Part shown: piece by piece, positions 1-64,000 of the stretch
Position numbering within the stretch: position 1 is the stretch's first letter
Layout: each line of letters begins with the position of its first letter
Source of the DNA: an uncultured Candidatus Izemoplasmatales bacterium
GTDB lineage: Bacteria; Bacillota_I; Bacilli_A; Izemoplasmatales; Izemoplasmataceae
Assembly: GCA_964395055.1 (NCBI GenBank)
Contig: CAYNAA010000004.1
Coordinates: 1,830 to 65,829, forward strand
Length of the DNA: 64,000 nucleotides
Direction: 5' to 3'
Notes under the pieces: model-generated
What the model was told of the DNA's origin: nothing
Seen by the model: only the letters and a program-made list of their open reading frames with translations
The model's database searches: none
Position numbers and translations under genes: made by a program

Positions 1-712
1 TAGGAGGATATAGAAAACCTCCTGGTATGTAGATAACATCATAAATGCTATATACACTTGGATCCATGGATTTCGGGATTGACCATTTGAAAATCCCGGG
101 CGATTGATAATCGTCATCGTCATCGATTAGCGCTGCATTGCCCTTTCCGGGCCATATGGGAATTTCAGGCAAAATAGCCATGGTGGCGTGCCATTCAATT
201 GGCAGAGCCATCATGGCGGTCCATGCAGATTCCTTTGGTGGGGCAATCCGGTTTATCTCTTCGGCCATTCCGCCGGATAGGATTTGAATTTTCTCCCAAG
301 TACGAAAGGATATCTCACCTCTTGCGGTAGGAATCTCAAGGACAATCATATTTCCCCCTTGATACAAGGTGTATCGGGTATTTCCGGTACAAGTACCATA
401 TATCAAAGTGACATCCCATGGACAGTATTCCCCCAAAGTGGGAGTTATGGCGATCCCATTTTCTATATTTGCAGCCCGTTCCCTTCGCCATTGTGCCACT
501 TGGGCATTCACCAATTCTTGCATTGTGGAAATATGCCTCACCTCATCTAACGGGACAACGGTCCCGTGCTTAAAGAAAGCACGGAGCCGCTCAAAAGCGA
601 TTGCCGCTTGTGTGAAGTCCCGATACTCGAAGATGTATTTCTTATCGTTGGCCACATACATGTTCACGTTTTCTTCTCTCATGTCTTCTGTCCTCATGTT
701 TTCTGTCCTCAT
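1..712 (-). CDS. hypothetical protein; C-terminal end lies beyond the left window edge
   Basis: Minus-strand frame is open from ATG 712 to base 1, with in-frame alternative starts at 696, 682 and 661. Begins MRTENMRTEDMREENVNMYVANDKKYIFEY. Missing from the ORF track because it runs off the window. Plus-strand ORFs 284-874 are its shadow frames. Confidence 0.55.
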   Translation of the reverse strand, partial: MRTENMRTEDMREENVNMYVANDKKYIFEYRDFTQAAIAFERLRAFFKHGTVVPLDEVRHISTMQELVNAQVAQWRRERAANIENGIAITPTLGEYCPWDVTLIYGTCTGNTRYTLYQGGNMIVLEIPTARGEISFRTWEKIQILSGGMAEEINRIAPPKESAWTAMMALPIEWHATMAILPEIPIWPGKGNAALIDDDDDYQSPGIFKWSIPKSMDPSVYSIYDVIYIPGGFLYPP

Positions 713-723
713 AGAATATTCTA
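712..723. repeat. TAGAATATTCTA palindrome, exact copy
   Basis: 12/12. Its TAG (723-721, minus strand) is the stop of ORF 721-858. It abuts ATG 712 of the next ORF. Confidence 0.9.
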
Positions 724-858
724 CGACACGTCGAATCCGCTATTGCGGAAAGCCTTTAACTCACTCCAAGTCAATGCCATTTTAACCTCTCCCGGATATG
801 GTAATCCGGGGGCGCCAATCCTGATCGTCCGCATCGCATGGTCAATCCATACCGTCAT
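721..858 (-). CDS. small hypothetical protein (45 aa)
   Basis: Hand translation: MTVWIDHAMRTIRIGAPGLPYPGEVKMALTWSELKAFRNSGFDVS. AGGAG (867-871) lies 8 nt before ATG 858. Below the 60-aa cutoff of the ORF track. Confidence 0.4.
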   Translation of the reverse strand: MTVWIDHAMRTIRIGAPGLPYPGEVKMALTWSELKAFRNSGFDVS

Positions 859-871
859 GATGTTTTCTCCT

Positions 872-883
872 TAGAATATTCTA
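872..883. repeat. TAGAATATTCTA palindrome, exact copy
   Basis: 12/12. On the minus strand it is fused to the SD as TAGAATATTCTAAGGAG, 13 nt before ATG 858. Confidence 0.9.
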
Positions 884-901
884 AGAGTCGTTATGACTCT
901 T
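883..901 (-). promoter_or_regulatory. leader stem-loop (7-bp stem, 5-nt loop)
   Basis: AAGAGTC-ATAAC-GACTCTT on the minus strand, between the predicted promoter at 914-943 and the palindrome/SD. Confidence 0.5.
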
Positions 902-913
902 AACTATGCTCCC

Positions 914-943
914 ATTATAACACAAAGACCGGTCTTGTGTCAA
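914..943 (-). promoter_or_regulatory. sigma70-type consensus promoter reading leftward
   Basis: Minus strand reads TTGACA (943-938), an 18-nt spacer, then TATAAT (919-914) preceded by TGT (extended -10). Confidence 0.7.
925..936. promoter_or_regulatory. putative operator, perfect palindrome AAGACCGGTCTT (in the promoter spacer)
   Basis: 12-bp perfect palindrome inside the -35/-10 spacer. An identical copy lies at 948-959. Confidence 0.55.
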
Positions 944-947
944 GCAT

Positions 948-959
948 AAGACCGGTCTT
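948..959. promoter_or_regulatory. putative operator, perfect palindrome AAGACCGGTCTT (upstream of -35)
   Basis: Identical to 925-936, with centres 23 bp apart. The two copies bracket the -35 hexamer. Confidence 0.55.
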
Positions 960-960
960 T

Positions 961-1034
961 ATTCCTACGCGGGCGTGGGCGCCTTTATTCCCCTACGCGG
1001 GCGTGATTCCTACGTGGGCGTGAGCGCCTTTATT
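961..1034. repeat. GC-rich direct repeats (CCTACG[C/T]GGGCGTG x3; 29-bp unit x2)
   Basis: 14-mers at 964-977, 992-1005 and 1009-1022. GCGCCTTTATT at 979-989 and 1024-1034. The 29-bp unit at 961-989 recurs at 1006-1034 with 2 mismatches. Confidence 0.8.
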
Positions 1035-1035
1035 G

Positions 1036-1047
1036 TAGAATATTCTA
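1036..1047. repeat. TAGAATATTCTA palindrome, exact copy
   Basis: 12/12. Non-coding, between the two repeat families upstream of the 914-943 promoter. Confidence 0.9.
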
Positions 1048-1056
1048 TCCCATACT

Positions 1057-1137
1057 TTTATAATCCGCCCGGATCAGTCCTAATTTATAATCCGCCCAGA
1101 TCAGTCCTAATTTATAATCCGCCCGAATCAGCCCAAT
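1057..1137. repeat. 27-bp direct tandem repeat x3
   Basis: TTTATAATCCGCCCGGATCAGTCCTAA at 1057-1083, 1084-1110 (1 mismatch) and 1111-1137 (more diverged). Confidence 0.85.
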
Positions 1138-1306
1138 CCAAGTTTTCTTACAACCCAAGTTCCCTTGCAATCCGCCTATAACTCAAGTTTTTCCGAAACG
1201 TTTGGAAATAACCTAAATGATGTTGATCTGGTCAACACCACATGTTTTCTTACATAAGCCATGGCCTCTTCACTGGTGAAAAAAGACTTTACCTTTATAT
1301 CAGCAT

Positions 1307-1336
1307 CCAATCATCACTTTTCCAATCATCACTTTT
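1307..1336. repeat. 15-bp tandem repeat x2 (CCAATCATCACTTTT)
   Basis: Copies at 1307-1321 and 1322-1336. A partial third copy runs into the stop codon of ORF 1341-1577. Confidence 0.7.
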
Positions 1337-1340
1337 TCAA

Positions 1341-1577
1341 TCATTCTGGAATCTCTTGCAATAAACCTGGGAAAACTTGAGTAACATATTCTTCATAAAG
1401 CCATTCCTTCAATTGATCTAGATTATCAAGATCAAATATCCCAGATTGACTCTCGTGTACCAAATGAACATACAATGCAATGGCAAAGAAATCTACTGTA
1501 TCTTCGCAAAAATGCGGATCATTTAGGTAGTATACGAAATCTTGGAAAAATTGTTCAGCATCGGTATGCATCAGCAT
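1341..1577 (-). CDS. hypothetical protein (78 aa)
   Basis: ATG 1577 is preceded by AGGAGG. The upstream ORF stops at 1571-1573, giving a compact coupled junction. Confidence 0.6.
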   Translation of the reverse strand: MLMHTDAEQFFQDFVYYLNDPHFCEDTVDFFAIALYVHLVHESQSGIFDLDNLDQLKEWLYEEYVTQVFPGLLQEIPE

Positions 1578-1846
1578 TGTCCTCCTTTATCTAAAGTGTT
1601 CTCATGATCTTTACAATATTGCCAATCCCCTGTCGCCGCGAGAGCTAAAGCTTTCGCAGCATACGATAATTCTCCTTTGCACAAGTATTCATGGATCACG
1701 TAATATAAAACATTACGTGGTGTAAATGTATGGACAGCAGATTTTCTTTCTGTACTCATACATTGAACAGCTTCATGACGATAGTTGAATATCATATTTG
1801 ATGCAATCACTCTTGTCCCTTTAGACATATGAGTAATGAAAAACAT
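1571..1846 (-). CDS. hypothetical protein (91 aa)
   Basis: ATG start with a purine-rich SD-like stretch upstream. Packed against its neighbours on the same strand. Confidence 0.55.
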   Translation of the reverse strand: MFFITHMSKGTRVIASNMIFNYRHEAVQCMSTERKSAVHTFTPRNVLYYVIHEYLCKGELSYAAKALALAATGDWQYCKDHENTLDKGGQC

Positions 1847-1849
1847 GCC

Positions 1850-2077
1850 TTACTTCCTATGAATCTGTAAAGATTTGTATGGGCCACGTTCCCCCATCTT
1901 TTCGACTTGCTCAAACCGAAAACGAGGAAACATAGAATTCAAGTAATTCTTGAGTGCCGCATCGGAACGACACCTACCACGGACATGCTTCAAAAACAAA
2001 ACAATTGTACGCATATCTTCTTCCGTTCGCGGATCTAATACTTCTTGCAAACGTTGCGCATCTTCAAATCGAATCAT
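1850..2077 (-). CDS. hypothetical protein (75 aa)
   Basis: ATG 2077 lies 23 nt downstream of palindrome 2101-2112, with AAAGGA in between. Confidence 0.55.
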   Translation of the reverse strand: MIRFEDAQRLQEVLDPRTEEDMRTIVLFLKHVRGRCRSDAALKNYLNSMFPRFRFEQVEKMGERGPYKSLQIHRK

Positions 2078-2100
2078 TGTTCTATCCTTTCTTTTCCTTT

Positions 2101-2112
2101 TAGAATATTCTA
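2101..2112. repeat. TAGAATATTCTA palindrome, exact copy
   Basis: 12/12. Its TAG (2112-2110, minus strand) is the stop codon of ORF 2110-2295. Confidence 0.9.
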
Positions 2113-2295
2113 ACCACGAAGTCGATCAATCTCTTTTCGTAAATTTCGATTTTCCGCCATCTCATCTGCCCACGCTTGGCGTAATTCCTCAATGCGGGCA
2201 TTTTGATATTGCAATTTCTTAACATAATCTTCATCAGGAAAAAAGGCCTCTAATACTTGTTCAATTTCCTTTAACAAGTGGCTTTTGTCCTTCAT
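2110..2295 (-). CDS. small coiled-coil protein, member of a 3-gene paralogue set
   Basis: 61 aa. Shares ENRNLR and RIEEL with ORF 2549-3109, and KEIDRLR with ORF 2335-2556. Confidence 0.5.
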   Translation of the reverse strand: MKDKSHLLKEIEQVLEAFFPDEDYVKKLQYQNARIEELRQAWADEMAENRNLRKEIDRLRG

Positions 2296-2334
2296 TTTCT
2301 TTCCTCTTCTTAGGTTTTTCTTAGGTCTTTTTTC

Positions 2335-2556
2335 TTAGGTCTTTTTCTTACGAAGCCGATCAATTTCTTTGTCCACCACATCCATAGCACCATGTAATGC
2401 TTCCCATTCCTTGGTTCCACACCATTCTGGGATCATTCGCCATGCTGCCCATGCCGCTGCTGTTTGCTTTATTATTTCACGCAGCCGTTCAATTTCTGCT
2501 ATGGCGCACTCGTGGTGTGCGCGCCAACATTCCTGATAATGGTTTTCATTATTCAT
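2335..2556 (-). CDS. small coiled-coil protein, paralogue set
   Basis: 73 aa. ECWRAHHECAIAEIERLRE parallels DCWRIYWKRAVAEVDRLRT of ORF 2549-3109. ATG 2556 follows AAGGA. Confidence 0.5.
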   Translation of the reverse strand: MNNENHYQECWRAHHECAIAEIERLREIIKQTAAAWAAWRMIPEWCGTKEWEALHGAMDVVDKEIDRLRKKKT

Positions 2557-3109
2557 CGTTTTGATCCTTTTTTCGGTTCAGCGTGGTTTTCAATTCCTCG
2601 ATACGGGAGTTGAAGTTCCCCCGCAGCCGCCGGACCTCATCCACCAACAACCCAAGAAGGTCGAGTAAAGCATCGTCAGTAGTATGAAGGTTATGGCTGT
2701 CTATTATGGGTCGCCAAGATTCGGATTGCGCCGCAATTACTTGGTGCACCAATGGTTCTATCACCGATTTTATGCTCTCACGTTCCGAGTCTAACCCTTT
2801 GGTCATAGCCACCCAGGCTTCATTGCACAGGTATTCTTCCCACAGGTATGTATACCCCGGATTGACAGCTACCTTATTGGGATTAGTGCCATGGCCATTG
2901 TAATACATGGTTTTGATTGCCTGCATCTTAATAGCGTTTCGCAAATTGCGATTTTCTGTTCGCAGCCGATCAACCTCCGCCACAGCGCGTTTCCAGTAAA
3001 TACGCCAACAATCTTCACTCATTGCTCTGGTCATCCTTTTCTCCGGTGTCATCCCACCGGCGCATATACATCCTCCATCCGAAATCCTACCGCTCACGTA
3101 TCGTTGCAT
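2549..3109 (-). CDS. coiled-coil protein, paralogue set (start probably ATG 3034)
   Basis: 186-aa maximal ORF. GGAG sits 6 nt before ATG 3034 (MTRAMSEDCW...). Lies in the GC-rich island. Confidence 0.5.
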   Translation of the reverse strand: MQRYVSGRISDGGCICAGGMTPEKRMTRAMSEDCWRIYWKRAVAEVDRLRTENRNLRNAIKMQAIKTMYYNGHGTNPNKVAVNPGYTYLWEEYLCNEAWVAMTKGLDSERESIKSVIEPLVHQVIAAQSESWRPIIDSHNLHTTDDALLDLLGLLVDEVRRLRGNFNSRIEELKTTLNRKKDQNDE

Positions 3110-3193
3110 ACTCCAGCCAGCGCACCTCGTTTCCTACCCGCACCGGTAGCCACAAAAACTTGCGCACGTCTCCGTAGTTGGGGATTGTCCACC

Positions 3194-3502
3194 TCATGAT
3201 TCGCCCTCCATGATTTCCTTCACGTTCTCATCTACCTTTGCCAACGCCTCGAGCAGCGCGAGTGTGGCAGACTGGGCACGACCGGTATAATAGGAATCTG
3301 TATAAGGCAAGTAAATGCTTGCACGACTCCGGATAATACGCTCAATATGCGGCTCCCCAGATATAAAATTCCAGAGCCATCCCAGCCACCATCCGTCCAC
3401 AGTAACCGTATCTATGCTTTTAGTGGGGTCCGGGGCGATGCACTGCCATCCAGTAAATTTCCAGCAACCACACTCACAAATCCCTACTTTACCCACGCCC
3501 AC
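3194..3502 (-). CDS. hypothetical protein (GC-rich island)
   Basis: GTG start with no clear SD. The translation looks protein-like, whereas the overlapping plus-strand ORFs are S/P/H-rich junk. Confidence 0.35.
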   Translation of the reverse strand: MGVGKVGICECGCWKFTGWQCIAPDPTKSIDTVTVDGWWLGWLWNFISGEPHIERIIRSRASIYLPYTDSYYTGRAQSATLALLEALAKVDENVKEIMEGES

Positions 3503-3553
3503 GGCGCGGCTTCGGGCGTCATACCCACCAGGTGGGCGAGTTCGGCTATCTGG

Positions 3554-3811
3554 TCAGCAGTCATTGTTCTGGCCCTCCATGGTTATTTTTTCTGGTTCCC
3601 ATACTGGGCAGTCCTTTCCGTCCCACGCCCAACACTCTAACCTCTTAGACGTGTCTAGTGCTGCGTGTATGTAGTTAACCTTCGTAAAGGCTGTAGGTAG
3701 TTGAATAGGGTAGGAGCAGGATGTTGTGCAGTCGCTCTTGCGAATGTGCCCATAGCGCCGCTTCATTGTTTCGCGATCCCACCACTTGCATGTACCGCAG
3801 CATTGTCTCAT
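3554..3811 (-). CDS. Cys-rich hypothetical protein (85 aa, GC-rich island)
   Basis: MRQCCGTCKWW... ATGA start/stop overlap with ORF 3808-4188. Confidence 0.5.
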   Translation of the reverse strand: MRQCCGTCKWWDRETMKRRYGHIRKSDCTTSCSYPIQLPTAFTKVNYIHAALDTSKRLECWAWDGKDCPVWEPEKITMEGQNNDC

Positions 3812-4188
3812 TCATCGTCTTTTTCCTTCTTTTCCTGCCACTCGGTATGCACCCCTGCTACCCAGGGCAGCACGTCCGCTAAATCGTGTCCCACACCAAC
3901 ACACAACTCTGTGTATTGTGCATGATCGAAATAGAAGCGCACACCAGCGGCGTCAAACGCCAGTTCGTCTCGGTTGGCCACACGCAGGCCCAACAATGCC
4001 GCGCGCAGCTCGAAAAACTCATGCACCAATGTAGCCACCACATGAGCCCACGGCTGATCCATGCCAATACACACACGGATGTACCGGCCATCATCCCTAG
4101 GAAACTCAAAGTCTCCACCAGCACCACCGCGTGGATAGACGCGGGTGTAGGCGCCATTCACGATCAGGCCCCGGTACCGTTTGCTCAT
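3808..4188 (-). CDS. hypothetical protein (126 aa, GC-rich island)
   Basis: ATGA overlaps at both ends (4185-4188 and 3808-3811) indicate a translationally coupled chain. Confidence 0.55.
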   Translation of the reverse strand: MSKRYRGLIVNGAYTRVYPRGGAGGDFEFPRDDGRYIRVCIGMDQPWAHVVATLVHEFFELRAALLGLRVANRDELAFDAAGVRFYFDHAQYTELCVGVGHDLADVLPWVAGVHTEWQEKKEKDDE

Positions 4189-4970
4189 GATGTTTTTCCC
4201 ATCCGTGCCTCAAGCGCACGGAGTGCCTGGCCGAATTCGTTGTCGTGCCCACAGATGGATGTGATGTGGATAAGTCTGACGTGACCGTAGCGAACTCCAT
4301 TTGGAGCAATTGCTAAATACCCACTTATGCCTATACGCCACCCCGTCGGCCACTCCGGCAGCGGCTCGGGTGGCGGGATAATGCCCATCTCACGCGCGCG
4401 GGCGAGAGCAGCGTGGGCCTCCCATTCTGTGGCGAAAATGCCCTGTAGGTATTCCACAGACATGCACACGTAGAGTTTTCCGTATGGGGTGAGCCAATAC
4501 TTCCCGTCCGTCACATCCCACAGCCCGTCGTCCCGCTCGACCACCTCCCACCCGTCATCGGGTTCGCCGTTCCGCTCGGCCTGCTCCGGCTCATGGTATT
4601 CAATCAGTGCAAGCAGCGCCTCGGCGGCGGTGGCAAACACGTCATTTTCCGAGCACACAGCGCTAGTTTTACCGTCATGGCACACATAGAGATCACTATT
4701 TGCTGGACTCCTGCCATTGGCAATTGCCCAACCACTGGGGTGTCCTCCGGCACGTCGTACCCGAAACACTCCAGACCTCTCGCGTGCATTTACGAGGTCG
4801 CAGAATTTTTCGATCATAGCATCCAGGCTTTGCAAGTCAAAGCAATGGGGTCCATGATGGAGCACCCAAAAATAGGCGCCTTTTGTGTCGCGATTGCCCT
4901 GCACCCCCGCCTGTCCACGCTCCATGTAGCGTATGAGCTTGTTCTCGTCTGCCTGTGCCAAGTTTTTCAT
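4185..4970 (-). CDS. hypothetical protein (261 aa, GC-rich island)
   Basis: Longest ORF of the island. ATG 4970 overlaps the stop of the 35-aa ORF 4967-5074. Confidence 0.6.
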   Translation of the reverse strand: MKNLAQADENKLIRYMERGQAGVQGNRDTKGAYFWVLHHGPHCFDLQSLDAMIEKFCDLVNARERSGVFRVRRAGGHPSGWAIANGRSPANSDLYVCHDGKTSAVCSENDVFATAAEALLALIEYHEPEQAERNGEPDDGWEVVERDDGLWDVTDGKYWLTPYGKLYVCMSVEYLQGIFATEWEAHAALARAREMGIIPPPEPLPEWPTGWRIGISGYLAIAPNGVRYGHVRLIHITSICGHDNEFGQALRALEARMGKTS

Positions 4971-5074
4971 GTCAGTACCTCCAATTGCCGCACCTGGATT
5001 TTGTCACGATTACCCAGAAACAGCATGTCTTCCGCCTGCCCACGCTCCATGTAGCGCAAAATTTTTAGCTCCAT
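4967..5074 (-). CDS. 35-aa ORF, truncated duplicate of the N-terminus of ORF 4185-4970
   Basis: MELKILRYMERGQAEDMLFLGNRDKIQVRQLEVLT compared with NKLIRYMERGQAGVQGNRD. The 25-nt repeat at 5032-5056 and 4907-4931 differs at 1 position. ATG 5074 lies 20 nt after palindrome 5095-5106. Confidence 0.35.
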   Translation of the reverse strand: MELKILRYMERGQAEDMLFLGNRDKIQVRQLEVLT

Positions 5075-5094
5075 AGCTGCCTTCTCTCCAAGGT

Positions 5095-5106
5095 TAGAAT
5101 ATTCTA
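5095..5106. repeat. TAGAATATTCTA palindrome, exact copy
   Basis: 12/12. Marks the right edge of the GC-rich island and lies downstream of the tRNA and its hairpin. Confidence 0.9.
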
Positions 5107-5121
5107 ACTTTTTTCTTTAAG

Positions 5122-5154
5122 GGTACTCCCTCCCTTTTAATGGGAGGGAGTACC
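5122..5154. other. 13-bp GC-rich stem-loop downstream of the tRNA
   Basis: GGTACTCCCTCCC, a 7-nt loop, then GGGAGGGAGTACC. No U-tract follows it on the transcribed (minus) strand. Confidence 0.7.
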
Positions 5155-5169
5155 GATCAATTAAAAAAG

Positions 5170-5256
5170 TGGTAGGCGAGGCGGGGATCGAACCCGCAAG
5201 CCCATACGGGCAAGGGATTTTAAGTCCCTCGTGTATTCCAATTCCACCACTCGCCC
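5170..5256 (-). tRNA. tRNA-Leu (anticodon UAA), class II, CCA encoded
   Basis: Hand-folded. Acceptor GGGCGAG/CTCGCCT. D-arm GTG..CAC with GG in the loop. Anticodon stem AGGGA/TCCCT with loop CTTAAAA. Long variable arm GCCC-GTAT-GGGC. T-arm GCGGG-TTCGATC-CCCGC. Discriminator A, then CCA. 87 nt. Confidence 0.9.
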
Positions 5257-5257
5257 T

Positions 5258-5269
5258 TAGAATATTCTA
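5258..5269. repeat. TAGAATATTCTA palindrome, exact copy
   Basis: 12/12. Ends 1 nt before the 5' end of the tRNA. Confidence 0.9.
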
Positions 5270-5340
5270 TTTTCTCGATATTAGTGCTAACAAAAAAAGC
5301 AGTAGCACAGCTCCTGTTAGCACATAGTTTAGAGCCTCCA

Positions 5341-6417
5341 TTACTCTGAGAGAATGTCATTCACCATCTCCCAAAAGCGATCTGGGTCCTTGTCCCGAGC
5401 TTCTTCAATACGAATAAGCTCATCTTCTAAATCTGGTAATTCTTCCTGAGCAACCTTGTCACCCAGAGCTGCATCTAATTGTCGTGCCAAGATTTGACTA
5501 CGACAAACATTTCGCGCACTTTTCAGTTTCTTTGGCCCCCATGTTTTTGGGGCTTTTTCTTTTCGTGGCTTGTCTTTGTCTGCTCTCTTCTGTTTCAACC
5601 ACTCTTCAGCTTCTTCTTCATTTTTGATACCATCGACTTCGATGGCTGTTGCAGATGTAAACTTGATTGCATCTTTATCGCCATCGCAGTATTGCTTAAA
5701 TTCTTCTTCAATGAGCGAATGCGCTGAAGCGATCCGCTTAAAATACTGCACTTTTCCACGCCATGTTTCCAAACGGGCTTGTTCAATGGTAGTTACCTTC
5801 TTCGATCCCACCATTGTGAACCCGTGCTTTCTCAATTCATCTAAACGAGCATCCAATGCCAGTTTGGCTCGCGAGCCTCCTAGCTTATAAAACAGGGGAG
5901 AAAGGATATTTGCGATCTCACCTTCAGTTCGATTCTGTCGGACATAGCGTTTCACAGCAAGATAGAGCTCAAACATATCGAGCTCTTCTTCACTGCCATG
6001 ATCCATCATAAGGCGCTGTCGCGTTGGCTCATCAAGATTCAAGACAAGACGATAGGGAACCTGTCCCTCGTAGTGCTTCTTGAAAAACTCTGGCTCGTTA
6101 TCCCGGAGCCACATCAAAGCTCGATGACGTAGAAAACCACAAATACCACGCGGCTTCGCATCATCTTTAGTGGTGTTCATATCCCCCACGATCAAGGGAG
6201 TGCGAATAAAACCATCAGCTTTGAGCTCTGCAATTTTTCGTGTCACTCGCTCATCATATTTGTCAGTGCGGCGAACATTCCACTTTGTAGAATAATCTAC
6301 ATCATCGAGATTGAAATAGTGAAGTTCCTTGTCAGTTTCGATTTCGATTTGTGTGTGCAACTCCGCCATTATTTCAGTGTCAGCATTTAATTCTTCTTGT
6401 ACATGCTCAGTGGTCAT
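5341..6417 (-). CDS. ParB/Srx-superfamily N-terminal domain protein (paralogue C)
   Basis: TPLIVGD...GICGFLRHRALMWL matches the ParB-box GxxRxxA pattern. Lysine/glutamate-rich C-terminus. Confidence 0.5.
   Translation of the reverse strand: MTTEHVQEELNADTEIMAELHTQIEIETDKELHYFNLDDVDYSTKWNVRRTDKYDERVTRKIAELKADGFIRTPLIVGDMNTTKDDAKPRGICGFLRHRALMWLRDNEPEFFKKHYEGQVPYRLVLNLDEPTRQRLMMDHGSEEELDMFELYLAVKRYVRQNRTEGEIANILSPLFYKLGGSRAKLALDARLDELRKHGFTMVGSKKVTTIEQARLETWRGKVQYFKRIASAHSLIEEEFKQYCDGDKDAIKFTSATAIEVDGIKNEEEAEEWLKQKRADKDKPRKEKAPKTWGPKKLKSARNVCRSQILARQLDAALGDKVAQEELPDLEDELIRIEEARDKDPDRFWEMVNDILSE
6288..6299. repeat. palindrome variant TAGAATAATCTA (11/12), inside a CDS
   Basis: One mismatch. 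It is the reverse complement of the variant at 6727-6738. Confidence 0.6.
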
Positions 6418-6440
6418 TTTTCGTTCCTCTTTTTTTTGCG

Positions 6441-6452
6441 TAGAATATTCTA
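6441..6452. repeat. TAGAATATTCTA palindrome, exact copy
   Basis: 12/12. Its TAG (6452-6450) is the stop of ORF 6450-6713. It lies 23 nt before ATG 6417. Confidence 0.9.
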
Positions 6453-6713
6453 CACGAACAGCCTTTCACCAATCACATCGAAAGTTAATGCCCGCGCATT
6501 AACGATATATATAGAACACATCCGCGCGGATGCGAGAATAGCATCGAATTCTTCTTGTGATTCTGGGATCACAGAAGCTCGCCTAAGTGGTTTTTCACTT
6601 AGGATCACTGGCAAATGATTCTTTTTTACCAGCCAATCAAAGGAAGGAGGATCATGAGATCTGATCCCGATACTCTTGATTTCGCATTGTCGCATGTTCA
6701 GTAAGTGTGCCAT
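6450..6713 (-). CDS. hypothetical protein (87 aa), first gene after the tandem promoters
   Basis: ATG 6713 lies 13 nt after palindrome variant 6727-6738, with AAAGGGA as SD. Confidence 0.55.
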   Translation of the reverse strand: MAHLLNMRQCEIKSIGIRSHDPPSFDWLVKKNHLPVILSEKPLRRASVIPESQEEFDAILASARMCSIYIVNARALTFDVIGERLFV

Positions 6714-6726
6714 CGTGTTTCCCTTT

Positions 6727-6738
6727 TAGATTATTCTA
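6727..6738. repeat. palindrome variant TAGATTATTCTA (11/12)
   Basis: Lies between the 14-bp repeat array and the SD of ORF 6450-6713. Confidence 0.7.
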
Positions 6739-6740
6739 CC

Positions 6741-6852
6741 TTTAGCACAAAGTCTTTAGCACAAAGTCTTTAGCACAAAGTCCTCAGCACAAAGTCTTTA
6801 GCATAAAGTCTTTAGCATAAAGTCTTTAGCACAAAGTCTTTAGCATAAAGTC
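6741..6852. repeat. 14-bp direct tandem repeat x8 (TTTAGCACAAAGTC and variants)
   Basis: Eight contiguous units in exact 14-bp register. Variants are C/T at unit position 8, and one unit starts CTC. Lies in the predicted transcribed leader. Confidence 0.9.
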
Positions 6853-6870
6853 TTTCGCCATCATATCTCT

Positions 6871-6900
6871 ATTATATCACAGAAGTAGGTTCAATGTCAA
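6871..6900 (-). promoter_or_regulatory. sigma70-type consensus promoter reading leftward
   Basis: Minus strand reads TTGACA (6900-6895), an 18-nt spacer, then TATAAT (6876-6871) preceded by TGA (extended -10). Confidence 0.7.
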
Positions 6901-6915
6901 GTCTTCCACTATTAT

Positions 6916-6945
6916 ATTATAGTAGTTTTTTTGATCGAAAGTTAA
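6916..6945 (-). promoter_or_regulatory. second promoter, -35 abutting the palindrome
   Basis: Minus strand reads TTAACT (6945-6940), an 18-nt spacer, then TATAAT (6921-6916). Shares the 16-mer AAAAACTACTATAATA with the promoter at 27112-27140. Confidence 0.5.
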
Positions 6946-6957
6946 TAGAATATTCTA
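6946..6957. repeat. TAGAATATTCTA palindrome, exact copy
   Basis: 12/12. Lies 3 nt after the TAA stop of ORF 6961-7845 and directly upstream of the -35 at 6940-6945. Confidence 0.9.
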
Positions 6958-6960
6958 AAA

Positions 6961-7845
6961 TTATGAATTGAGTACCCAATTAACCAAGTTACTATTATTT
7001 CGTAATATGTCTACTTGGCGTTGGGATTCTGCAAAAGAAAGTTCTGTGAAATAATGTTGAGATTGGATTGCTTCCCACATTCTACGCAAACGTGAACGTA
7101 GTTCCATTACTTTATCACTGCGCCCTTTTACCCGATGTGCAGCACAACGTAATTCACCTTTACTGAAAGCTAATTGTTCTACTCCCATAATCCAAGTTTC
7201 TGCTTTTTCTAATCCGATCATCATTGCATACATATATAATTGGTCACGCCATCTTCTATCTAAGTGCCCTCCCATATGAATCGGAATCCCATGATACTTG
7301 AGTGGAATGATGTCTTTATATGCCCCACGATCTCTCCCCTTTACCATCAATCTAATATAGTGTGGGGCTGGATGAGCAGTAGAACAAAAGCCATTAACCT
7401 TCCAATCATATACACAATTGATCCCGTCTTTAAGTATAAAGAATAGATCAGGTTTTCCACCAATAGGAACCCAAAAACCATCCTCAAAAACGATTTTCCC
7501 GTGGGCATCGAATTCATACATGATAGAATTCGCATGTTCTAGTTCTGTGAGCAATTTTCTTAAAGCGCCGGAATTTTTATACTCTTGAAAAACATATCGC
7601 ACATTTTCAAAAGCCCAATCTCTATTATGATGTTCAACTTGGGCCTCGAAAAGAATAGGAAACCATCCTTTTTTGCCAGAAATATGTGCAGCCAAATAGC
7701 TTTTAACATAGGCATCAAAAGCTGATCCAATTGCCATAGGGCGAGTTTGTCGTTGTCGGGGTAAATCCAAAATATATGTAAGAACAAATGACTTACGATC
7801 CTGCTCGAATTTTGAAAGCATTGTCGGACTAATTGCTCTAATCAT
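6961..7845 (-). CDS. PD-(D/E)XK nuclease (Cas4/RecB-like exonuclease fold)
   Basis: GGKPDLFFILKDGINCVYDWKVNG gives the PD...(D/E)xK motif. About 290 aa and adjacent to replication genes. Confidence 0.6.
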   Translation of the reverse strand: MIRAISPTMLSKFEQDRKSFVLTYILDLPRQRQTRPMAIGSAFDAYVKSYLAAHISGKKGWFPILFEAQVEHHNRDWAFENVRYVFQEYKNSGALRKLLTELEHANSIMYEFDAHGKIVFEDGFWVPIGGKPDLFFILKDGINCVYDWKVNGFCSTAHPAPHYIRLMVKGRDRGAYKDIIPLKYHGIPIHMGGHLDRRWRDQLYMYAMMIGLEKAETWIMGVEQLAFSKGELRCAAHRVKGRSDKVMELRSRLRRMWEAIQSQHYFTELSFAESQRQVDILRNNSNLVNWVLNS

Positions 7846-7967
7846 TTTTCATTCCTTGCTGCGGCAAAACAAACTAATGCCAACAATAAAAGTAATATAT
7901 ACTCAATTGGATCAGCTTGTCCTGTAACATAAAACTCAATCGCTTCTGTGAATTGCTCCCACATCAT
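7842..7967 (-). CDS. small membrane protein (41 aa)
   Basis: MMWEQFTEAIEFYVTGQADPIEYILLLLLALVCFAAARNEK. AGGAG sits before ATG 7967. The TGA overlaps ATG 7845 (ATGA). Confidence 0.4.
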   Translation of the reverse strand: MMWEQFTEAIEFYVTGQADPIEYILLLLLALVCFAAARNEK

Positions 7968-7977
7968 TCCTTCTCCT

Positions 7978-7989
7978 TAGAATACTCTA
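7978..7989. repeat. palindrome variant TAGAATACTCTA (11/12)
   Basis: Its minus-strand TAG (7989-7987) is the stop of ORF 7987-8163. It is fused to the SD as ...TTCTAAGGAG. Confidence 0.7.
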
Positions 7990-8163
7990 ATGTACAGGAC
8001 ATTCTACCTTGTTTTCATCAAAAACACGTAACTTATTACCCTCGACTTTGAAAATATATTTGGACATATACCCTCCCTTTGTTGCTTCATCGAAGTCTTT
8101 ATGATCTTCATGATAAAAATGCTCTTCGCCAAATTCATCAATATACATAACGATCTGCATCAT
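7987..8163 (-). CDS. small hypothetical protein (58 aa)
   Basis: MMQIVMYIDEFGEEHFYHEDHKDFDEATKGGYMSKYIFKVEGNKLRVFDENKVECPVH. AGGAGG sits before ATGATG at 8163. Below the ORF-track cutoff. Confidence 0.4.
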   Translation of the reverse strand: MMQIVMYIDEFGEEHFYHEDHKDFDEATKGGYMSKYIFKVEGNKLRVFDENKVECPVH

Positions 8164-8783
8164 TTTTCCTCCTTAGAATATTCTAATCCCTGTTGGAGTA
8201 CATCTCTTATTGCTTGTAAGTGTTCATCCTTAGCCTTAAAACACTTACGTTGATAAACCATATACTCTATAAGCATGGGTAATTCTGTTCGTATTTCTGC
8301 GATAAAACGAGCATTGTTCTCTTTATCTTTTAGAGGTAAACTTGTCACAGATCCAGAGACTACACCTCCTCTTTGTATATTCTTTCCGTAAGTAGTGTCA
8401 CATATTAAATGAGCCTTTGAGTTATTTTCTTTAACAACCCATGGTGCCCGTGTAGCTAGATCATTAAGGGCTTCCAAATACTTTACAACATTAAAACCTA
8501 GTGTCATCATATCTATAGCTAATTCTGTAATATAGCCATGGTTGTTAAAACAATTTTCAAAGAAAGCTAATTTATTTTTATGTGCCTCACATGAATATAG
8601 GATCAAAGTTGAATGGTTAGCAGTGGTTGTTCGTAGCATAAAATTTGAGCTTACTAAATCTACGGAATCAGGATGCTCAAAGGTAATAGTCAAAGCATGT
8701 GTTGTAGATTTCTTACAAACAATACATTCTCGTCCATAAGACTCCATTTTAACTAATGCAGCATGTCCTTCATAGTAAGTCAT
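8160..8783 (-). CDS. hypothetical protein (207 aa)
   Basis: ATGA overlap with the amidase gene at 8780-8783. Palindrome 8174-8185 is embedded in its last codons (LEYSK). Confidence 0.6.
   Translation of the reverse strand: MTYYEGHAALVKMESYGRECIVCKKSTTHALTITFEHPDSVDLVSSNFMLRTTTANHSTLILYSCEAHKNKLAFFENCFNNHGYITELAIDMMTLGFNVVKYLEALNDLATRAPWVVKENNSKAHLICDTTYGKNIQRGGVVSGSVTSLPLKDKENNARFIAEIRTELPMLIEYMVYQRKCFKAKDEHLQAIRDVLQQGLEYSKEEK
8174..8185. repeat. TAGAATATTCTA palindrome, exact copy
   Basis: 12/12. Read as L-E-Y-S in ORF 8160-8783. On the minus strand it is fused to AGGAGG, 10 nt before ATG 8163. Confidence 0.9.
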
Positions 8784-9364
8784 GGCTTAAACCTTTCAAT
8801 GCATCTCTCGATAGCTTGTTGTGTTTTAGGTCCATCGATCCCATCAATTATCCCTAAATAAAAAGCTTCAGCTTGTAAAAATGCTTGTAGTCGTTTTAAG
8901 GGTTCATCAGGAAAAGAATTGTTACGTGTAAAAGAATTACTAATCAGGGATCGAATTTCATCCATATTCACTTTTGCTCCGGGGCAAGTTTTAGCAGTAT
9001 GGTGCTTCTTATTTACATATTGATTGATCTCCCTATGCCCAATTACTTTAATCTCATAATCATCCAAACGATGATACAGTTCAACTATAGCATTCTTTTG
9101 CTCATCCGTAAAATCTGCAAGATCACCATGTCCAGAACAACATACCCCAATTCCTTTGCGATTTAAGCCTTTGGCATGTGCTCCGGGTTTACTAAGGGGT
9201 CGACCTTTTTCAATATCTCCATTCATTCGGATCACAAAATGATAGCCGATATCTGACCAACCACGTTCAAGATGCCATTGACGAATTTGTTCTACACTAC
9301 AATCTCCAGGTATATCATTAGGAGCAAATGCAGCTGTATGAATAACCAAAAATTTGAAGCTCAT
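8780..9364 (-). CDS. N-acetylmuramoyl-L-alanine amidase endolysin with C-terminal peptidoglycan-binding domain
   Basis: VIHTAA, GYHFVI and H..GLNRKGIGVC match the Amidase_2/PGRP pattern. The C-terminal LQAFLQAEAFYLGIIDGIDGPKTQQAI matches the PG_binding_1 pattern. Confidence 0.8.
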   Translation of the reverse strand: MSFKFLVIHTAAFAPNDIPGDCSVEQIRQWHLERGWSDIGYHFVIRMNGDIEKGRPLSKPGAHAKGLNRKGIGVCCSGHGDLADFTDEQKNAIVELYHRLDDYEIKVIGHREINQYVNKKHHTAKTCPGAKVNMDEIRSLISNSFTRNNSFPDEPLKRLQAFLQAEAFYLGIIDGIDGPKTQQAIERCIERFKP

Positions 9365-9365
9365 G

Positions 9366-9791
9366 TCAATAGTCCTTCTTTAGTTTCTTTTGAACCAAAG
9401 CATCGACTCGCAAATTTGCAGGAATTCCAGCATGTCCAGGAATCCAATTCCAGGTGATTTTATGTTTTCGGCTAAGTTGATCTAATTTGATCCACAAATC
9501 CTTATTTTTAATCTTCACTTTATGCCACCCTTTAGCTCGCCATCTAAAAATCCATTTTGTCATCCCTCTTTGTAGGTATTGTGAATCTGTGTAAAGATCA
9601 ACAGAGCAAGAAGTCTTCAGTTTCTTTAATGCCAAAATGGCGGCTTCAAGTTCCATCCTGTTATTAGTTGATCGTTTTCTAACAACAGTAAATTCTTTTT
9701 CAATATCTCGAAAAATTAAAAGGGCCGCCCCAGCCCCTTTCCCTGGATTAGGGCGGCACCCACCATCACAATATACTTGAACATGCTTCAT
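9366..9791 (-). CDS. ribonuclease HI
   Basis: YCDGG, TNNRMELEA, DSQY and PGHAGIPANLRVDAL give the DEDD catalytic pattern. ATG 9791 overlaps the ligase stop (ATGA). The ORF-track start at 9803 is a TTG. Confidence 0.85.
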   Translation of the reverse strand: MKHVQVYCDGGCRPNPGKGAGAALLIFRDIEKEFTVVRKRSTNNRMELEAAILALKKLKTSCSVDLYTDSQYLQRGMTKWIFRWRAKGWHKVKIKNKDLWIKLDQLSRKHKITWNWIPGHAGIPANLRVDALVQKKLKKDY

Positions 9792-10777
9792 GCACTTCTC
9801 CAATAACGGGCTTCTTTAGGTATCCCGCTATTAGTTAATTCTCGATATTTGAAAGTGATCTTTTGACCTCTTTCAAAATGTTTCAAAGGCATTTCATATT
9901 CTTCTTTTCCTTGTTTTGTTATTGCTTCATTTAGTTTAACTTCAGTGCATAACTCACGTTCTTGATTATTTAGACCAGAAACCTTTATATTTTTATCCCG
10001 CCAACGTACAATCAATGATCCAGCTCTGCCTAGATTACGTGAATCTTTGTCGGTTTGTCGTCCCCAAACAAAGCCAATTACTTCGCCTTCATCATCGAAG
10101 AATGGTTTGTATTTCATGATATTCCATGATCGACGTGGTTCCCATTCTCCAAATACTCTACGAAACATAACACCTTCATGGCCTTGCATCAGTATCTCAG
10201 GTAAAGTTTCGTTTTCAAACTTTTTCCAATTGTAGTCAAAAGGTGTTTGCTCAACGGCTTTGAATATCTCATTTTCTGGGGTGAGATGGGTACCTTTATC
10301 TAGTGCCCAAGGTAGATCTTTTTCAATAGCCAATCTTACCATATAATCTTTGATTTTGCGGTCAATCAACATCTGGCATGTTGGCGTCTTGATAATTCTG
10401 GTATTAAAAACTCTGAGCAAACCTGGAGCATCAAAAGCCATGAATCTGATATGCATCCATTCAGAATTGATGGGTTTATATTTTCTACAAGCACTCATTA
10501 CTTGCTGAAAATTTTGAACCCCTGCCCATAATTCACCATCTACGGGGACTTTAGGCAATTGATCCAACCACCAATCAGGGGCGAAAATAGGCTTAGCGTT
10601 AATGCTCCAAAGGCCAGTGGCTTTACGATCCAAACACCAAGGAACATCAGTTCTTCCTCGTGTTATACCACCATCCCAAAAAGCACGCATTCCATCGAAT
10701 TTGATTGACCATGTCCATTTACCATTAAGTCTACGGAGATCTAACTTTTGGGCTTTCATTAAAAAGAAAGTAGACAT
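9788..10777 (-). CDS. ATP-dependent DNA ligase
   Basis: KFDGMR (motif I, adenylated Lys), DGELW (III), EGVMFRR (IV) and KYKP (V). Confidence 0.85.
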   Translation of the reverse strand: MSTFFLMKAQKLDLRRLNGKWTWSIKFDGMRAFWDGGITRGRTDVPWCLDRKATGLWSINAKPIFAPDWWLDQLPKVPVDGELWAGVQNFQQVMSACRKYKPINSEWMHIRFMAFDAPGLLRVFNTRIIKTPTCQMLIDRKIKDYMVRLAIEKDLPWALDKGTHLTPENEIFKAVEQTPFDYNWKKFENETLPEILMQGHEGVMFRRVFGEWEPRRSWNIMKYKPFFDDEGEVIGFVWGRQTDKDSRNLGRAGSLIVRWRDKNIKVSGLNNQERELCTEVKLNEAITKQGKEEYEMPLKHFERGQKITFKYRELTNSGIPKEARYWRSA

Positions 10778-10788
10778 GTATGGTTTCC

Positions 10789-11103
10789 TTATTTACTTTT
10801 CTTTTTCTTTTCCACAATTACTTCTACGGCGTAGCATTGCTTTTTGCCACCACGAGATAACCATAATGGGTTCAAAGCAATAATCATTGATGGCTTAGCT
10901 TGCGGATGATGTATCGCTTTGGCATTGGGATATTTCTCTAAAAAAGTGATTAACTCCTTTAATGTTGAGGCAGTTTCAATATTATCTGCGGGCTTAATAA
11001 CCTTTTTACTTCGATCAATTTTGCCCAGATGTATGGATGCTGTGCCTTCTCGGCGGAGAAAAATTACAGCTTCCTTATTTACCTTTTTGACTTTAGCTAG
11101 CAT
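10789..11103 (-). CDS. hypothetical protein (104 aa from ATG 11103)
   Basis: The 30-aa N-terminal extension of the track ORF is lysine-rich and overlaps a better small ORF. AAGGGA sits 8 nt before ATG 11103. Confidence 0.45.
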   Translation of the reverse strand: MLAKVKKVNKEAVIFLRREGTASIHLGKIDRSKKVIKPADNIETASTLKELITFLEKYPNAKAIHHPQAKPSMIIALNPLWLSRGGKKQCYAVEVIVEKKKKSK

Positions 11104-11236
11104 TGTTTTTTTCCCTTTCTTCTGCTTGTTTTGCCAAATATGCTTGATAAGCTTTTTCGGCTTTCTCTTTGGTTGTGTACATACATGGCCCATTTCCTAT
11201 GCGCCATTTTCCGTTTGAACATTTTTCTACAGGCAT
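11093..11236 (-). CDS. small hypothetical protein (47 aa)
   Basis: MPVEKCSNGKWRIGNGPCMYTTKEKAEKAYQAYLAKQAEEREKNNAS. AGGAG sits 8 nt before ATG 11236. Confidence 0.45.
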   Translation of the reverse strand: MPVEKCSNGKWRIGNGPCMYTTKEKAEKAYQAYLAKQAEEREKNNAS

Positions 11237-11259
11237 CACTTTTCTCCTAAAAGTTTGGA

Positions 11260-11526
11260 TCAGCGGTCCATTGTATGAATATTGACAATACGTTTGTTAA
11301 TTTCTCTAAGATAATTTTTGGCCAAATCACTTTTAGGTAAACTAGAATATTCTAGCTCACAGTGTGAGAATCTATTCCCGAAAAAATAAGGAATAACTGC
11401 CACCGTGCCTTCTTCGTTTGTGAAGCCATCTAAAGTAAAATCACTAAGTGAAAGACTTTTTTCTTTCCCATCATTTATTGCTGCCCAAAAACGTGCAGTT
11501 AATTTTTGCCAAGATAATTCTTTCAT
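11260..11526 (-). CDS. hypothetical protein (88 aa)
   Basis: ATGA overlap with the upstream ORF at 11523-11526. Contains palindrome 11343-11354, read as ELEYSS. Confidence 0.55.
   Translation of the reverse strand: MKELSWQKLTARFWAAINDGKEKSLSLSDFTLDGFTNEEGTVAVIPYFFGNRFSHCELEYSSLPKSDLAKNYLREINKRIVNIHTMDR
11343..11354. repeat. TAGAATATTCTA palindrome, exact copy (14-bp CTAGAATATTCTAG)
   Basis: 12/12, extended to 14 bp. Lies inside a CDS. Confidence 0.9.
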
Positions 11527-11762
11527 AGATCCTCCGCATAAACGTAAGTAGCCATTTGATCAGCTAACCCAGGCCACATTGCTTTCATTTCATTAAAAGG
11601 TAAAAAGTTACCATGTTTCCGTACTTCCATCCATTCTTGTTCATGATTCACTCCAGGAACGACTCCAATATATACACAATATAGTTTGAGATCATCTTCA
11701 ATTACTGCAACCAACATAATTTGGTGATGATTAAATGCGGTATAATTAAATCTCTGAGTCAT
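11523..11762 (-). CDS. hypothetical protein (start ATG 11762; track start 11783 is TTG)
   Basis: MTQRFNYTAFNHHQ... Same-strand packing with neighbours. Confidence 0.5.
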   Translation of the reverse strand: MTQRFNYTAFNHHQIMLVAVIEDDLKLYCVYIGVVPGVNHEQEWMEVRKHGNFLPFNEMKAMWPGLADQMATYVYAEDL

Positions 11763-12003
11763 GATTATCAATCTCAGTAGCAATTAAAGCTGCGGCAACC
11801 ACAAGTTTTATTTTTCCCGATTGATGGCGTATAGTTTCAAATACATCTAAGGCTTCTTCTGTTTGCCAAGGCCAGTCTGAGCGAATATCACTCAATATAG
11901 CCATTGCTGCCATAGTTAATGTTCCCGGTGAATGGGTATCACTCGTTCCCGGTGAATGGGTATCACTCATTTGTGCTTTTGCGATCAGATCAACAGCTTT
12001 CAT
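11746..12003 (-). CDS. hypothetical protein with duplicated SDTHSPGT octapeptide
   Basis: An exact 24-bp tandem duplication at 11921-11968 encodes the repeat. Confidence 0.5.
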   Translation of the reverse strand: MKAVDLIAKAQMSDTHSPGTSDTHSPGTLTMAAMAILSDIRSDWPWQTEEALDVFETIRHQSGKIKLVVAAALIATEIDNHDSEI

Positions 12004-12045
12004 TGGATTATCCTTTTAGTTTCTGTGCTTGTTCACTCTGTAAAG

Positions 12046-12156
12046 TTACCAATGTTGGCCCAGGCGTTGGGGCAACACCCTGGTATTGACATAAAGATCA
12101 TATGCAGGCTCTAATGATTCACAATCACTAAGATGTCCTGTATCATCGCAATTCAT
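12046..12156 (-). CDS. possible 36-aa ORF
   Basis: ATG 12156 overlaps the TGA of ORF 12153-12479 (ATGA). MNCDDTGHLSDCESLEPAYDLYVNTRVLPQRLGQHW. No other support. Confidence 0.2.
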   Translation of the reverse strand: MNCDDTGHLSDCESLEPAYDLYVNTRVLPQRLGQHW

Positions 12157-12479
12157 TCAAATATACTTCTTGTGGATTGTCGAGTTCTTCGTAATTGACC
12201 TAATTCAAAATCAAGACCCATTTTTTCGATGTAATTTACATATCCATCTATTTCCGTTTCTACACTTAGTTTCCTATTACTTAGTTCTCTGCGAATTACC
12301 TTCCAGAGTAATGAGAAATGAATTAACACTTCCCATAAAGAAGCCGTAGATTTATGTTGTAGGCGCCATCTCTCAGCGCCACGAATTAATTGTTTGGCAA
12401 GATTTAACAAATGAGGATCTGATAATTCGTTGAATGGGGTTTCTATACCTTCATCATTTTGCCAATATATAGCTAACAT
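12153..12479 (-). CDS. hypothetical protein (108 aa)
   Basis: TAATG stop/start overlap with ORF 12479-12994. Confidence 0.55.
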   Translation of the reverse strand: MLAIYWQNDEGIETPFNELSDPHLLNLAKQLIRGAERWRLQHKSTASLWEVLIHFSLLWKVIRRELSNRKLSVETEIDGYVNYIEKMGLDFELGQLRRTRQSTRSIFE

Positions 12480-12994
12480 TATTCTTGCCTCGCTATGATC
12501 TTTAATCTATCAATGATGGAAAAATAAAGATATTCGTTGAAGTCGTTGGGAATTTCTGCATGATTCCATGGACGAGGCATAAGAATCGCAGTTTCTCCCC
12601 AAGCTTCACATTCTTCTTCACAATCATCGAGTAAGATCACGTTTTTTTCATCAAAGAAATTAACTTTAAGGGTTTCACAAAACATTAAAGGCATCCCCTT
12701 AAAGCGCTTCAATATCCAAGAAAACTTACCTCTGGCAGCTTCCATGTCTAAAAAACGAGTAATAAAGTAAACGCTATGTCCACTTACAAGACCAAGAATA
12801 CTCTTAAATTCTGGGGTTTCAGGGAGATTGGCCCAGAAATCTTGTGGCATTGCTTCAAAAGTATGGCCCGTAACTTTTAGCACATTATATTCACCTTTAG
12901 GCCAATTTTTTAGAATGTGCTCACATCTATGATAACGACAAAAAGCAGGAATTGTATCGCAAAGAACTCCGTCAAAATCTAATGCAATGTTCAT
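12479..12994 (-). CDS. HAD-superfamily 5'(3')-deoxyribonucleotidase-like phosphatase
   Basis: N-terminal LDFDGVLCDT gives the DxDGV nucleophile motif. ILLDDCEEE supplies the distal acidic motif. Confidence 0.65.
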   Translation of the reverse strand: MNIALDFDGVLCDTIPAFCRYHRCEHILKNWPKGEYNVLKVTGHTFEAMPQDFWANLPETPEFKSILGLVSGHSVYFITRFLDMEAARGKFSWILKRFKGMPLMFCETLKVNFFDEKNVILLDDCEEECEAWGETAILMPRPWNHAEIPNDFNEYLYFSIIDRLKIIARQE

Positions 12995-13008
12995 GAGTTT
13001 TTTCCTTA

Positions 13009-13034
13009 GCCGGGGGAGAAGATTCTCCCCCGGC
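13009..13034. other. GC-rich intergenic stem-loop (about 11-12 bp stem)
   Basis: GCCGGGGGAGAA / TTCTCCCCCGGC. No U-tract on the transcribed strand. Confidence 0.7.
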
Positions 13035-13038
13035 GCTA

Positions 13039-13050
13039 TAGAATATTCTA
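13039..13050. repeat. TAGAATATTCTA palindrome, exact copy
   Basis: 12/12. Its TAG (13050-13048) is the stop of ORF 13048-13257. Confidence 0.9.
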
Positions 13051-13257
13051 TTCGGAATCTTCTTTCTGCATTGGCGTAATATTTTGTGGAGCTGGAGGAT
13101 CAATGCCCTTTTCTTTAAGAGCATTCTCAAGCTCGGCATTACGTTGCATAAGAGATTGACAAATTTGTTGTCCTAAGCGTAATGCCTCTGCTTGTTCTGT
13201 TAGATGATCCACTTTTCGGCTAAAGGCAACATATGCCTCAGAGATCGTCAGTGGCAT
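13048..13257 (-). CDS. hypothetical coiled-coil protein (69 aa)
   Basis: ATG start, tightly packed after the helicase gene. Confidence 0.5.
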   Translation of the reverse strand: MPLTISEAYVAFSRKVDHLTEQAEALRLGQQICQSLMQRNAELENALKEKGIDPPAPQNITPMQKEDSE

Positions 13258-13259
13258 AA

Positions 13260-14657
13260 TTAAGTCTCCTGTACATAGTAGAGTTTTTTCATTGCCCGAG
13301 TAATGGCGATGTATTCTAAGTTATCCTCTTGAATCATCTGCCATTCTTTCGTGCATTTCGGATGTGGAAGAAGCTCGGGGTGGAGCAAAAAGACTCGATC
13401 AGTTTCTAAACCTTTACTTCGATGAATAGTGGCGCATACCACACCCTCCAAATTGTTGGAGAACAATTGCTCAATACCTTTTTCAATACCTTCTCGGCCA
13501 AAGGCTTCAAGCAATGCTCTCACAGTATCCACTTTATCACGAATTGCTACCAACCGAGCTTCATCTTTAATTCGCTCAGTCATTTGTTGCTCATACTCAT
13601 CGAGATCATCAACATGCTTTACCAGCTCCAATAAGCCTTCCCCTATTTCTCGACCTTTGACAATGGCTTTGCGTTGGTTACGGATAAGGGAAAGAGCGAA
13701 TTGAACAATAGGAGCAGTTGTACGGCATAAAACATAATCCCCCTCTTGAACAGTTTCTAAAAGATCCTCACGAGAAATACTCGTGACTTGACCTTCTTCA
13801 GCATCTTCAACTGATTCAATTTGAGGGACAATCCTTTTTGCCTCTTCAACAATGGCACGAGCACAACGGTAGCATATGCTCAACGGCAGAACATCTGCCG
13901 AAAAACGTGCAACGATATTATCAATGGCATCATGACTTGCGCCGCGAAAACCATAGATCGCTTGTCTTGTATCCCCTACAGCAATAACTCGTTTTGCAAC
14001 CCGATGAACCAAATCAATCTGTGCAGGGGATAAGTCTTGAGCTTCATCAACAAATACATAGTCATAGGGGGGCATTTTGAGATCATGATATATCGGAAGA
14101 AAAATCATATCATCAAAATCAATGACTTTCTTTTTCTGGATACCTAATTTATGTGTATTGATTGCATGTGAAATAAAACTTTCATCTTGACAATTAATAC
14201 CAAAATGATCGATAAGCCAATCAATTTCTCGAGGGCTTGGTTCAATGATATTATGGGCTTTGAAAAGGGCCACTAATTGAAGAGTAGCTGAACGAATCTT
14301 AAAGAGACGTTGTTTGGCCTCTTTATCATCCTTTGGGTTATCAAAAATATCGAACCAAAGAATATTTTGATTCTTGTTATTATTGACTTTAACCCAACCC
14401 AAGTTTTTTCGGATCATTCTAAATCCAAGAGAATGAAGTGTAGAGACTTCAACATGCTGGGGGGCACGTTGGCTTAGTTCCTCGGCAATATGCTTATTGA
14501 AGGCAATAAAAAGTGTTTTCTTATCTTTTGGTAAGAATTCCAAAGCCTTAACAATTGTGCTAGTTTTTCCTGAACCAGCCACCGCATTTATTACCGCATT
14601 ACCACAACCATTCTGGATGTATTCAAACACGGCTTTTTGATATCTATTTGGGATCAT
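13260..14657 (-). CDS. UvrD/Rep/PcrA-type SF1 DNA helicase
   Basis: AVAGSGKTS (Walker A), VFVDEAQDL (motif II), GDTRQAIYGFRGA (III), TIHRSKGLE (V/VI) and ITRAMKKL. Confidence 0.85.
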   Translation of the reverse strand: MIPNRYQKAVFEYIQNGCGNAVINAVAGSGKTSTIVKALEFLPKDKKTLFIAFNKHIAEELSQRAPQHVEVSTLHSLGFRMIRKNLGWVKVNNNKNQNILWFDIFDNPKDDKEAKQRLFKIRSATLQLVALFKAHNIIEPSPREIDWLIDHFGINCQDESFISHAINTHKLGIQKKKVIDFDDMIFLPIYHDLKMPPYDYVFVDEAQDLSPAQIDLVHRVAKRVIAVGDTRQAIYGFRGASHDAIDNIVARFSADVLPLSICYRCARAIVEEAKRIVPQIESVEDAEEGQVTSISREDLLETVQEGDYVLCRTTAPIVQFALSLIRNQRKAIVKGREIGEGLLELVKHVDDLDEYEQQMTERIKDEARLVAIRDKVDTVRALLEAFGREGIEKGIEQLFSNNLEGVVCATIHRSKGLETDRVFLLHPELLPHPKCTKEWQMIQEDNLEYIAITRAMKKLYYVQET

Positions 14658-15366
14658 TATTTTCTCCTAGTAAGTAGTTTATTCGATGTCGCATACGTTT
14701 TCTTTTGTTGTTAACAGTTACTTTTGTAACTCCAAGTTGTCTGCCAATTTCTTCATCCGTGTAGCCTTCTACTCTTTGAAGAATAATTCGTTTCTCTGTT
14801 TCTGTAAAAAGATCTGAATTCAAGACCTCTTGGTATAACATTGGAAAGGCATCATCTCTTTTTCCAATATATCCTGGATGATATCCCATCTTTTCGCTAT
14901 CGGCTTCATTTCTAGGAGTAAGATTTTCGATATGCTCAAATTCTTGAAACAAATCATTTAGGTCATACTCTTTTAATTTAATAATCAGCCATGCCGAATT
15001 TATTGGGGGTGCTACGACATGATCCTTTTTTATATATGTCTGAAGATAGCCCCAGATACTTTTATGTATATAGGCAGAAAAATTGTTATGTAGAGTCATT
15101 ACCTCGTTGTTAGCAACTTTTCTTGTGCAAATAATTAAATGCAGTAATCCTTGAGCGAATAAATCTTCAGCTTTGAATGGATGAAACACGCTCAACCTAG
15201 CAGCTATGGCGGCAACCAGTCGAATATGACCTTTAATTAATTCATCGATTGCCGCAGCGTCACCTTCCCTTGCTTTTTTTAAGTAATATTGTGTCTCATC
15301 TGCTGTCAGTGCTTTAGGGGGATTTTTAATTCCCCGAAATGACCTTCTCACTTCTTCTCTCCACAA
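14644..15366 (-). CDS. sigma-70 family (ECF-like) sigma factor
   Basis: A region-2-like helix (LIKGHIRLVAAIAARL) and a region-4 HTH (RIILQRVEGYTDEEIGRQLGVTKVTVNNKRKR). No ATG in the first ~90 codons. The track start is TTG. GTG 15351 follows GGAGAGAAGAA. Confidence 0.7.
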   Translation of the reverse strand: MWREEVRRSFRGIKNPPKALTADETQYYLKKAREGDAAAIDELIKGHIRLVAAIAARLSVFHPFKAEDLFAQGLLHLIICTRKVANNEVMTLHNNFSAYIHKSIWGYLQTYIKKDHVVAPPINSAWLIIKLKEYDLNDLFQEFEHIENLTPRNEADSEKMGYHPGYIGKRDDAFPMLYQEVLNSDLFTETEKRIILQRVEGYTDEEIGRQLGVTKVTVNNKRKRMRHRINYLLGENNDPK

Positions 15367-15790
15367 TCCAAAAGATTATTGGTTCCCCTAATTCAAGTGT
15401 CTCTTTCCCAGTTACTGGATCAATGAGTAAAACATTCTCATGATCCCAAGCAAAAGCATGTGCCGGTCCTGAAGCTTGTCGTACCAATACTCCTGAGTAA
15501 TTTCGCATATAATTCCAAATTCTTGCCTTAAAGTTAGGATGCTTTCCAATAGGAAGTAAATTACCTTCAAAGTCAAAAGCTTGTATGATTTCGGTAATAG
15601 AATATTCTATATTCAAAACTTCAATGATTTCTTGTATGTGAAAACACTGATACGGAAAATCCGTGATATATTTTTTATTTAACCCCGTGTGCCCGATATT
15701 ATATATAAGGTCATTGACATCCTTGTTTGTTACCATAGCAAAAGCCGTTGGCAAACATGCACTTATATTAGGTTGTTTCTGTGGTCTCAT
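15326..15790 (-). CDS. hypothetical protein, possible papain-like/C39-like cysteine peptidase
   Basis: N-terminal Q..NISACLPTAFAM (a Q...C pattern) and a later PAHAFAWD (His). Weak, by eye only. Confidence 0.35.
   Translation of the reverse strand: MRPQKQPNISACLPTAFAMVTNKDVNDLIYNIGHTGLNKKYITDFPYQCFHIQEIIEVLNIEYSITEIIQAFDFEGNLLPIGKHPNFKARIWNYMRNYSGVLVRQASGPAHAFAWDHENVLLIDPVTGKETLELGEPIIFWIVERRSEKVISGN
15598..15609. repeat. TAGAATATTCTA palindrome, exact copy (in CDS)
   Basis: 12/12. Read as I-E-Y-S-I. Confidence 0.9.
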
Positions 15791-16086
15791 GGTAAATCAA
15801 TTTCCTGTTTTATGGCGTCACTTAAACTAGAATAACCTCGTTTCTTTCCTTCTTCAGTTAAGAAAGTTTCTAATTCATCTAATTTTTGTCCGAGCATTTT
15901 TGCGAAAACATATGATCGCAATATCTCAGAATATAGGCTATCCTTAAAATTTGATGGACTATGCTTACCTGATCCATTGCATAAAGGACAAGTTTCAAAT
16001 TCCCATCTATATCGATCATAGCCATATGCCTTTGTTCTCATACGTATTGTGCCTTTACCGTTACAATAATAACATGTACTCATCAT
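15787..16086 (-). CDS. stand-alone DnaJ-type zinc-finger protein (99 aa)
   Basis: CYYCNGKG and CPLCNGSG give two CxxCxGxG motifs. ATGA overlaps with both neighbours. Confidence 0.6.
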   Translation of the reverse strand: MMSTCYYCNGKGTIRMRTKAYGYDRYRWEFETCPLCNGSGKHSPSNFKDSLYSEILRSYVFAKMLGQKLDELETFLTEEGKKRGYSSLSDAIKQEIDLP

Positions 16087-17000
16087 TTGTCTCCTTCACT
16101 GTTATCTCTATTATAACACATTTTCTCTTTTATGTCAAGAGTTACGGTTTCCGCAATCGAAAACAGTTTTGCTACAGGACCGTCATTTACGATAACGGTA
16201 TCCCATTCCGTAAAATTATCAAGAGCAGTATCTGGTACTGATGTAGAATATTCTATTCGTGGATTTTCTATCTTAAATAGCTTTCCTTTTTTCTTGTGTA
16301 TTGCTTTTGCTTCATCGGGAAACCTAACATCTGTAATAATTACAACATTAGCATTATGGGGTGTATTTAATAGATACGCTGTCCAAGTATTTTCCCAAAC
16401 TTGCTCACGTATCGCGGGCGTGCCCATTCGTATTAATGTTTCGCGTGCGGTCAGGCCCGTAGCAAGTGTTAAATCTTTATCTTGGGGCTTATATCTATAA
16501 TGCATCTCAGACCTAAATCCTGCCCAGCCATACAATCTATGACATATTTCATATAAAGGAGAAGCGAATGCAGTAATATGTGTAGTGAGACCAAGAGCAT
16601 TTAATTTTGCCGAAAGCACTAAAGCAAAAGTGTCTTTCCCTACTCCACTTTTATGCCCTAATCCAATGAAAAAAGGAATGAAGGGATAGATGACTTCTCT
16701 TTCTTTTATGGCTTTTTGATTAGTGACTTCTCTTTCTTTTGCGGCTTCTCTTTCTTTTGCGACTTCTCTTTCTTTTGCGACTTCTCTTTCTTTTGTGGCT
16801 TCTCTTTCTTTTGTGGCTTCTCTTTCTTTTTCACCAACACAACTACAAATAAGCAGTTTGCATTTATTGTAGTCCATAATTAAACCTTTTCCATGACATA
16901 AATTACAATTAAGATTTGCGTTAGGGTATTGGGGCATCTCCCCTGGATCAATACTAAAAATCAGCTGATCGTAATCTTGAGTTTCAAGCTCTCGCATCAT
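16083..17000 (-). CDS. deoxynucleoside monophosphate kinase with N-terminal zinc knuckle and KEREAT repeat linker
   Basis: CNLCHGKG. Six KERE(A/V)(A/T/V) hexapeptides. P-loop GLGHKSGVGKDT, the G..SGKDT type seen in phage dNMP kinases. Confidence 0.6.
   Translation of the reverse strand: MMRELETQDYDQLIFSIDPGEMPQYPNANLNCNLCHGKGLIMDYNKCKLLICSCVGEKEREATKEREATKEREVAKEREVAKEREAAKEREVTNQKAIKEREVIYPFIPFFIGLGHKSGVGKDTFALVLSAKLNALGLTTHITAFASPLYEICHRLYGWAGFRSEMHYRYKPQDKDLTLATGLTARETLIRMGTPAIREQVWENTWTAYLLNTPHNANVVIITDVRFPDEAKAIHKKKGKLFKIENPRIEYSTSVPDTALDNFTEWDTVIVNDGPVAKLFSIAETVTLDIKEKMCYNRDNSEGDK
16244..16255. repeat. TAGAATATTCTA palindrome, exact copy (in CDS)
   Basis: 12/12. Read as I-E-Y-S-T. A GATAAT lies 23 nt downstream on the minus strand. 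Confidence 0.9.
16722..16829 (-). repeat. 18-bp in-frame tandem repeat x6 (KEREAT linker)
   Basis: Residues 58-93 of ORF 16083-17000. A degenerate seventh unit follows. Confidence 0.85.
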
Positions 17001-17013
17001 GATGTGACTCCTT

Positions 17014-17060
17014 TACCAAAAGTTTTTACTAAGAGTTTTTACTAAGAGTTTTTACCAAAG
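17014..17060. repeat. 13-bp tandem repeat x~3.5 at a gene junction
   Basis: TACCAAAAGTTTT, TACTAAGAGTTTT, TACTAAGAGTTTT, TACCAAAGATCTC. The last unit contains the stop of ORF 17052-17945. Confidence 0.8.
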
Positions 17061-17945
17061 ATCTCCTATATCAAATATCTGCTTAAACCAAGACATAAAG
17101 CCGTCATCTTCTTCAGGATAATCCTTACCCCACATAGCATTTTCCAATGCTTTCTGAGCTTTTTTACCTTTTATACCTGAAGTAGGGTTGAATTCTGCTG
17201 CTTCTTGATCCCGAAAATCCCAATAATTATATGCTCTGAATCGTGGATGCTTTTTCACAACTCCCATATAGAAGTCATAAATCCATTGTGCCTGCCTTTC
17301 TTGAGTAAAATTAAATATCCCTGAAGGACAGCTATTTTCAGACAATTCAAAAGGTAAATCCGTAGCTTCTGCTAATTTATCAAGCCTTTTTAACATTGTA
17401 GTTGATGAAGGTAGCATACTTTCTTCTGCAAAAACATGTGCTTGAATACCAATACATTCAAATAAACCTTCATTAGCCTGAATGAATTCGATATATTGAT
17501 CCAACCAGTCACCAGTTAAGATACCATGAGTATTTAATCGACGATCCCATGAATCAGATTGAGCAGCTTGGAAAATTTCAATGACTTGTGCCATTGTAAC
17601 ATATTCTGGATATTTTTCGAGTGTTTGCAATGGTTCATTAAAAGGATCAACCACACTTACTTCAGCGGCCAAATGTGTTTTCACTTCATGAACACGTTGA
17701 AGACGCTGTTCATGGGTAGCTTGAAAATCAGGTAACCAGCTTTTGCTTTCACATCCTGGAATAAGGTAGATAATAGGATGTAATTGGACTTCTTGAAATC
17801 CTGCTAAAAGAATTTGTTGGATATGTTGTCTAAGTTCCAATACATTAGGCCACTTAAACCAATAACCCCCAACACTAAGCTGATTGAATCCCATTTTAAG
17901 AAAAGTGTCTTTCTCAAGATGACTATCAGTAATACCATTCTTCAT
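17052..17945 (-). CDS. putative glycoside hydrolase (clan GH-A TIM-barrel-like)
   Basis: VVDPFNEPL is a candidate acid/base NEP motif. IGIQAHV and FELSEN are candidate nucleophile-strand motifs. ATG 17945 overlaps the VRR-NUC stop (ATGA), so the upstream 38 codons of the track ORF are discounted. Confidence 0.4.
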   Translation of the reverse strand: MKNGITDSHLEKDTFLKMGFNQLSVGGYWFKWPNVLELRQHIQQILLAGFQEVQLHPIIYLIPGCESKSWLPDFQATHEQRLQRVHEVKTHLAAEVSVVDPFNEPLQTLEKYPEYVTMAQVIEIFQAAQSDSWDRRLNTHGILTGDWLDQYIEFIQANEGLFECIGIQAHVFAEESMLPSSTTMLKRLDKLAEATDLPFELSENSCPSGIFNFTQERQAQWIYDFYMGVVKKHPRFRAYNYWDFRDQEAAEFNPTSGIKGKKAQKALENAMWGKDYPEEDDGFMSWFKQIFDIGDLW

Positions 17946-18334
17946 GATTTTTTCCTTGTCTTTTCCTGCCTTGTTTTTGGGGAATACAAAAATGTGTGCC
18001 AATTCGGCTTCTTGAACAGTTTTTGATATTCCGCTAAAGTCGCGGCAGTAAGTACCCAAATTCCCTCGCCAGAAGCCGCAATGATCGGGAAATATTTCAA
18101 CTGTGCAGGGGTGAACGCAAAAGCTTGTAAATTCTTGACTTCAATCCATCTTGACCCATGAATATGGTGTAACGCATACAGATCAGGGAACCCTCTTTGA
18201 AACATATTCCCATGAGTTACCATAACCACCCAATCCCTGACAGAAAGAAACTTAATCAGGTTTTGTTGAATTGCGTGCTCTGGCCCCTTACCTTTTAATG
18301 ACTTTGGTGCATACACCTTTGACTTCACTCCCAT
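17942..18334 (-). CDS. VRR-NUC domain nuclease
   Basis: GFPDLYALHH...WIEVKNLQAFAFTPAQ gives the G-x-PD...E-V-K...Q pattern. Confidence 0.7.
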   Translation of the reverse strand: MGVKSKVYAPKSLKGKGPEHAIQQNLIKFLSVRDWVVMVTHGNMFQRGFPDLYALHHIHGSRWIEVKNLQAFAFTPAQLKYFPIIAASGEGIWVLTAATLAEYQKLFKKPNWHTFLYSPKTRQEKTRKKS

Positions 18335-18641
18335 AAGTCGCCTTGATTTTGCGGATCAAGTCTTCTCGATTTTCTCCTGCCAACCCTAAAAAAGTACCTA
18401 AATCACGTAATTCATAAAGTGTTAGTGTCTCTAATTTTTGTCGTTTATGCCATTTACGCCATTTCTTCAATACTCCTAAATTCTCAGCCATAATAAGACG
18501 AACAAGTTGTTTCTTAATTCCTGTAGAAGATTCATTATAGAATATTCTAAATTCAGCGGAATTAATTAATCTTTCAATTGCTCTGAGATTATTAATCCGG
18601 TCTTTAACACTTTTAATAATATCATTTATTTGTCCGCCCAT
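18288..18641 (-). CDS. hypothetical protein (117 aa)
   Basis: Same-strand packing. Contains palindrome 18538-18549. Confidence 0.5.
   Translation of the reverse strand: MGGQINDIIKSVKDRINNLRAIERLINSAEFRIFYNESSTGIKKQLVRLIMAENLGVLKKWRKWHKRQKLETLTLYELRDLGTFLGLAGENREDLIRKIKATYGSEVKGVCTKVIKR
18538..18549. repeat. TAGAATATTCTA palindrome, exact copy (in CDS)
   Basis: 12/12. Read as R-I-F-Y. Confidence 0.9.
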
Positions 18642-21007
18642 GAAGCTAGTCTCGTTTTCCAGTCAATCTCAAGTAAAGGCACAACAGAACGATACTCTTT
18701 AATAGTATCATCTACAGCTTGAGTTAATTCAGAGCGTTTTCCTGGCATAACGGGCACCATTACTTCATCATGAATATTTAAGGGGATAACGCACCAATCA
18801 GAATAACCATATGGCTGTAATTTCCAGCAATTACATTGTAATCCTTTTGTTATTTGAGCACCTGTTCCTTGAATTGGCATATTAATAGCAACTCTTGCCA
18901 CTTTATTAGCTATAGAAAATGCTGCCCCATATAAGGCAGATCGCGTGGCACCAATTAAAGTCTGGGAATCTTCTGATCTCACAACTGTACCTATTCTATT
19001 GGCCCATTCTTTAGGTGGATTGGTTGCCAATTCGTACAATGCTTCAATGACTTGGAATTCTAAAGTAAAATAACGAGTAAAGCCCAGCAATGTTGTCACG
19101 GTATCTTTATGTGGGCGCCATTTAATTTCTGTACGTTTACCTCCAGGTTGGTATAACGGACAATAATCTTCCATTGTTTTAGATCGTTTCTTGCCTACTT
19201 CAGGGTAAGCTCGTTCAAAGGAATTAATGCCTGCTCTTGCTTCATTTTGTTCAATACCTAAATTTTTCTTAAAAGCGTGTTCTGTACCCGCAAATAGCCA
19301 GGTAAAAAGTCCACTTTTAGAAATGGTATATAAATCAGGTACTTGTCCGTCTGTTAATCTAATCTGTTTGTAACTATACCCAGGAAAAATGTGAGTTCCA
19401 AAAATTGCATGGATCTTTTTCTTTTCTTTGCCAGTGTTATCACATTTTTGACAACCTACGCCATCACAATATACACAATCAACATAACTCGTTAATTCTT
19501 CTATCAATTCAGGATCATTGTAGACGGCAGCAGCAATGGTGACTTCAAACCCAGAAAAGTCACCGCCATCAAGATCCATATTTTCAAATGCCAACGGAAA
19601 AGCCTTACGAACATATTTCGCTTTCTTAATACCTTGCGCATTTAACCCGCCTGTTCCAGACATGCGACTACTTAAAGTGCCAATTACATTAAGGGCAGCA
19701 TGGAAACGACCTGCAATTAAGAATTTATCATAGACCTGGATTTCTTTTTCTGCATGGCGTGCTTCATATACGAGATGAGCACGATAAGATGCTTGACACT
19801 CCCACTTAATTTCCTTGAGTTTTTCGTGACGCTCTTTTACATCAAGCTTTGCTTTATCAATCTCTTTAATTTGCTCAGCCGCATTTTCATCCCAGTCCAT
19901 GATCTCTTTTAAGGCTTCTTTGTCTGTTGAATCAGGCATACCTAATGCTTCTTCTTCAGACATTACGGCACTTATCCAACGCATAACTGCACGTTGATCT
20001 GTAGGTATTTTACCTTTTATTTTAAGAGCATATTCTCGTAAATCTTTAATTAATTCTATATCAACTTTGAAACCTTTCCATCTAACAGCTCCAACCATAC
20101 ACGCCAATATTGAATCATTATCTCCAATTGGTGGATCATTGAAATGATGATATAAGGCTCTCGTATACACAACATCATTTTCAGCATACTTGCGAGCAGT
20201 TGGATGAAAACCCCAATAATCAATATGATCATCAATAAATTGAGGCCAAGCTCCTTTCCATTTTCCCTTGAAAAGTTTTTTTCTTTGACCTTTCCACTTA
20301 TCTAACTCTTGTAAAGCTAATGCAAAGGGCGCATACCCTAATTCCAAAGGATACTTATAATCAGGTAAAGCGATTTCTTTTAATAAAACGGGATCTTCCT
20401 CAAGATTTAAAGCATCCTTTGCTAATGCTTTAAGTGCTGATGAAGGTGAGAATTTAACATATAAATTCACAAACCCCGATTTTGGGTGCTCCTGAATCTT
20501 CCAAACGGATTTTCGGCGTTTATCTTTCTCAAACAAGATTGCCTTAAAGGGAAGTCTTCTATTTAATTCTTGCTGTAGAGTTTCTGCCATTGATTCAGGG
20601 ATTTTACGAATATAGATATTCTTTCGATCCATAAGATATTGGTATTTAGTTTTTCTGGCATGAAGCATTAAGTCAAAAGCTGAACGTGGTTTAATACATC
20701 CCCTATCTCGTGCATCAGGCTCACAATTTGCATATAACTCAGGATCAATGTATTTACAGGCATTTGGGTAGCGTTCCTGATATTCTAGCAAAGTTGTATA
20801 GGCTTGTGCAATATGGAACCAGTCGAATGCTAGATTAAAACCGATGACACAATTACCCGCAAACCAATCAATTAGATCAAGGGTTTCTTGAACAGGACGA
20901 CGCCAGACCTCATGGATAGATACCTCTCCTTCTTCTTCAGCATACTGTATAATTACAATGGGACCATGTAATCCACAAGTTTCAGTATCTAAGTAAATTT
21001 TTTTCAT
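18626..21007 (-). CDS. family A DNA polymerase with 3'-5' exonuclease domain and inserted zinc knuckle
   Basis: Exo motifs YLDTETCGL, GFNLAFDW and YAENDVVYT. Pol motif A DFSGFEV, motif B region KSGLFTWLFAG, motif C NIHDE. CVYCDGVGCQKCDNTG is inserted just after motif A. Confidence 0.9.
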   Translation of the reverse strand: MKKIYLDTETCGLHGPIVIIQYAEEEGEVSIHEVWRRPVQETLDLIDWFAGNCVIGFNLAFDWFHIAQAYTTLLEYQERYPNACKYIDPELYANCEPDARDRGCIKPRSAFDLMLHARKTKYQYLMDRKNIYIRKIPESMAETLQQELNRRLPFKAILFEKDKRRKSVWKIQEHPKSGFVNLYVKFSPSSALKALAKDALNLEEDPVLLKEIALPDYKYPLELGYAPFALALQELDKWKGQRKKLFKGKWKGAWPQFIDDHIDYWGFHPTARKYAENDVVYTRALYHHFNDPPIGDNDSILACMVGAVRWKGFKVDIELIKDLREYALKIKGKIPTDQRAVMRWISAVMSEEEALGMPDSTDKEALKEIMDWDENAAEQIKEIDKAKLDVKERHEKLKEIKWECQASYRAHLVYEARHAEKEIQVYDKFLIAGRFHAALNVIGTLSSRMSGTGGLNAQGIKKAKYVRKAFPLAFENMDLDGGDFSGFEVTIAAAVYNDPELIEELTSYVDCVYCDGVGCQKCDNTGKEKKKIHAIFGTHIFPGYSYKQIRLTDGQVPDLYTISKSGLFTWLFAGTEHAFKKNLGIEQNEARAGINSFERAYPEVGKKRSKTMEDYCPLYQPGGKRTEIKWRPHKDTVTTLLGFTRYFTLEFQVIEALYELATNPPKEWANRIGTVVRSEDSQTLIGATRSALYGAAFSIANKVARVAINMPIQGTGAQITKGLQCNCWKLQPYGYSDWCVIPLNIHDEVMVPVMPGKRSELTQAVDDTIKEYRSVVPLLEIDWKTRLASWADK

Positions 21008-21010
21008 AGC

Positions 21011-21883
21011 TTATCTACCTGGAATACTAAGTTCTCCCGCTTTGGGAATACCTTCTTTTCTAACTTCATATACTTTACCGATCTCTGAAAAATGTGTCTG
21101 TAAGTCAGTCATTAAATCTAAATCAGAGATGTTGCCAGCTGCCCAAGCAAGCATCCTAGTGTGTATACCACTATACCCTCCAGACTCAAAATAATGATCG
21201 ATAAGATTTTGGATTTCTTCGGCTGAACGTGCGCGTGAGATTTTTGCTCGACTTTTTCGTGTGGCAACACTATCAGGAACCTTTATTTTTATGGGTCCAC
21301 TATACCCTTTTAACCGTTTATCTTTAATAGCTCTAGCAAATGCAAAACGATCACGTCTATTCTTCATGGAATAAAGTTTTCGTATTTGCTCATTTGTAAG
21401 CATTTCATCTTCAGCCATTTGCTGAATTTCTGGTTCAAGCTCTAAAAGATAAAGTCTAGGTTGAACCCAACCCGTGCTTCTTCCAATTCTTTTTTCAATT
21501 TCTCCACGATCCAATCCCATTCTAACGAATTTTGAAAGGGCATTTGCCTCTTGCATAATTGTCAAATCATGACGATCAATATTTTCTTGGAGATTTACAA
21601 TTGCAGCATCGGTTTTACTCAACTCCTTTTCACTTAAAGTAAAAGGCATTTCCTTCCACTCAAGAATTTTCATACAGGCATAACACCTGGTATAACCAGC
21701 AACGAGATCATATTTTTCCTTGATCCCCTCATGTGGTTTTACCTTGCGAATCAACGGTAATTGGTGTAAGCCTTCTTGTTTGATGCTCTTTGCTAAATTG
21801 AGAGCATGTTCATGCCTGATTCGTCCACGATTATTCGCGTCCCAATCTATGTGGACTTCATCCCATTTAAGTTTTAACTCCAT
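21011..21883 (-). CDS. ParB-like protein with HTH (paralogue B)
   Basis: LPLIRKV...YDLVAGYTRCYA gives the GxxRxxA box, followed by an HTH-like IGRSTGWVQPRLYLLEL. Confidence 0.6.
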   Translation of the reverse strand: MELKLKWDEVHIDWDANNRGRIRHEHALNLAKSIKQEGLHQLPLIRKVKPHEGIKEKYDLVAGYTRCYACMKILEWKEMPFTLSEKELSKTDAAIVNLQENIDRHDLTIMQEANALSKFVRMGLDRGEIEKRIGRSTGWVQPRLYLLELEPEIQQMAEDEMLTNEQIRKLYSMKNRRDRFAFARAIKDKRLKGYSGPIKIKVPDSVATRKSRAKISRARSAEEIQNLIDHYFESGGYSGIHTRMLAWAAGNISDLDLMTDLQTHFSEIGKVYEVRKEGIPKAGELSIPGR

Positions 21884-21887
21884 GATC

Positions 21888-22253
21888 TTATTCCTCTATG
21901 AAGGGCACGTCCTCCCCCATAACCTCTTCATTGTTTGTACATGTATGTTCTTCAACACAAATCTCTCCACAAAATACTTCCCCGCAATCTTCGCAATAAA
22001 CTTCATCGCCAGGAGTAATAGCTTGATCACACCATGAGCAATCCATAATTGGTATCTCTCCTTCCTTAGCTTTCATCCTGTATATCTTTGCGATCACATC
22101 CTTATAGGCTTTCTCAAAACCTAATTTTTGAAAACGCTGACCGCCATCACCATTGATAATACAAAAAAGCTCAATTAATTTAGTTTCCAGATCTTTAGCC
22201 TTTGACTTACACTTAGCCTCATTTTGCTCCATTTGAATTAGTCTTTTATCCAT
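21888..22253 (-). CDS. hypothetical protein with C-terminal Cys-rich zinc-ribbon-like segment
   Basis: CSWCDQAITPGDEVYCEDCGEVFCGEICVEEHTC. Confidence 0.5.
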   Translation of the reverse strand: MDKRLIQMEQNEAKCKSKAKDLETKLIELFCIINGDGGQRFQKLGFEKAYKDVIAKIYRMKAKEGEIPIMDCSWCDQAITPGDEVYCEDCGEVFCGEICVEEHTCTNNEEVMGEDVPFIEE

Positions 22254-22256
22254 GAC

Positions 22257-22841
22257 TTAAAGCTCAACGAGTTTTTTGTACGCAGCGGCCGTCATTAGAC
22301 AATCACCACGAGCCGTATGAGCATCTTTAATCTCAATGCCTAAACCTTGACAAATCTTTCCAAGACTAATTCCCCCAAAGGGCAGGGTCATTTCATTGCG
22401 TTGTGCGCGGTCACAAAGATATAATGCAATACGCGCGACATCGCGAACCTGATAATGAAAAAAGGTGGAAATACAATTCGGCTGTTTGTTATCCCGATCA
22501 AGCCATGCCATAAGCATGGGTTTATCAAATGACCAATTTTGGGCAATTACATCCATGGTTTTACGGCCCGATGGAATAACATAATCCTTGTGCCATTTAA
22601 TAAAAGCTGCAATTGTCTCGGCCCGTGTTGGGGCTTGTTCTAATTCCTCTTTGGTTTTTCCATTAACCTTCAGAGCACGGGGATCCAAACGATCTGGAAA
22701 ATCAGGTTTTACATCTGTTTCAAAAGCCGGAATTTTCTCATTCACACTGAAATCTGGATTTAGAGGCAAAAGGCAAATGCCGATGGCCTCGTGGTAATAA
22801 GGCTGAAGACCTCCTGTTTCAACATCAGCGGCGACAATCAT
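22257..22841 (-). CDS. DnaQ-like DEDDh 3'-5' exonuclease
   Basis: MIVAADVETGGL (Exo I), NWSFDKPML (Exo II) and HTARGDCLMTA (Exo III, H-x4-D). GGAGG sits 9 nt before ATG 22841. Confidence 0.75.
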   Translation of the reverse strand: MIVAADVETGGLQPYYHEAIGICLLPLNPDFSVNEKIPAFETDVKPDFPDRLDPRALKVNGKTKEELEQAPTRAETIAAFIKWHKDYVIPSGRKTMDVIAQNWSFDKPMLMAWLDRDNKQPNCISTFFHYQVRDVARIALYLCDRAQRNEMTLPFGGISLGKICQGLGIEIKDAHTARGDCLMTAAAYKKLVEL

Positions 22842-24786
22842 GATCTGTTTCCTCCATAAACTTTTGTAATTCACCAAGAGACACACTTTGAAGTTCTCGT
22901 TTTTTCTTTAAGTTCTCACGCACATACTCATCTGTTTCCAAATGAATAATGTCAACAATAATAGCTCCTTTATTTTTATCCATCCCGATACGATGGATAC
23001 GTGCTTCAGATTGGATACGATCATCACCCGAGAAGGTATTGGAATAGTATACCAACATATATGATGCCGTTAGAGTTAGAGAAGTTTTTGCTGTAGCTGG
23101 ATGTGCAACGAAAGCAAGTTTCGGGATTTTTCTTTCTTTATCCTGAAAAGCTGTCAATGGATGAGTATTCAAGGGCACACTTGTTGACATCCCATATTTT
23201 GCAGATTTACACTCTTTAGTTCCATCAGCTCGAATAGTTTCCCATCCTGCTTTTTTACATATATCTATCACTCGATCAATCGATGCTGTAAAACCTGCAA
23301 AAACAACGATTCTTCCATTTTCTTCACACTCTTCCAATAATTCTCTAAGCGCTTCATCTTTAGGTGTGGGTACTCGTTTTGTTGTTCTTATCATCTTTGT
23401 GTGAACACCCGCACCATCACAATTTGGGCAAGTCACTTCATATTGTTCTCCTTCTCCTTCTTTGAATTCTATGGATTTACCTCTACCAAAACAACGATCA
23501 CACTGTGTAGTTTCATCACTAGGTTCTTCTTTATATTGAAAACCATCGCTCAATTCTCTTAAACGAGTAAGAGCTTGAATTGTTGTTGGTGAAGTTTTTG
23601 TTATCATTTTCGCGGCGCGTTTAATTGTAGGTTTTATTGGGCATTTCACAATGCGATAAATTATGTCTGGTAAATCAATACAATCCTTCTTGAATTGGAC
23701 TAAAACAAGCCCCCTTAAACGACGGTATAGCTTGTCAATTTCGTTTACGGATGGCTTGAAATGATGAAAGTCATCCGTAAGGCATGTCGATACTTTGGGA
23801 GCTAAGCCCGCTAAGCCTTCCTGAATTTCCTTTTTCTTATCTTCTAGTGACTTATTTCCCATGTGATTAGGGTGATCCTTATACTCACCACAAACCGCAC
23901 ATTTATTTTCATCATCCCACCATGTTATCAATTTCGGATACATACCACCTGCAAGTGATTGTTCCTTCTTAATTAAGGCAAGACAATTTTCCATTTTAAT
24001 GATGTTGCCTTCTTTAAGAAAACCTGGGCAAGCTATTTCCGCTTGCATCCACCAATCCTTAGGTGACTTAGGAGCGGGAGCACCAGAAGCCAAAATGATA
24101 TAAGGCTTCTCATGATCTTTTCTCATCCCATCAGTAAGATGTTTGGCACACTGTGACCGTTGACTTGCCGGTGTTTTCAAGTATTGGGCTTCATCGAAGA
24201 TAACCAAATCCGGTGCAGTACGACCTTCAGGCCAATCCATTACGAGTGATCGCATTTCCGAGTACGACAAAAAGATCGGCCAAACTTTTGCTTCCCATTC
24301 CGAAAACAACAATTTGATTTGTGTCAACGAAAAACGTGGGGCAACATACCATGCTAATTTTGGGCGCACATGCTCTAACACTTCAATGAATGCCAAGGTT
24401 TTACCTGTTCCCATTTCGGCTGCAACAATACATTCACGTCGAGTTAGCATATGTTGTATCATAACAACCTGATGGTCATATAATACACTACGATTAGGCT
24501 TTATGTCAAGAAGTTCCCTATCATAGCGATAATAGGGATCAGGAGCATCGGCATCAAGATATTGTAATGCCCACAAATTACGTGGAGTGCGGTTTACTTC
24601 CCAATGGGGAATTGGATCCCGTGAAAATTTTGCACCCTCCATCGCCCGTATTTCTTCTTTTAAGTTGTTCCATTCATCTGAATGATGCCAATTAAAATAA
24701 AGATAAATCTTTTTTGCATTTTCTTCTATTTGAATACGGAATTTAAGTTTGCCTGATTTAAAGTATTTTACTTGGTCTGCCACCAT
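22825..24786 (-). CDS. SNF2/DEAD-like SF2 helicase with inserted double zinc knuckle
   Basis: LYDHQ, AAEMGTGKT, VIFDEAQYLK and QSEARIHRIGM. CDRCFGRG...CPNCDGAG lies between the two RecA-like lobes. Confidence 0.85.
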   Translation of the reverse strand: MVADQVKYFKSGKLKFRIQIEENAKKIYLYFNWHHSDEWNNLKEEIRAMEGAKFSRDPIPHWEVNRTPRNLWALQYLDADAPDPYYRYDRELLDIKPNRSVLYDHQVVMIQHMLTRRECIVAAEMGTGKTLAFIEVLEHVRPKLAWYVAPRFSLTQIKLLFSEWEAKVWPIFLSYSEMRSLVMDWPEGRTAPDLVIFDEAQYLKTPASQRSQCAKHLTDGMRKDHEKPYIILASGAPAPKSPKDWWMQAEIACPGFLKEGNIIKMENCLALIKKEQSLAGGMYPKLITWWDDENKCAVCGEYKDHPNHMGNKSLEDKKKEIQEGLAGLAPKVSTCLTDDFHHFKPSVNEIDKLYRRLRGLVLVQFKKDCIDLPDIIYRIVKCPIKPTIKRAAKMITKTSPTTIQALTRLRELSDGFQYKEEPSDETTQCDRCFGRGKSIEFKEGEGEQYEVTCPNCDGAGVHTKMIRTTKRVPTPKDEALRELLEECEENGRIVVFAGFTASIDRVIDICKKAGWETIRADGTKECKSAKYGMSTSVPLNTHPLTAFQDKERKIPKLAFVAHPATAKTSLTLTASYMLVYYSNTFSGDDRIQSEARIHRIGMDKNKGAIIVDIIHLETDEYVRENLKKKRELQSVSLGELQKFMEETDHDCRR

Positions 24787-25208
24787 CGTAATACTCCTGT
24801 AGCTCTAAGTTGGTCTTCAACCTTCTTTAGCAAGATTTCTCCGCTTTTTTCCTTATTAGAATATTCTATGAGGGTTATCCAATCATAAATGGTTCCTGAT
24901 AGTATAGCTAAGGAAAAACCATACTTATCTGTATCCAAAATTGCAATATCAATCCCTGCAAATAAATCTTGCACCTCTTTTAGCATACTAAAAGGAAAAG
25001 TGCCCAAAAACAATAAGGGCGTCAATTTCGCTGCTTTTTTCTTTCCCAAATAATGTTTGAGAGTTATCGGTAAAGCTAGGAAATGATCTAAGTCAACCCC
25101 AAAATTCGCAGCTTCTTCTAAGACCCGTTCTTCCCTATTCCAATTAATGATATTTTCATAAGTAGCGGTTGCCATTGCAAAGGGTGTAATTTTTATGTCG
25201 AAAGTCAT
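24768..25208 (-). CDS. hypothetical protein (146 aa)
   Basis: Same-strand packing. Contains palindrome 24857-24868 (IEYSN), 70 nt before the SNF2 start. Confidence 0.5.
   Translation of the reverse strand: MTFDIKITPFAMATATYENIINWNREERVLEEAANFGVDLDHFLALPITLKHYLGKKKAAKLTPLLFLGTFPFSMLKEVQDLFAGIDIAILDTDKYGFSLAILSGTIYDWITLIEYSNKEKSGEILLKKVEDQLRATGVLRWWQTK
24857..24868. repeat. TAGAATATTCTA palindrome, exact copy (in CDS)
   Basis: 12/12. Confidence 0.9.
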
Positions 25209-25229
25209 TTGGCAACCTTTTTTTATTTT

Positions 25230-25266
25230 GTGGCGGACAGGCTAGGGAAGTTAGCCTGCCCGCCAC
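25230..25266. other. 15-bp intergenic stem-loop (1 mismatch)
   Basis: GTGGCGGACAGGCTA, a 7-nt loop, then TAGCCTGCCCGCCAC. An A-rich tract rather than a U-tract follows on the transcribed strand. Confidence 0.7.
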
Positions 25267-25289
25267 GCACGGGGGACAGAGAGAGAAGC

Positions 25290-26003
25290 TTAACGTTCCC
25301 GGGTTTCGGCAGTCGAATCAACCTCGACCGGTTCTTCATCATCCCAAGGTGCAGAGACTTCCTCGGTATTTTGGAAATTCTTGATCTGTTCTGTCATTTC
25401 CGCAATATCCGGGGGAACGGCAAACGGGGTTGTACAGGGCTTGACATTGAGTCCCCACCAACTATATTCATCATTGTCAATGGGATCAGATTTCAATGTT
25501 GCAGCCTTGCGCAAATAAGCAATCAACGTTGTCTTTGCAACACGACGAAGAGTAGGATTGTTGCAAAAGAAAGTCATGAACTTACCTGTTTCACCGTGGT
25601 AAAACAGAAATTCATAACCCCAGAAATAACCGCGTGTTTTGTCATTGGCACGCTTCTGAAACTCTTGAAACTTCTCCGACGTGTGGTCATACACAACATC
25701 GATCTTGCCAGTCTGGCGGTTCGAGAACATTGCTCGCGGTCGGAAGTCACAGATGAACACATCAATGGCTTCACCAAGATCATGAACGTCAGACTTTCCA
25801 TATTTCAAGGCAAGATGTCCCTGAGTAATGGAATGAGGCGGCTTGGCCAAAACTGAAGATGACTGGACTAAAGTGAGATAAGGTAGCCAATTAGCTTCAT
25901 CACCTAATTCTTCTACAATGCTAGTTGAATTGGCGGCAGGTAAAAGACTTGCCAGATCATCTTGAACTACTGGGACATTTGTTTCATCAACCATGGTAAT
26001 CAA
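25290..26003 (-). CDS. hypothetical protein, possibly an ssDNA-binding/annealing protein
   Basis: About 237 aa with an acidic C-terminal tail (PWDDEEPVEVD), positioned among replication genes. Guess from architecture only. Confidence 0.3.
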   Translation of the reverse strand: MITMVDETNVPVVQDDLASLLPAANSTSIVEELGDEANWLPYLTLVQSSSVLAKPPHSITQGHLALKYGKSDVHDLGEAIDVFICDFRPRAMFSNRQTGKIDVVYDHTSEKFQEFQKRANDKTRGYFWGYEFLFYHGETGKFMTFFCNNPTLRRVAKTTLIAYLRKAATLKSDPIDNDEYSWWGLNVKPCTTPFAVPPDIAEMTEQIKNFQNTEEVSAPWDDEEPVEVDSTAETRER

Positions 26004-26018
26004 TTCTCCAATTGTGGT

Positions 26019-26969
26019 TTATTGAGCATTTTCGACAAGGGCTTCAGATTCTTCAGCTTTCTTGGCTTCTTCTCGTTGACGACGCTCTTCAGCACGCTTT
26101 CTCTTTGCCTCTTGTTCCTGTTCCCACTTTTCACGCTCAATCTGCTCTGTTTTGGGATCAACCCGAAGAACCCAATCGATAGCGAGATCAAAAGCTTCAA
26201 CAGGCGTCATGTTGTCAGTGACAAGATCCGCGCGTGCCTTATGAGTTTCCTGTTCATCCAGAATATCCGTCTTAGAACGCACACGAGGAAGAAGTTTGAA
26301 TGTCTCAGCCCCGGCTTTCTTTCCGGCTCGCTGAGCAGTCTTGATCTGTTCAAGGCGTGCCTTTGCGGCTTCCACGAAAACTTCAGGAGACTGTTCACTT
26401 GCCCGCTTAACCCATTGAAGCTGTTCGTCTGCCGGAAGCTTCGCAAGCTGTTGAGCATTGGTAAGTGGAATATCACCATTGTCAACGCTTTCCTGAATTT
26501 CCGGTACCAACTTGGATAGATTCATACGGGCCGTGATCCAAGCGGGGGAAACATTCATTTCCTCGGCAAGCTGACTGATAGTTACATCATCATTCAGCGC
26601 CAAATAGTGCATGATCGCGCGACCATATTCCGCAGGCTTAGTCTTAATGTTATGCAGATTCGCTTGAATCTGAAGACTAAGTGTTTTGGATTCATCAGCA
26701 TCCAAAATTTGTGCCGGAATTGTATCATAATTCAACAATTCACAAATAGCCACACGCTGAAGGCCATCAATGAGGATGTAAATCTCTTCGCCGGTTTCCT
26801 CATCAATGGTCTCTCGAACGGTGATCGACTGTAAAACGCCTTCCTTTTCAATGGAACGCTTCAGAAATTCAAATTCCTCTGATTCAGTTTTGGCTTCTCG
26901 TAATGCCCTTTCACCTGCTTTGATTTTGCTTACTTGTACTTCTTCGATTCGTCCACGATTTGCTTCCAT
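26019..26969 (-). CDS. ParB-like protein with HTH (paralogue A)
   Basis: LQSITVRE...YILIDGLQRVAICELL gives the ParB box. HTH TISQLAEEMNVSPAWITARMNLSKL. K/E-rich C-terminus. Confidence 0.7.
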   Translation of the reverse strand: MEANRGRIEEVQVSKIKAGERALREAKTESEEFEFLKRSIEKEGVLQSITVRETIDEETGEEIYILIDGLQRVAICELLNYDTIPAQILDADESKTLSLQIQANLHNIKTKPAEYGRAIMHYLALNDDVTISQLAEEMNVSPAWITARMNLSKLVPEIQESVDNGDIPLTNAQQLAKLPADEQLQWVKRASEQSPEVFVEAAKARLEQIKTAQRAGKKAGAETFKLLPRVRSKTDILDEQETHKARADLVTDNMTPVEAFDLAIDWVLRVDPKTEQIEREKWEQEQEAKRKRAEERRQREEAKKAEESEALVENAQ

Positions 26970-27111
26970 GATCCTGTTTTCTCCTGGTTTGATAATAGAT
27001 CAGCTTTACCCGATCAGTAAGGGCTGGACTGATATTATTATCATTCTTCAATTAACACACAAGCCATTGTCAAATAAACGGGAATTGAAATGTACTCCCG
27101 CCGTCTATTTT

Positions 27112-27140
27112 ATTATAGTAGTTTTTCGGGAAAAAGTAAA
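27112..27140 (-). promoter_or_regulatory. leftward promoter of the divergent control region
   Basis: Minus strand reads TTTACT (27140-27135), a 17-nt spacer, then TATAAT (27117-27112). Shares AAAAACTACTATAATA with the promoter at 6916-6945. Confidence 0.5.
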
Positions 27141-27142
27141 GA

Positions 27143-27155
27143 TAGAATGATTCTA
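27143..27155. repeat. palindrome variant TAGAAT-G-ATTCTA (13 bp, arms intact)
   Basis: Both 6-bp arms are conserved, with one extra central base. Lies 2 nt upstream of the -35 at 27135-27140. Confidence 0.7.
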
Positions 27156-27160
27156 TGCTA

Positions 27161-27172
27161 CGCGCGCGCGCG
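27161..27172. repeat. (CG)6 alternating tract
   Basis: CGCGCGCGCGCG in an otherwise AT-rich intergenic region. Confidence 0.9.
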
Positions 27173-27278
27173 ATAAGAGAATAACGTCACCGAAAAATAG
27201 ATAGAAAAAGAACAGAATAAGTAGAGATATATAGAAAAGAAAAGAAAAAATTTTTATATAAAAGAGGGAATCTTCCGG

Positions 27279-27307
27279 TTGTCTATCTATTTGAAAACTG
27301 CTATAAT
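27279..27307 (+). promoter_or_regulatory. rightward promoter of the divergent control region
   Basis: TTGTCT (27279-27284), a 17-nt spacer, then TATAAT (27302-27307) preceded by TGC (extended -10). Confidence 0.55.
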
Positions 27308-27362
27308 AGAATAGAACATGTTGAACAAAACAGGCATGTTAGCTAAGCAATTGTCCCAAACC

Positions 27363-27386
27363 AGTGTACTATGGAGCTAGTACACT
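27363..27386 (+). promoter_or_regulatory. leader stem-loop (9-bp stem)
   Basis: AGTGTACTA-TGGAGC-TAGTACACT, between the promoter and the SD (GGAAAGGAG) of ORF 27419. Confidence 0.5.
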
Positions 27387-27418
27387 TCAAACCTTAACGG
27401 AAAGGAGTAGATCACTTT

Positions 27419-27622
27419 ATGTCTTGCAATGGTTGTTTTTATCTTGAATTAACCACTTGTAAATTACGGAGGAAAATGTTTTGTGGGGAATCACCTAAGC
27501 ATTTTGCTGAACGAATGCAGATCATTGTTGATTGGAACCGTAAGCATCATTGGCCACATAAGTTCGATCCAACTTATGTAAAAAATTGTACACAATTCCG
27601 TACCGCTATTCAGGAGAAATAA
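27419..27622 (+). CDS. hypothetical protein (67 aa)
   Basis: Strong SD. First gene of the rightward block. Confidence 0.5.
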   Translation: MSCNGCFYLELTTCKLRRKMFCGESPKHFAERMQIIVDWNRKHHWPHKFDPTYVKNCTQFRTAIQEK

Positions 27623-27625
27623 CTT

Positions 27626-30331
27626 ATGGAAGCCTTTTCTCAACAAACCGTCTCTGATCGACCTTTTAGAACACAGGCCATCAAGAAATTCTTAACTGAG
27701 AAATCTCAAAATAATTGTCCAGATCTTGTTGAGTTATATTCACATGACATGGAAGTTCAAGTTAATGTTGCTCAAGATTATGGGGTATTGAAGAGTCAAG
27801 AATACCGTGGCCCACAAAGCTTGTGTTACACAAATGATCTAGAAACTTGGTTTCCATTCCGTATTCCCAAAAATGCCAGTTCCGATCCTTCTTATACTGA
27901 TACCCCCATGTCTTATGATTTAGCTGAGCATGTTGAAAGTATTGGAATGACAGGTTGGAATTGGTTTGAAAAAAGAAGTATTTTTGTTGGGTATGACTTC
28001 GACTCAATTATTGGTCATCATGATGGCTTAACTCCAACGGAATTAGAAGAAGTTCGACAACGTGCAAGTGAAATTCCTTGGGTTACAGTTCGTAAGAGTA
28101 CTTCAGGTTCAGGTATTCATTTGTATGTCTTTCTTGATCTTGATATTACTGTTAATAATCATGATGAACATGCTGCCATTGCTAGAGCCGTACTTGGGAA
28201 AATGTCTCAGGCCGCAGGGTATAACTTTTATTCAAAATTGGATGTTTGTGGCCATGTTTTATGGTGTTACCATCGTAAAATGGAGGAAACAGATGGTTTA
28301 ACCTTATTAAAAAAAGGAATTAAACTCAAAGAAATTCCAAATAATTGGGCAGAACATATTAATGTTATTCGTAAACGTGCTACCCGCACATCATTACCAA
28401 TTAAAGGATCATCAGAAACGAAAGAAGCATTCAACAATATCATTTCTGAACGTAGGCAAGTTCATTTAGATGAAGGTCATCAGCGAATTATTAAAGAATT
28501 AGAGAAATATGGACGTTGTATGTGGGATGGAGATCGTCATTTATTGGTTACACACACTTATACATTAAAACAAGTACATGAATCATTGGTTCTTCGTGGT
28601 CCTTTTGATACCATTGCATCAGGATCATTACGGGGAGATGACCACAATTGTTTTTGTATACCTCTTCATGACGGGGCTTTTCTTATTTATCGTTTTGGGC
28701 AGATCGAAGAACATCATACATGGATGCAAGACCCAAGGGGTATCTCTTATTGTTATTACAATAGACATCCGAATTTACAAATCTTAGCAAAAGTGTATGA
28801 AGGAACGGAACGAGAAAAAGGTGGGTATATTTTTGAAAATGTTGAAACAGCATTACAGGTATTAAATGATCTTGGAACCCCAACAGATATAGATAAGAGT
28901 GTACATGGTCGACCTACAACACTAATAGAGACTAAGGATGGACGAATAAAAATTAAAATTCCCCGGCAAGATGCAGATCGACCAGATAAAATGAAATTTT
29001 GGGAAGCAGCGAAAGATAAAACTTGGACCCGTAGTTTTAGGCCAACCAAAAATGCCCCACCGGATTTATCCCCACGCCTTGTAGGAGATAAGGAAATTGT
29101 CAAACATATTGTAGATCATCATGGTAATGATGCAGGTTGGGTTATTTTTTCACATGGCCTATGGAATCAAGAACCATTGCAACATGTGAAATTATTACTT
29201 AAATCACATGGCTACAATTCGACTGAGATTGAGAAATTATTGGGAGAATCTATCAATAATTGCTGGACATTAGTTAATCGCCCCTTTGAACCAGAATATC
29301 CTGGTGATAGACAATGGAATAGAAATAGCCCACAATTCAAGTTTCAACCCTCTTTAACAGATGATCCAAAATATCCTCATTGGAAACTTATATTGGATCA
29401 TTGTGGTAAATCTTTAGATAATGCAGTTAGAGAAGATAGTTGGTGTAAAGATAATGGTTTATCTACAGGAGCAGATTATCTAAAATGCTGGATCGCCAAC
29501 TTATTTCAAAAACCCCTTCTTAGATTGCCTTATTTATTTTTATATGGTGAACAAAATACAGGTAAATCCATTTTGCACGAGGCATTGTCTTTACTTTTTG
29601 AGCCAGGATATTGTCGAGCTGATCTACCTTTAACAAATCCTAGTGGTTTTACAGGTGAATTAGCACATGCCATACTATGTGTGGTAGAAGAAACGGATCT
29701 TAATAATAACAGGATAGCTTATAATAGAATTAAGGATTGGGTAACGAGTTTGGAAATCGTAATTCATGCCAAAGGAAAAACACCTTATCAAATTCCTAAT
29801 GCCACACATTGGATACAATGTGCCAATAGACGTGATGCTTGTCCCATATTTCCCGGAGATACCAGAATAGTAGTTATGGAAGTAGATGCTCCTGATGAAT
29901 ATATACCTAAAGGCTTACTCTTAGAAAAATTAACTAAAGAAACGCCCGACTTCCTCTCTGAAGTAACCAAATTGCCTTTGCCTAAATCACCTGATCGTTT
30001 AGCTTTACCCCCCATTATTTCCGATCACAAAATGATTGCCATGCACGCTAATGCTACTTCTCTTGAATTATTTATTGAGGAATTTTGTTATGAAGTTCCT
30101 GGAGCTACCATTACCGTTAAAGAATTTTATGAACATTTCATTAATTCTTTGGAACCAACAGAAGCCATGCGGTGGCCTAAACGACGACTTGGTAAAGAAA
30201 TGCCTTCAAAATTCCCAAAGGGGAAGATGACAAATGGGGCTCAAATGGCCTTTGGAAATATTTCTTTTAGTCCTGGTAAAGCAACAGATAAACCTTTGTA
30301 TGTAAGCAATGATGGTTATTTAAGAAGATAA
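27626..30331 (+). CDS. bifunctional primase-polymerase / D5-like SF3 helicase
   Basis: AEP motifs VGYDFDS (DxD) and SGSGIHLYVF (sGxH). C-terminal Walker A GEQNTGKS and Walker B LCVVEE. Confidence 0.85.
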   Translation: MEAFSQQTVSDRPFRTQAIKKFLTEKSQNNCPDLVELYSHDMEVQVNVAQDYGVLKSQEYRGPQSLCYTNDLETWFPFRIPKNASSDPSYTDTPMSYDLAEHVESIGMTGWNWFEKRSIFVGYDFDSIIGHHDGLTPTELEEVRQRASEIPWVTVRKSTSGSGIHLYVFLDLDITVNNHDEHAAIARAVLGKMSQAAGYNFYSKLDVCGHVLWCYHRKMEETDGLTLLKKGIKLKEIPNNWAEHINVIRKRATRTSLPIKGSSETKEAFNNIISERRQVHLDEGHQRIIKELEKYGRCMWDGDRHLLVTHTYTLKQVHESLVLRGPFDTIASGSLRGDDHNCFCIPLHDGAFLIYRFGQIEEHHTWMQDPRGISYCYYNRHPNLQILAKVYEGTEREKGGYIFENVETALQVLNDLGTPTDIDKSVHGRPTTLIETKDGRIKIKIPRQDADRPDKMKFWEAAKDKTWTRSFRPTKNAPPDLSPRLVGDKEIVKHIVDHHGNDAGWVIFSHGLWNQEPLQHVKLLLKSHGYNSTEIEKLLGESINNCWTLVNRPFEPEYPGDRQWNRNSPQFKFQPSLTDDPKYPHWKLILDHCGKSLDNAVREDSWCKDNGLSTGADYLKCWIANLFQKPLLRLPYLFLYGEQNTGKSILHEALSLLFEPGYCRADLPLTNPSGFTGELAHAILCVVEETDLNNNRIAYNRIKDWVTSLEIVIHAKGKTPYQIPNATHWIQCANRRDACPIFPGDTRIVVMEVDAPDEYIPKGLLLEKLTKETPDFLSEVTKLPLPKSPDRLALPPIISDHKMIAMHANATSLELFIEEFCYEVPGATITVKEFYEHFINSLEPTEAMRWPKRRLGKEMPSKFPKGKMTNGAQMAFGNISFSPGKATDKPLYVSNDGYLRR

Positions 30332-30534
30332 CTCATTCTTAGAGAAAGGAAAGCTTAATGAGCAAGGTTATTTGGGTTTATTCCCCAGAAAAAGAAAATA
30401 TATTTTTTATTATAATGGGAAGGAAATTGGTTTTGAAGTTAATGTATTGATTTAGAAGAAATGGGTTTTGCTAAATTAATATGATAAGAGCAAGAAAAAA
30501 ACTTGAGGGCTTTAACAATAGAGGAAAAAGAACA

Positions 30535-30891
30535 ATGAAATTGATAAAGAGTGATAATGGGGCAGTAGTTTATTTGGAAGCAGAAGATCTTGCAGAAGGA
30601 AACCTGTTAAAAGGTTTTATGGCAACATCTGCTGCCAGAGAATGTCATTTAAGGATTGAAAAAGGAGTTGTTAGGTTATATGCTGAACATTTTCTAGGCA
30701 ACATTAATTTGATTGAATTAAATACTCATTATGAAATGTATCCTAATGATAAAGAAACAAGAGCCTTTATTATGGATGTAATGCAGCATGGGGGTGAGAT
30801 TGTTGGGACTTTACATCAAGATGGTGAAACATGTGAACCTTTTATAAAGTTCACAAAAAGAAACCCAAAGACAAGGAAACAAGAAGAATGA
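30535..30891 (+). CDS. hypothetical protein (118 aa from ATG 30535)
   Basis: GAGGAAAAAGAACA precedes ATG 30535. ATGA overlap with the methylase start. Confidence 0.5.
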   Translation: MKLIKSDNGAVVYLEAEDLAEGNLLKGFMATSAARECHLRIEKGVVRLYAEHFLGNINLIELNTHYEMYPNDKETRAFIMDVMQHGGEIVGTLHQDGETCEPFIKFTKRNPKTRKQEE

Positions 30892-31730
30892 TAACAGAAA
30901 AACAGCGTAAAATGGAGATTCTTTTGGGTTTAACATCTAGAACACAACGTTCTATGGCTCCGCCAATGAAATATCCTGGATCTAAGTATAATTCATTACC
31001 AGAAATTTTGCCAGAATTACCCTATACTTCAATGTATGTAGAAGTTTTTGGGGGTGCTGCAACGGTTTTATTAAATCGTGCTCCTGTTAATTTTGAAGTA
31101 TACAATGATCGTTTTTCGGGGATAGTGGCATTTTTTCGGGCTGTACGGGATTACCCTTTTGAATTGATAGCAAGAGTTGAATTAATGCTACATTCAAGAG
31201 AAGAATGGGAACGATGTCGTGCAACTTGGCATCAACCTAATATTGGTGTTGTAGAAAGAGCAGCTAGATGGTATTATATGACACGATATTCTGTTCTTGG
31301 AAGGGGAGATTCGTGGGCAAGAATTAGAAAACCTGGATTGCCAATAGCAAGTAGTATGAAGAAAAGACTTGATCTACTTCAACGAATTGCTGATCGTTTT
31401 GAAAAAGTACAAATTGAAAATTTGGATTGGCGCGAAATACTAAATGATTACGATCATCCACAAGCAGTATTTTATTTAGATCCCCCTTATCTTAATTCAA
31501 ATAGAGCTGGATACAAACAATCAATGACTGTTAAAGATCACAAAGAAATGATCAAACAAATAAGTGAAATGAAAGCATATGTAGTATTATCAGGGTATGA
31601 GAATGATATTTACAACGTTGATTTTTGGGATCGCAAGAAAACTTGGGCGCGTAAGGATAATGCTTCAGTGATACTAGGAGAAGGAATGGGCACACAATAT
31701 GAAGTATTGTGGATAAAGGAAGCGCGATGA
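30888..31730 (+). CDS. dam: DNA N6-adenine methyltransferase (Dam/D12 class)
   Basis: KYPGSKYN, VEVFGGAATV (FxGxG) and FYLDPPYL (the DPPY catalytic motif). Confidence 0.85.
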   Translation: MITEKQRKMEILLGLTSRTQRSMAPPMKYPGSKYNSLPEILPELPYTSMYVEVFGGAATVLLNRAPVNFEVYNDRFSGIVAFFRAVRDYPFELIARVELMLHSREEWERCRATWHQPNIGVVERAARWYYMTRYSVLGRGDSWARIRKPGLPIASSMKKRLDLLQRIADRFEKVQIENLDWREILNDYDHPQAVFYLDPPYLNSNRAGYKQSMTVKDHKEMIKQISEMKAYVVLSGYENDIYNVDFWDRKKTWARKDNASVILGEGMGTQYEVLWIKEAR

Positions 31731-32377
31731 AACACCTCAATAATCATATCCTATGTTCAATTGTTACACGTAAAAGCGGTTACGACCCTGTAATGAATGA
31801 ATTAGTAGAGTTTCTTATTTTACCTTTGGACTTAGGATTAAATCCTTCAAAGGATTTACCTTTTCATGGAGTTATAACTCCGCAATCTGAGGAAGGAAAA
31901 TTACGTAAAAATTATCGAGAATATCTTACGAAATATGGTTTACATCCTGATTTACTAATAACGACTTTTGAAAATTGGTATCAAAAGTTACAACTAAGAC
32001 ATAATAAGAGAATTATCCCTTTAGCATATAATTGGCCAGAACAATTGATTTTTCTTAGAAATTGGTTTGGGTATACCGCCGATGGCTTTCCACATATGTT
32101 TGACTTTTTTCACGAAAAAGAATACAGAGATCTATTTCCAGTAAGCCGTTATTGGAATGATTTATTATACATGAATGAGGAGTATACCCCTTTTACAAAA
32201 CTTGAATTTCTTCCAATTTGCTCAAAACTAGGAGTGCCGCACCCAAAAGATGCGACACTCTTATCTGAAGCAATAGCCTTAGCTAAAGCATATCAGAAAA
32301 TTTCAAATTTATCTATTCCTCCAGGGGTAACTCTAGATCTTCATTTTCCTGATCCAATTGACTACGAAGAATCATGA
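31727..32377 (+). CDS. catalytically degenerate paralogue of the DEDDh exonuclease
   Basis: Collinear with ORF 22257-22841, but DVETGG becomes IVTRKSG, NWSFD becomes NWPEQ, and HTARGD becomes KDATLLSE. ATG 31727 overlaps the Dam stop (ATGA) and follows AAGGAAG. Confidence 0.45.
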   Translation: MKHLNNHILCSIVTRKSGYDPVMNELVEFLILPLDLGLNPSKDLPFHGVITPQSEEGKLRKNYREYLTKYGLHPDLLITTFENWYQKLQLRHNKRIIPLAYNWPEQLIFLRNWFGYTADGFPHMFDFFHEKEYRDLFPVSRYWNDLLYMNEEYTPFTKLEFLPICSKLGVPHPKDATLLSEAIALAKAYQKISNLSIPPGVTLDLHFPDPIDYEES

Positions 32378-32624
32378 GATCTTTCAAACGGGCACGAAGA
32401 GTTTGAATTCGTTCAAGCTTTCGTGCCCGTTCGTCTTCACTTATATCTTCGTTTTTCATTGACCAAAGATCATAAGAATTTTCAGCCACAACAACTGTAA
32501 AGTATGTTGTTGTAATTAGCCGATCAATATCAACTTCTCGTGTTATTTCTGGTCGAGGGGTAAAGGCACACCCACAAGCCAGAATAACCATAAAAGGAAA
32601 AGTAATGAAAAAGTTTTTTCGCAT
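32313..32624 (-). CDS. lipoprotein, putative o-spanin
   Basis: MRKNFFITFPFMVILAC|GC gives a signal peptide plus a lipobox-like ILAC, then the Pro-containing TPRPE. Lies immediately downstream of a TM/coiled-coil gene. The track start at 32663 is TTG. ATG 32624 follows AAAGGAA. Confidence 0.45.
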   Translation of the reverse strand: MRKNFFITFPFMVILACGCAFTPRPEITREVDIDRLITTTYFTVVVAENSYDLWSMKNEDISEDERARKLERIQTLRARLKDLMILRSQLDQENEDLELPLEE

Positions 32625-32628
32625 TAGC

Positions 32629-32961
32629 CTATTCCTTTTTGAGTTGATGGACTGCGTTTTCAATCATTAGATCTATATATTCGTCACTTAGCTTACGTTG
32701 TAGTTTAATTCCCCTGGCTTCGGCATATTCTTTTGCTTTCGCTTTGGCTTTTTCACGCATTTCGGCGGCTTCTTTGTTTGTAAGTTTTCGATTTTCTGCT
32801 TTTTTATTTTCGACATAGCGCCTGTTCACCCAAATTACGGCTTCCTTAATGATTTCAAAAATCCATTTATGTTTGAATTGTTGATACCATTTCATTCCAG
32901 GAATAAATCCCAGAATAAGAAGGATAATAGGGACAACAAGTTCAAGAATTTCTATGACCAT
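32629..32961 (-). CDS. type-II membrane coiled-coil protein, putative i-spanin (or holin-like)
   Basis: From ATG 32961 (TAATG overlap with ORF 32961-35546): MVIEILELVVPIILLILGFIPG (TM helix), then a charged helical region. Confidence 0.4.
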   Translation of the reverse strand: MVIEILELVVPIILLILGFIPGMKWYQQFKHKWIFEIIKEAVIWVNRRYVENKKAENRKLTNKEAAEMREKAKAKAKEYAEARGIKLQRKLSDEYIDLMIENAVHQLKKE

Positions 32962-35546
32962 TATTCTTCTCCTATTTTCGTGTTGGTAATAACCGTGATC
33001 TCTACGGACCAATCCGTAGGATTTAAGGTTATTTCTTCAATTCTCCCCTTTACCCCGTTAGGCAAATTTCCGCCAACTTTACCCCAATCAGGATGTACAA
33101 TTAAAGGTAAACCTTCATTTTCCAAGAAAGTTAGGGGTAATTGATAATCTAATAAAAGATAATCATTTGGCAGTAAATAACGATCATTAGTTAAGAAAAC
33201 ATCTAAAAAGGTTTTGAAAGTTACCTTTTGCCAGACATTTGCATAATAATTTAACCACCAATATAAAATAACGTTATATCCTCTTGGATCTGCATCATCA
33301 ACAGTACTGATCCAGTTAGCTAGATTATAAGGATCTGCTCCGAAAGTATTAAGTTGATCCAATTTTCGGTTGGTAACGATTTCAATATTTTCTACGAGTT
33401 CGTCATGTTTGTCTATTGAAGCTTGATCTCGTAGAATAATTTGTCCTTTTGTCCAGGAACCTCTACATTTGAAAATATTTTTTACATCTCCCACATCTGA
33501 ATAAGAAATAGTCAGTGTTGATTGTTCTGTGTTGCCCTCATTTATTACTCTTTTTGCCGTGTTTTCAGCCAAAAGATCAACAAGGATTGCTTGATTATTG
33601 TATAATTGAATAGCTTTTCCATGTTCAAAAGCCAAATTCGCTAACCATGTTTTTACTTCTTGACTTTCTTGTACACATATATTTATAGGGCGGTGTTTTG
33701 TTAGATTAGGGTTAATTGTGAAAGTATTATCGGTGTATAACTCTATGATTTTTTGAAAAACTTTTTCATCGGTATCATATTCATTTATTGCTGAAACAAC
33801 TAATTCAATATTGTCGACATCTTGAAACATAGCTAAAGGTGCTAAGATAATAAAAGTAACTTCTCTTGGAAGATAAGGACATTCATCAGGCGAGAAATGA
33901 TTAACCATATCCAATAAAGCTTCAGGAACAACCTCATTAGTTGTACCATAACTAACAATAAAAGTATGCCCATCTTCTTCAGAAAAACTATATTTAATTA
34001 CATTATAATCTGTTAATGGATTTAATGGATATAGCTGACCTTCATGTTTGATATAGGCATGATTGATAGAAGTATCAACATCAAGAGTCACAGGAAATAA
34101 TAAAGTTGGCCACCAATTTACTAAAGATATTTCTGCACCTTGTTTCAAGGCAATACTTAAATGTTTTTCTCCGGTTACAGGATTTGGTTCATACTTTCTT
34201 TTATGCTTATCGGCACGTTGTGATTTAATGGTTGCTGTTTCATATGGGTCCTGTGTTCCTGGCTTAAAAAGTTTATTATTAATGACTAATTCAATAAAAG
34301 TAACAGAATATCCTGATAAGGAAAATTCTTTTTCTTCTTCATCCATAATCTCATCTAACCACAGCACTAAACCATTTTGATCAACGACTTTGGCCCATAA
34401 CGTGATCCAATTTGCTTCATACTCATCATTCATATTAACACTGGTACTTACGGCATGAAAGCGTATAAACTTGTCTTTTAACCAGGGTTGCCCGCCAGCA
34501 TGATATTCTTCAATTGGAAAAGGAACTGTTATTGTTGTGGAAGATTCTAAGTCACCATGAATATTAAATGTAGAAGAAGGAGTAAAGGAACCATAGCCCA
34601 ACATTGTTATGATATTTGGGTAGTAATTTTGGTTATCTTCTTCATAGGCCAGTTGTGTTTCAAATTGCGGCGGGGACCACGCTACAATATTATTATATAA
34701 AGGAATATTAAAATCAATGGCTTTAAAGATAGGGCCAGCTCCGAAATCTTGAAAATATCCATATGCCCTAATTGACCCGCCTTCAATTTGTATATCTACT
34801 TCTTGATTTCCTTCATAATTTCCACCATAAAAACTTTTCGGAGGGAGACGATCATAATCCTCAGGATCAATTGCAAAATCGGTACATGTATCTGTTTTCG
34901 CTCTAAGATATACCGTTTCTCCCGTGAAATCCAAATAAGAAAATTCTGGAGGATAAGCCCCATCTTTATTTGGCATGATCCAAACGAAATTCTGTATTAA
35001 TCTTGTTGAAGGTTTATTAATAACTGGCCCTAATGATGCATAAGTTACATTTCCAAAAATATGTGGCCATGGTTTATTGGCGAGATTAAGTTGTAAATAC
35101 ATATGCTCTTCAAAACTAGGTTGAAAACCAAATTGACGATATTCAATATTTGAAACAATATCAATATTTAAGCTACGATCTTCTTCTTTCCAATCTATGG
35201 GACTTTTTGCTTTACCTGTCATAATTGTTCTTTGAATATATTTGGTATGGGATTCTCGAATTAACAATATAATATTAAATTTTAAGGTATACAGATCAGT
35301 ATGTTCCAACATATATTTAAATTGTCCCGTGAAATCATTAAAAATAATACTTACAGAACCTACACTACCAAAACCATCAACTTCCGTAGTTTGTGAAAAA
35401 GGTCCGACTTGAGAAATTGTTCCTTGAATATCTACATTTAAGGGATTTAATTTTTTAGGAATTTCTTGCATAGCGTGATATTCTTTTGATCCATCAGGAT
35501 AAAGAATTTCAACAACAATAATCGGCTCAATCCCGGTTTTTCTCAT
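32961..35546 (-). CDS. tail/baseplate structural protein (861 aa)
   Basis: Last large gene of the virion block, coupled by start/stop overlaps. No enzymatic motif recognised. Confidence 0.45.
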   Translation of the reverse strand: MRKTGIEPIIVVEILYPDGSKEYHAMQEIPKKLNPLNVDIQGTISQVGPFSQTTEVDGFGSVGSVSIIFNDFTGQFKYMLEHTDLYTLKFNIILLIRESHTKYIQRTIMTGKAKSPIDWKEEDRSLNIDIVSNIEYRQFGFQPSFEEHMYLQLNLANKPWPHIFGNVTYASLGPVINKPSTRLIQNFVWIMPNKDGAYPPEFSYLDFTGETVYLRAKTDTCTDFAIDPEDYDRLPPKSFYGGNYEGNQEVDIQIEGGSIRAYGYFQDFGAGPIFKAIDFNIPLYNNIVAWSPPQFETQLAYEEDNQNYYPNIITMLGYGSFTPSSTFNIHGDLESSTTITVPFPIEEYHAGGQPWLKDKFIRFHAVSTSVNMNDEYEANWITLWAKVVDQNGLVLWLDEIMDEEEKEFSLSGYSVTFIELVINNKLFKPGTQDPYETATIKSQRADKHKRKYEPNPVTGEKHLSIALKQGAEISLVNWWPTLLFPVTLDVDTSINHAYIKHEGQLYPLNPLTDYNVIKYSFSEEDGHTFIVSYGTTNEVVPEALLDMVNHFSPDECPYLPREVTFIILAPLAMFQDVDNIELVVSAINEYDTDEKVFQKIIELYTDNTFTINPNLTKHRPINICVQESQEVKTWLANLAFEHGKAIQLYNNQAILVDLLAENTAKRVINEGNTEQSTLTISYSDVGDVKNIFKCRGSWTKGQIILRDQASIDKHDELVENIEIVTNRKLDQLNTFGADPYNLANWISTVDDADPRGYNVILYWWLNYYANVWQKVTFKTFLDVFLTNDRYLLPNDYLLLDYQLPLTFLENEGLPLIVHPDWGKVGGNLPNGVKGRIEEITLNPTDWSVEITVITNTKIGEE

Positions 35547-36043
35547 GGCTCGCTCCTAATGATCATCAGATTAATCGTTATTGTTGAATATTCATCTTCA
35601 ACTTCTTCTTTACCCCTCATTCCTGCGGCTCGTTCATTTGAAGTTAATACAATGTCTTCATCTAAAAAGATTACTGCATGTTTCTTATTATCAGGATCTT
35701 TATAGCCAAGAATTTTTCCTTCTGCCGATCTAACAAAATGTTCTAAGGCTAATTTTCGTTCATTTCTGATTCCATCAAAGTTTAACGCTAAAGTATAAGT
35801 TGCTGCACCTAAACGATCGGTGTTGATATATGAACGAATCTGTCCATTCATTGATCGTTTTGTAGTAATTTCAACAGATTTTGATATATCTGTGACCCAA
35901 TCTGGATTTCTTAATTTTATTGCATCTCTGAGAAAAGTAGAATAATCTAAATTCGCATCATTCCAATTTTCCATATCATATGGGGGATCCGCTATTAAAG
36001 GTGGAGTATTAACAGTTAGCCCCGGAAACCATAACCAGATCAT
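35543..36043 (-). CDS. tail structural protein (166 aa)
   Basis: Position and ATGA coupling within the tail module. Confidence 0.4.
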   Translation of the reverse strand: MIWLWFPGLTVNTPPLIADPPYDMENWNDANLDYSTFLRDAIKLRNPDWVTDISKSVEITTKRSMNGQIRSYINTDRLGAATYTLALNFDGIRNERKLALEHFVRSAEGKILGYKDPDNKKHAVIFLDEDIVLTSNERAAGMRGKEEVEDEYSTITINLMIIRSEP

Positions 36044-36462
36044 GAGATTTTCATTCTCCCTTCTGGATAGATTGTATCAACGATTTCAAAGTCAAATTGA
36101 ATTGTCATTTTACAATTATCCAATTCACCCAAAATTAGGTTTTTAGCAATTCCAATATATCGAGTACCATCTTTTAAGATTAAAATAGACATATATCCAG
36201 CGAAATATTTGAAAGCATCTTTTACTTGCTTTAACATGTTAGTGGCAGGGAGATCACCTTCCTTTGGAATATTATTAAAGGTAACTGTCCATTCTTGATC
36301 CGTTTGTCGATAAGAAGCAACAACTAAATCTTTAAAAATCTTTGATTTATTTGTCAATCGCTTACTATCCCCAAAATCCAAGAAAGGTAATTTTATTGAT
36401 AATGTCCCTATTCGCCATTCTATGAAATTAGGTTCTTCCCATAAGAAAGGATCAAAATACAT
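36040..36462 (-). CDS. tail structural protein (140 aa)
   Basis: Position and coupling within the tail module. Confidence 0.4.
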   Translation of the reverse strand: MYFDPFLWEEPNFIEWRIGTLSIKLPFLDFGDSKRLTNKSKIFKDLVVASYRQTDQEWTVTFNNIPKEGDLPATNMLKQVKDAFKYFAGYMSILILKDGTRYIGIAKNLILGELDNCKMTIQFDFEIVDTIYPEGRMKIS

Positions 36463-36465
36463 TAT

Positions 36466-38442
36466 TCAAGCCTCCAATGGTGAGTGATTATAATCGAGCA
36501 TTGAGATATATTCTACTTGTTTTACGGAAGGAGCCCTAATATCAAGTAGCGCACGTAATGCTTTGTCTTGTTCAGAAATTAATGCAAAAGCTTCAGCAAA
36601 GCTATCTCCGCCATGGGGCCAATCAAACCACTCATTCACGTCTTTATTAACATAATATGGGGGTGAGTACCAATAGTGTGCAGCTTTATCTGTTGCCCAA
36701 CTGAAATGAGCATTTAGCTTATCCCGTCGTTTTTTCAATTGTAAAATTTTATTCCAAATCACTTTACGATCCAGTTCTTTAATTCGATTCCACAGCCGCA
36801 ATTTACCTACAAAAACATGGGGATCATAATAAGCATAAGTAGCAGTATAGTTATCTTTACCTGACCATATTGGTAAACGAGTTCCTTCCTGAATATCCGC
36901 AGGCAAAGGAGCCATCAAATTTAGATTATCATAGTTTACATTCTTCACAAAGATTGGAATTCCCCTATTATCATCAGGATCAAGCCATCCAAAAATAAAT
37001 AATTCTAAATTCTCTACATTAGCAGAAAAACGATAACAATTTTCGCCAATCCAGTACCCTCGAGCATTTCTCATTTCTGAAGCATCAAGATCTTCTTGCA
37101 AAGGTGGATCAATTTTTATCCAATTTGGATTTTGGGTGCGTGTTTCACTAATTTCAATAATTCGATAAATTGTACGATGTGATTCAAAAACAACAAAATC
37201 ACCTACTCTTGTGCCACGCAATCCTGAATGATATCGTTGACCTACAGGTAAAGAAACAGAAGGATTCCATAAATCAATCTTGGTACTACCTTTTGTAGGA
37301 GCATAATTATTGTAACCTTCAACTTGTTCATGGCCATCATAATTAGCTCTTATAGGAAGTTCTGTTGCCCCCATAAAACCACCATATAATGATCCAGGTT
37401 GTAAACTCCAACCAAAAGAGGGATAATGATCAGGTAGATAACGCCAATCTTCTGTTGTATTTACGCAAACACCATATCCTAGACAAGGAATAGGGTAAGG
37501 TTCCCCCAATGTAAGTGTTGCACTTAATCCTTGAGGCCATTCTCCACCTGCGATATCTGAATAACCTGTAACAGGAACATTAACTGATTCCCATGGACCT
37601 GTCAACCACATATGATTGGTAAACCCCCAAGGTTTATTTGGTTGGTCATTTATTGTAGGTATTCCGCTTCTTGATCCTGGTCTTCCTGAACTTCCATCAT
37701 CTGTATCAATCATGACTTTACCGTTGGCATTAATTTTTGTTTCCATTAAACTATCTGGGATTACTTTACATTTAATTGAAGTATCTCCTTTGCTTGCTGC
37801 TTCAGTAATAATAAAGCCAATGCGTTCGGGATGGGTAGCAGTGATACCTTGTTTTTCCTCAGCTCGTTGTATATGAATTCCAGGTGTACCTTCTTTAAGG
37901 GGCTGAATGCCAATTTTATGCACATCATAGCCGAAAGATTTATATCCTTCTTTCGTGGCTTCCTGAGCACAAAACATTCCTCTAGTATCATAGACTATAT
38001 CCCCAGAATTTATTTCATATAATTGTGGGCCTTGATCTATATCTTGACAAGTTTTCGTATTTAATTCTAAAAGTAAAGGATTCCATACAGCATAACATAA
38101 TTCAAATGCTGTTTGGTAGTAATCTCCTAACCCACCACCAATATCTTGTAAGAGAGTATTATCCCATTCTTCTGGTCCTTTGTAAATAAGATCAGCTACT
38201 GCTCTTAAAGCCTTTAGACTTAATTCAGAGATATCTGTGGCTTTAAATGTGATATTATTCCCACAATAAGGTAACCTAACCCAACGATCTGGATCTCCTT
38301 TTTGTCCTAACCAATACGGGTAGCTATGTCGAAGAAAAAAGTCTCCAACTTTTCTGACGTAAGCAATAGCAGGAGGAGCTACCTTAATTTCTTCAAGGTC
38401 AGCTTCCAAAAGAACTTCAAAAAATGGGATGTCAGTCTTCAT
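36466..38442 (-). CDS. tail structural protein (658 aa from ATG 38442)
   Basis: GGAG sits 8 nt before ATG 38442. The N-terminus (VAPPAIAYVRKVGDFFLR) is paralogous to that of ORF 38432-39913. The upstream 77 codons of the track ORF overlap the preceding gene. Confidence 0.45.
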   Translation of the reverse strand: MKTDIPFFEVLLEADLEEIKVAPPAIAYVRKVGDFFLRHSYPYWLGQKGDPDRWVRLPYCGNNITFKATDISELSLKALRAVADLIYKGPEEWDNTLLQDIGGGLGDYYQTAFELCYAVWNPLLLELNTKTCQDIDQGPQLYEINSGDIVYDTRGMFCAQEATKEGYKSFGYDVHKIGIQPLKEGTPGIHIQRAEEKQGITATHPERIGFIITEAASKGDTSIKCKVIPDSLMETKINANGKVMIDTDDGSSGRPGSRSGIPTINDQPNKPWGFTNHMWLTGPWESVNVPVTGYSDIAGGEWPQGLSATLTLGEPYPIPCLGYGVCVNTTEDWRYLPDHYPSFGWSLQPGSLYGGFMGATELPIRANYDGHEQVEGYNNYAPTKGSTKIDLWNPSVSLPVGQRYHSGLRGTRVGDFVVFESHRTIYRIIEISETRTQNPNWIKIDPPLQEDLDASEMRNARGYWIGENCYRFSANVENLELFIFGWLDPDDNRGIPIFVKNVNYDNLNLMAPLPADIQEGTRLPIWSGKDNYTATYAYYDPHVFVGKLRLWNRIKELDRKVIWNKILQLKKRRDKLNAHFSWATDKAAHYWYSPPYYVNKDVNEWFDWPHGGDSFAEAFALISEQDKALRALLDIRAPSVKQVEYISMLDYNHSPLEA

Positions 38443-39913
38443 AAAGTAGCTCCGCAGGGTATAAGTTGCGTGACCAATCTTCCCATTCAATGTCATATTC
38501 TCCACTGAATTTTGGAAGTCTTTGCTTATAAGCTTGACTGCTATTTGTAAGATTGCATAAAAAGAGATTATGAAAAGTAAAATACTGAGCGAGTTCATTA
38601 AAATGGTTTGTATCATTAATTGGTAAGATTCTTGTAAGATCAGCAAAAGGAAGATAAATGACCATAACTTCACTTTTATCAGAATGATCTTTTTTTAAGG
38701 GTTCATCAAACTCAAAATGTTCATCATCTTGGGCTTTTAAACTATACTCTTCATCTTCAATAATTATATAGCAATTACCTTGGAAAATATTAGGTAAACC
38801 AGAAATAGAAATTGTTCCTGTATAATCTTTAGAATATTCTCCCTCTAACACACCAAAGAAAGGTGATAAAATTTGATACCAGGTTTGATCTAATTCATTA
38901 TAAGCAAGATCTCCAGGTATACATTTTTTACTCAAATATAGTCTTAGTAAATCACTTTCCGATTTTATGGAATGTATTTTTCTTGTAAAACGGGCGGGGG
39001 CATCCGCGCCCGCAATACTAAGATAATCCCAAGTTTGTTGCTTGTGCCCTTCACATAAGTCTAAAATTTCACAACTTACAATATACCATTCCCGTACTTC
39101 AATCTTAAATTCCGTGCCTTCTTCTATTGTTTGATCTAATTTCTGATTAATGAAGACTTTTGTTGTGGGTTGGCCTAAAGGTTTCCAAATACTATTAAAT
39201 CGAGAATCATCATAAGCTGGATGATCGGAATATTCATCACCTAAATTTTTACAATTGACGGTCTGATTTTCTTCATCAAATTCACAAGGATATCCACCAT
39301 CAGGATGCGGATCTTCTGTTCGACTATTCGGGTAATGTTCTAAGATCCAATATTCTTTATTATTAATGATCAACTTTGCACAGGAACCATAAGCCCCAAA
39401 AGCATCTTCTTGAAGAGGAATATTGCGACTAGAAAAAACTTTATCTGGTATTTCAATTTCAAGTCCATCTACATGAATAATTCGATCACTATTGCCATGA
39501 CTTTTTGCAATTGTTCCATATAAATTTTGAGTTCTGAATATAAAATCACCAGGATTAAGATTTTCAATTTCTGTATTATCTTCTGATCCGTAATGATGTC
39601 CAAATATTCCTTCTAACTCACCCATTCCTCTTGCTGTAGCTAAAGTATTAATGTAGTCTGGGTAATAGTCAAGATTCCATCCATTTAACCACTGTGTGTG
39701 TATCACATGAATTGGACGATCAAATTCTGGACTTGAAACATCCATATTATGCCAACCATTGCCTATACCACTATAATAAGGGGTATCAACAAAGTCTTTA
39801 ACATAGGCAAATTTTAGATAATAATTTCCATCCTCACGGCAATAAGCCATAGCCGGTGGTGCAATAGGGGAAGATCTTAACTCATCTCGTGTGGCAACTG
39901 AATGAATTATCAT
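38432..39913 (-). CDS. tail structural protein (493 aa from ATG 39913)
   Basis: ATGA overlap with ORF 39910-41253. N-terminus IAPPAMAYCREDGNYYLK. Confidence 0.45.
   Translation of the reverse strand: MIIHSVATRDELRSSPIAPPAMAYCREDGNYYLKFAYVKDFVDTPYYSGIGNGWHNMDVSSPEFDRPIHVIHTQWLNGWNLDYYPDYINTLATARGMGELEGIFGHHYGSEDNTEIENLNPGDFIFRTQNLYGTIAKSHGNSDRIIHVDGLEIEIPDKVFSSRNIPLQEDAFGAYGSCAKLIINNKEYWILEHYPNSRTEDPHPDGGYPCEFDEENQTVNCKNLGDEYSDHPAYDDSRFNSIWKPLGQPTTKVFINQKLDQTIEEGTEFKIEVREWYIVSCEILDLCEGHKQQTWDYLSIAGADAPARFTRKIHSIKSESDLLRLYLSKKCIPGDLAYNELDQTWYQILSPFFGVLEGEYSKDYTGTISISGLPNIFQGNCYIIIEDEEYSLKAQDDEHFEFDEPLKKDHSDKSEVMVIYLPFADLTRILPINDTNHFNELAQYFTFHNLFLCNLTNSSQAYKQRLPKFSGEYDIEWEDWSRNLYPAELLYED
38830..38841. 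repeat. palindrome variant TAGAATATTCTC (11/12), in CDS
   Basis: Read as G-E-Y-S-K. Confidence 0.5.
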
Positions 39914-41253
39914 TTTCGTCCCTTTTTGTGCATGTGGTACATTACTGTTTTTCCAGAGTTTGCTAAGAACTTTAAATACCAACGATGATTAATATTGGCA
40001 AAACATTCTTTGATTTTACTTGTATTTATTGTTGAGTGACATGTTGGAAAACAAACTCCACCTCCCACTAACCATTGATGATCTTGTCTTCTATATTGTA
40101 ATCTTCGGGCTGTAAATTCTTCAGGAGTTAAATAACCTTGAACAGTTGGTTCTTCACAATCCGTCACAAAGGTTTTTTCAGCATAGGGAACAGGATATCC
40201 CCAATTCCAGCTATAAATATCAGCATAAACTGCGGGCGATAAAGGTTTAATTATATGGAATTTTAAAGGTCGTAATGACCAAGTAGTCGCAGGTAAAGGT
40301 ATTTCTAATTCTTCATCAGGAATATCAGCAGCATCTTGATCTTGTTTTGTATAAAATGCAAATAATAAACCTGGAGTTAGATCTTCTAAAGGAGGGTCTA
40401 TATAGGCTTTATATTTTCTCCATGTTTCACCATTTTCTTCCCAATCTTCCTGAATAACTATTCGCCTTACATTATGTTCAGTTATATTTATAACTTCATC
40501 GATATCATTTTTTTCAACCAAAATTATATCATAAGGAGGATTTAATAGTTCTGGCCATTTTGAAGGATGCTCAATATCTTCTTCTTCTTCAACCCACCCA
40601 TCAACATCTTTAGCTAAAAGGTTGATGTAAAGAATTATATTACCTGTTGTTTCAGCTATTTCAACACTATTTTGAATGATATAATCTTCATATTGTTCAT
40701 CGCTAATAAAAAGTGGAAGTTCATAGTCAATATATTCATCTACAGGACGTTCATAAAAACCAAAATATTTTGGCCCTTCAACATTAAGTATAAAACCTGG
40801 AGTAATAGTTAAAATATCTTCTTCAATATCGATCACTTTTACTTTATGAGTATCAGGAATGGGATCAGTAATTCTTAAATTACCTTCAGAATCTCGAACA
40901 ATAAGATATAAATAAAATGGTGTTTCAGAAGGAAAACACTGTAAAGCTTTTTTATCTACTCGATAATGAGTATCATCAATGACTTCTTTAATTATTGCAA
41001 AGTCAGCTAGGGCCGTTGTTGTATAATAAAATTCAGGTTGACTTTCCTTTAGCTCTCCATCTTCATATCTAACAGGATAAGATCGTTTACCTGGAGAATT
41101 ACGTGGCCCATAAGTTGCATAATATAGGTTTTGTGTTCTATCATATAACCAAACTGGTCCCCTCTCCCCATTTACCATTTCAGGATACCAAGAAGGGAGA
41201 CCAGTTTTTTCTCTAAAAATTAGAGATTTAGCTTCCGGCTGTGTCGAAGGCAT
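39910..41253 (-). CDS. tail structural protein (start uncertain, ATG 41253 preferred)
   Basis: The first 38 codons of the track ORF overlap the well-formed 98-aa ORF in another frame. MPSTQPEAK starts at 41253. Confidence 0.4.
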   Translation of the reverse strand: MPSTQPEAKSLIFREKTGLPSWYPEMVNGERGPVWLYDRTQNLYYATYGPRNSPGKRSYPVRYEDGELKESQPEFYYTTTALADFAIIKEVIDDTHYRVDKKALQCFPSETPFYLYLIVRDSEGNLRITDPIPDTHKVKVIDIEEDILTITPGFILNVEGPKYFGFYERPVDEYIDYELPLFISDEQYEDYIIQNSVEIAETTGNIILYINLLAKDVDGWVEEEEDIEHPSKWPELLNPPYDIILVEKNDIDEVINITEHNVRRIVIQEDWEENGETWRKYKAYIDPPLEDLTPGLLFAFYTKQDQDAADIPDEELEIPLPATTWSLRPLKFHIIKPLSPAVYADIYSWNWGYPVPYAEKTFVTDCEEPTVQGYLTPEEFTARRLQYRRQDHQWLVGGGVCFPTCHSTINTSKIKECFANINHRWYLKFLANSGKTVMYHMHKKGRK

Positions 41254-41524
41254 CGTAAAAAGCATCCATTTTACTATAAACTGTAGGATCAGGCATGTCC
41301 GCAGTATCCTCACGGATACTTGATAAAAATTCTGGAGGAATATCATCTCCTTGCCAATTTTCAACATAACTTTTCGTATTTTTGTATTTCAATACTTCTT
41401 GTCTCGCAGCTCTTAATGCATCAGAAATCGTGTTCAATTTTTGTAGCATAACTTCAGGATCAGCATCAATTATGGCCTCAACCCAGTCAGTTTTAGCTGA
41501 ACCAATCTGTGGATAAGTTTTCAT
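41228..41524 (-). CDS. virion-module protein with N-terminal YPQIG tag (98 aa)
   Basis: MKTYPQIGSAKTDW... Confidence 0.45.
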   Translation of the reverse strand: MKTYPQIGSAKTDWVEAIIDADPEVMLQKLNTISDALRAARQEVLKYKNTKSYVENWQGDDIPPEFLSSIREDTADMPDPTVYSKMDAFYDAFDTAGS

Positions 41525-41772
41525 CGTCCTTGTCTCCCGGGGGTAGGATTAACTTTTTCTGTTGCCTGGAAAGTGTCCACTGCTCTTTGAAAGGCTTGAT
41601 TTGTTCTTTGAATATCTAATTTATTTATAATCCCTTGTTTTTGATTAGGTGTAAGTTCAGCGAGCATACCTCTAATAATTCTTGTTTCTTGTAATTTACT
41701 TTTCAGTTTACGTAATTCATTTTCCAAATCCTCAATATCCTGTAACAATTTTTCACTATTTTCAATGCGCAT
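41521..41772 (-). CDS. coiled-coil protein (83 aa)
   Basis: Heptad-like LQDIEDLENELRKLKSKLQE. ATGA coupling. Confidence 0.45.
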   Translation of the reverse strand: MRIENSEKLLQDIEDLENELRKLKSKLQETRIIRGMLAELTPNQKQGIINKLDIQRTNQAFQRAVDTFQATEKVNPTPGRQGR

Positions 41773-41784
41773 GATCAGTGATCC

Positions 41785-44700
41785 TTATGCGGGTTGAATC
41801 CTTATGCCAAACAATTTGACATCATCCGTAAGATCATCACGAGTACATTTTAATCTAAAGATAAAGAATGGTCCATCTCCTTCTGGAGTAAAAGTATATT
41901 CTTTCTTCTCATAACCAAAAGTATTCCCATCAGATGTTGCTATCGCTGTTTCATCAGTTGGCCAATAAGTTTCAGCTTGAGAGGGAAAACCATCGGTAGG
42001 ATTTAATGCTTTTGCTCCGAAGTTCCAAAATAACCTTTCATCCTCAGATCCCCCATGCCAAAAGATTGTGAGTTTAAGTACGCCCCCTGCATATTCATCA
42101 GGTGGTGCAAAAGTCCACACATAGTATTCATCATCTGTTTCAGTAAGTTCTAAATGAGGGGCAACAAAATTCTTAAAAATATCAACTGGTCCATAGTTCA
42201 TTTCACCTAAGCGTCCTGCTTCTTGGGGAGCAAACCAATGTGACCATAATTTATTAACTGCTCCTACTCCGCCTTCAATAGTACCAGTAATCGTTGTTGT
42301 ACCATCTAAATTAACCCTATCATTGAAGTTAGTCTCATTTTCAACTTCAATTGGTCCACTTGCTGAATGTATAGGGGCACCAATTGTAATAATACTATCA
42401 GTTATCGATGTATTTCCAATTTCCAAATTCGGTAAAGAGAAAGACCCAACGGTAAGTGTTCCGTCAATATTTACATCTCCTGCAAAGATAGAAGTAACAC
42501 CTGTCCCTAATACTCGAATTTTTTCATCAGTTACAATTGTACCTTTTGCTTTTATCTCACCATTTTCATAAAGAGTTGCACCAGAATCCGCATATCCACT
42601 GCCGACTTGAATTTCATCGAAGGCAAATAATCCACCTGTATCATTGATGATAGAGCCACTTACAGTTAAATCACCTGCAATTTTGAGATCACCATTTGTA
42701 TAAATTGTAACTCCACCGTCATCGAAACCCTCAGTATTTCCTATGGGATTTATTTTAAGGTCGGTTTCACTTATAAAATCAAGATCACCAGTAAATGTTA
42801 AACTACCATAAAATTCACTAACTCCTTCCATCGTAAATTTAAGTTGATCAACACCATAATCAGATAACTTTAATTGATTATCATCACTGATCCGATAAGT
42901 TAATTCCCCTATATCTGGGTAATATCTAAGCCAATGGCCCTCTCCGCTGGTAATATATATATTATCTGGCTCTAATGTAATAGTATCACCAATAGTTAAA
43001 GTATTATTAACAGTCATGGTATCAACATTTTGATCTGCTGTACCACCTCCAATAATACTTCCATCGATCTCTAAATCTCCTGCGATTTTAATCTTTGTAT
43101 TTCCATCATCTGATATCGTTATACCGCTATTATTATATCCACCCAGAAAATGAACACTATTGGCAAAGTATACATGCCCAGCAAAATTACTATCTGTCCC
43201 CGAGTTAGTTTGATTTAATTTATCAAAAGTTATTTTTCCTACTCCACCTGTTTTTTCAATTATTACTAAACCATCGCCAATACTTAAATAATTAGCAATA
43301 TATACAGTCCAATTAAAGTCACTTCGATCATTGAATGTGGCTGTTCCATCTATTTCCAAATTCCCCGAAACATCTACTTCAAATTGGTTAGAATCTCCGA
43401 CTTGAAGAGTATCAAATACTCCTGTTGATCCACCTCCCCCTGAATTAATTGTCCCATCAACTGTTAAATCACCGCTAATTTGAATATTTCCATCCGCTGA
43501 AATTGATACCCCACCGCCAGTATAACCATAGTCACTTCCATCTTTACCAAGATCAATTCGAGCAGTATTAGATGGTAGAATAATATCTCCATTGTTGTAT
43601 CCTGTTATCCCTGCACTTGTGCCTACGATAACAGCACCGCCGCTAGGAGTATCCCCAGCAGAATCTGATCCAACATTTATTCTAGTAAGAGCACCAATTA
43701 AATCGTCAGTATGGATTCGTCCAGCAGATATAATTCGTCCGTCTTCATAAAGATCTGATCCACCATCGTCATAACCTCCACCAACAGTTAAGCTAGTGAA
43801 AGCATTACTGGGATTACTTGGATCAATTTCTGTGCCATTAAGAATTAATGATCCGTCTATAACTACGTCACCAGCATCTGTCATAGTAATATTACTACCA
43901 ATAGTTAATTGCGTATCTGTATGAATATTATTATTGGTTTGGAATAAGCCATTTGTTGATATCGTTGCACCGGCGCCGCCACCATATCCTCCACCAACAG
44001 CCAAACTTTCTACTGCACTTACATCTCCCCCATCCCAACCAATAATATCACCACCAATCTCAAGATCACCAGTTAATACTATTGTTCCGTCACTCTTAAT
44101 AATTACGCCAGTAGTTGTGTGGTCTCCTGCTTCAAGATTACCATCGGTTTGTACATTACCACCTGGAGTAACAGTTAAACCTGTATCACCATAACCTCCA
44201 TATAATAGGATATTAGTATTATTTGCTTCAAGATACTCCCCGCCAAGAATATTACCATCAGTGCTTAAATCTCCATTTCCATCTATTGTTAATCCTGTAT
44301 CACCATAACCCCCTCCAATAATAATACTATCAAACTCATTCCCGCCAGTTCCACTTCCACCATTAATAGTTCCATCGACAGTTAAATCACCTGCAATTTT
44401 TAGATCACCATTGGCTAAGATAGATACCCCTCCTTCATCATACCCATAGGAAGAATAATCTAGAATCCCGCCTATATGAATATCTTTCTTAAAGATACTA
44501 CGATCAGGTAAGAAAGTAAACCAATTACTTAAAGTATCATCAACAGTATAAAAACGAATTTCATGGACATCACTAGCTTCTGATCCTGGCGCATTATTAA
44601 AAGATATTTCTCCATTGATTCTTGACCCATCATATTTATGTGTAATTTCAGCATTATCATGTAAAAACCATATATGACAATTTCCACTTGCTCCTGTTTC

Positions 44701-47700
44701 ATGATCAATTCTTAAACCTTTATCCGTTACAAGATAACCATCAGTTTCTACACCATATGCACCTATCGTTGCTCCACCAATTCCACCATGATATCCCCAA
44801 GCTGCATGTATATCTGCACGTGCCCAAATTTCACCACCAACTTCTAATTTACTATTACTAGGAGTGTATTGCATCCCTTTGCCAGATACAGGGGAAGATT
44901 CTTCTTCATCATCATACCACTTATTTGTACCATAAAAATAGGTGTGATCTTTGAAAGAAGCAGTTCCTTCAATAATCAAATTACCATCTGCTTCAATGTC
45001 TCCAAGATGAGAAATTGTTACTCCTGTATCACCATAACCTCCGCCTACAGACAAACTATCAAAGGCACCTGTTTCTGCAATTGTTGTAGTGTGTGTGAAA
45101 GAAATCCAATTGGCCCCATCCCAGCCTTGCCAATCACCTTCTTGTAATAAAGTAACTTCGTCATCAACTTCTACATCTTGGAATAAGGCTGGGGAAATTT
45201 CTATTTCCCATAAACCTCCACCTAGATCACTAGAAGAAATTATTTGATATTTTGTAGGATCATCTTCAATTAATAATCTTGGTTCATCTACTTGTGTTTC
45301 AACGATTTCTACGGGGCCGTTCTTGATATAAATAGTTGTACTGTCAACAGGAAGAGAAGTATTAATTTGGGCTTTCACTGCACCCGTGTATCTCATTATC
45401 CCGCAAAAACGTTCATCAATATCATCGTTACCTATTCCAAGATATCCTCGTCCATAAAGAGTATTAATAATTAAATTATCTCTAATATTGAGACTACCAT
45501 TAACCAAAACATCTTGATTAAGGGAAATATGATGATGGTTAAATTCAGCTATATCAAAGCTACCCACAACTAATTGGTCAATAAATCCAATAGAAGGACA
45601 ATAAAACATATCATAAGCATTCAATACCCCATTAACTGAAATTGCTTCAGCACTGATAGCCTTATTAACAGTAATAGTATCTTGGCTAAAGTTAATGATT
45701 TTTTCTGGTTCAGCTTCAGGAGTCAAATAATAATTTAATTCTAATTCTTCTATATTGAGAGTTAATCCCCAAGCGGGAGCCGTTTCTTGACTAGAATCAC
45801 CTAGACGTAATTCCGTAGATAATTCGAGATATTGCCCACGAAGACCAGTATCTTCTATATAAGATAAATATTCCGTAGAATAAAAAGAATTTGTATCTGC
45901 GCTAAAGAATACCGCGGGCTGTTCATGAGAAGGATCAATTAAATTTCTTCCCATGGTAATATCCCACCATTGCTCAGTATCGTCAGATAAAGCTTGCTGA
46001 TAAGCTTTTAATCGATCAGACTCAAACTGAATTGCACCTAAATCATCTGCACCCCAAATTCCTGATAATTTTATTCCTGTTGAAGATGTTATATCATCTG
46101 CACTTAATGATCCACCTATTGAAGAATTATTAGCAACATTTAAATTATTGGATATATGTACCGTATTTGCACACCAAAGTTCAACATCAATCCATATACC
46201 ATCTCCATCAAGAGTTAAATGATCTGTTGCTACCCAATTATCCCCATCACTATATAAGAATTTTCCTGTGTGACTATCAGGATTTTGAAATGGTAAATGT
46301 CCAGTTAATGACACCCAACCAATATTCTCAATATATGCCTCATAATCATTTTGGTTATATCGTAGTTGACCCCCAGCAGCAATAGGTGGAGAAGACAGAT
46401 CTTCATAAGCCTTTAATTCAAAGACTTCATTGACAATGACTTTATCGTCTTGTAAATTTAGTACATTAGTAGGAAGCCATGCTTCAGAAGTAGCATCCCA
46501 ATGAGTTAATTGTCCATCTGTTGTACCTAAAGCAATATCTGTTTCTGTCTCGCCAATAATAATCCAATCAGTGCCATTTGGAGAGAATTTAAGATTAGTC
46601 CCATCGAAATAGAGTCGACCAACAGCAGCTCCAAATCCGGGACTAGTTTGTGCATTTAAATCAAGATATTGCTCCATTTCAATATTTTGTACAGAAAGTA
46701 ACTCAGTGTCAAAATCAAAAGTTAATAGATTTGTATTTCGATACTTACCACCCTCATAGTCAGGATCATAAATTACTGTTGATCCTTTTATTGGGGATTC
46801 TTCATTATTCCATATAGCTTGGCCATGGAAGCCTGCGGTAAATGATACCCATTGATAACCATCCCAACCTTCCCAGTCACCTCGGGATACGTTGCCAGGA
46901 GTTGAATAACGAATAGCACCAACAGGAATATATGGTCCGCCAGCTACATGACCTATACGAATATAACTACCGAATAATGCTTCTTCTGCACAGTATAAAC
47001 GGCTTGTATCTATTGAACCCGTGCCTAAAACTAGATCGCCCTCTTCAATAAAGACACTATCATTTAATACATCTACTCTACCAGCTATGATAACATCATT
47101 ATTTGCCTTTAATAAATCTCCAATTTCAACTTCACCATTTAATAAAGATTTACCCTGGTTAACTAATGGATGGGCAGGAATTGCTGATTCTGATCCAGTT
47201 TTAACACTTGATCCAGCGTCAACAGCTTCAGTTAATCCTGCATTAAGATGTAAAGTATCTGTTGGATCACCCTCAGCATTAGCTAAAATATACCAGTTAT
47301 CTGAAATTTTTACAGACATTCCTGCAGATAATTGTGAATCGAAATTCGTTACCTCTATTATAGTATCACCTGGATTATGGTCATTTACTGTCATCCCTGT
47401 TTCAGAAACTGTTCCTGGAAGTTCTGTACCTTCTCCAAATTCTGCTGTATCATACCCTAAACCTAAATGATAAGCAAATACCCCCCTCGTTTGCAGTAGC
47501 AATCCACCAGGTAATCCTTGTTCACTTTTGCTACGTATCTCAAAGCCATTAAAAATGAGATCATCGCCTTCATCTTGAGGCATTCGATAATGAATTTCAA
47601 AAATCTCTGATCTATCTGTTATCCCACCGGTACCCCGATCTTCTTCATCCGTTTTTATATGCCAGCCTTGACCTGTAGGTTTTTCATCATCATCATTTAC

Positions 47701-50700
47701 GCTGCCTAAAACTAGGTGTAACATTGTTGTTACTAAGCTATTACTAATATTTTCACCATATTCAGGATTAACTAATAACTCAGTAGTATTATACCACCAA
47801 TCTCCTTCTCGTTTTAGCATTTGACCAGTATATAATGGTAATTCTTCTCGAATAGGTGAAGTCAAGAAGGCCCATTCAGGACCATCTTCACGATCCACAC
47901 AAGCATAGAAATGATGATTTTCAGGATGATAGAATATTCTACCAGGGATTCTAGCAGGTCCATTTGCACCAATTAATGGGTCAACTTCAGCGTAACTTAA
48001 CCAAGGAGTAGCATCTCCAATAATAAGATCACCTGCACTTAGAGTCCGATCAACATCCAAATCTCCAGTAATAATAGTATCTTTATCAAGGGTAATTGAA
48101 TAATCTAAAAATGCTACATCGTGATATGTTTCCCAGTATGTCCCATTATAATATAAAATATCTCCCCGTTTTAACCAAGGATCACCTGATTCACGAGGTA
48201 ATACGCTTAAATGCCCTGTAAAGGATACCCAACCAATATCTTCTATAAATCCCTCAAAATCATTTTGGTTATATCGAATTTGCCCTGGTGTAGCAATAGG
48301 TCGAGGTAAAATTCCTTGTACTGTAATAATGGTATTGTCATTTACAGCTTCAACTAAACTTGGATCAATTTCAATAGCCGTGGTTATTGATCCATCATTT
48401 GTTACATCTATAATAGTATAAACTGTATCATCACCATAAAATTTGATTTCTTGATCTACGCTAAGAGTTTCTCCAAAACCATCTACAGCAATATTTGTAG
48501 CACCAATTTCATACCCACCAGTTTTATTAACTCTTCCCTGTGCATAAAAATCTTCATACTTTCCAATTTCAAGTAAGCGTAATTGTGTTTTTACACCATC
48601 ACTAATTAAAGAAGAATTGACGACCCAATCTGAGGCACCATTCCATCGTAATGTAGATCCCGAGATAGTACTAGATGGTAAGGATGGGCCGCTGTATGAT
48701 CCTGATAATTGAGTCCAAACACCAACATCTGTACAACCTTCAAATCGAGCAGTATCAGCATTGTATCGAATAGCTCCTAATACAGCTGCCGTAGAAGAAT
48801 TAGATGCGAGTTTGATGACACCAGTATTAGTTGTCTCAACGGAAGTATTCTTTAACCACTGCGATCCATCCCACCATAATATAGATCCATATGGATCAGA
48901 ATATTCACCATCTGCTAAAGATAAAGTAAAAGATCGCCAAACCGGACCACCTGGTGTATGGATACATCCCTGAAAATCCCCATTATATCGAATCATTCCA
49001 GGTGTATCCTCTATACCATCTAATTCCTCACCAATTTGGATAGTATGCTCAAAAGTGGCATTAGCTTCTACTAAAAGATCATTTTGAATATATTGATCTC
49101 CGTAAATACTTATCTTAACACGAGTGTCGTAAAAATCAATTGTTGTATTATCAGCAATAGCTTCAGTTAAACCATCTTTAATATAAATTTCGTCAGTTGG
49201 AACTCCATTTGCTTCAGTAATTTTATACCAATGATCTCCAATTTTTGCTTGACTTTCTGCTTCAATGATTTCTGTGCATCCAGTAATGGTAATAGCCGTA
49301 TCTACGCCATCCCCAATTTCATAATCTCCATCTACATTTGCCGAAATGATCGGGGTTTGATTAATTTCCTCTAATTGCCACCGTGTAAATTCTAAATTAG
49401 TTAAAATCGATAATCCAGCTACATCAGCTCTTAAATTAAAAAGCATCCCTTCATCTTGTAAATCAATTCTTGTCGTATTAAAAATACTACCCCCATCTCC
49501 ACCTTCACCTAGGAAATCAAAATTCGTCACAGTTAGAGTATTAATTATTGCTTCATGAATTTCAATATAGTTAGTTTCATTGGTACCAGTAATATACCCA
49601 TTTTCTCCTAAGTCGATTTTATTTGGATTTATTGTTCCAATACTAAATGAATCAGAGGCTGCATCTAAAATTATAGTTGTATCACCTGCAGTTAATTCTA
49701 ATGTTTGTGCAGCGATGGTGGTTGTATGAAGTTTGTTTGATGCGATCCAAAGAATATCACTCTCTTCCCATACAACACTACCTTCTCCATCATTTGTGGC
49801 CACCATGAAGTAACCAGGATTAGAAGGAGTAGGTACAGCAGCAGAAATAGGCCAACTATTCCATGATTCCCCATCATTCCATTGTAGTTCACTTAAAGTA
49901 TCATTCCATTTAATTGTTCCAGCTAATCCCGCACCCTCACCGATTTTGATTTCTGGAGTGTTCAGCTTTGAATCTTGAAAAGTTAGATCAGATCCAGCGG
50001 AAACCCAGACACCATCTGCATACATCAATGCGCCATCAACATCAGCACTAGGTAATCTTTGTTCCGGGATAGTATTGGTTAAAGAAACACGAATATATTC
50101 ATCACCATGTCGTAGAATTGCTTGAATATCATTATTTACATACTCAATTAAGCCACCTTGTAAAGGTGTAGAAGGATCTTTTTCCCCAATAACAATTGCA
50201 TTTTCAATTTTAACAACAGTAGGCTCAATAAGTAATTGTGTATTTGCTTGCCAATCTCCATCTTTATAATGAATACTTGCATATTGCGTACCTGCGTCTG
50301 CAAAAGTTACAGTATCCCCACCTAAAGTTTTCCATTCTCCTGCGATATATGCACGAAGTCCTAATGCTTCATCATAATATATTTGTCCATTATCTTCAGT
50401 AGGAACAGTTTCTGTAGGTACTAATCGTAATTGATTTGCTTCTATATTTCCTATGAAAGTGGTATCTTCAAAAAAGGTGTTTTCTAAGTGTGAGGTAAAA
50501 GTTGAATAGGAAATAGTAACCCCATTCATATTGAAACTGATATTACCACTTTCTAAGATGATTGCACTTGTTCCCGCTAATTCAATTACACCTAAATCTC
50601 GATCAAATCTATCATCCGCTGCAATTAATATATTCTCTTGAGATCTTAATTCTAAAGATCGACTCCATATATTTAAAGCTTGTTGGGTTGTTGGAATTTC

Positions 50701-52044
50701 TGAAATTTCAACAAAAGTAGTAGTTGCATCGATTTGTGCAGTAAGTTCCTGATCTAAAACGATAGACAAGATAGTTTCATTATCTGTATCATAGTTAATT
50801 GCTTCTATAGTATATTCTGTAGCATGATTATCAAATTTAATTGTAGTCTTTGTTAGATCAGAAACAGATACATTAATTGCAGTATCATGTCCAATACTAT
50901 ATGTATCTGAAACCGTTCCAGAATTTAAGAAGGGCACCGCCAACCCAACAATAAAACTAGTGGCACCTAAGCTTGTTTCAGCCTGAAGAATATTTAAATC
51001 CGGACTTAATGTGGTAATATCTCCCCCTAAATGTATTTGATTGAGATGTATTTGTCCCTCTAATCTTAGATCATTAGTCAAATAAACTTCTGACTCATTA
51101 AGTCGTAACTCATTATTACCAAAATTTAATAATAATTGGGTATTAGATAAATTAATATTACCCGTATAAGCTAAAGTCGTAGGATCAGTATAATATAAGA
51201 AATCTCCAGTAGAAGCACCAGCAGGTGGCGACCATTCTCCATTTTCACCTAATGCAAAATTATGCCATTCAGAGCCATCATAACCTAAAAATTGTCCTTC
51301 TTCAAATTTCACCATTCCTGCAGAATCAGAATCATCATTTTGAGGGCCAATAATTAATTGATTATCTAGCGTTAAAGTTTTAATATGTAAATGATCGGGA
51401 TGCTGAAAATCTTGCATTTCTTTTACAGCATCCTGTAATTCCTCTAAATTAATAAAGCCAAACAATAATAATGCTTTTTCGCTATCAGTATGAGCACGTT
51501 CAGCTGAGACTATTTCACCAGAAGAATTTTCCCAGTGTCTTCCGATAACTCGTCCCTCTGTATTATCATTGATATCCTCAAGTAAAGGCGGATCAATAGT
51601 TAAATCATTACCATCAATTTCAGTAATTCTATATAATTGTGGGTTATTTCCTAAACGAAAGTACTCAAAAGTTAAGAGCTCAGAAGCATCATCAACCGTT
51701 AATGTTGTTGCATTTGTTAAATGATTACCATCAACAACGATTTCTTTTATTTCAGTGTAGGTATAATAATTATCCCAATCTCGGACAACAGTAAATTGAT
51801 CATTATCTGATTCACTTTGAGCATAACATAAAACTCTTTCCGCATTTCTTAAATCAAATAACGTGTATCCTTCTGTTAATGTTAAAACAAATGGAAGAGT
51901 TGGTATCTCAGCATCTGCCATACCTTCTGCCAAAACGATTTCTGTCTGCCCAATTTCAAGTCGTCCAGTAGGAAATAGAACTGGATCAGAAAAATCTAAT
52001 GAGCTTTCTTTATAATTTCCTAAATTCAAGAACCCCATGATCAA
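41785..52044 (-). CDS. giant repeat-rich fibre-like virion protein (3419 aa)
   Basis: Single uninterrupted 10.26-kb ORF directly after the tape measure gene. Contains many internal repeats (GxIRYN...W..F and GGGYGDTG...DGN types) and a distinct C-terminal ~170 aa. Confidence 0.6.
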   Translation of the reverse strand: MIMGFLNLGNYKESSLDFSDPVLFPTGRLEIGQTEIVLAEGMADAEIPTLPFVLTLTEGYTLFDLRNAERVLCYAQSESDNDQFTVVRDWDNYYTYTEIKEIVVDGNHLTNATTLTVDDASELLTFEYFRLGNNPQLYRITEIDGNDLTIDPPLLEDINDNTEGRVIGRHWENSSGEIVSAERAHTDSEKALLLFGFINLEELQDAVKEMQDFQHPDHLHIKTLTLDNQLIIGPQNDDSDSAGMVKFEEGQFLGYDGSEWHNFALGENGEWSPPAGASTGDFLYYTDPTTLAYTGNINLSNTQLLLNFGNNELRLNESEVYLTNDLRLEGQIHLNQIHLGGDITTLSPDLNILQAETSLGATSFIVGLAVPFLNSGTVSDTYSIGHDTAINVSVSDLTKTTIKFDNHATEYTIEAINYDTDNETILSIVLDQELTAQIDATTTFVEISEIPTTQQALNIWSRSLELRSQENILIAADDRFDRDLGVIELAGTSAIILESGNISFNMNGVTISYSTFTSHLENTFFEDTTFIGNIEANQLRLVPTETVPTEDNGQIYYDEALGLRAYIAGEWKTLGGDTVTFADAGTQYASIHYKDGDWQANTQLLIEPTVVKIENAIVIGEKDPSTPLQGGLIEYVNNDIQAILRHGDEYIRVSLTNTIPEQRLPSADVDGALMYADGVWVSAGSDLTFQDSKLNTPEIKIGEGAGLAGTIKWNDTLSELQWNDGESWNSWPISAAVPTPSNPGYFMVATNDGEGSVVWEESDILWIASNKLHTTTIAAQTLELTAGDTTIILDAASDSFSIGTINPNKIDLGENGYITGTNETNYIEIHEAIINTLTVTNFDFLGEGGDGGSIFNTTRIDLQDEGMLFNLRADVAGLSILTNLEFTRWQLEEINQTPIISANVDGDYEIGDGVDTAITITGCTEIIEAESQAKIGDHWYKITEANGVPTDEIYIKDGLTEAIADNTTIDFYDTRVKISIYGDQYIQNDLLVEANATFEHTIQIGEELDGIEDTPGMIRYNGDFQGCIHTPGGPVWRSFTLSLADGEYSDPYGSILWWDGSQWLKNTSVETTNTGVIKLASNSSTAAVLGAIRYNADTARFEGCTDVGVWTQLSGSYSGPSLPSSTISGSTLRWNGASDWVVNSSLISDGVKTQLRLLEIGKYEDFYAQGRVNKTGGYEIGATNIAVDGFGETLSVDQEIKFYGDDTVYTIIDVTNDGSITTAIEIDPSLVEAVNDNTIITVQGILPRPIATPGQIRYNQNDFEGFIEDIGWVSFTGHLSVLPRESGDPWLKRGDILYYNGTYWETYHDVAFLDYSITLDKDTIITGDLDVDRTLSAGDLIIGDATPWLSYAEVDPLIGANGPARIPGRIFYHPENHHFYACVDREDGPEWAFLTSPIREELPLYTGQMLKREGDWWYNTTELLVNPEYGENISNSLVTTMLHLVLGSVNDDDEKPTGQGWHIKTDEEDRGTGGITDRSEIFEIHYRMPQDEGDDLIFNGFEIRSKSEQGLPGGLLLQTRGVFAYHLGLGYDTAEFGEGTELPGTVSETGMTVNDHNPGDTIIEVTNFDSQLSAGMSVKISDNWYILANAEGDPTDTLHLNAGLTEAVDAGSSVKTGSESAIPAHPLVNQGKSLLNGEVEIGDLLKANNDVIIAGRVDVLNDSVFIEEGDLVLGTGSIDTSRLYCAEEALFGSYIRIGHVAGGPYIPVGAIRYSTPGNVSRGDWEGWDGYQWVSFTAGFHGQAIWNNEESPIKGSTVIYDPDYEGGKYRNTNLLTFDFDTELLSVQNIEMEQYLDLNAQTSPGFGAAVGRLYFDGTNLKFSPNGTDWIIIGETETDIALGTTDGQLTHWDATSEAWLPTNVLNLQDDKVIVNEVFELKAYEDLSSPPIAAGGQLRYNQNDYEAYIENIGWVSLTGHLPFQNPDSHTGKFLYSDGDNWVATDHLTLDGDGIWIDVELWCANTVHISNNLNVANNSSIGGSLSADDITSSTGIKLSGIWGADDLGAIQFESDRLKAYQQALSDDTEQWWDITMGRNLIDPSHEQPAVFFSADTNSFYSTEYLSYIEDTGLRGQYLELSTELRLGDSSQETAPAWGLTLNIEELELNYYLTPEAEPEKIINFSQDTITVNKAISAEAISVNGVLNAYDMFYCPSIGFIDQLVVGSFDIAEFNHHHISLNQDVLVNGSLNIRDNLIINTLYGRGYLGIGNDDIDERFCGIMRYTGAVKAQINTSLPVDSTTIYIKNGPVEIVETQVDEPRLLIEDDPTKYQIISSSDLGGGLWEIEISPALFQDVEVDDEVTLLQEGDWQGWDGANWISFTHTTTIAETGAFDSLSVGGGYGDTGVTISHLGDIEADGNLIIEGTASFKDHTYFYGTNKWYDDEEESSPVSGKGMQYTPSNSKLEVGGEIWARADIHAAWGYHGGIGGATIGAYGVETDGYLVTDKGLRIDHETGASGNCHIWFLHDNAEITHKYDGSRINGEISFNNAPGSEASDVHEIRFYTVDDTLSNWFTFLPDRSIFKKDIHIGGILDYSSYGYDEGGVSILANGDLKIAGDLTVDGTINGGSGTGGNEFDSIIIGGGYGDTGLTIDGNGDLSTDGNILGGEYLEANNTNILLYGGYGDTGLTVTPGGNVQTDGNLEAGDHTTTGVIIKSDGTIVLTGDLEIGGDIIGWDGGDVSAVESLAVGGGYGGGAGATISTNGLFQTNNNIHTDTQLTIGSNITMTDAGDVVIDGSLILNGTEIDPSNPSNAFTSLTVGGGYDDGGSDLYEDGRIISAGRIHTDDLIGALTRINVGSDSAGDTPSGGAVIVGTSAGITGYNNGDIILPSNTARIDLGKDGSDYGYTGGGVSISADGNIQISGDLTVDGTINSGGGGSTGVFDTLQVGDSNQFEVDVSGNLEIDGTATFNDRSDFNWTVYIANYLSIGDGLVIIEKTGGVGKITFDKLNQTNSGTDSNFAGHVYFANSVHFLGGYNNSGITISDDGNTKIKIAGDLEIDGSIIGGGTADQNVDTMTVNNTLTIGDTITLEPDNIYITSGEGHWLRYYPDIGELTYRISDDNQLKLSDYGVDQLKFTMEGVSEFYGSLTFTGDLDFISETDLKINPIGNTEGFDDGGVTIYTNGDLKIAGDLTVSGSIINDTGGLFAFDEIQVGSGYADSGATLYENGEIKAKGTIVTDEKIRVLGTGVTSIFAGDVNIDGTLTVGSFSLPNLEIGNTSITDSIITIGAPIHSASGPIEVENETNFNDRVNLDGTTTITGTIEGGVGAVNKLWSHWFAPQEAGRLGEMNYGPVDIFKNFVAPHLELTETDDEYYVWTFAPPDEYAGGVLKLTIFWHGGSEDERLFWNFGAKALNPTDGFPSQAETYWPTDETAIATSDGNTFGYEKKEYTFTPEGDGPFFIFRLKCTRDDLTDDVKLFGIRIQPA
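47930..47941. repeat. TAGAATATTCTA palindrome, exact copy (in the giant CDS)
   Basis: 12/12. Read as R-I-F-Y. The only exact copy in the virion block. Confidence 0.9.
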
Positions 52045-55000
52045 TTCCTTATTCGGGCAGTGCCACGATGTTGTTCACGATTAATGGCAGTGATAAGACG
52101 ACGCGCATCAATGCTTTCTGATCCACTGCTTCTCAGACTAGCAGTTGTATTAAAATTATAGTTATTAGTAACAGGGCCACCATTTGCTTGATGTCGGGGA
52201 GGAACAAAACCACCTCGCTGTCCAAATAATGTATGATAAAGCCAGTCTACAGGTTCTGCTAACACGCTTGCTCCTATTAAAGATGGCATAATATTTGATC
52301 CACTTCCAGCTATTGACGCAAGTAATGGAGCAACTCCTGTGCCTCCTGTTCCTAACAAATATGCTATAGTTGCTCCAGCAATACCTGTTGCTCCAGCAAT
52401 ACCTGTCCCCCACATTGCTCCAGTCTGTGCTTTATCTACTCCCTTGAAATATCTATGTCTGCTTTCTAATGCAGCACGATCTTTTTCTTCTATTAAACTA
52501 AGTACAGGTTGATATCCTGGTGTTTGTTTGTATGCACTTAAACCTATATCTTTTCCATGTACTGGTTGTTGTAATTCATGATATTGTACTTCTGCTTTTA
52601 AGTTATTAATAAAACGTTGATATTCTTCTTCATATTTTTTAATTTTATCTTCAGGATCGCCACTCGGGTAAATTGTTTTTCCATCATGTACAATCTTAGG
52701 GTGACGCTGTTTTCTATAATTTTCAACTAATGAATTTTTTAATTCGTCAAACTGTTGAAAATCAATTATGGGAGTTATTTTTTGACCTTCTAACCCAAAA
52801 TATTTTATATATGCTGCCCATTCTTTTTCCCATTTTTCTCTTTCTCTAGGGTCTGAAACTTGTCCACCCTTAGCATAATATCCAGTATTTATACGTTGTA
52901 ATAATCCTCCATGCCGTTGAGCAGCTTCTTTATTTACAATAAATTCTCCTGGAGTCAACCAAGCAGGAACTGTGTCTGTTCCTCTTGGAGATCCCGGATG
53001 TCCGCCTAATGACATATAGGCAGTTTTTACTGCTTCTTCACGCCGTTCTAAATCTATTCCTTTATCTATATTTTTAAGAATATCAACAATTTCATTTGTT
53101 CCTGAATTAATTGCACCTAACTCTTTTAGGCGTTCATAATGAAATTTAATTTCTTGTCCTGGATCTGTAGCTGGACCTGTAACATTTCTCCAATCCACAT
53201 TTGTTAATAAGTTATTTACACGTTCAACAAAAGCATATGCGTTTTCACTTCCTTCTTTAGTCAAATGAGTTAAGCTATCTGCTGACTCAACCCAGGATTT
53301 TTGAAGCTTTGCTATTTGTCTTCTAACCTCTAGATCTTCTTCTGGTGACAATACCCCACCAGCTTCATCGATAATTGTTTTTATTTCTTGTATTATGCTA
53401 CTTCTTTCAGTAATTAATCCCTTCTCAGTTGTTGCTAATCCTTGAGGTAATTCTTGTATAAATCTTTGAAATGCTTGATTTGCATCAGCTAATTGTGCTA
53501 TTTCACCAGGAGCACGTGGATCAGTACTTAGCAATCTCAATAAATCTGTTTGAGCATAAATTGCTTGAGTTTGTTGATCTGAAGCAGCAGCATCATCTAA
53601 AGCTGCTCCTTCTACTACTTCTAAAGCATTTGCAGCATTTAATTGTTGTGTTAGAATTCTCTCACCATATCCTGAACCAAAGACTTCTTTAAAAAGTTTT
53701 TGTTGGGAAGTTGGTAATCCAATTAAGATAGCATTACGCATATCTTTCCAAGTTGTTACTCCTTCTTTAAATTGTTTTTGTAGAAATTCAGATAATTTTT
53801 CAAAACGATCAATATACTTTTCCCAATAATCTGTTTGTTTCTGTACTTTAAATAAAGCATCAAAATCCATTTGTCCCGGACTTATTCCACGTTCTTGGGC
53901 TAATCCTCTAACAATATTATCTAGAGTAGAACCAATAAGTTGTCTTTCAGCTAAAAGACGATGATAAATTTGATCTGACCATTGTTTTGGATCAATACCT
54001 AAACCTTTAATAATATTTCTTGCTTCATCTATTTTTCCTCTATCTTGTCTTAATCTAAATGCTTTTTCAATTTCAAATATGATTTCATCAAATTTTCCTA
54101 TTGTTTCTTGCCCAAAGCTTAAAACTCTATTTAAATGTTCATCACCAATTTTGGCACTTTGTGCATAAGCTTTTGGAAGTTGATCTATAAGGTGTCTAAC
54201 ATATTGCAATCTCACCTGGGATTCATCTAAAGTTGACCCTGCATATTTTAAGGATAATTCTTTACGTCGATCTAAACTTTCTTCAATATATTGAGAAACG
54301 ATTTTGCTTGTATCTGCTGTTAATTGAAGCCGTTTATTTAATTGATCTAAATGTTCTTCCCATAAATTACTTTGATCGCGTAATTCTTGCTTTAAAGTTT
54401 CTGTTTGTTTTTCATAAAATTGCGTGATTTTGCTTCCATAATCTTTTGTTTGTTTCACTTGTTCATTATAATTAGTTTCCACTGCTTTCGACATATTTTT
54501 TAAGTTCGTTTCAAAATCTGCCCCAAATATTTCTTCTATATCTCCTTTAATAGCTTTCTGTTTTTCTTGAAAATCCCATAATGTTTTTGTTAAAGTTACA
54601 AATAATGTAAGTAATGCTACCAATTTTCCTTTTCTTAATCCCGTCATCAACGTTTTATGATCTGCTAAAGGTACACCCTTTATAGGAATACCGCCTAAGA
54701 GACCTTTTACACCTGCTCCTGCAGCTGATGTGATTCCTGCGGCAACCAATGTTGCAGCAGTAGGTGCAGCTTGAACAGCAGCCTCAGATAAATCTGATCC
54801 AGGTGTAATAACCTCAAACCCCCCAATTTTAACCCCTTTATCTAGCTTATCATCTAACCATGCAAATAGATCTACCATTTCTTTACCAATTTCAATAAAG
54901 AAATTGCGGATTTTGTTCATTTCACTTGTAAATTTTTCCCCTGGGCCTTCAAAAATTAATCGTTGTGCTTCTAAATAACTCTCTAAAGCATTTTCCATTT

Positions 55001-58000
55001 TCGCAGTGTCTTCAGCTATTTGTTCCTTATTTTGTGTGAGTGTTGCCCCACCAATAATTGCACGGATATCTCGTAAATCTTCTGCTAATTCTCCTAATTG
55101 ACCCCTATTAGATTCATATAATTTATCCAATACCCCAGTTAAACCATATACTTGAATAGCTGCACGTCCAGAAGATACACCCCATTCTTTAAATAAACGC
55201 TCTAATCCAGGAGTAGGTTTAGCCAATTTATTTAATACATTAATTAAGAAAGTACTTGCCCGCTGAAATTTGACACCACTAATCGTTAAAGTTGCTAAAG
55301 CAGAATTAGTTTCTGCCAGACTTAAACCAGCTTGACTAGCTAATGCTCCTACACGGCCAAATTGGTTTGCCATATCTTCAACACGAACACGACCTAGTTC
55401 AACAGTCTTAAATAATTGTGCTGCTATTAATTCAGCATTAGCCACATTAATATTGAATGAATTAACAGCAGAGGTTAAAAGATTAACCGCATCTGTTAGA
55501 TCAGACTTTGTAGCTTTAGCAAAAGGAGCAACTATTTCAGCAAAGTCTACTGCTGCTTGTCCCGCTGCCACTTGATTAGAAGTGATCTGATAAATAGCTT
55601 CCGAAATATCTTCTTGTGCTAGATTATAAGCTTGGGAAATTTGATGAACAGCATCCCCCCATTCCTCAAGTGTTTTCTGGTTTTGCTGACTAATAGTTTG
55701 AATTTCAGCTAAGCTACGATATAATTCAACGGAAGTTGTAAAAGCCTTTTCTAATTCTGTTGTTATTCCATAGAAAATATGTGTTAGCGCGCGTGCAAAG
55801 ACTAAGCGCTTAAAGTTTTCAATACTGAGCATTAATTCTTTACCGCTATGTGAAAACTTAGACATAGATTGGCTAGTTCTATTTAATTTTTGAGCTAACT
55901 CAGGGAATTGGCGAATCACATTTGTATTTCCTTCTTTTATCTTCTTGATGGTTTCTCGAAATTCACTTGCAGGCCGTCCTGTTTTTGCGAAAGCTTTAGC
56001 TAATTCTTGGCTTTGCACAACCGCATCAATCTTCATTCCTCCACTTAAATGGATACCTCGTGCTCTTTGTTCTTCTTTTAGAAATTGATCTAACTGTCCT
56101 GATTGTTGTAATTCTCCTGCTACACGTTTCTGTCTAGCTTCTTCTACCTCTTGTTTTTGCTCCTTGTTAATCCGCCCAATTAATTGTTTTTTTCTTGAGA
56201 TCTCTTTATTGATTCGCTCATGTTCACGTCTCTCCATATCTAGTAAACGATTATATTCTTTCCAAGATTTCTTATATTTTTCGGCAGCCCTAGCTCTAAT
56301 ATTAGCATCTTTATTTTTAAATTGTTCTAAGATTTCAGTTGAACTTACATCAGCTGTTCCGGCTTCTTTACCTACAGTTGCTGCTAAACGATTTTTCTGT
56401 AATTCAAAATCTGTTTGATATCGTTGATTTGATCGACGTAAATCTTGCATCCATTGCTGTTGATCATATTCTGTTTTAGGAATTTGTATACCACTTTTGA
56501 ACCCAGATATCTTTTGTTGAGCAGCTTGTTGTTGTCGTTCAATACGTTGACGTTTTAATGCTTCAGTTACTTGATTAGCTAAATTTAATTCTTGTTTTTG
56601 TGCTTGCAGTAAAGCCTTATATACTCTGGGTGCTTCTTCTGATAATTTTTCAGTGTCATTAACTAATCCTTGTAATACTTCCTCACTTAAATGGGTATTT
56701 TCTCGTGCAAAACGTTTAAATTCATCTTCAAAATGATTTAATGCTTGATTAGCCTCAATAATAGATTCTTTACCAGCTAGATCAGTTTTCTCAGGCCGAA
56801 TACTTTTAATTCCCGCGGCCTCACGACGTGCAATATTTTGCCCACGCTTCTCTGCTTCTTGCTGAGCAATTCGGGTACGTTCTTGTTCTATCTCTCTTTG
56901 TAATCGAGCATATATTTGAGCGACATCCCCATATTTCTCACGCGCTACAGATAATTTCTTTGGATCTGTTTCTCCTAATTCCAACATTATTTGCTTGGGA
57001 GCTGTACCAGTTCTTTGAGCAGCTCCAATCAAACGCCTTTTTAAATCTCGTTTTAACGTTTCTGATCTAGTTTGTACTTCTTTATTTGCTGTATCAAAAG
57101 CATCTTTGACTTGGGCGATTACTGCGTTACCCGCTGCCGTCCCTGTTGCTTTATTGATTTGTGTTTCATATTTTTCAATTAAACCTTTGGCGCGGGTGCC
57201 AGCTTGAGTAATTTCTTGGTTTATTTGATTACGCTGTTCACGTAAAGTTAATATTTCTTTTTCTATTCCAGCTAAAGTCGTTTGTTGTCTTGCTAATGCT
57301 CCTTTGTCATCTACTTTTTCACCTGTTTCAGGATCAATTTCCTTAGTTTTTTGGCGACTTACTTGTTCATATCGCCCTGTTACATCCTGTAATTTTTGAT
57401 CTAATTTATCTAGTTGCCGTTCACGATTACGGATTAATTTTTCTTCATTTTTAATAGCTTCTTGTGTTTGTTGGATTCCTGCTGAAGGTGCTTTACTTGT
57501 ATAAGTTGCCTCTCTCTCTTTTCGTAGTCGGGTTAATTCAGCTCTTAATTCCTTGGAAGTTTTAATTTGACCTTCAATAGCCCGTCGTTCACGCTCATAA
57601 ATACGAGTTGCTGCCGATTTATTTGTTAATTGTTCATGAGCTTTTGCAGCTTTTTCTTCAGCTCTTACATATTCCAGTAGTGTTTGGCCTGTTTTTGCAT
57701 ATTCTTCTCTTAATTTGGCAATTTTTCCGGGATCAGTTAAACCTAGAGTTTTACTTTTACTCTGTTCAGTAATCCTATTATATTGGCCTACTTCTTTTCG
57801 TAAACGACTTAGTTCATTTCTTGCGCTTTGTAATTGAGCTATATGTTTTTGTAATCCACCAGTCTGGCTAAAAATTTTTTCACTCTGTGTGAAATGATCG
57901 ATTAGGGCTTTTTGTTCAGCGTCAGTTTGTTCTGATTGACGAGCAAGACGAACAAGGGCATTCGTCATTTGATTAACAGAGCTGATATAAGACTGTGCAT

Positions 58001-58031
58001 CAAGCCCTATTCTTGAAGTATGATCAGCCAA
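52041..58031 (-). CDS. tail tape measure protein (1996 aa)
   Basis: Very long, mostly coiled-coil, with hydrophobic/Gly-rich segments. Contains the TDTVPAWLTPGEFIVNKEAAQRHGGLLQRIN motif common in tape measure proteins. Follows the chaperone pair. Confidence 0.85.
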   Translation of the reverse strand: MADHTSRIGLDAQSYISSVNQMTNALVRLARQSEQTDAEQKALIDHFTQSEKIFSQTGGLQKHIAQLQSARNELSRLRKEVGQYNRITEQSKSKTLGLTDPGKIAKLREEYAKTGQTLLEYVRAEEKAAKAHEQLTNKSAATRIYERERRAIEGQIKTSKELRAELTRLRKEREATYTSKAPSAGIQQTQEAIKNEEKLIRNRERQLDKLDQKLQDVTGRYEQVSRQKTKEIDPETGEKVDDKGALARQQTTLAGIEKEILTLREQRNQINQEITQAGTRAKGLIEKYETQINKATGTAAGNAVIAQVKDAFDTANKEVQTRSETLKRDLKRRLIGAAQRTGTAPKQIMLELGETDPKKLSVAREKYGDVAQIYARLQREIEQERTRIAQQEAEKRGQNIARREAAGIKSIRPEKTDLAGKESIIEANQALNHFEDEFKRFARENTHLSEEVLQGLVNDTEKLSEEAPRVYKALLQAQKQELNLANQVTEALKRQRIERQQQAAQQKISGFKSGIQIPKTEYDQQQWMQDLRRSNQRYQTDFELQKNRLAATVGKEAGTADVSSTEILEQFKNKDANIRARAAEKYKKSWKEYNRLLDMERREHERINKEISRKKQLIGRINKEQKQEVEEARQKRVAGELQQSGQLDQFLKEEQRARGIHLSGGMKIDAVVQSQELAKAFAKTGRPASEFRETIKKIKEGNTNVIRQFPELAQKLNRTSQSMSKFSHSGKELMLSIENFKRLVFARALTHIFYGITTELEKAFTTSVELYRSLAEIQTISQQNQKTLEEWGDAVHQISQAYNLAQEDISEAIYQITSNQVAAGQAAVDFAEIVAPFAKATKSDLTDAVNLLTSAVNSFNINVANAELIAAQLFKTVELGRVRVEDMANQFGRVGALASQAGLSLAETNSALATLTISGVKFQRASTFLINVLNKLAKPTPGLERLFKEWGVSSGRAAIQVYGLTGVLDKLYESNRGQLGELAEDLRDIRAIIGGATLTQNKEQIAEDTAKMENALESYLEAQRLIFEGPGEKFTSEMNKIRNFFIEIGKEMVDLFAWLDDKLDKGVKIGGFEVITPGSDLSEAAVQAAPTAATLVAAGITSAAGAGVKGLLGGIPIKGVPLADHKTLMTGLRKGKLVALLTLFVTLTKTLWDFQEKQKAIKGDIEEIFGADFETNLKNMSKAVETNYNEQVKQTKDYGSKITQFYEKQTETLKQELRDQSNLWEEHLDQLNKRLQLTADTSKIVSQYIEESLDRRKELSLKYAGSTLDESQVRLQYVRHLIDQLPKAYAQSAKIGDEHLNRVLSFGQETIGKFDEIIFEIEKAFRLRQDRGKIDEARNIIKGLGIDPKQWSDQIYHRLLAERQLIGSTLDNIVRGLAQERGISPGQMDFDALFKVQKQTDYWEKYIDRFEKLSEFLQKQFKEGVTTWKDMRNAILIGLPTSQQKLFKEVFGSGYGERILTQQLNAANALEVVEGAALDDAAASDQQTQAIYAQTDLLRLLSTDPRAPGEIAQLADANQAFQRFIQELPQGLATTEKGLITERSSIIQEIKTIIDEAGGVLSPEEDLEVRRQIAKLQKSWVESADSLTHLTKEGSENAYAFVERVNNLLTNVDWRNVTGPATDPGQEIKFHYERLKELGAINSGTNEIVDILKNIDKGIDLERREEAVKTAYMSLGGHPGSPRGTDTVPAWLTPGEFIVNKEAAQRHGGLLQRINTGYYAKGGQVSDPREREKWEKEWAAYIKYFGLEGQKITPIIDFQQFDELKNSLVENYRKQRHPKIVHDGKTIYPSGDPEDKIKKYEEEYQRFINNLKAEVQYHELQQPVHGKDIGLSAYKQTPGYQPVLSLIEEKDRAALESRHRYFKGVDKAQTGAMWGTGIAGATGIAGATIAYLLGTGGTGVAPLLASIAGSGSNIMPSLIGASVLAEPVDWLYHTLFGQRGGFVPPRHQANGGPVTNNYNFNTTASLRSSGSESIDARRLITAINREQHRGTARIRN

Positions 58032-58812
58032 AACTTCTTATCCTTCCGAAATGTGTGGCAAAATGTCCACGTATAGTCTTTTTCACTTCAGGTAGTGTTG
58101 TAACATCTGATTGAAAAATACTATCTGCATAAAGAATTGCTAAATTTGATATTCCACCAAATAGGTAATCTGCAATTCTTTCTAATTCAGATAGGCTTGC
58201 TTCCATAACTCTCCAAGGTTCATTTTGATGAATACTGGTAACTCCTGCATTATATTTTTCCCAGTATTCTGAAATTAGAGAAAAGAATAATGAAAATTTC
58301 GCTGATGCTTGATTTCCTGTTGGAGTGTATTTTAACATATACATTGGATCTAATCCTTCATCCATGGCAGCTATTTCAAAAGATTTTTGTCGAGAATCTT
58401 CTAATTCAAAGTCACCTAAAACATCTTCTCTACGTGAAACAACTATTGTGTTTGCACTCCATTGATAACTGCCTAAATAAGCTAAAGGAGTATCTCCTGG
58501 CTCAACGTAGCCTTCATCCTTTTTTGCAGCCGTTTCCTCCATGGGAATCCGGCTTGCATAATCCGCAGCTAAACCTAAACTATTTAATTCTAGATCAATC
58601 TCCATTACTGCTTGCTTAACAGCTCTACGAGTTCTTCCTGTTAAAACCGGTATTCTTAAAGCCACATCAACTAAATAATGTGCGCCCACAGTTAAAAATG
58701 CCATTTTTAGTTCATCACGAATCGCTCTTTCAATGACTGTACCCACATTACCTTTGGTATAAACCGTATTTAACTCTTTGCCTAATACTTTAAAAGTTCC
58801 AAGGAACTGCAT
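58024..58812 (-). CDS. hypothetical protein inserted between the tail chaperone and the tape measure
   Basis: 262 aa. Its stop overlaps the tape measure start. Confidence 0.45.
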   Translation of the reverse strand: MQFLGTFKVLGKELNTVYTKGNVGTVIERAIRDELKMAFLTVGAHYLVDVALRIPVLTGRTRRAVKQAVMEIDLELNSLGLAADYASRIPMEETAAKKDEGYVEPGDTPLAYLGSYQWSANTIVVSRREDVLGDFELEDSRQKSFEIAAMDEGLDPMYMLKYTPTGNQASAKFSLFFSLISEYWEKYNAGVTSIHQNEPWRVMEASLSELERIADYLFGGISNLAILYADSIFQSDVTTLPEVKKTIRGHFATHFGRIRSFG

Positions 58813-59547
58813 TTTCTGCTTCCTCGTAATCGATTAACTCACTAAATGCAATCATGTGTGCTTGCGTCACAGCTGAGCATTCATCCCAAGTATCTTCAAC
58901 TCCAGGAGGTCTCACATTAAGTCTCCAACAGCTTTTCCAAATCGCAAACAACATTGTTCGGCCTTTTGGAGTAACTGGATTAGTTACTCTGATCGGCTCA
59001 TAGCTAAAAAATTATCACGTGCCTCTTGAATTACTGCATCACTTAAACTATTCACCCGCATAGTCTCAGACAAAATACGAGTTAATTGTGCCTCAACAAA
59101 ACCATTCAACTCACGTAATTCATCACGCCAATTAGCAAACGTTTCTGGGTCTTTTAGATCAACTTTTTCCCATTCGATTGGTTCTCGTTCAATAGTATTT
59201 TTTATTTTCGTAGGAGAAAGAAGTGGAGTTGTTTCAGTATCAATATAATCGGGATTCTCGACCTCAACTTCTTTCTCAAGACCTACTTCTTTAAGGCTAT
59301 TTAGAACAATCCAATCTGTAAATTTTTCAGAATGAGCAGACAATAATTCTTGATATCGTTTATTGTCAGTTAGAGGATGCTCATTTCCTGGAGCACCCCC
59401 TACTGGTGCTTTAGGGGGTGGACAAACTTGATCGAAATCTGCATAAGAAGCAACAGGTCGAAAGATTAAATACAATGTTCCCTCCGGCGTTTGAATAGGT
59501 AACACCGATTCATTGTTGCTTTGAATTCTTATACCTTTGATCTTCAT
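58790..59547 (-). CDS. tail assembly chaperone frameshift product (GT-like)
   Basis: After a -1 slip at T_TTT_TTA, the -1 frame stays open for 70 codons (SYEPIRVTNPVTPKGRTMLFAIW...AVPWNF). This fills the otherwise non-coding gap 58813-58983. Confidence 0.55.
58984..59547 (-). CDS. tail assembly chaperone (G-like)
   Basis: Lies between the tube gene and the tape measure. A slippery heptamer sits 6 codons before its stop. Confidence 0.65.
   Translation of the reverse strand: MKIKGIRIQSNNESVLPIQTPEGTLYLIFRPVASYADFDQVCPPPKAPVGGAPGNEHPLTDNKRYQELLSAHSEKFTDWIVLNSLKEVGLEKEVEVENPDYIDTETTPLLSPTKIKNTIEREPIEWEKVDLKDPETFANWRDELRELNGFVEAQLTRILSETMRVNSLSDAVIQEARDNFLAMSRSE
59005..59011 (-). other. programmed -1 ribosomal frameshift site (T_TTT_TTA)
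   Basis: Zero frame reads AAT TTT TTA, a canonical X_XXY_YYZ heptamer in the correct register. Confidence 0.6.
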
Positions 59548-59573
59548 ACTAAAATTCTCCCGCCAAGTTTTTA

Positions 59574-60257
59574 TTAGATTTCTTCTCGTGGATCATCCGG
59601 CCAAAAAGCTGCATCATTAAGATCAAGAGGCTCAGCATCCACAGCTTTAACATAACCAAAGCTGCCACCTGAACCGCCACTTGCATCAATACGTTTTGGA
59701 ATTGGTCGAAGGACATGACACTTACCACTTACGTCAATTGTACCTCCATTAATATCCACATTGATGCTATCAGTACGGAAATAACGGAAAAGCGTTGCTT
59801 CACCATGTGCAGAAGTGTTAGGACAATCCATAGCCGGATTATTATGTAATTCTAATTCGGCCGCATATGGGGGGCAACCATAAGTAGCTAACCAATTTTC
59901 AACAGCGCCAACGAAAATTGGATTTGCATCTGGGTCACCAAAATCATGTCCATCAAGAATTTCATGGACAGTATAATTTTCGTCACCGTTTGTCTTTGTG
60001 AAGGTAAATTTACCCTGGAAAGAAACTTCTAAAGGCGCTTCATCGCCTTTACGAACATCATCAAGAACACCTCGATCAAGCATATATTCTTGATTCTTGG
60101 TCATGTTCCAGGTGAAATTACCTTCACCAAACTTGAGTCCCAAATAGGTATCACAACGATCACCCGGAGCATATACTCCTGAAGCTTTTGTCTTCAGAAA
60201 GAGTACATGATTTTTTAGGGTAGTTTGTGTACCTTTTTGCTGTGAATTTGCCATCAC
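59574..60257 (-). CDS. major tail (tube) protein
   Basis: 227 aa, immediately upstream of the G/GT chaperone pair, which is the canonical siphovirus order. Confidence 0.55.
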   Translation of the reverse strand: MMANSQQKGTQTTLKNHVLFLKTKASGVYAPGDRCDTYLGLKFGEGNFTWNMTKNQEYMLDRGVLDDVRKGDEAPLEVSFQGKFTFTKTNGDENYTVHEILDGHDFGDPDANPIFVGAVENWLATYGCPPYAAELELHNNPAMDCPNTSAHGEATLFRYFRTDSINVDINGGTIDVSGKCHVLRPIPKRIDASGGSGGSFGYVKAVDAEPLDLNDAAFWPDDPREEI

Positions 60258-60265
60258 TTTTTCTC

Positions 60266-60709
60266 CTATTGCTCAATAACAAGGCTTAAATCAGTTTCTA
60301 TTGTTCCCATTTCAAGGGGGACAGAAGCTCGAACAACTCCTCGGTATTTGTTTTTGACCGCAATACCTTGTAGGCATTGTCCAAATTCCAAAACAGGGAT
60401 AGCTTTCCGTGCAGCCGCCATAAAGACGCCTGCAATTTCTGAGTAACGATAAATATTGTGGTTCTTTTCAGATATTTCTAGGAAAAGATCAATTCTTGCT
60501 TGTAACAATGCGCGAATATCTCTTCCTTCTTCCTGAAAGAAAGGCCCAAAAGTCTTTATCTCTACTCGTTCGTCTTCTGATTCAATTGGATTACGCTGTC
60601 CTTCAAATCGAGCTTCAAGATCAATTGACTCAGCGGCCCGAGTGAAGTGAACATTCACAGCCTGTATGAGCCATTTAATCCATTGATCTTGTGTATCAAA
60701 TGCACCCAT
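60266..60709 (-). CDS. head-tail joining / tail terminator-like protein
   Basis: Size and position only. Confidence 0.35.
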   Translation of the reverse strand: MGAFDTQDQWIKWLIQAVNVHFTRAAESIDLEARFEGQRNPIESEDERVEIKTFGPFFQEEGRDIRALLQARIDLFLEISEKNHNIYRYSEIAGVFMAAARKAIPVLEFGQCLQGIAVKNKYRGVVRASVPLEMGTIETDLSLVIEQ

Positions 60710-60715
60710 AGCAGT

Positions 60716-61105
60716 TTACTCTTTCCTAAAAGCCAAGTTTTTGACTTTCAGTTCATAGATACCTTCATCACGAATATCTTGGGCATCCTCTACTCTAAAA
60801 GTATGCCCAGCTACAGTTAAATCTGATCCAATTAATTTATCTAAATCTTCACATACATGGGCATCTATTAAAATAATGCTTCCTCCTTGAGCAAACCAAT
60901 TGCCATAATTAAAGTCACTGTTTCGCATATTGGCTGCGTATGCAGAAGAAAATGTGATCGGAAGAAGAACGACTCTCTCAATTTCTTTTTCCTCTACATC
61001 GAGTTCTTCCATACCAGAAACAGGATTAATCCTAGAATCTTTAACAATAGAAGATATCCCTAATTCTCCATACTCACGTAACAGCCAATATACGAAATCA
61101 GTCAT
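60716..61105 (-). CDS. head-tail connector/adaptor-like protein
   Basis: Size and position only. Confidence 0.35.
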   Translation of the reverse strand: MTDFVYWLLREYGELGISSIVKDSRINPVSGMEELDVEEKEIERVVLLPITFSSAYAANMRNSDFNYGNWFAQGGSIILIDAHVCEDLDKLIGSDLTVAGHTFRVEDAQDIRDEGIYELKVKNLAFRKE

Positions 61106-61367
61106 TTTTATGTTTCTCCCATAAGCAAGGACGTAAGCTTAATGCTTCCAATGCTTCTGTGTTATGTCTTAAAGCATCTACAACTTGTGTTATATTGTTC
61201 ATTAGGTGTGTCCTAATAAATACTTCATACTCTGAAAGTTTTGCTGATAATTGTTCTTCTCTCTTGAAATCACGATATATAAAGAATATTATAACTAAAG
61301 CCAATGGGCCGGCTTCAGTAATTATTTTTTCCCAAAAAGCCGGTTCCATCTTTACCTCCTTACCCAA
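61098..61367 (-). CDS. single-pass membrane/coiled-coil protein inside the head module
   Basis: AGPLALVIIFFIY forms a hydrophobic helix, followed by a helical charged region. Confidence 0.45.
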   Translation of the reverse strand: MGKEVKMEPAFWEKIITEAGPLALVIIFFIYRDFKREEQLSAKLSEYEVFIRTHLMNNITQVVDALRHNTEALEALSLRPCLWEKHKND

Positions 61368-61797
61368 TACGGAATGCTTCGATCAAAATATCTTCATCTA
61401 ATGCATCGCCATCCCAATTAAAATAAATCTTGGAATCAGCGAATTCATAATTCATAGAAAAGGGGCCAAGGATTACTGTTTCACCAGCAGCGATATCAAT
61501 AGTAGGTTCTACCACTTCAATTTCGACCCCATCTTCCTTGATAACAGCAGACATTTCTGGTGTTACCGTGATACTATCAGTATCATCGGTATTCATGATC
61601 GCAATAACAAGTTTATTACGAATATTGACTAAGAAATTACCGTTTGTCTTGTCAATATTCTGTGGGTTATCATCAAGAAGATGAATGCCACTTGTAGAAT
61701 TCATCTTCTTATGTTCAGAACCCTCAGGTCCAGTTTTTGCGATTTCAACTTCATCGCCCGTAGGTTCATAACCACCAATCTGTGGATACCATTTCAT
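61360..61797 (-). CDS. virion protein with N-terminal YPQIG tag (possible capsid decoration)
   Basis: MKWYPQIGGYEPTG... Immediately downstream of the capsid gene. Confidence 0.4.
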   Translation of the reverse strand: MKWYPQIGGYEPTGDEVEIAKTGPEGSEHKKMNSTSGIHLLDDNPQNIDKTNGNFLVNIRNKLVIAIMNTDDTDSITVTPEMSAVIKEDGVEIEVVEPTIDIAAGETVILGPFSMNYEFADSKIYFNWDGDALDEDILIEAFRIG

Positions 61798-61808
61798 GAT
61801 TTTCTTCC

Positions 61809-63191
61809 TTATGAGATGAAGATGCCGCCATAGCGACGATCAAGGGTTTTTACTGCACAAAGGGTGTCAAGAGTTACGATATCTCGCATCTTCATCATAT
61901 CATAACCAAAGGTAACACGCAGTGCAATTCCATTCATAACCGCAATGCCTGAACGAACACTTTCACTTGGCGGCGCTAAGGGGCGATTCACAAAGGTAAT
62001 TGCATCTTGGATGAATGCGGGATTGTAATTGCCACGCGGGAAAAGGGCGACAGTGGCTCCATGTGCAACAGCATTATCCAAGGGACGATTCAGGAGCATA
62101 CGATTATTACTTGTATCAACTGCCATAATCGTATACACAACATCGGAATTACCAAAAGATACACCCTGGCCAATCTTCGGGTGCGGATCAATACCATCAT
62201 ATTGAATCTCATCACCATACTGGAAAGCATACGTGCCGCCAGAAGGATGATTAATTGTTCCGGTATCCCAAACTTCAACTGCATCATCATCAGCCACAGC
62301 CTTGTGAAGTCCGGGACTAATTGTGATTTCAGTACATGGATCACCAGATGCTCCGGTAATGCGATAAGGAATACCATTAATCAGGCACCACGAACCATTA
62401 GTAAGTGCCCCACCAAAAGTATCAACAGTTAAAGTGGTAGAGCCAGTGGCATAACCATCACCATTATTAATTGCACCACTCGATGTACTTTGTCCAGCAG
62501 AAATCTCTGCTACCTGGCTGCCTTCATTAACATTGAAACTCCGAAGACGCCCAAGTAAGCCATTTTGAATGGCTCCAACCGCTGCCGCATTATTGAGTTT
62601 ATCAGCTTCAACAAACCGATCAACATCTAGCAACAGTTTATCGGTAGCAGGACCAACAATGAGCTGTCGCCCATTATTAGGAATATTGCGACGCTGGAAA
62701 TGTTCGCGCAGATCAAGCATTGCTGCATCGGCATTCCCTGAAGTCAATCCTACTGATCCTGCAACCTGGCTATGGAATTGATAAGTCTCACCAAGGAGAA
62801 CTTGATCGATACCTCCAGAAAGTGCATCTGCTGCTTTCACTATGAATTTTTCACGGAGATTTGAAAAAGTAGAACGCTTATCCGCATCATCCAAATAGAA
62901 TGAAACGTGTAAATGTTGGTTCAGCCGAATCGTATCTCCGCTTGTCGTGGCATCTTGCAATACGATGTCTTCATCTTTGAATTTGCGTTTCGTTGCAAAA
63001 CTGCCAGTACGGTTTAAATTAACAACATCACCTGCATTGGCGAAATATTGCTCATAATCCCGGTTTACCATCGGAAGCACTACGAGCTTTGCTGTCATTT
63101 CTCGTAAAGTTTCCATGGCCCACCATTCAGGGATCAAAGCAGCAAAGTCATTTGCACCAATCTGGGGGTATGTTTTTTGATTAACGTTCAT
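61809..63191 (-). CDS. major capsid protein with an internal two-module insertion
   Basis: 460 aa, directly after the scaffold-like coiled-coil gene. N-terminal MNVNQKTYPQIG. Residues ~230-375 carry two copies of the module also found in the giant fibre. Confidence 0.65.
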   Translation of the reverse strand: MNVNQKTYPQIGANDFAALIPEWWAMETLREMTAKLVVLPMVNRDYEQYFANAGDVVNLNRTGSFATKRKFKDEDIVLQDATTSGDTIRLNQHLHVSFYLDDADKRSTFSNLREKFIVKAADALSGGIDQVLLGETYQFHSQVAGSVGLTSGNADAAMLDLREHFQRRNIPNNGRQLIVGPATDKLLLDVDRFVEADKLNNAAAVGAIQNGLLGRLRSFNVNEGSQVAEISAGQSTSSGAINNGDGYATGSTTLTVDTFGGALTNGSWCLINGIPYRITGASGDPCTEITISPGLHKAVADDDAVEVWDTGTINHPSGGTYAFQYGDEIQYDGIDPHPKIGQGVSFGNSDVVYTIMAVDTSNNRMLLNRPLDNAVAHGATVALFPRGNYNPAFIQDAITFVNRPLAPPSESVRSGIAVMNGIALRVTFGYDMMKMRDIVTLDTLCAVKTLDRRYGGIFIS

Positions 63192-63192
63192 C

Positions 63193-64000
63193 TCAGCCTC
63201 CTACGAGCTTCTTATTGTTTTCACGCCACTTTTCATACAGAGCTGGATCAGAAAATACTTCTTCTGGCGGCATTCCGTTTTCACTCGATCCACCCTTCCC
63301 ATAGAAGGTTTGAAGTCCTACCCCTCCTGTTTCATCGCTTTTGAAAAGATTTCCAAAACGTTCAGGAAGCTCACGCATACGTTTCACTGCGGCTTTGATA
63401 GGTAGTTTCTTGGTTACAGGGTTGCCTTCTTCGTCGACATCCTGAAAGGTCGCCACTGCTTCAAATTGTCCCTTAATCGGTTTACCATCGTCATCGAGTT
63501 TCGGGACAAGTTCAGCATTCATCCTAATAAGACCATACATTTGTTCATAAGAGACTGCATTATTCTCTTCACAAGCGCCTCTGATCTCATTAGCAATACG
63601 TTCCTCATGCCAAAGTGATTGAATTTCATCACGTTCAGCCGCGAGTTTTTTGGTTTCGGTATCAAGTTTCTTTTTTAATTGAGTTACTTCTGTTGTTAAC
63701 TGTTCTTCTTTGGTTTGACTCTGAGATTTTAAGGCATTAATTCGCTGCTCTAATTCTTCTTTCATCTGCTCACTTGTACTTTTATCAGCTCTTAAATTTT
63801 CTAATTGCTGGATTAATTCACTATTTTTTGCATTGGCTTTTTTACGTGCTTCCCCTACTTCATAACTAAATTGATCTTGGGTTAAAAGACGATTACCTTC
63901 AGGGTCTTTGTAAAATACCCGGCCCTTGTCGTCCTTTTCTGCAGTAATAGTAATTTTGCTGGCGCCTTTTTCTCCACCTTCTTCTCCACCTTCATCTTCA
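63193..64000 (-). CDS. scaffolding-like coiled-coil protein; N-terminal end beyond the right window edge
   Basis: The frame of track ORF 63193-63765 stays open upstream to base 64000 (...EDEGGEEGGEKGASKITITAEKDDKGRVFYKDPEG...). Heptad-rich and located before the capsid gene. Confidence 0.55.
   Translation of the reverse strand, partial: EDEGGEEGGEKGASKITITAEKDDKGRVFYKDPEGNRLLTQDQFSYEVGEARKKANAKNSELIQQLENLRADKSTSEQMKEELEQRINALKSQSQTKEEQLTTEVTQLKKKLDTETKKLAAERDEIQSLWHEERIANEIRGACEENNAVSYEQMYGLIRMNAELVPKLDDDGKPIKGQFEAVATFQDVDEEGNPVTKKLPIKAAVKRMRELPERFGNLFKSDETGGVGLQTFYGKGGSSENGMPPEEVFSDPALYEKWRENNKKLVGG

Follow-up and report, generated by a model that had tools for sequence, protein, structure and literature searches.

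A palindrome iterated through the early arm of an uncultivated phage as a candidate dispersed operator lying against a conserved promoter family

The window, i.e. the whole 64-kb stretch of DNA analysed here, comes from a tailed phage that has not been cultivated, on a contig of 72.7 kb; it has a G+C content of 38% and no close cultivated relative. Megablast and a tblastn search with the DNA polymerase gave no match in INPHARED, the helicase reached at most 38% identity there, and the best non-self helicase match was 57% identical. The early/replication arm is composed of minus-strand genes extending from ~27,000 down to 700, which encode a ParB-like protein, an SNF2-type helicase, RNase T, a second ParB-like protein, PolA, a dNMP kinase, a sigma factor, a UvrD-type helicase, a ligase, a PD-(D/E)XK nuclease and many small ORFs. 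A primase and a Dam-class methyltransferase are encoded on the plus strand (27,419–32,377), and the structural genes occupy 32,961–64,000 on the minus strand. The host is probably Firmicute-like, as judged from the strong AGGAGG ribosome sites, the TRTG '-16' motifs, the SigF/G/K-like sigma factor and the Noc/Spo0J-like ParB proteins.

Both ParB-family proteins are composed of ParB_N and HTH_ParB domains. ParB1 (316 aa; 26019–26969, minus strand) carries a DGLQR motif and no ENxxR, and ParB2 (290 aa; 21011–21883, minus strand) has the ParB boxes for CTP binding, GxxRxxA and ENxxRxDL, in canonical form. Their best solved relatives are Noc and Spo0J, and the match to KorB is weak (E about 1e-2 to 1e-3). 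Among 40 early/replication ORFs, Pfam revealed no other helix-turn-helix protein, neither KorA-like nor small, and no ParA gene was seen in the 64-kb window. The sigma-70-family sigma factor (14644–15351, minus strand), with SigF/G/K-like regions 2 and 4, is a possible user of other promoters; we found no link between it and the palindrome that is the subject of this report.

Three promoters of a single class are present in the window. Promoter A (6916–6945, minus strand) is composed of a -35 TTAACT (6945–6940), an 18-nt spacer and a -10 TATAAT (6921–6916), and is arranged in tandem, 5' of a consensus promoter at 6900–6871. Promoter B (27112–27140, minus strand) has a -35 TTTACT (27140–27135), a 17-nt spacer and a -10 TATAAT (27117–27112), and the first gene on its 3' side is the ParB1 gene (26969–26019). 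Promoter C (27279–27314, plus strand), which was absent from the first-pass annotation, has a -35 TTGTCT (27279–27284), a 17-nt spacer and a TG-extended -10 TATAAT (27302–27307); this 10/12 promoter points at gene 27419–27622 and the primase gene. B and C form a back-to-back pair, 138 bp apart, inside a 450-bp divergent region, and all three promoters are oriented toward downstream genes. Their conserved blocks, AAAACTACTATAATATAATAG for A (6929–6909), 27125–27105 for B and AAAACTGCTATAATAGAATAG for C (27294–27314), define the form TTnnCT-17/18-...AAAACTRC-TATAAT-AnAATAG, with -35 hexamers that match 4/6 positions each and a CTAT...ATAG dyad symmetry in the conserved sequence over the -10. An exact 15-mer, AAAAACTACTATAAT, is common to sites A and B. 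An exact 16-mer repeat is by itself unremarkable within 64 kb; the wider consensus AAAACTRCTATAATANAATAG has three perfect matches in the window versus 0.07 expected, even with three mismatches allowed.

In each of the three promoters of this ACTRCTATAAT class, a palindrome or a degenerate copy of it is found 0–2 nt 5' of the -35. At A, the exact palindrome TAGAATATTCTA (6946–6957) directly abuts the -35 (0 nt) and lies 3 nt past the stop codon of the PD-(D/E)XK nuclease gene (7845–6961). At B, a 13-mer variant, TAGAAT-G-ATTCTA (TAGAATCATTCTA; 27143–27155), contains an additional base at its centre (G on the plus strand) and is separated from the -35 by 2 nt (tc); it is the sole spaced variant in the window. 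At C, a degenerate palindrome-like element, GGGAATCTTCCG (27266–27277), stands 1 nt 5' of the -35, and GAATCTTC, the 8-mer at its core, agrees with GAATATTC in 7/8 positions. Note that a rigid dimer would bind both the site with the extra central base and the degenerate one poorly, which counts against reading them as operators. The layout that had been described on the minus strand at 6916–6957 and 27112–27155, namely palindrome, 0–2 nt, weak -35, 17–18 nt and AAAAACTACTATAATA, is therefore recovered. So is the placement of the palindrome centre at about -42: assuming a transcription start 7 nt past the -10, the centre is at -42.5 for A and for the degenerate C, and at -44 for B. The former value coincides with the position typical of class II activators, which counts against repression. 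By composition-based estimates, the exact 13-mer is expected ~0.02 times per window by chance, and an element matching as well as the relic at C would occur at that position with a probability of ~0.4% (hand estimate); the association between palindrome and -35 is thus unlikely to be accidental.

A second class, TTGACA-17/18-TGnTATAAT, comprises three full-consensus promoters, all on the minus strand: 914–943 (TTGACA-18-TGtTATAAT), 6871–6900 (TTGACA-18-TGaTATAAT-AGAGATA), which sits 16 nt 3' of promoter A, and 16110–16138 (TTGACA-17-TGtTATAAT-AGAGATA), which is located within the 3' end of the dNMP kinase gene. The first two had been noted to have no palindrome at -42; this holds, and extends to the third. 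Every promoter of this class has a palindrome no more than ~150 bp upstream (1036, 6946 and 16244, respectively), the distance being ~130 nt for the copy at 1036–1047 and ~140 nt for the one at 16244–16255, and the promoter at 914–943 has in addition a palindrome (872–883) at ~+24 to +35. Apart from those adjoining the -35 of A and B, copies are placed ~80–150 bp from consensus promoters, on the upstream side.

The palindrome is not confined to promoters. We counted 16 exact and 5 one-mismatch copies of TAGAATATTCTA in the window versus 0.53 expected, and 15 of the 16 exact copies fall in the early/replication arm, between 712 and 24,868. Non-coding DNA represents 6% of this arm, yet it holds 9 of the 15 copies, and a tenth lies within the final 25 nt of a gene. 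Six exact copies are inside genes (11343–11354, 15598–15609, 16244–16255, 18538–18549, 24857–24868 and 47930–47941). The typical position is a gene junction, where the palindrome overlaps or follows the stop codon and is followed directly by a Shine-Dalgarno sequence, with the next start codon 10–44 nt past its downstream edge.

Five copies supply the TAG stop of the upstream gene. The exact copy at 712–723 ends ORF 858–721 and is followed by a Shine-Dalgarno-like GAGGA and an ATG; those at 2101–2112 and 6441–6452 end genes 2295–2110 and 6713–6450, each 23 nt 5' of an ATG (2077 and 6417, respectively); the one at 13039–13050 ends gene 13257–13048 and is followed by a strong G+C-rich hairpin, a Shine-Dalgarno and ATG 12994; and the one-mismatch copy at 7978–7989 ends gene 8163–7987, 10 nt 5' of ATG 7967. 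Other copies are placed close to a start codon: 872–883 is 13 nt 5' of ATG 858 with a Shine-Dalgarno abutting it, 8174–8185 is 10 nt 5' of ATG 8163 within the last 25 nt of gene 8783–8160, 5095–5106 is 20 nt 5' of ATG 5074, past a tRNA and a hairpin, and a one-mismatch copy at 6727–6738 (TAGAATAATCTA on the minus strand), which closes a 14-nt tandem repeat array, is 13 nt 5' of ATG 6713. The copy at 5258–5269 stops 1 nt before the 5' end of tRNA-Leu(UAA) (5256–5170, minus strand), and the one at 1036–1047 is intergenic, 5' of the promoter at 914–943, flanked on one side by a 27-nt tandem repeat and on the other by G+C-rich hairpins. Note that the junction copies, including the one 1 nt before the tRNA, sit where RNA 5' ends are expected, as would fit a promoter or processing signal.

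Among spacer variants of the palindrome, 16 copies have spacer 0, one has spacer 1 and there are no others; a spacing scan of the window revealed no enrichment of half-sites, and no conserved flanks were found around the copies. As RNA, the palindrome folds with only -1.9 kcal/mol, so that the hairpin is negligible, and the tRNA is the only Rfam match; a role as an RNA structure was rejected. A perfect 12-nt dyad of invariant sequence in no strand-specific context argues for a symmetric recognition site on double-stranded DNA, probably for a homodimer. A literature search with the palindrome sequence returned PCR primers only.

We then compared the locus with related phages. ParB1 homologues are syntenic, with the primase on one side and ParB, helicase and PolA on the other, and an IMG/VR scan with the ParB1 alignment gave 31 syntenic loci. 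In L012/L013 and L037, whose ParB proteins are 53 and 49% identical to ParB1, respectively, the divergent promoters are conserved: L012/L013 keep the pair, with TTTACT-17-TATAAT after AAAAAACTAC on the ParB side and AACTACTATAATATAGT on the primase side, and in L037 both promoters read TTTAGT-17-...AACTACTATAATAGTATGA. Over seven promoters from three genomes, those of the window included (ParB 49–53% identical), AACTRCTATAATA is invariant and the -35 is TTnnnT; AACT(A/G)CTATAATA is likewise invariant, in surrounding intergenic DNA that is barely alignable. Together, this is strong comparative evidence for a genuine and functional promoter family of the sigma-A/sigma-70 type, conserved in the phage clade, and A, B and C are, by their sequence, predicted to be ordinary host promoters; taken alone, A and B are ordinary. 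The two copies within each genome also agree 3' of the -10, which points to concerted evolution or to a factor, particular to the genome, that acts at the -10/start region. L014, which is more distantly related, uses other promoters.

The palindrome does not follow this conservation. There is none at the orthologous promoters of L012/L013 and L037, L012 having only a 9/12 match 7 nt away, and TAGAATATTCTA is not enriched in L002, L004, L005, L012, L014 or L037; TAGGATATCCTA-like sites in L004 (2 versus 0.5 expected) are not significant. These orthologues keep the -35/-10 quality without a palindrome, which indicates, indirectly and by comparison, that the core promoter probably does not need it. 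Several other relatives have iterated palindromes of their own: AGTTAnTAACT occurs 20 times in 20.9 kb of L040, GATTAWTAATC 17 times in L061 and 12 times in L059, CTCTAnTAGAG 7 times in L060, and smaller sets are present in L051 and L058. Enrichment of the lineage's own palindrome in non-coding DNA was tested in L040, L059, L060 and L061 and is significant in all but L060; the three others also have palindrome clusters in the few hundred bp 5' of the ParB1 gene. Some copies in L040 take the stop/Shine-Dalgarno junction position seen in the window. In L061, two palindromes bracket a promoter, TTGATG-18-TAATAT: one is 1 nt 5' of its -35 and the other 2 nt past its -10, over the start site, which has the look of a classical repression architecture; the palindrome abutting the -35 thus recurs there with a different sequence. 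Such lineage-specific palindrome sequences imply a co-evolving DNA-binding protein.

Orthologues of ParB1 and ParB2 are present in every relative examined, most of these loci having no iterated palindrome, and none of the window's genes is restricted to loci rich in palindromes. In IMG/VR, scans with the ParB1 protein, or with the palindrome plus Shine-Dalgarno, gave nothing or chance matches, and the ParB1 alignment retrieved one MAG, at 36% identity, from genome contigs, which did not yield a host. As for the 21 metagenome loci with two palindromes 140–170 nt apart, those inspected turned out to be AT-rich non-coding DNA, simple repeats or arrays of satellite type and were discarded; none is similar to the window by blastn.

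From the sequences, their statistics, conservation and positions, we infer protein binding, a likely binder and a direction of effect as follows: the palindrome would be the dispersed operator of a lineage-specific dimeric phage protein, for which a ParB-like protein is the best candidate, tuning promoters A, B and C, probably by repression. We give this explanation an even chance. Host RNA polymerase would use the three promoters, B and C starting the ParB-like/replication arm and the primase arm, respectively, with A as an extra copy. A homodimer of the lineage-specific phage protein would bind the palindromes on double-stranded DNA. At A, B and, weakly, C, it would be placed against sigma region 4 and the alpha C-terminal domain and would contact or occlude the polymerase, damping initiation; at B, this would amount to autoregulation of the ParB-like operon. 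At the junction and intragenic sites, it may act as a roadblock or a loading site that reduces read-through, and so shut down or partition early/middle transcription. ParB1 is the best candidate for the binder, since its gene adjoins the palindrome clusters in L040, L059 and L061. It may also be another protein, perhaps an unrecognised small one, since ParB1 and ParB2 orthologues also occur in loci without an iterated palindrome.

Another view, which grows out of the first-pass annotation, is that a class II-type activator binds the palindrome near -42 and makes up for the weak -35, and that such promoters form a class of their own, perhaps a middle one, that depends on the palindrome. Class II sites are exemplified by CRP and FNR at -41.5 and by lambda cI at PRM, and the palindrome resembles them in being dyad-symmetric, centred near -42 on the assumed start and adjacent to a sub-optimal -35 (4/6 matches only), all three members of the class in the window having a palindrome or its remnant there. 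The relatives argue otherwise: the -35 hexamers of the orthologous promoters are just as weak in L012/L013 and L037, where the core is kept without a palindrome, and the equivalent palindrome of L061 also covers the start site. Most copies, moreover, have no promoter downstream, as stop/Shine-Dalgarno junctions or gene interiors leave no room for one, and no -10 is found ~25 nt past most of them because coding starts within 10–23 nt. A perfect TATAAT with 17–18 nt spacing should in addition already give basal activity. The two promoter classes thus stand as sequence classes, together with the association of palindrome and -35, but dependence on the palindrome does not, and class II activation appears improbable. 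The palindrome is a separate element that is not exclusive to A, B and C, and its 16 occurrences across the early genes make a repressor or ParB-type site more likely than a class-defining activator site.

Another possibility is that the copies are parS- or NBS-like sites for loading or anchoring a ParB-family CTPase, ParB2, with a function in DNA organisation, segregation or membrane attachment, their proximity to promoters being incidental and due to non-coding DNA being scarce. Like parS, NBS and the KorB operator OB, the sites are perfect palindromes of near-invariant sequence; some of them are intragenic, both ParB proteins resemble Noc and Spo0J, and ParB2 keeps GxxRxxA and ENxxRxDL. The combination of a ParB-family helix-turn-helix protein with several near-identical palindromes spread along the replicon is also seen in ParB-parS, in Noc-NBS and in phage N15, with its dispersed centromere sites. 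parS and NBS are 16 and 14 bp long, respectively, so that the palindrome differs from them in length as well as in sequence. It differs also in that its copies are limited to the early arm, at promoters and gene junctions, and that no ParA gene accompanies them in the window. Given also that two or three copies lie 0–2 nt from a -35 and that clusters bracket a promoter in relatives, we regard a purely organisational role as unlikely, and decidedly so.

Alternatively, the palindrome could mark RNA 5' ends, either as a -35-independent promoter in which TAGAAT is the -10 read by the phage sigma factor and transcription begins at the first base past the palindrome, or as a site of endonuclease processing between cistrons. 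The Shine-Dalgarno abutting many copies, the copy ending 1 nt before the mature tRNA-Leu 5' end, the strong hairpin 2 nt after the copy at 13039, similar to a 5' stabiliser, and the sigma factor encoded by the phage are all in line with this. A strand-specific signal does not need a perfect 12-nt palindrome, however, and the probability of one by chance is ~1/4096; six of the exact copies are located deep within genes, flanks are not conserved, the RNA hairpin is negligible and a complete promoter follows the palindrome at A and B. We found no -35 upstream of the palindromes, where -35 scores equal the background, and TAGAAT as a -10 with a -35 was rejected on this ground. A promoter for an N4-like phage RNA polymerase was also rejected: the 3419-aa ORF has no polymerase signature and a weak tail-protein match, and there are no conserved flanks. 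We judge a mark of RNA 5' ends to be very improbable. Most improbable of all is that the copies are recombination or endonuclease targets bounding exchangeable gene cassettes, such as a site-specific recombinase core or a homing site: they bracket ORF 858–721, the tRNA, ORF 6713–6450 and ORF 8163–7987, three of their spacings are 160–164 bp, their sequence is near-perfectly uniform and a G+C-rich island (2400–5100) lies between the copies at 2101 and 5095, but no recombinase, integrase or transposase was found, the compositional borders are not exactly at palindromes and clusters surround a promoter in relatives.

Returning to the operator reading, the closest parallels are found in two known systems. 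The operators of KorB lie 4–10 bp, or 45 to >1000 bp, upstream of target promoters (PMC11790492), and at PkorA of the IncP plasmid RK2, OB is directly 5' of the -35 and OA over the -10 (PMC11790492). The comparison with KorB that had been drawn for the two promoters is apt, as the phage encodes two ParB/Noc/KorB-like proteins, one of them driven by promoter B. In both cases, the element encodes a ParB-family protein with a CTP-binding N-terminal domain and a helix-turn-helix domain, and a near-invariant short palindrome is iterated, with copies that abut a -35 and others that are distal or intragenic (PMC11790492). An operator at the regulator's own operon is a further trait of KorB; at the ParB1 promoter, the window has the 13-mer variant only, and L040, L059 and L061 have clusters of their own palindrome. 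The conserved sequence over the -10 is reminiscent of OA. The differences are that this is a phage and not a plasmid, that the site is a 12-mer without a central base instead of the 13-bp OB core, that no KorA-like partner was identified, that the similarity to KorB itself is weak, and that many copies are at stop/Shine-Dalgarno junctions 3' of promoters.

The stoperators of Cluster A mycobacteriophages, bound by the L5 gp71 repressor, are present in more than 20 copies, at promoters and in short intergenic spaces (PMC9283540). The palindrome is similarly a short site repeated through the genome between co-directional genes (9/15 arm copies in the 6% of non-coding DNA), its sequence varies between related lineages, and the proposed block of initiation and elongation is the same (PMC9283540). 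Stoperators are asymmetric 13-mers, orientation-dependent and monomer-bound, unlike the perfect and orientation-neutral palindrome described here, and neither a repressor nor a lysogeny module was recognised in this phage, whose host is probably a Firmicute. The palindrome system is a demonstrated member of neither the KorB-OB nor the stoperator system. The conserved inverted repeats (CIRs) of the temperate actinophage phiC31 offer a further comparison: they are 17 bp long and bound by the repressor, at the operator of the regulator's own gene and in many intergenic regions. They share with the palindrome the highly conserved inverted repeat with many intergenic copies, and differ in that the site here is 12 nt and that no homologous repressor is detectable.

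A bolder reading, which we consider rather unlikely, is that of a ParB-family protein governing transcription genome-wide in this clade of probably Firmicute-infecting phages, acting as a KorB-like CTP-dependent sliding clamp or as a stoperator-type repressor with a palindromic site, each lineage having evolved its own palindrome, in 7–20 copies placed at stop/Shine-Dalgarno junctions and next to the -35 of the conserved divergent promoters. If so, one protein would switch off or partition the early/replication arm, and the lineage-specific sequence would determine immunity or incompatibility specificity. In practical terms, this work provides a conserved promoter motif, TTTAcT-17-...AACTACTATAAT, and a candidate operator for a phage group that otherwise lacks annotation. 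Of more interest than the promoters is the iterated junction palindrome of this ParB-bearing clade, with its lineage-specific sequence. The clade provides natural specificity variants, at least four palindromes in syntenic genomes, which suit a study of how binding specificity and a set of sites co-evolve. Should the palindrome prove to be a ParB-type operator, it would be a palindromic counterpart of the mycobacteriophage stoperators and would show that global silencing in the manner of KorB reaches beyond plasmids into a phage clade.

Reading the intragenic palindrome copies by hand in their reading frames, we found that five of them (8174, 11343, 15598, 16244 and 24857) are translated in one frame, as x-E-Y-S-x, and two (18538 and 47930) in another, as x-R-I-F-Y; the third frame of the palindrome would give rise to a TAG stop codon. 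Two exact copies, at 5095-5106 and 5258-5269 and spaced by 163 bp, bracket a tRNA-Leu(UAA) gene on the minus strand (5170-5256), the 5′ end of the tRNA lying 1 nt beyond the end of the upstream palindrome and a 13-bp G+C-rich hairpin (5122-5154) being present on its 3′ side. The palindromes at 2101 and 5095 also flank a G+C-rich island inside the early arm (2400-5100; 47-60% G+C vs 38% for the window), for whose ORFs a family search returned no matches.

A 14-nt tandem repeat of unit ACTTTGTGCTAAAG (minus strand), present in 8.3 copies at 6740-6855, occupies the whole leader between the full-consensus promoter 6900 and the gene at 6713, and every unit contains the motif AAAGnCTTT. A similar arrangement is seen on L004, a locus from a relative (20016-20058): there a palindrome-like site is found 3′ of the PD-(D/E)XK gene and is followed at the contig end by TTGACTGTGCT repeats. 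Both sets of repeats could be iterons or protein-binding repeats. The window carries five further short tandem repeat arrays, at 678-712, 1057-1131, 1306-1344, 2307-2350 and 17012-17055, with units of 13-27 nt in 2.3-3.5 copies; the unit differs from array to array, and the first four lie inside the initial 2.4 kb of the early arm.

The full-consensus promoters at 6871-6900 and 16110-16138 (minus strand), two of the three such promoters in the window, have TGTGnTATAATAGAGATA in common and thus constitute a second repeated promoter family. Promoter 16138 is intragenic, situated in the 3′-terminal part of the gene for dNMP kinase. The phage also encodes a sigma factor of the sigma-70 family (14644-15351, minus strand), for which SigF, SigG and SigK, all sporulation sigmas, were the top matches. 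A 3419-aa ORF (41785-52044, minus strand) had no match in a Pfam search and a single, weak PHROG match, to a distal tail protein; it adjoins a 1996-aa tape-measure-like ORF (52041-58031, minus strand).

Although no iterated palindrome was found in the related locus L014, an asymmetric 11-mer, ATTGGATCATT, occurs there in 12 dispersed copies with at most one mismatch (for example at 8754, 9794, 9923 and 16104), against ~0.3 expected by our own estimate. On L040, another related locus, TATATAAGGACTTA is repeated several times in the ParB-upstream region (9200-9480), in both direct and inverted orientation, alongside the AGTTAnTAACT sites, the iterated palindrome of that locus.

At the start of the leader of promoter B, which drives the ParB1 gene, a 9-bp hairpin precedes the sequence UUUAUUU (27072-27102, minus strand; about +4 to +34). 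This hairpin is terminator-like and could act as an attenuator or as a 5′ stabiliser; hairpins also open the leaders in the related loci L012 and L037. Within the divergent primase/ParB intergenic region, the stretch 27156-27278 displays an alternating (CG)6 tract at 27161-27172 together with extended purine stretches of type AAAGAAAG. L012 (3960-4110) and L037 (160-235) also contain GCGCGC tracts, and purine runs are seen again in the same region of L012 and in L014 (9370-9440). Besides being a promoter region, the divergent primase/ParB intergenic region may be a replication origin.

What the first reader, a model, noticed from the sequence alone, without database searches (positions are those of the whole stretch)
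61809..63191. The capsid protein carries the same ~55-65-aa module as the giant fibre and other tail proteins
The capsid sequence is GDGYATGSTTLTVDTFGGALTNGSWCLINGIPYRITGASGDPCTEITISPGLHKAVADDDAVEVW, followed by a second half-copy (...SDVVYTIMAVDTSNNRMLLNRPLDNAVAHGATVALF).

This parallels several segments of the giant protein:
- GGYEIGATNIAVDGFGETLSVDQEIKFYGDDTVYTIIDVTNDGSITTAIEIDPSLVEAVNDNTIITV
- ...DHWYKITEANGVPTDEIYIKDGLTEAIADNTTIDF
- ...DNWYILANAEGDPTDTLHLNAGLTEAVDAGSSV
- ...NPQLYRITEIDGNDLTIDPPLLEDINDNTEG

It also parallels ORF 36466-38442 (HRTIYRIIEISETRTQNPNWIKIDPPLQEDLDASE).

The common pattern is [GA]-[ST]-T-x-[IL]-x-V-D ... Y-x-I ... [IL]-x-[IL]-x-P-x-L-x-x-x-[IV]-x-D. A surface-exposed insertion in the capsid that is also iterated along the fibre suggests a shared binding function, such as glycan or cell-surface adhesion, on both head and tail.
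Basis: seen in the sequence. Interest (0 to 1): 0.6.

Follow-up and report, generated by a model that had tools for sequence, protein, structure and literature searches.

The report
Capsid insertion domain shared with tail proteins
The coat protein of this uncultured long-tailed phage carries, at the site where phage P22's coat protein has its accessory insertion domain (I-domain), two copies of a small ~70-residue beta-barrel module. The same module is plugged into the phage's giant tail protein and into tail-tube proteins of relatives, so the repeat is real, but its role on the capsid is more likely structural than a proven adhesin.

Summary
**Observation: confirmed.** A profile built only from four modules of the 3419-aa tail protein finds the capsid at 41.8 bits (E 4e-16 in the window). 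The best of 1,341 decoys scores 11 bits.

**Anatomy.**
- The capsid gene encodes a P22-type HK97-fold coat protein.
- Residues ~236-392 are an insertion at the position of the P22 I-domain.
- The insertion is a tandem of two full modules, not one and a half (hhalign E 3e-10).
- AlphaFold models it as two small beta-barrels (pLDDT 93).

**Copies and relatives.**
- The phage contig holds nine copies: capsid 2, giant protein 6, ORF 36466 one partial. The rest of the 1.76-Mb assembly has none.
- The family has 270 representative proteins in 1.84 billion and no Pfam model of its own.
- It also occurs in tail-tube, distal-tail and fibre proteins.
- It is weakly linked to T5 pb9 domain B (E 0.003), the CUS-3 I-domain (E 0.03) and the phage Mystique tail tube (E 0.06).

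**Interpretation.**
- Both barrels are present in all 63 aligned capsid homologues and evolve as slowly as the core.
- Tail copies come and go between relatives.
- I therefore read the capsid copies as a built-in structural I-domain, and the module as a promiscuous virion-surface plug-in.
- Shared glycan adhesion is possible but untested.
- Verdict: a new variant of a known kind, of moderate interest.

The parts
61809..63191 (-). Major capsid (coat) protein gene, 460 aa, P22-type HK97 fold
   Evidence: Pfam PF11651 P22_CoatProtein at 48.3 bits (cut-off 24) and phrog_283 at E 9e-43. AF2 model has pLDDT 87.7. Best Foldseek matches are the Sf6, CUS-3 and P22 coat proteins, E 1e-14 to 1e-12. A scaffolding gene (phrog_206) lies directly upstream.
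62016..62486 (-). Insertion (I-)domain of the coat protein, aa ~236-392: two tandem beta-barrels
   Evidence: The Pfam P22 coat profile aligns positions 13-231 to aa 25-239. Capsid fragments align their C-termini to profile positions 339-423. hhalign places A1 columns 377-452 on P22 residues 335-409. The Che8 gp6 core (273 aa) aligns to aa 17-223 only. The isolated domain models at pLDDT 92.9 with two strand clusters.
62268..62474 (-). Capsid module copy A
   Evidence: 41.8 bits with a giant-protein-only HMM. 93.8 bits with profile A5, but A5 includes this copy, so that score is by construction.
62046..62231 (-). Capsid module copy B (a full, diverged copy; GQG and NRPLD motifs are nearly invariant in the capsid family)
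   Evidence: hhalign of copy A against copy B: Prob 96.7, E 3.2e-10. 23.6 bits with the broad HMM. 29.9 bits, E 1.2e-6. Conservation line.
41785..52044 (-). Giant 3419-aa tail protein gene, directly after the tape measure gene, with six module copies
   Evidence: Translation. The tape measure protein is identified by PF10145 in ORF 52041-58031. Module hits.
51547..51741 (-). Giant-protein module 1 (aa ~99-174)
   Evidence: 57.5 bits. Groups with the first modules of other giant proteins in the tree. Absent as a clean indel in relative P0082.
50713..50904 (-). Giant-protein module 1b (aa ~381-444), weak
   Evidence: 21.2 bits, E 5.7e-4, but only 5.4 bits with the other broad profile.
49129..49341 (-). 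Giant-protein module 2 (aa ~899-979)
   Evidence: 71.2 bits.
48316..48534 (-). Giant-protein module 3 (aa ~1167-1244)
   Evidence: 90.5 bits. Weak phrog_1302 (distal tail protein) hit at aa 1180-1246.
47200..47391 (-). Giant-protein module 4 (aa ~1548-1622)
   Evidence: 56.8 bits.
45151..45348 (-). Giant-protein module 5 (aa ~2232-2301)
   Evidence: 26.8 bits, E 1.1e-5. 15.4 bits. This copy was not in any seed alignment.
37081..37209 (-). Partial or diverged module in tail ORF 36466-38673
   Evidence: 27.5 bits, E 6e-6, covering profile positions 25-65 only. 15.6 bits. With the giant-only HMM it scores 9.1 bits for the stretch and 11.4 bits for the whole ORF, within decoy range.
59574..60257 (-). 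Probable major tail (tube) protein. It has no module here, but homologues in related phages carry 2-3 modules after the first strand.
   Evidence: BLASTP to P0076 gives E 4e-20 and to P0098 E 8e-20. In relative L003 the homologue lies three genes after the capsid gene and two genes before the tape measure gene. The tube assignment rests on gene order only; there are no Pfam or PHROG hits.

Best explanation
Residues ~236-392 of the coat protein are its I-domain. This is an accessory domain inserted into the A-domain of a P22-type HK97-fold coat protein, at the same topological site as the I-domain of P22, Sf6 and CUS-3.

Here the I-domain is a tandem duplication of a ~70-residue all-beta barrel module. 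The module belongs to a widespread, so far unnamed family of phage 'plug-in' domains. Its weak but consistent relatives are T5 Dit pb9 domain B, the CUS-3 I-domain and the insertion in the phage Mystique tail-tube protein. The family has been inserted as a self-folding unit into exposed loops of many virion proteins: coat, tail tube, distal tail protein and fibres.

In this phage the copies in the coat and in the giant tail protein are old and position-specific. They are not recent intragenomic copies of one another.

On the capsid the two barrels most likely act as a built-in decoration, stabilising the coat subunit and the lattice as the P22 I-domain does. The highly conserved second barrel probably packs on the HK97 core and the first barrel faces outward. 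In tail proteins the module is an optional surface decoration or spacer, and it may add weak carbohydrate adhesion.

Shown: homology, the insertion site, the tandem structure, the distribution, and the fixed-versus-variable contrast. Inferred: the barrel orientation and all functions.
For: Homology:
- Leave-capsid-out HMM gives 41.8 bits, E 3.8e-16, against a decoy maximum of 11 bits.
- A search of 1.84 billion representative proteins with the 5-copy profile returns 270 proteins at E<=1e-3. They include ~460-aa capsids hit at aa ~240-310, 2-6-kaa giant proteins with many stretches, and small proteins.

Coat identity and insertion site.

Tandem duplication.

Fold:
- AF2 of the isolated insertion gives pLDDT 92.9, two strand clusters.
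- Foldseek neighbours are the phage P560 depolymerase, the Mystique tail tube, riboflavin synthase, EF-Tu/aIF2-gamma and the F1 ATPase. I read the last four as small six-stranded barrels from my own knowledge of those structures.
- In BFVD the neighbours are tail fibres, sheath proteins, J-like proteins and major tail proteins.

Sequence link to solved structures (profile A5 against PDB): T5 pb9 residues 116-156 at E 0.003, CUS-3 I-domain 6mnt at E 0.03, Mystique tail tube 9n71 at E 0.06.

Link to annotated families:
- PF21430 (pb9 B domain) is hit by 5 of 63 family members, best E 1e-6.
- phrog_1302 (distal tail protein) is hit by 10 of 63, best E 2e-23.

Capsid copies are fixed: all 63 aligned capsid homologues (down to 29% identity) keep both barrels, and the barrels are as conserved as the core.

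Tail copies are variable:
- Tube homologues carry 0, 2 or 3 copies.
- Giant protein P0082 lacks module 1.
- Relative L006 shows modules only in the capsid within 21 kb.

The tree groups modules by host protein and by position: 25 label changes against a shuffled mean of 74.

Precedent: a beta-barrel inserted in a phage K1 lyase tailspike is structurally similar to the P22 I-domain (PMC8822698).
Against: - No experiment or solved structure exists for this family.
- The links to pb9, the CUS-3 I-domain and Mystique are marginal (E 0.003-0.06).
- hhalign against single pb9 and P22 sequences is not significant. P22's own I-domain gives no sequence match.
- Neither 4jmq nor a P22 I-domain entry appears in the top 50 Foldseek matches of the isolated insertion.
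- I had no coordinates, so the barrel topology (OB, RIFT or P22-type), the contacts with the core and the surface exposure could not be checked.
- Equal conservation of insertion and core is also compatible with a conserved ligand-binding role.
- Cultured relatives such as Dinoroseobacter phage R5C have only one barrel, so the second barrel is not universally required.
Confidence: 0.6

Rival explanations
1. One reading: the module is a glycan or cell-surface adhesion domain. Displayed on the head, along the fibre and, in relatives, along the tube, it gives the whole virion weak multivalent binding to host polysaccharide, as proposed for Ig-like and OB decoration domains.
For: - The nearest solved relative is the T5 pb9 OB domain. 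OB and Ig-like decorations are proposed to bind cell-surface carbohydrates and raise infectivity (PMC10038345).
- The module decorates tube proteins in 2-3 copies, a pattern I recall for the Ig-like domains of lambda gpV and T5 pb6.
- It co-occurs with GH16, CBM96 and tail-fibre families.
- An N-x-x-G-G-Y motif precedes the first strand in many copies. This could be a shared surface feature.
Against: - No binding has been shown for any member, pb9 included.
- The remaining conserved positions are core, Gly or Pro residues.
- Capsid copies are fixed and evolve like the core rather than like a host-range determinant.
- P22-type I-domains have documented structural roles.
- Co-occurrence with carbohydrate-active domains is expected for any tail-fibre domain.
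Confidence: 0.25
2. The module is a purely architectural spacer or folding nucleus: a robust self-folding barrel that is tolerated in loops. It has no function common to head and tail beyond adding mass, length or stability.
For: - Clean gain and loss as a unit.
- Irregular spacing along the giant protein.
- High predicted foldability of the isolated domain.
- Fold-only conservation pattern.
Against: Long-term retention at orthologous positions in giant proteins and in all aligned capsid homologues argues for selection on each copy, not mere tolerance.
Confidence: 0.12
3. The resemblance is convergent or compositional: alternating beta-strand patterns without common ancestry.
For: The copies are only 27-33% identical, and the two capsid copies are 17% identical to each other.
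Against: Leave-one-out profile E 3.8e-16 and the decoy controls. Library-wide profile hits down to 1e-18 in unrelated capsids. Profile-profile E 3e-10.
Confidence: 0.02

Closest known systems
I-domain of P22-like coat proteins (P22 gp5, Sf6, CUS-3; NMR structures 2M5S and 6MNT)
   Same: - An accessory all-beta domain inserted in the A-domain of a PF11651-type HK97 coat protein, at the same place in the chain.
- The full-length model is closest to the Sf6, CUS-3 and P22 coat proteins.
- The module profile touches the CUS-3 I-domain at E 0.03.
   Different: - Here there are two tandem ~70-aa barrels (~157 aa) instead of one ~120-aa barrel with D- and S-loops.
- There is no detectable sequence match to the P22 I-domain itself.
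- This module has clear sequence homologues in tail proteins of the same phage, which is not reported for P22 as far as I know.
Domain B (OB domain) of the T5 distal tail protein pb9 (PDB 4JMQ, 7QG9; Pfam PF21430)
   Same: - Best PDB sequence match of the module profile: E 0.003 at residues 116-156.
- PF21430 and phrog_1302 are hit by several family members.
- It is likewise a small barrel inserted into a tail-tube-fold domain and exposed on the virion.
   Different: - The window's own copies do not reach PF21430 at all.
- Only about 40 residues align.
- pb9 was not among the top 50 structural matches, so a shared OB topology is unconfirmed.
Ig-like decoration domains of tailed phages (T4 Hoc, lambda gpV C-terminus, T5 pb6/pb10, phi29 capsid BIG2). 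The concept of promiscuous domains on head and tail comes from Fraser et al. 2006, cited from memory.
   Same: One small beta domain is scattered over coat, tube and fibre proteins. Its copy number varies between relatives and it is exposed on the virion surface.
   Different: The fold is different (barrel, not Ig sandwich) and there are no Ig, FN3 or BIG Pfam hits. On the capsid it is an internal insertion fixed in the family, not a dispensable terminal add-on.
Inserted barrel domains of tailspikes and tube proteins: K1 lyase 'rider' domain, P560 depolymerase (7VUL), Mystique tail tube (9N71)
   Same: 7VUL and 9N71 are the top Foldseek PDB matches of the capsid insertion (E 1.6e-3 and 1.1e-2). 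9N71 is also hit by sequence profile (E 0.06). The K1 lyase rider domain is reported as structurally similar to the P22 I-domain (PMC8822698).
   Different: All matches are marginal. Those domains are single insertions in enzymes or tubes, and no family relationship has been described.

Membership tests
P22-type coat protein (Pfam PF11651) with I-domain | Sequence match to PF11651 above the gathering score | tested here: met
   48.3 bits against a cut-off of 24. phrog_283 major head protein at E 9e-43.
P22-type coat protein (Pfam PF11651) with I-domain | HK97 core fold | tested here: met
   AF2 pLDDT 87.7. Foldseek to Sf6, CUS-3, P22 and other HK97 capsids at E 1e-14 to 1e-6.
P22-type coat protein (Pfam PF11651) with I-domain | Accessory domain inserted in the A-domain at the P22 223-345 position | tested here: met
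   Profile positions ~232-338 are replaced by aa ~240-392. The insertion-free Che8 gp6 core aligns to aa 17-223 only.
P22-type coat protein (Pfam PF11651) with I-domain | I-domain is a six-stranded beta-barrel homologous to the P22 and CUS-3 I-domains, with D-loop and S-loop | tested here: inconclusive
   The model is all-beta with two strand clusters. CUS-3 I-domain scores E 0.03. P22 gives no match. The loops could not be examined because no coordinates were available.
T5 pb9 domain B (PF21430, OB domain) | Match to PF21430 at or above its gathering score (27 bits) | tested here: not met
   The window copies give no hit. The one relative whose bit score was shown reaches 25 bits, below the cut-off. 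Five of 63 relatives hit at E<=1e-3, best E 1e-6.
T5 pb9 domain B (PF21430, OB domain) | Detectable homology to the solved pb9 domain B | tested here: inconclusive
   Profile A5 against PDB: E 0.003, 21 bits over 41 residues. hhalign against the single sequence: E 0.02-0.05.
T5 pb9 domain B (PF21430, OB domain) | OB-fold topology | not testable with these tools
4jmq is not in the top 50 Foldseek matches.
RIFT-type barrels (riboflavin synthase, F1 N-terminal domain, translation-factor domain 2) | Structural match to family members | tested here: inconclusive
   Foldseek E 0.017-0.12 with probabilities 0.2-0.99, but the long alignments have high rmsd. The family name is from my own knowledge.
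Ig-like phage decoration domains | Ig, FN3 or BIG fold or family match | tested here: not met
   No such Pfam hits. The structural neighbours are barrels, not Ig sandwiches.

The most novel reading that the evidence does not exclude
The module defines a large unnamed superfamily that unites P22-type capsid I-domains, the T5 Dit OB domain and the barrel decorations of tail tubes, sheaths and fibres. It would be a non-Ig counterpart to the promiscuous Ig-like domains. In phages like this one it would give head, tube and fibre a common weak glycan-binding surface, so that the whole virion acts as an adhesive particle.
Probability: 0.2. Interest if true: 0.6.

Novelty: new variant of a known kind. 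Interest (0 to 1): 0.4.

Why it matters
- It gives an evolutionary source for a capsid I-domain. The accessory domain of a P22-type coat protein is here visibly the same mobile unit that decorates tail proteins. This suggests that I-domains were recruited from a common pool of virion plug-in domains.
- It defines a domain family with no Pfam model of its own (270 representative proteins). A model for it would improve annotation of uncultured phage structural genes.
- The contrast between fixed capsid copies and facultative tail copies offers a clean test of the structural versus adhesive roles of phage decoration domains.

Tried and rejected
- The 5-copy profile against PDB sequences gave nothing. 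Only the 60-sequence profile reached pb9, CUS-3 and Mystique.
- Pfam scans of the five window modules gave no relevant family. PHROG scans gave only weak phrog_1302 hits.
- phmmer of relative P0083 against PDB gave nothing.
- hhalign of the capsid-family profile against P22 gp5 aligned only the C-terminal core. The insertion profile and the giant-protein N-terminus against pb9 aligned only ~35-40 residues at E 0.02-0.05. The idea that the giant protein's first 230 aa are a complete pb9-like Dit is therefore not supported by my data.
- PHROG and Pfam scans of nine neighbouring virion ORFs gave no hits apart from the scaffold and the tape measure protein. The tube assignment of ORF 59574-60257 therefore rests on gene order and on homologues.
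- ORF 38432-39982 was considered as a further carrier and rejected (5.6 bits).
- A weak Phage_cement_2 hit in the capsid (E 0.055) was not pursued.
- Two papers, Rizzo 2014 and Flayhan 2014, were not held. What I say about them is from citing papers or from memory.
- The module tree is poorly resolved (79 columns; 8 of 121 branches well supported). It is used only for clustering of labels.

Full report
**1. What is at the coordinates**

ORF 61809-63191 (minus strand) encodes a 460-aa protein.
- It matches Pfam P22_CoatProtein at 48.3 bits (cut-off 24) and phrog_283 'major head protein' at E 9e-43.
- A scaffolding gene (phrog_206) lies directly upstream.
- Sixty-seven homologues were found, nearly all 446-484 aa. 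An alignment of 64 sequences (the query plus 63 of them) gave an AlphaFold2 model with mean pLDDT 87.7.
- The best PDB matches of that model are the coat proteins of Sf6, CUS-3 and P22 (E 1e-14 to 1e-12), followed by many other HK97-fold capsids.

**2. Is the repeat real**

Yes.
- The capsid segment alone, used as a phmmer query, finds the 3419-aa protein at E 3.5e-4 among 341 window ORFs, through several separate stretches.
- The fairer test uses an HMM built only from four giant-protein copies, with no capsid sequence. It finds the capsid with E 3.8e-16: copy A 41.8 bits, copy B 8.6 bits.
- The best of 1,341 reversed or shuffled decoys scores 11.1 bits.
- With a profile of 197 family members, copy B rises to 23.6 bits, a further giant copy to 15.4 bits and the ORF-36466 copy to 15.6 bits. 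The decoy maximum for that profile is 9.1 bits.
- A search of the whole 1.76-Mb assembly with a 60-sequence profile gives nine matches, all on this phage contig: capsid 2, giant protein 6, ORF 36466 one.

Y-x-I-T ... T-x-I-T-I-x-P-G-L-x-x-A-V-x-D.

Three corrections:
- The unit is about 70 aa.
- The 'half-copy' is a whole second copy. hhalign of the copy-A and copy-B sub-alignments of the capsid family gives Prob 96.7, E 3.2e-10 over 64 columns.
- ORF 38432-39982 is not a significant carrier.

**3. Insertion or core**

It is an insertion.
- The Pfam P22 coat profile aligns positions 13-231 to aa 25-239.
- Capsid fragments from the library align their last ~80 residues to profile positions 339-423.
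- hhalign puts family columns 377-452 on P22 residues 335-409.
- The 273-aa Che8 gp6 capsid protein aligns to aa 17-223 only. From its length I infer that it has no such domain. Its remaining 66 residues match the 66 residues after the insertion in number.

So aa ~236-392 replace exactly the part of P22 gp5 that forms its I-domain. Modelled on its own with 33 homologous fragments, the insertion reaches pLDDT 92.9. It shows two strand clusters, at aa 236-313 and 325-385 of the capsid.

**4. What the module is**

*No family of its own.* No Pfam family covers it.

*Distribution.* A profile of the five clearest window copies, run against 1.84 billion representative proteins, returns 270 proteins at E<=1e-3. 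They fall into four groups:
- capsids of ~460 aa, hit at aa ~240-310;
- giant proteins of 1.9-5.9 kaa, with up to 15 stretches resolved locally at E below 0.01;
- 300-400-aa proteins with two or three N-terminal copies;
- assorted proteins of 600-1250 aa.

*Families of 63 non-giant members.* They include P22_CoatProtein (capsid fragments), Phage_tube_2, GH16, CBM96, phrog_1302 'distal tail protein' (10 members, best E 2e-23), tail-fibre PHROGs, and PF21430 'Distal tail protein pb9, B domain' (5 members, best E 1e-6).

*Links to solved structures.* A 60-sequence profile against PDB sequences hits T5 pb9 residues 116-156 (E 0.003), the CUS-3 I-domain 6mnt (E 0.03), the phage Mystique tail tube 9n71 (E 0.06) and the CUS-3 coat protein (E 0.39).

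*Structural neighbours.*
- In the PDB, the capsid insertion is nearest to phage P560 depolymerase (E 1.6e-3), the Mystique tail tube (E 1.1e-2), riboflavin synthase and lumazine protein, EF-Tu/aIF2-gamma/SelB, and the F1/V1 ATPases. These are small six-stranded barrels of the kind I know as RIFT barrels.
- In BFVD the neighbours are tail fibres, sheath proteins, T7-fibre-N-terminal proteins, J-like proteins and major tail proteins.

All these links are marginal one by one, but they point the same way: a small beta-barrel that phages insert into exposed loops of virion proteins. The literature gives precedents on both sides:
- The pb9 OB domain 'decorates' the Dit tube domain and is proposed, like Ig-like domains, to touch cell-surface carbohydrates (PMC10038345).
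- A barrel inserted in the K1 lyase tailspike was found structurally similar to the P22 I-domain (PMC8822698).

**5. Head, tube and fibre in relatives**

- The 300-400-aa proteins P0076, P0083 and P0098 are homologues of window ORF 59574-60257 (BLASTP E 4e-20 and 8e-20).
- That ORF lies between the head-tail genes and the chaperone and tape-measure genes (PF10145 in ORF 52041-58031). It is therefore the probable major tail protein.
- The window protein has no module. The relatives have two or three, inserted after the first strand.
- In relative contig L003 the capsid has the tandem and the tube homologue has three copies.
- In L005 the layout matches the window: capsid tandem plus a giant protein after the tape measure gene.
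- In L006 only the capsid carries modules within 21 kb.
- The giant-protein relative P0082 lacks module 1 as a clean deletion.
- The cultured Dinoroseobacter siphophage R5C has one clear module (66 bits) in its annotated P22-like coat protein and none in the tail genes examined.

**6. History**

A quick maximum-likelihood tree of 124 modules is poorly resolved, but the labels cluster strongly: 25 changes against a shuffled mean of 74.
- Capsid copy B forms a supported clade (SH-aLRT 96).
- Capsid copy A modules and the tube modules each group largely together.
- The window's giant-protein modules pair with modules at the same position in other giant proteins.

So the capsid and fibre copies of this phage are old residents of their host proteins, not recent copies of each other.

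**7. How it most likely works**

Capsid copies:
- All 63 aligned capsid homologues, down to 29% identity, keep both barrels.
- Mean pairwise identity is 0.37 for copy A and 0.40 for copy B, against 0.38 for the N-terminal core.
- Copy B carries nearly invariant GQG and NRPLD motifs.

Tail copies vary in number between close relatives.

I read this as two regimes. On the capsid the tandem is an integral I-domain that helps the subunit fold and the lattice hold, as shown for P22. Barrel B probably docks on the core and barrel A is probably outermost. In tail proteins the module is an optional decoration or spacer. Nothing here tests it, and the positions conserved across the family are mostly fold-determining.

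**8. Verdict**

- The 'shared adhesion function' part is open.
- The thing is a new variant of a known kind: a P22-type I-domain built from a tandem of a promiscuous, unnamed virion plug-in module. Interest is moderate.

Noticed in passing
window 59574-60257 (-); relatives P0076, P0083, P0085, P0098; L003:10001-11182: The probable major tail protein has no module here. Homologues in related phages carry 2-3 tandem modules inserted after the first beta-strand, a clean presence/absence polymorphism.
   Followed up: partly
It scores 21 bits with one profile and only 5 bits with another.
   Followed up: partly
giant-protein relative P0082, N-terminus (alignment): This homologue of the giant protein lacks exactly the first module, while the flanking sequence aligns. 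The module behaves as a discrete insertable and deletable unit.
   Followed up: no
window 62262-62477, capsid aa C269 and C287: Two cysteines in capsid module A (SWCLI and GDPCTE) are shared by several of the closest homologues but not by the wider family. They might form a disulfide within the barrel.
   Followed up: no
window 61360-61797 (-): The 145-aa ORF directly downstream of the capsid gene has no Pfam or PHROG match. By position it could be a decoration or head-completion protein.
   Followed up: no
L004:19998-21227 (Dinoroseobacter phage vB_DshS-R5C coat protein): A cultured phage's annotated P22-like coat protein carries a single clear copy of the module (66 bits) at aa ~240-314. This makes it a tractable model for testing the domain.
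   Followed up: partly
whole assembly G000 (window = contig C4:1830-65829): The phage contig is binned in a 1.76-Mb, 122-contig assembly (84% complete). All nine module matches lie on this one contig.
   Followed up: no
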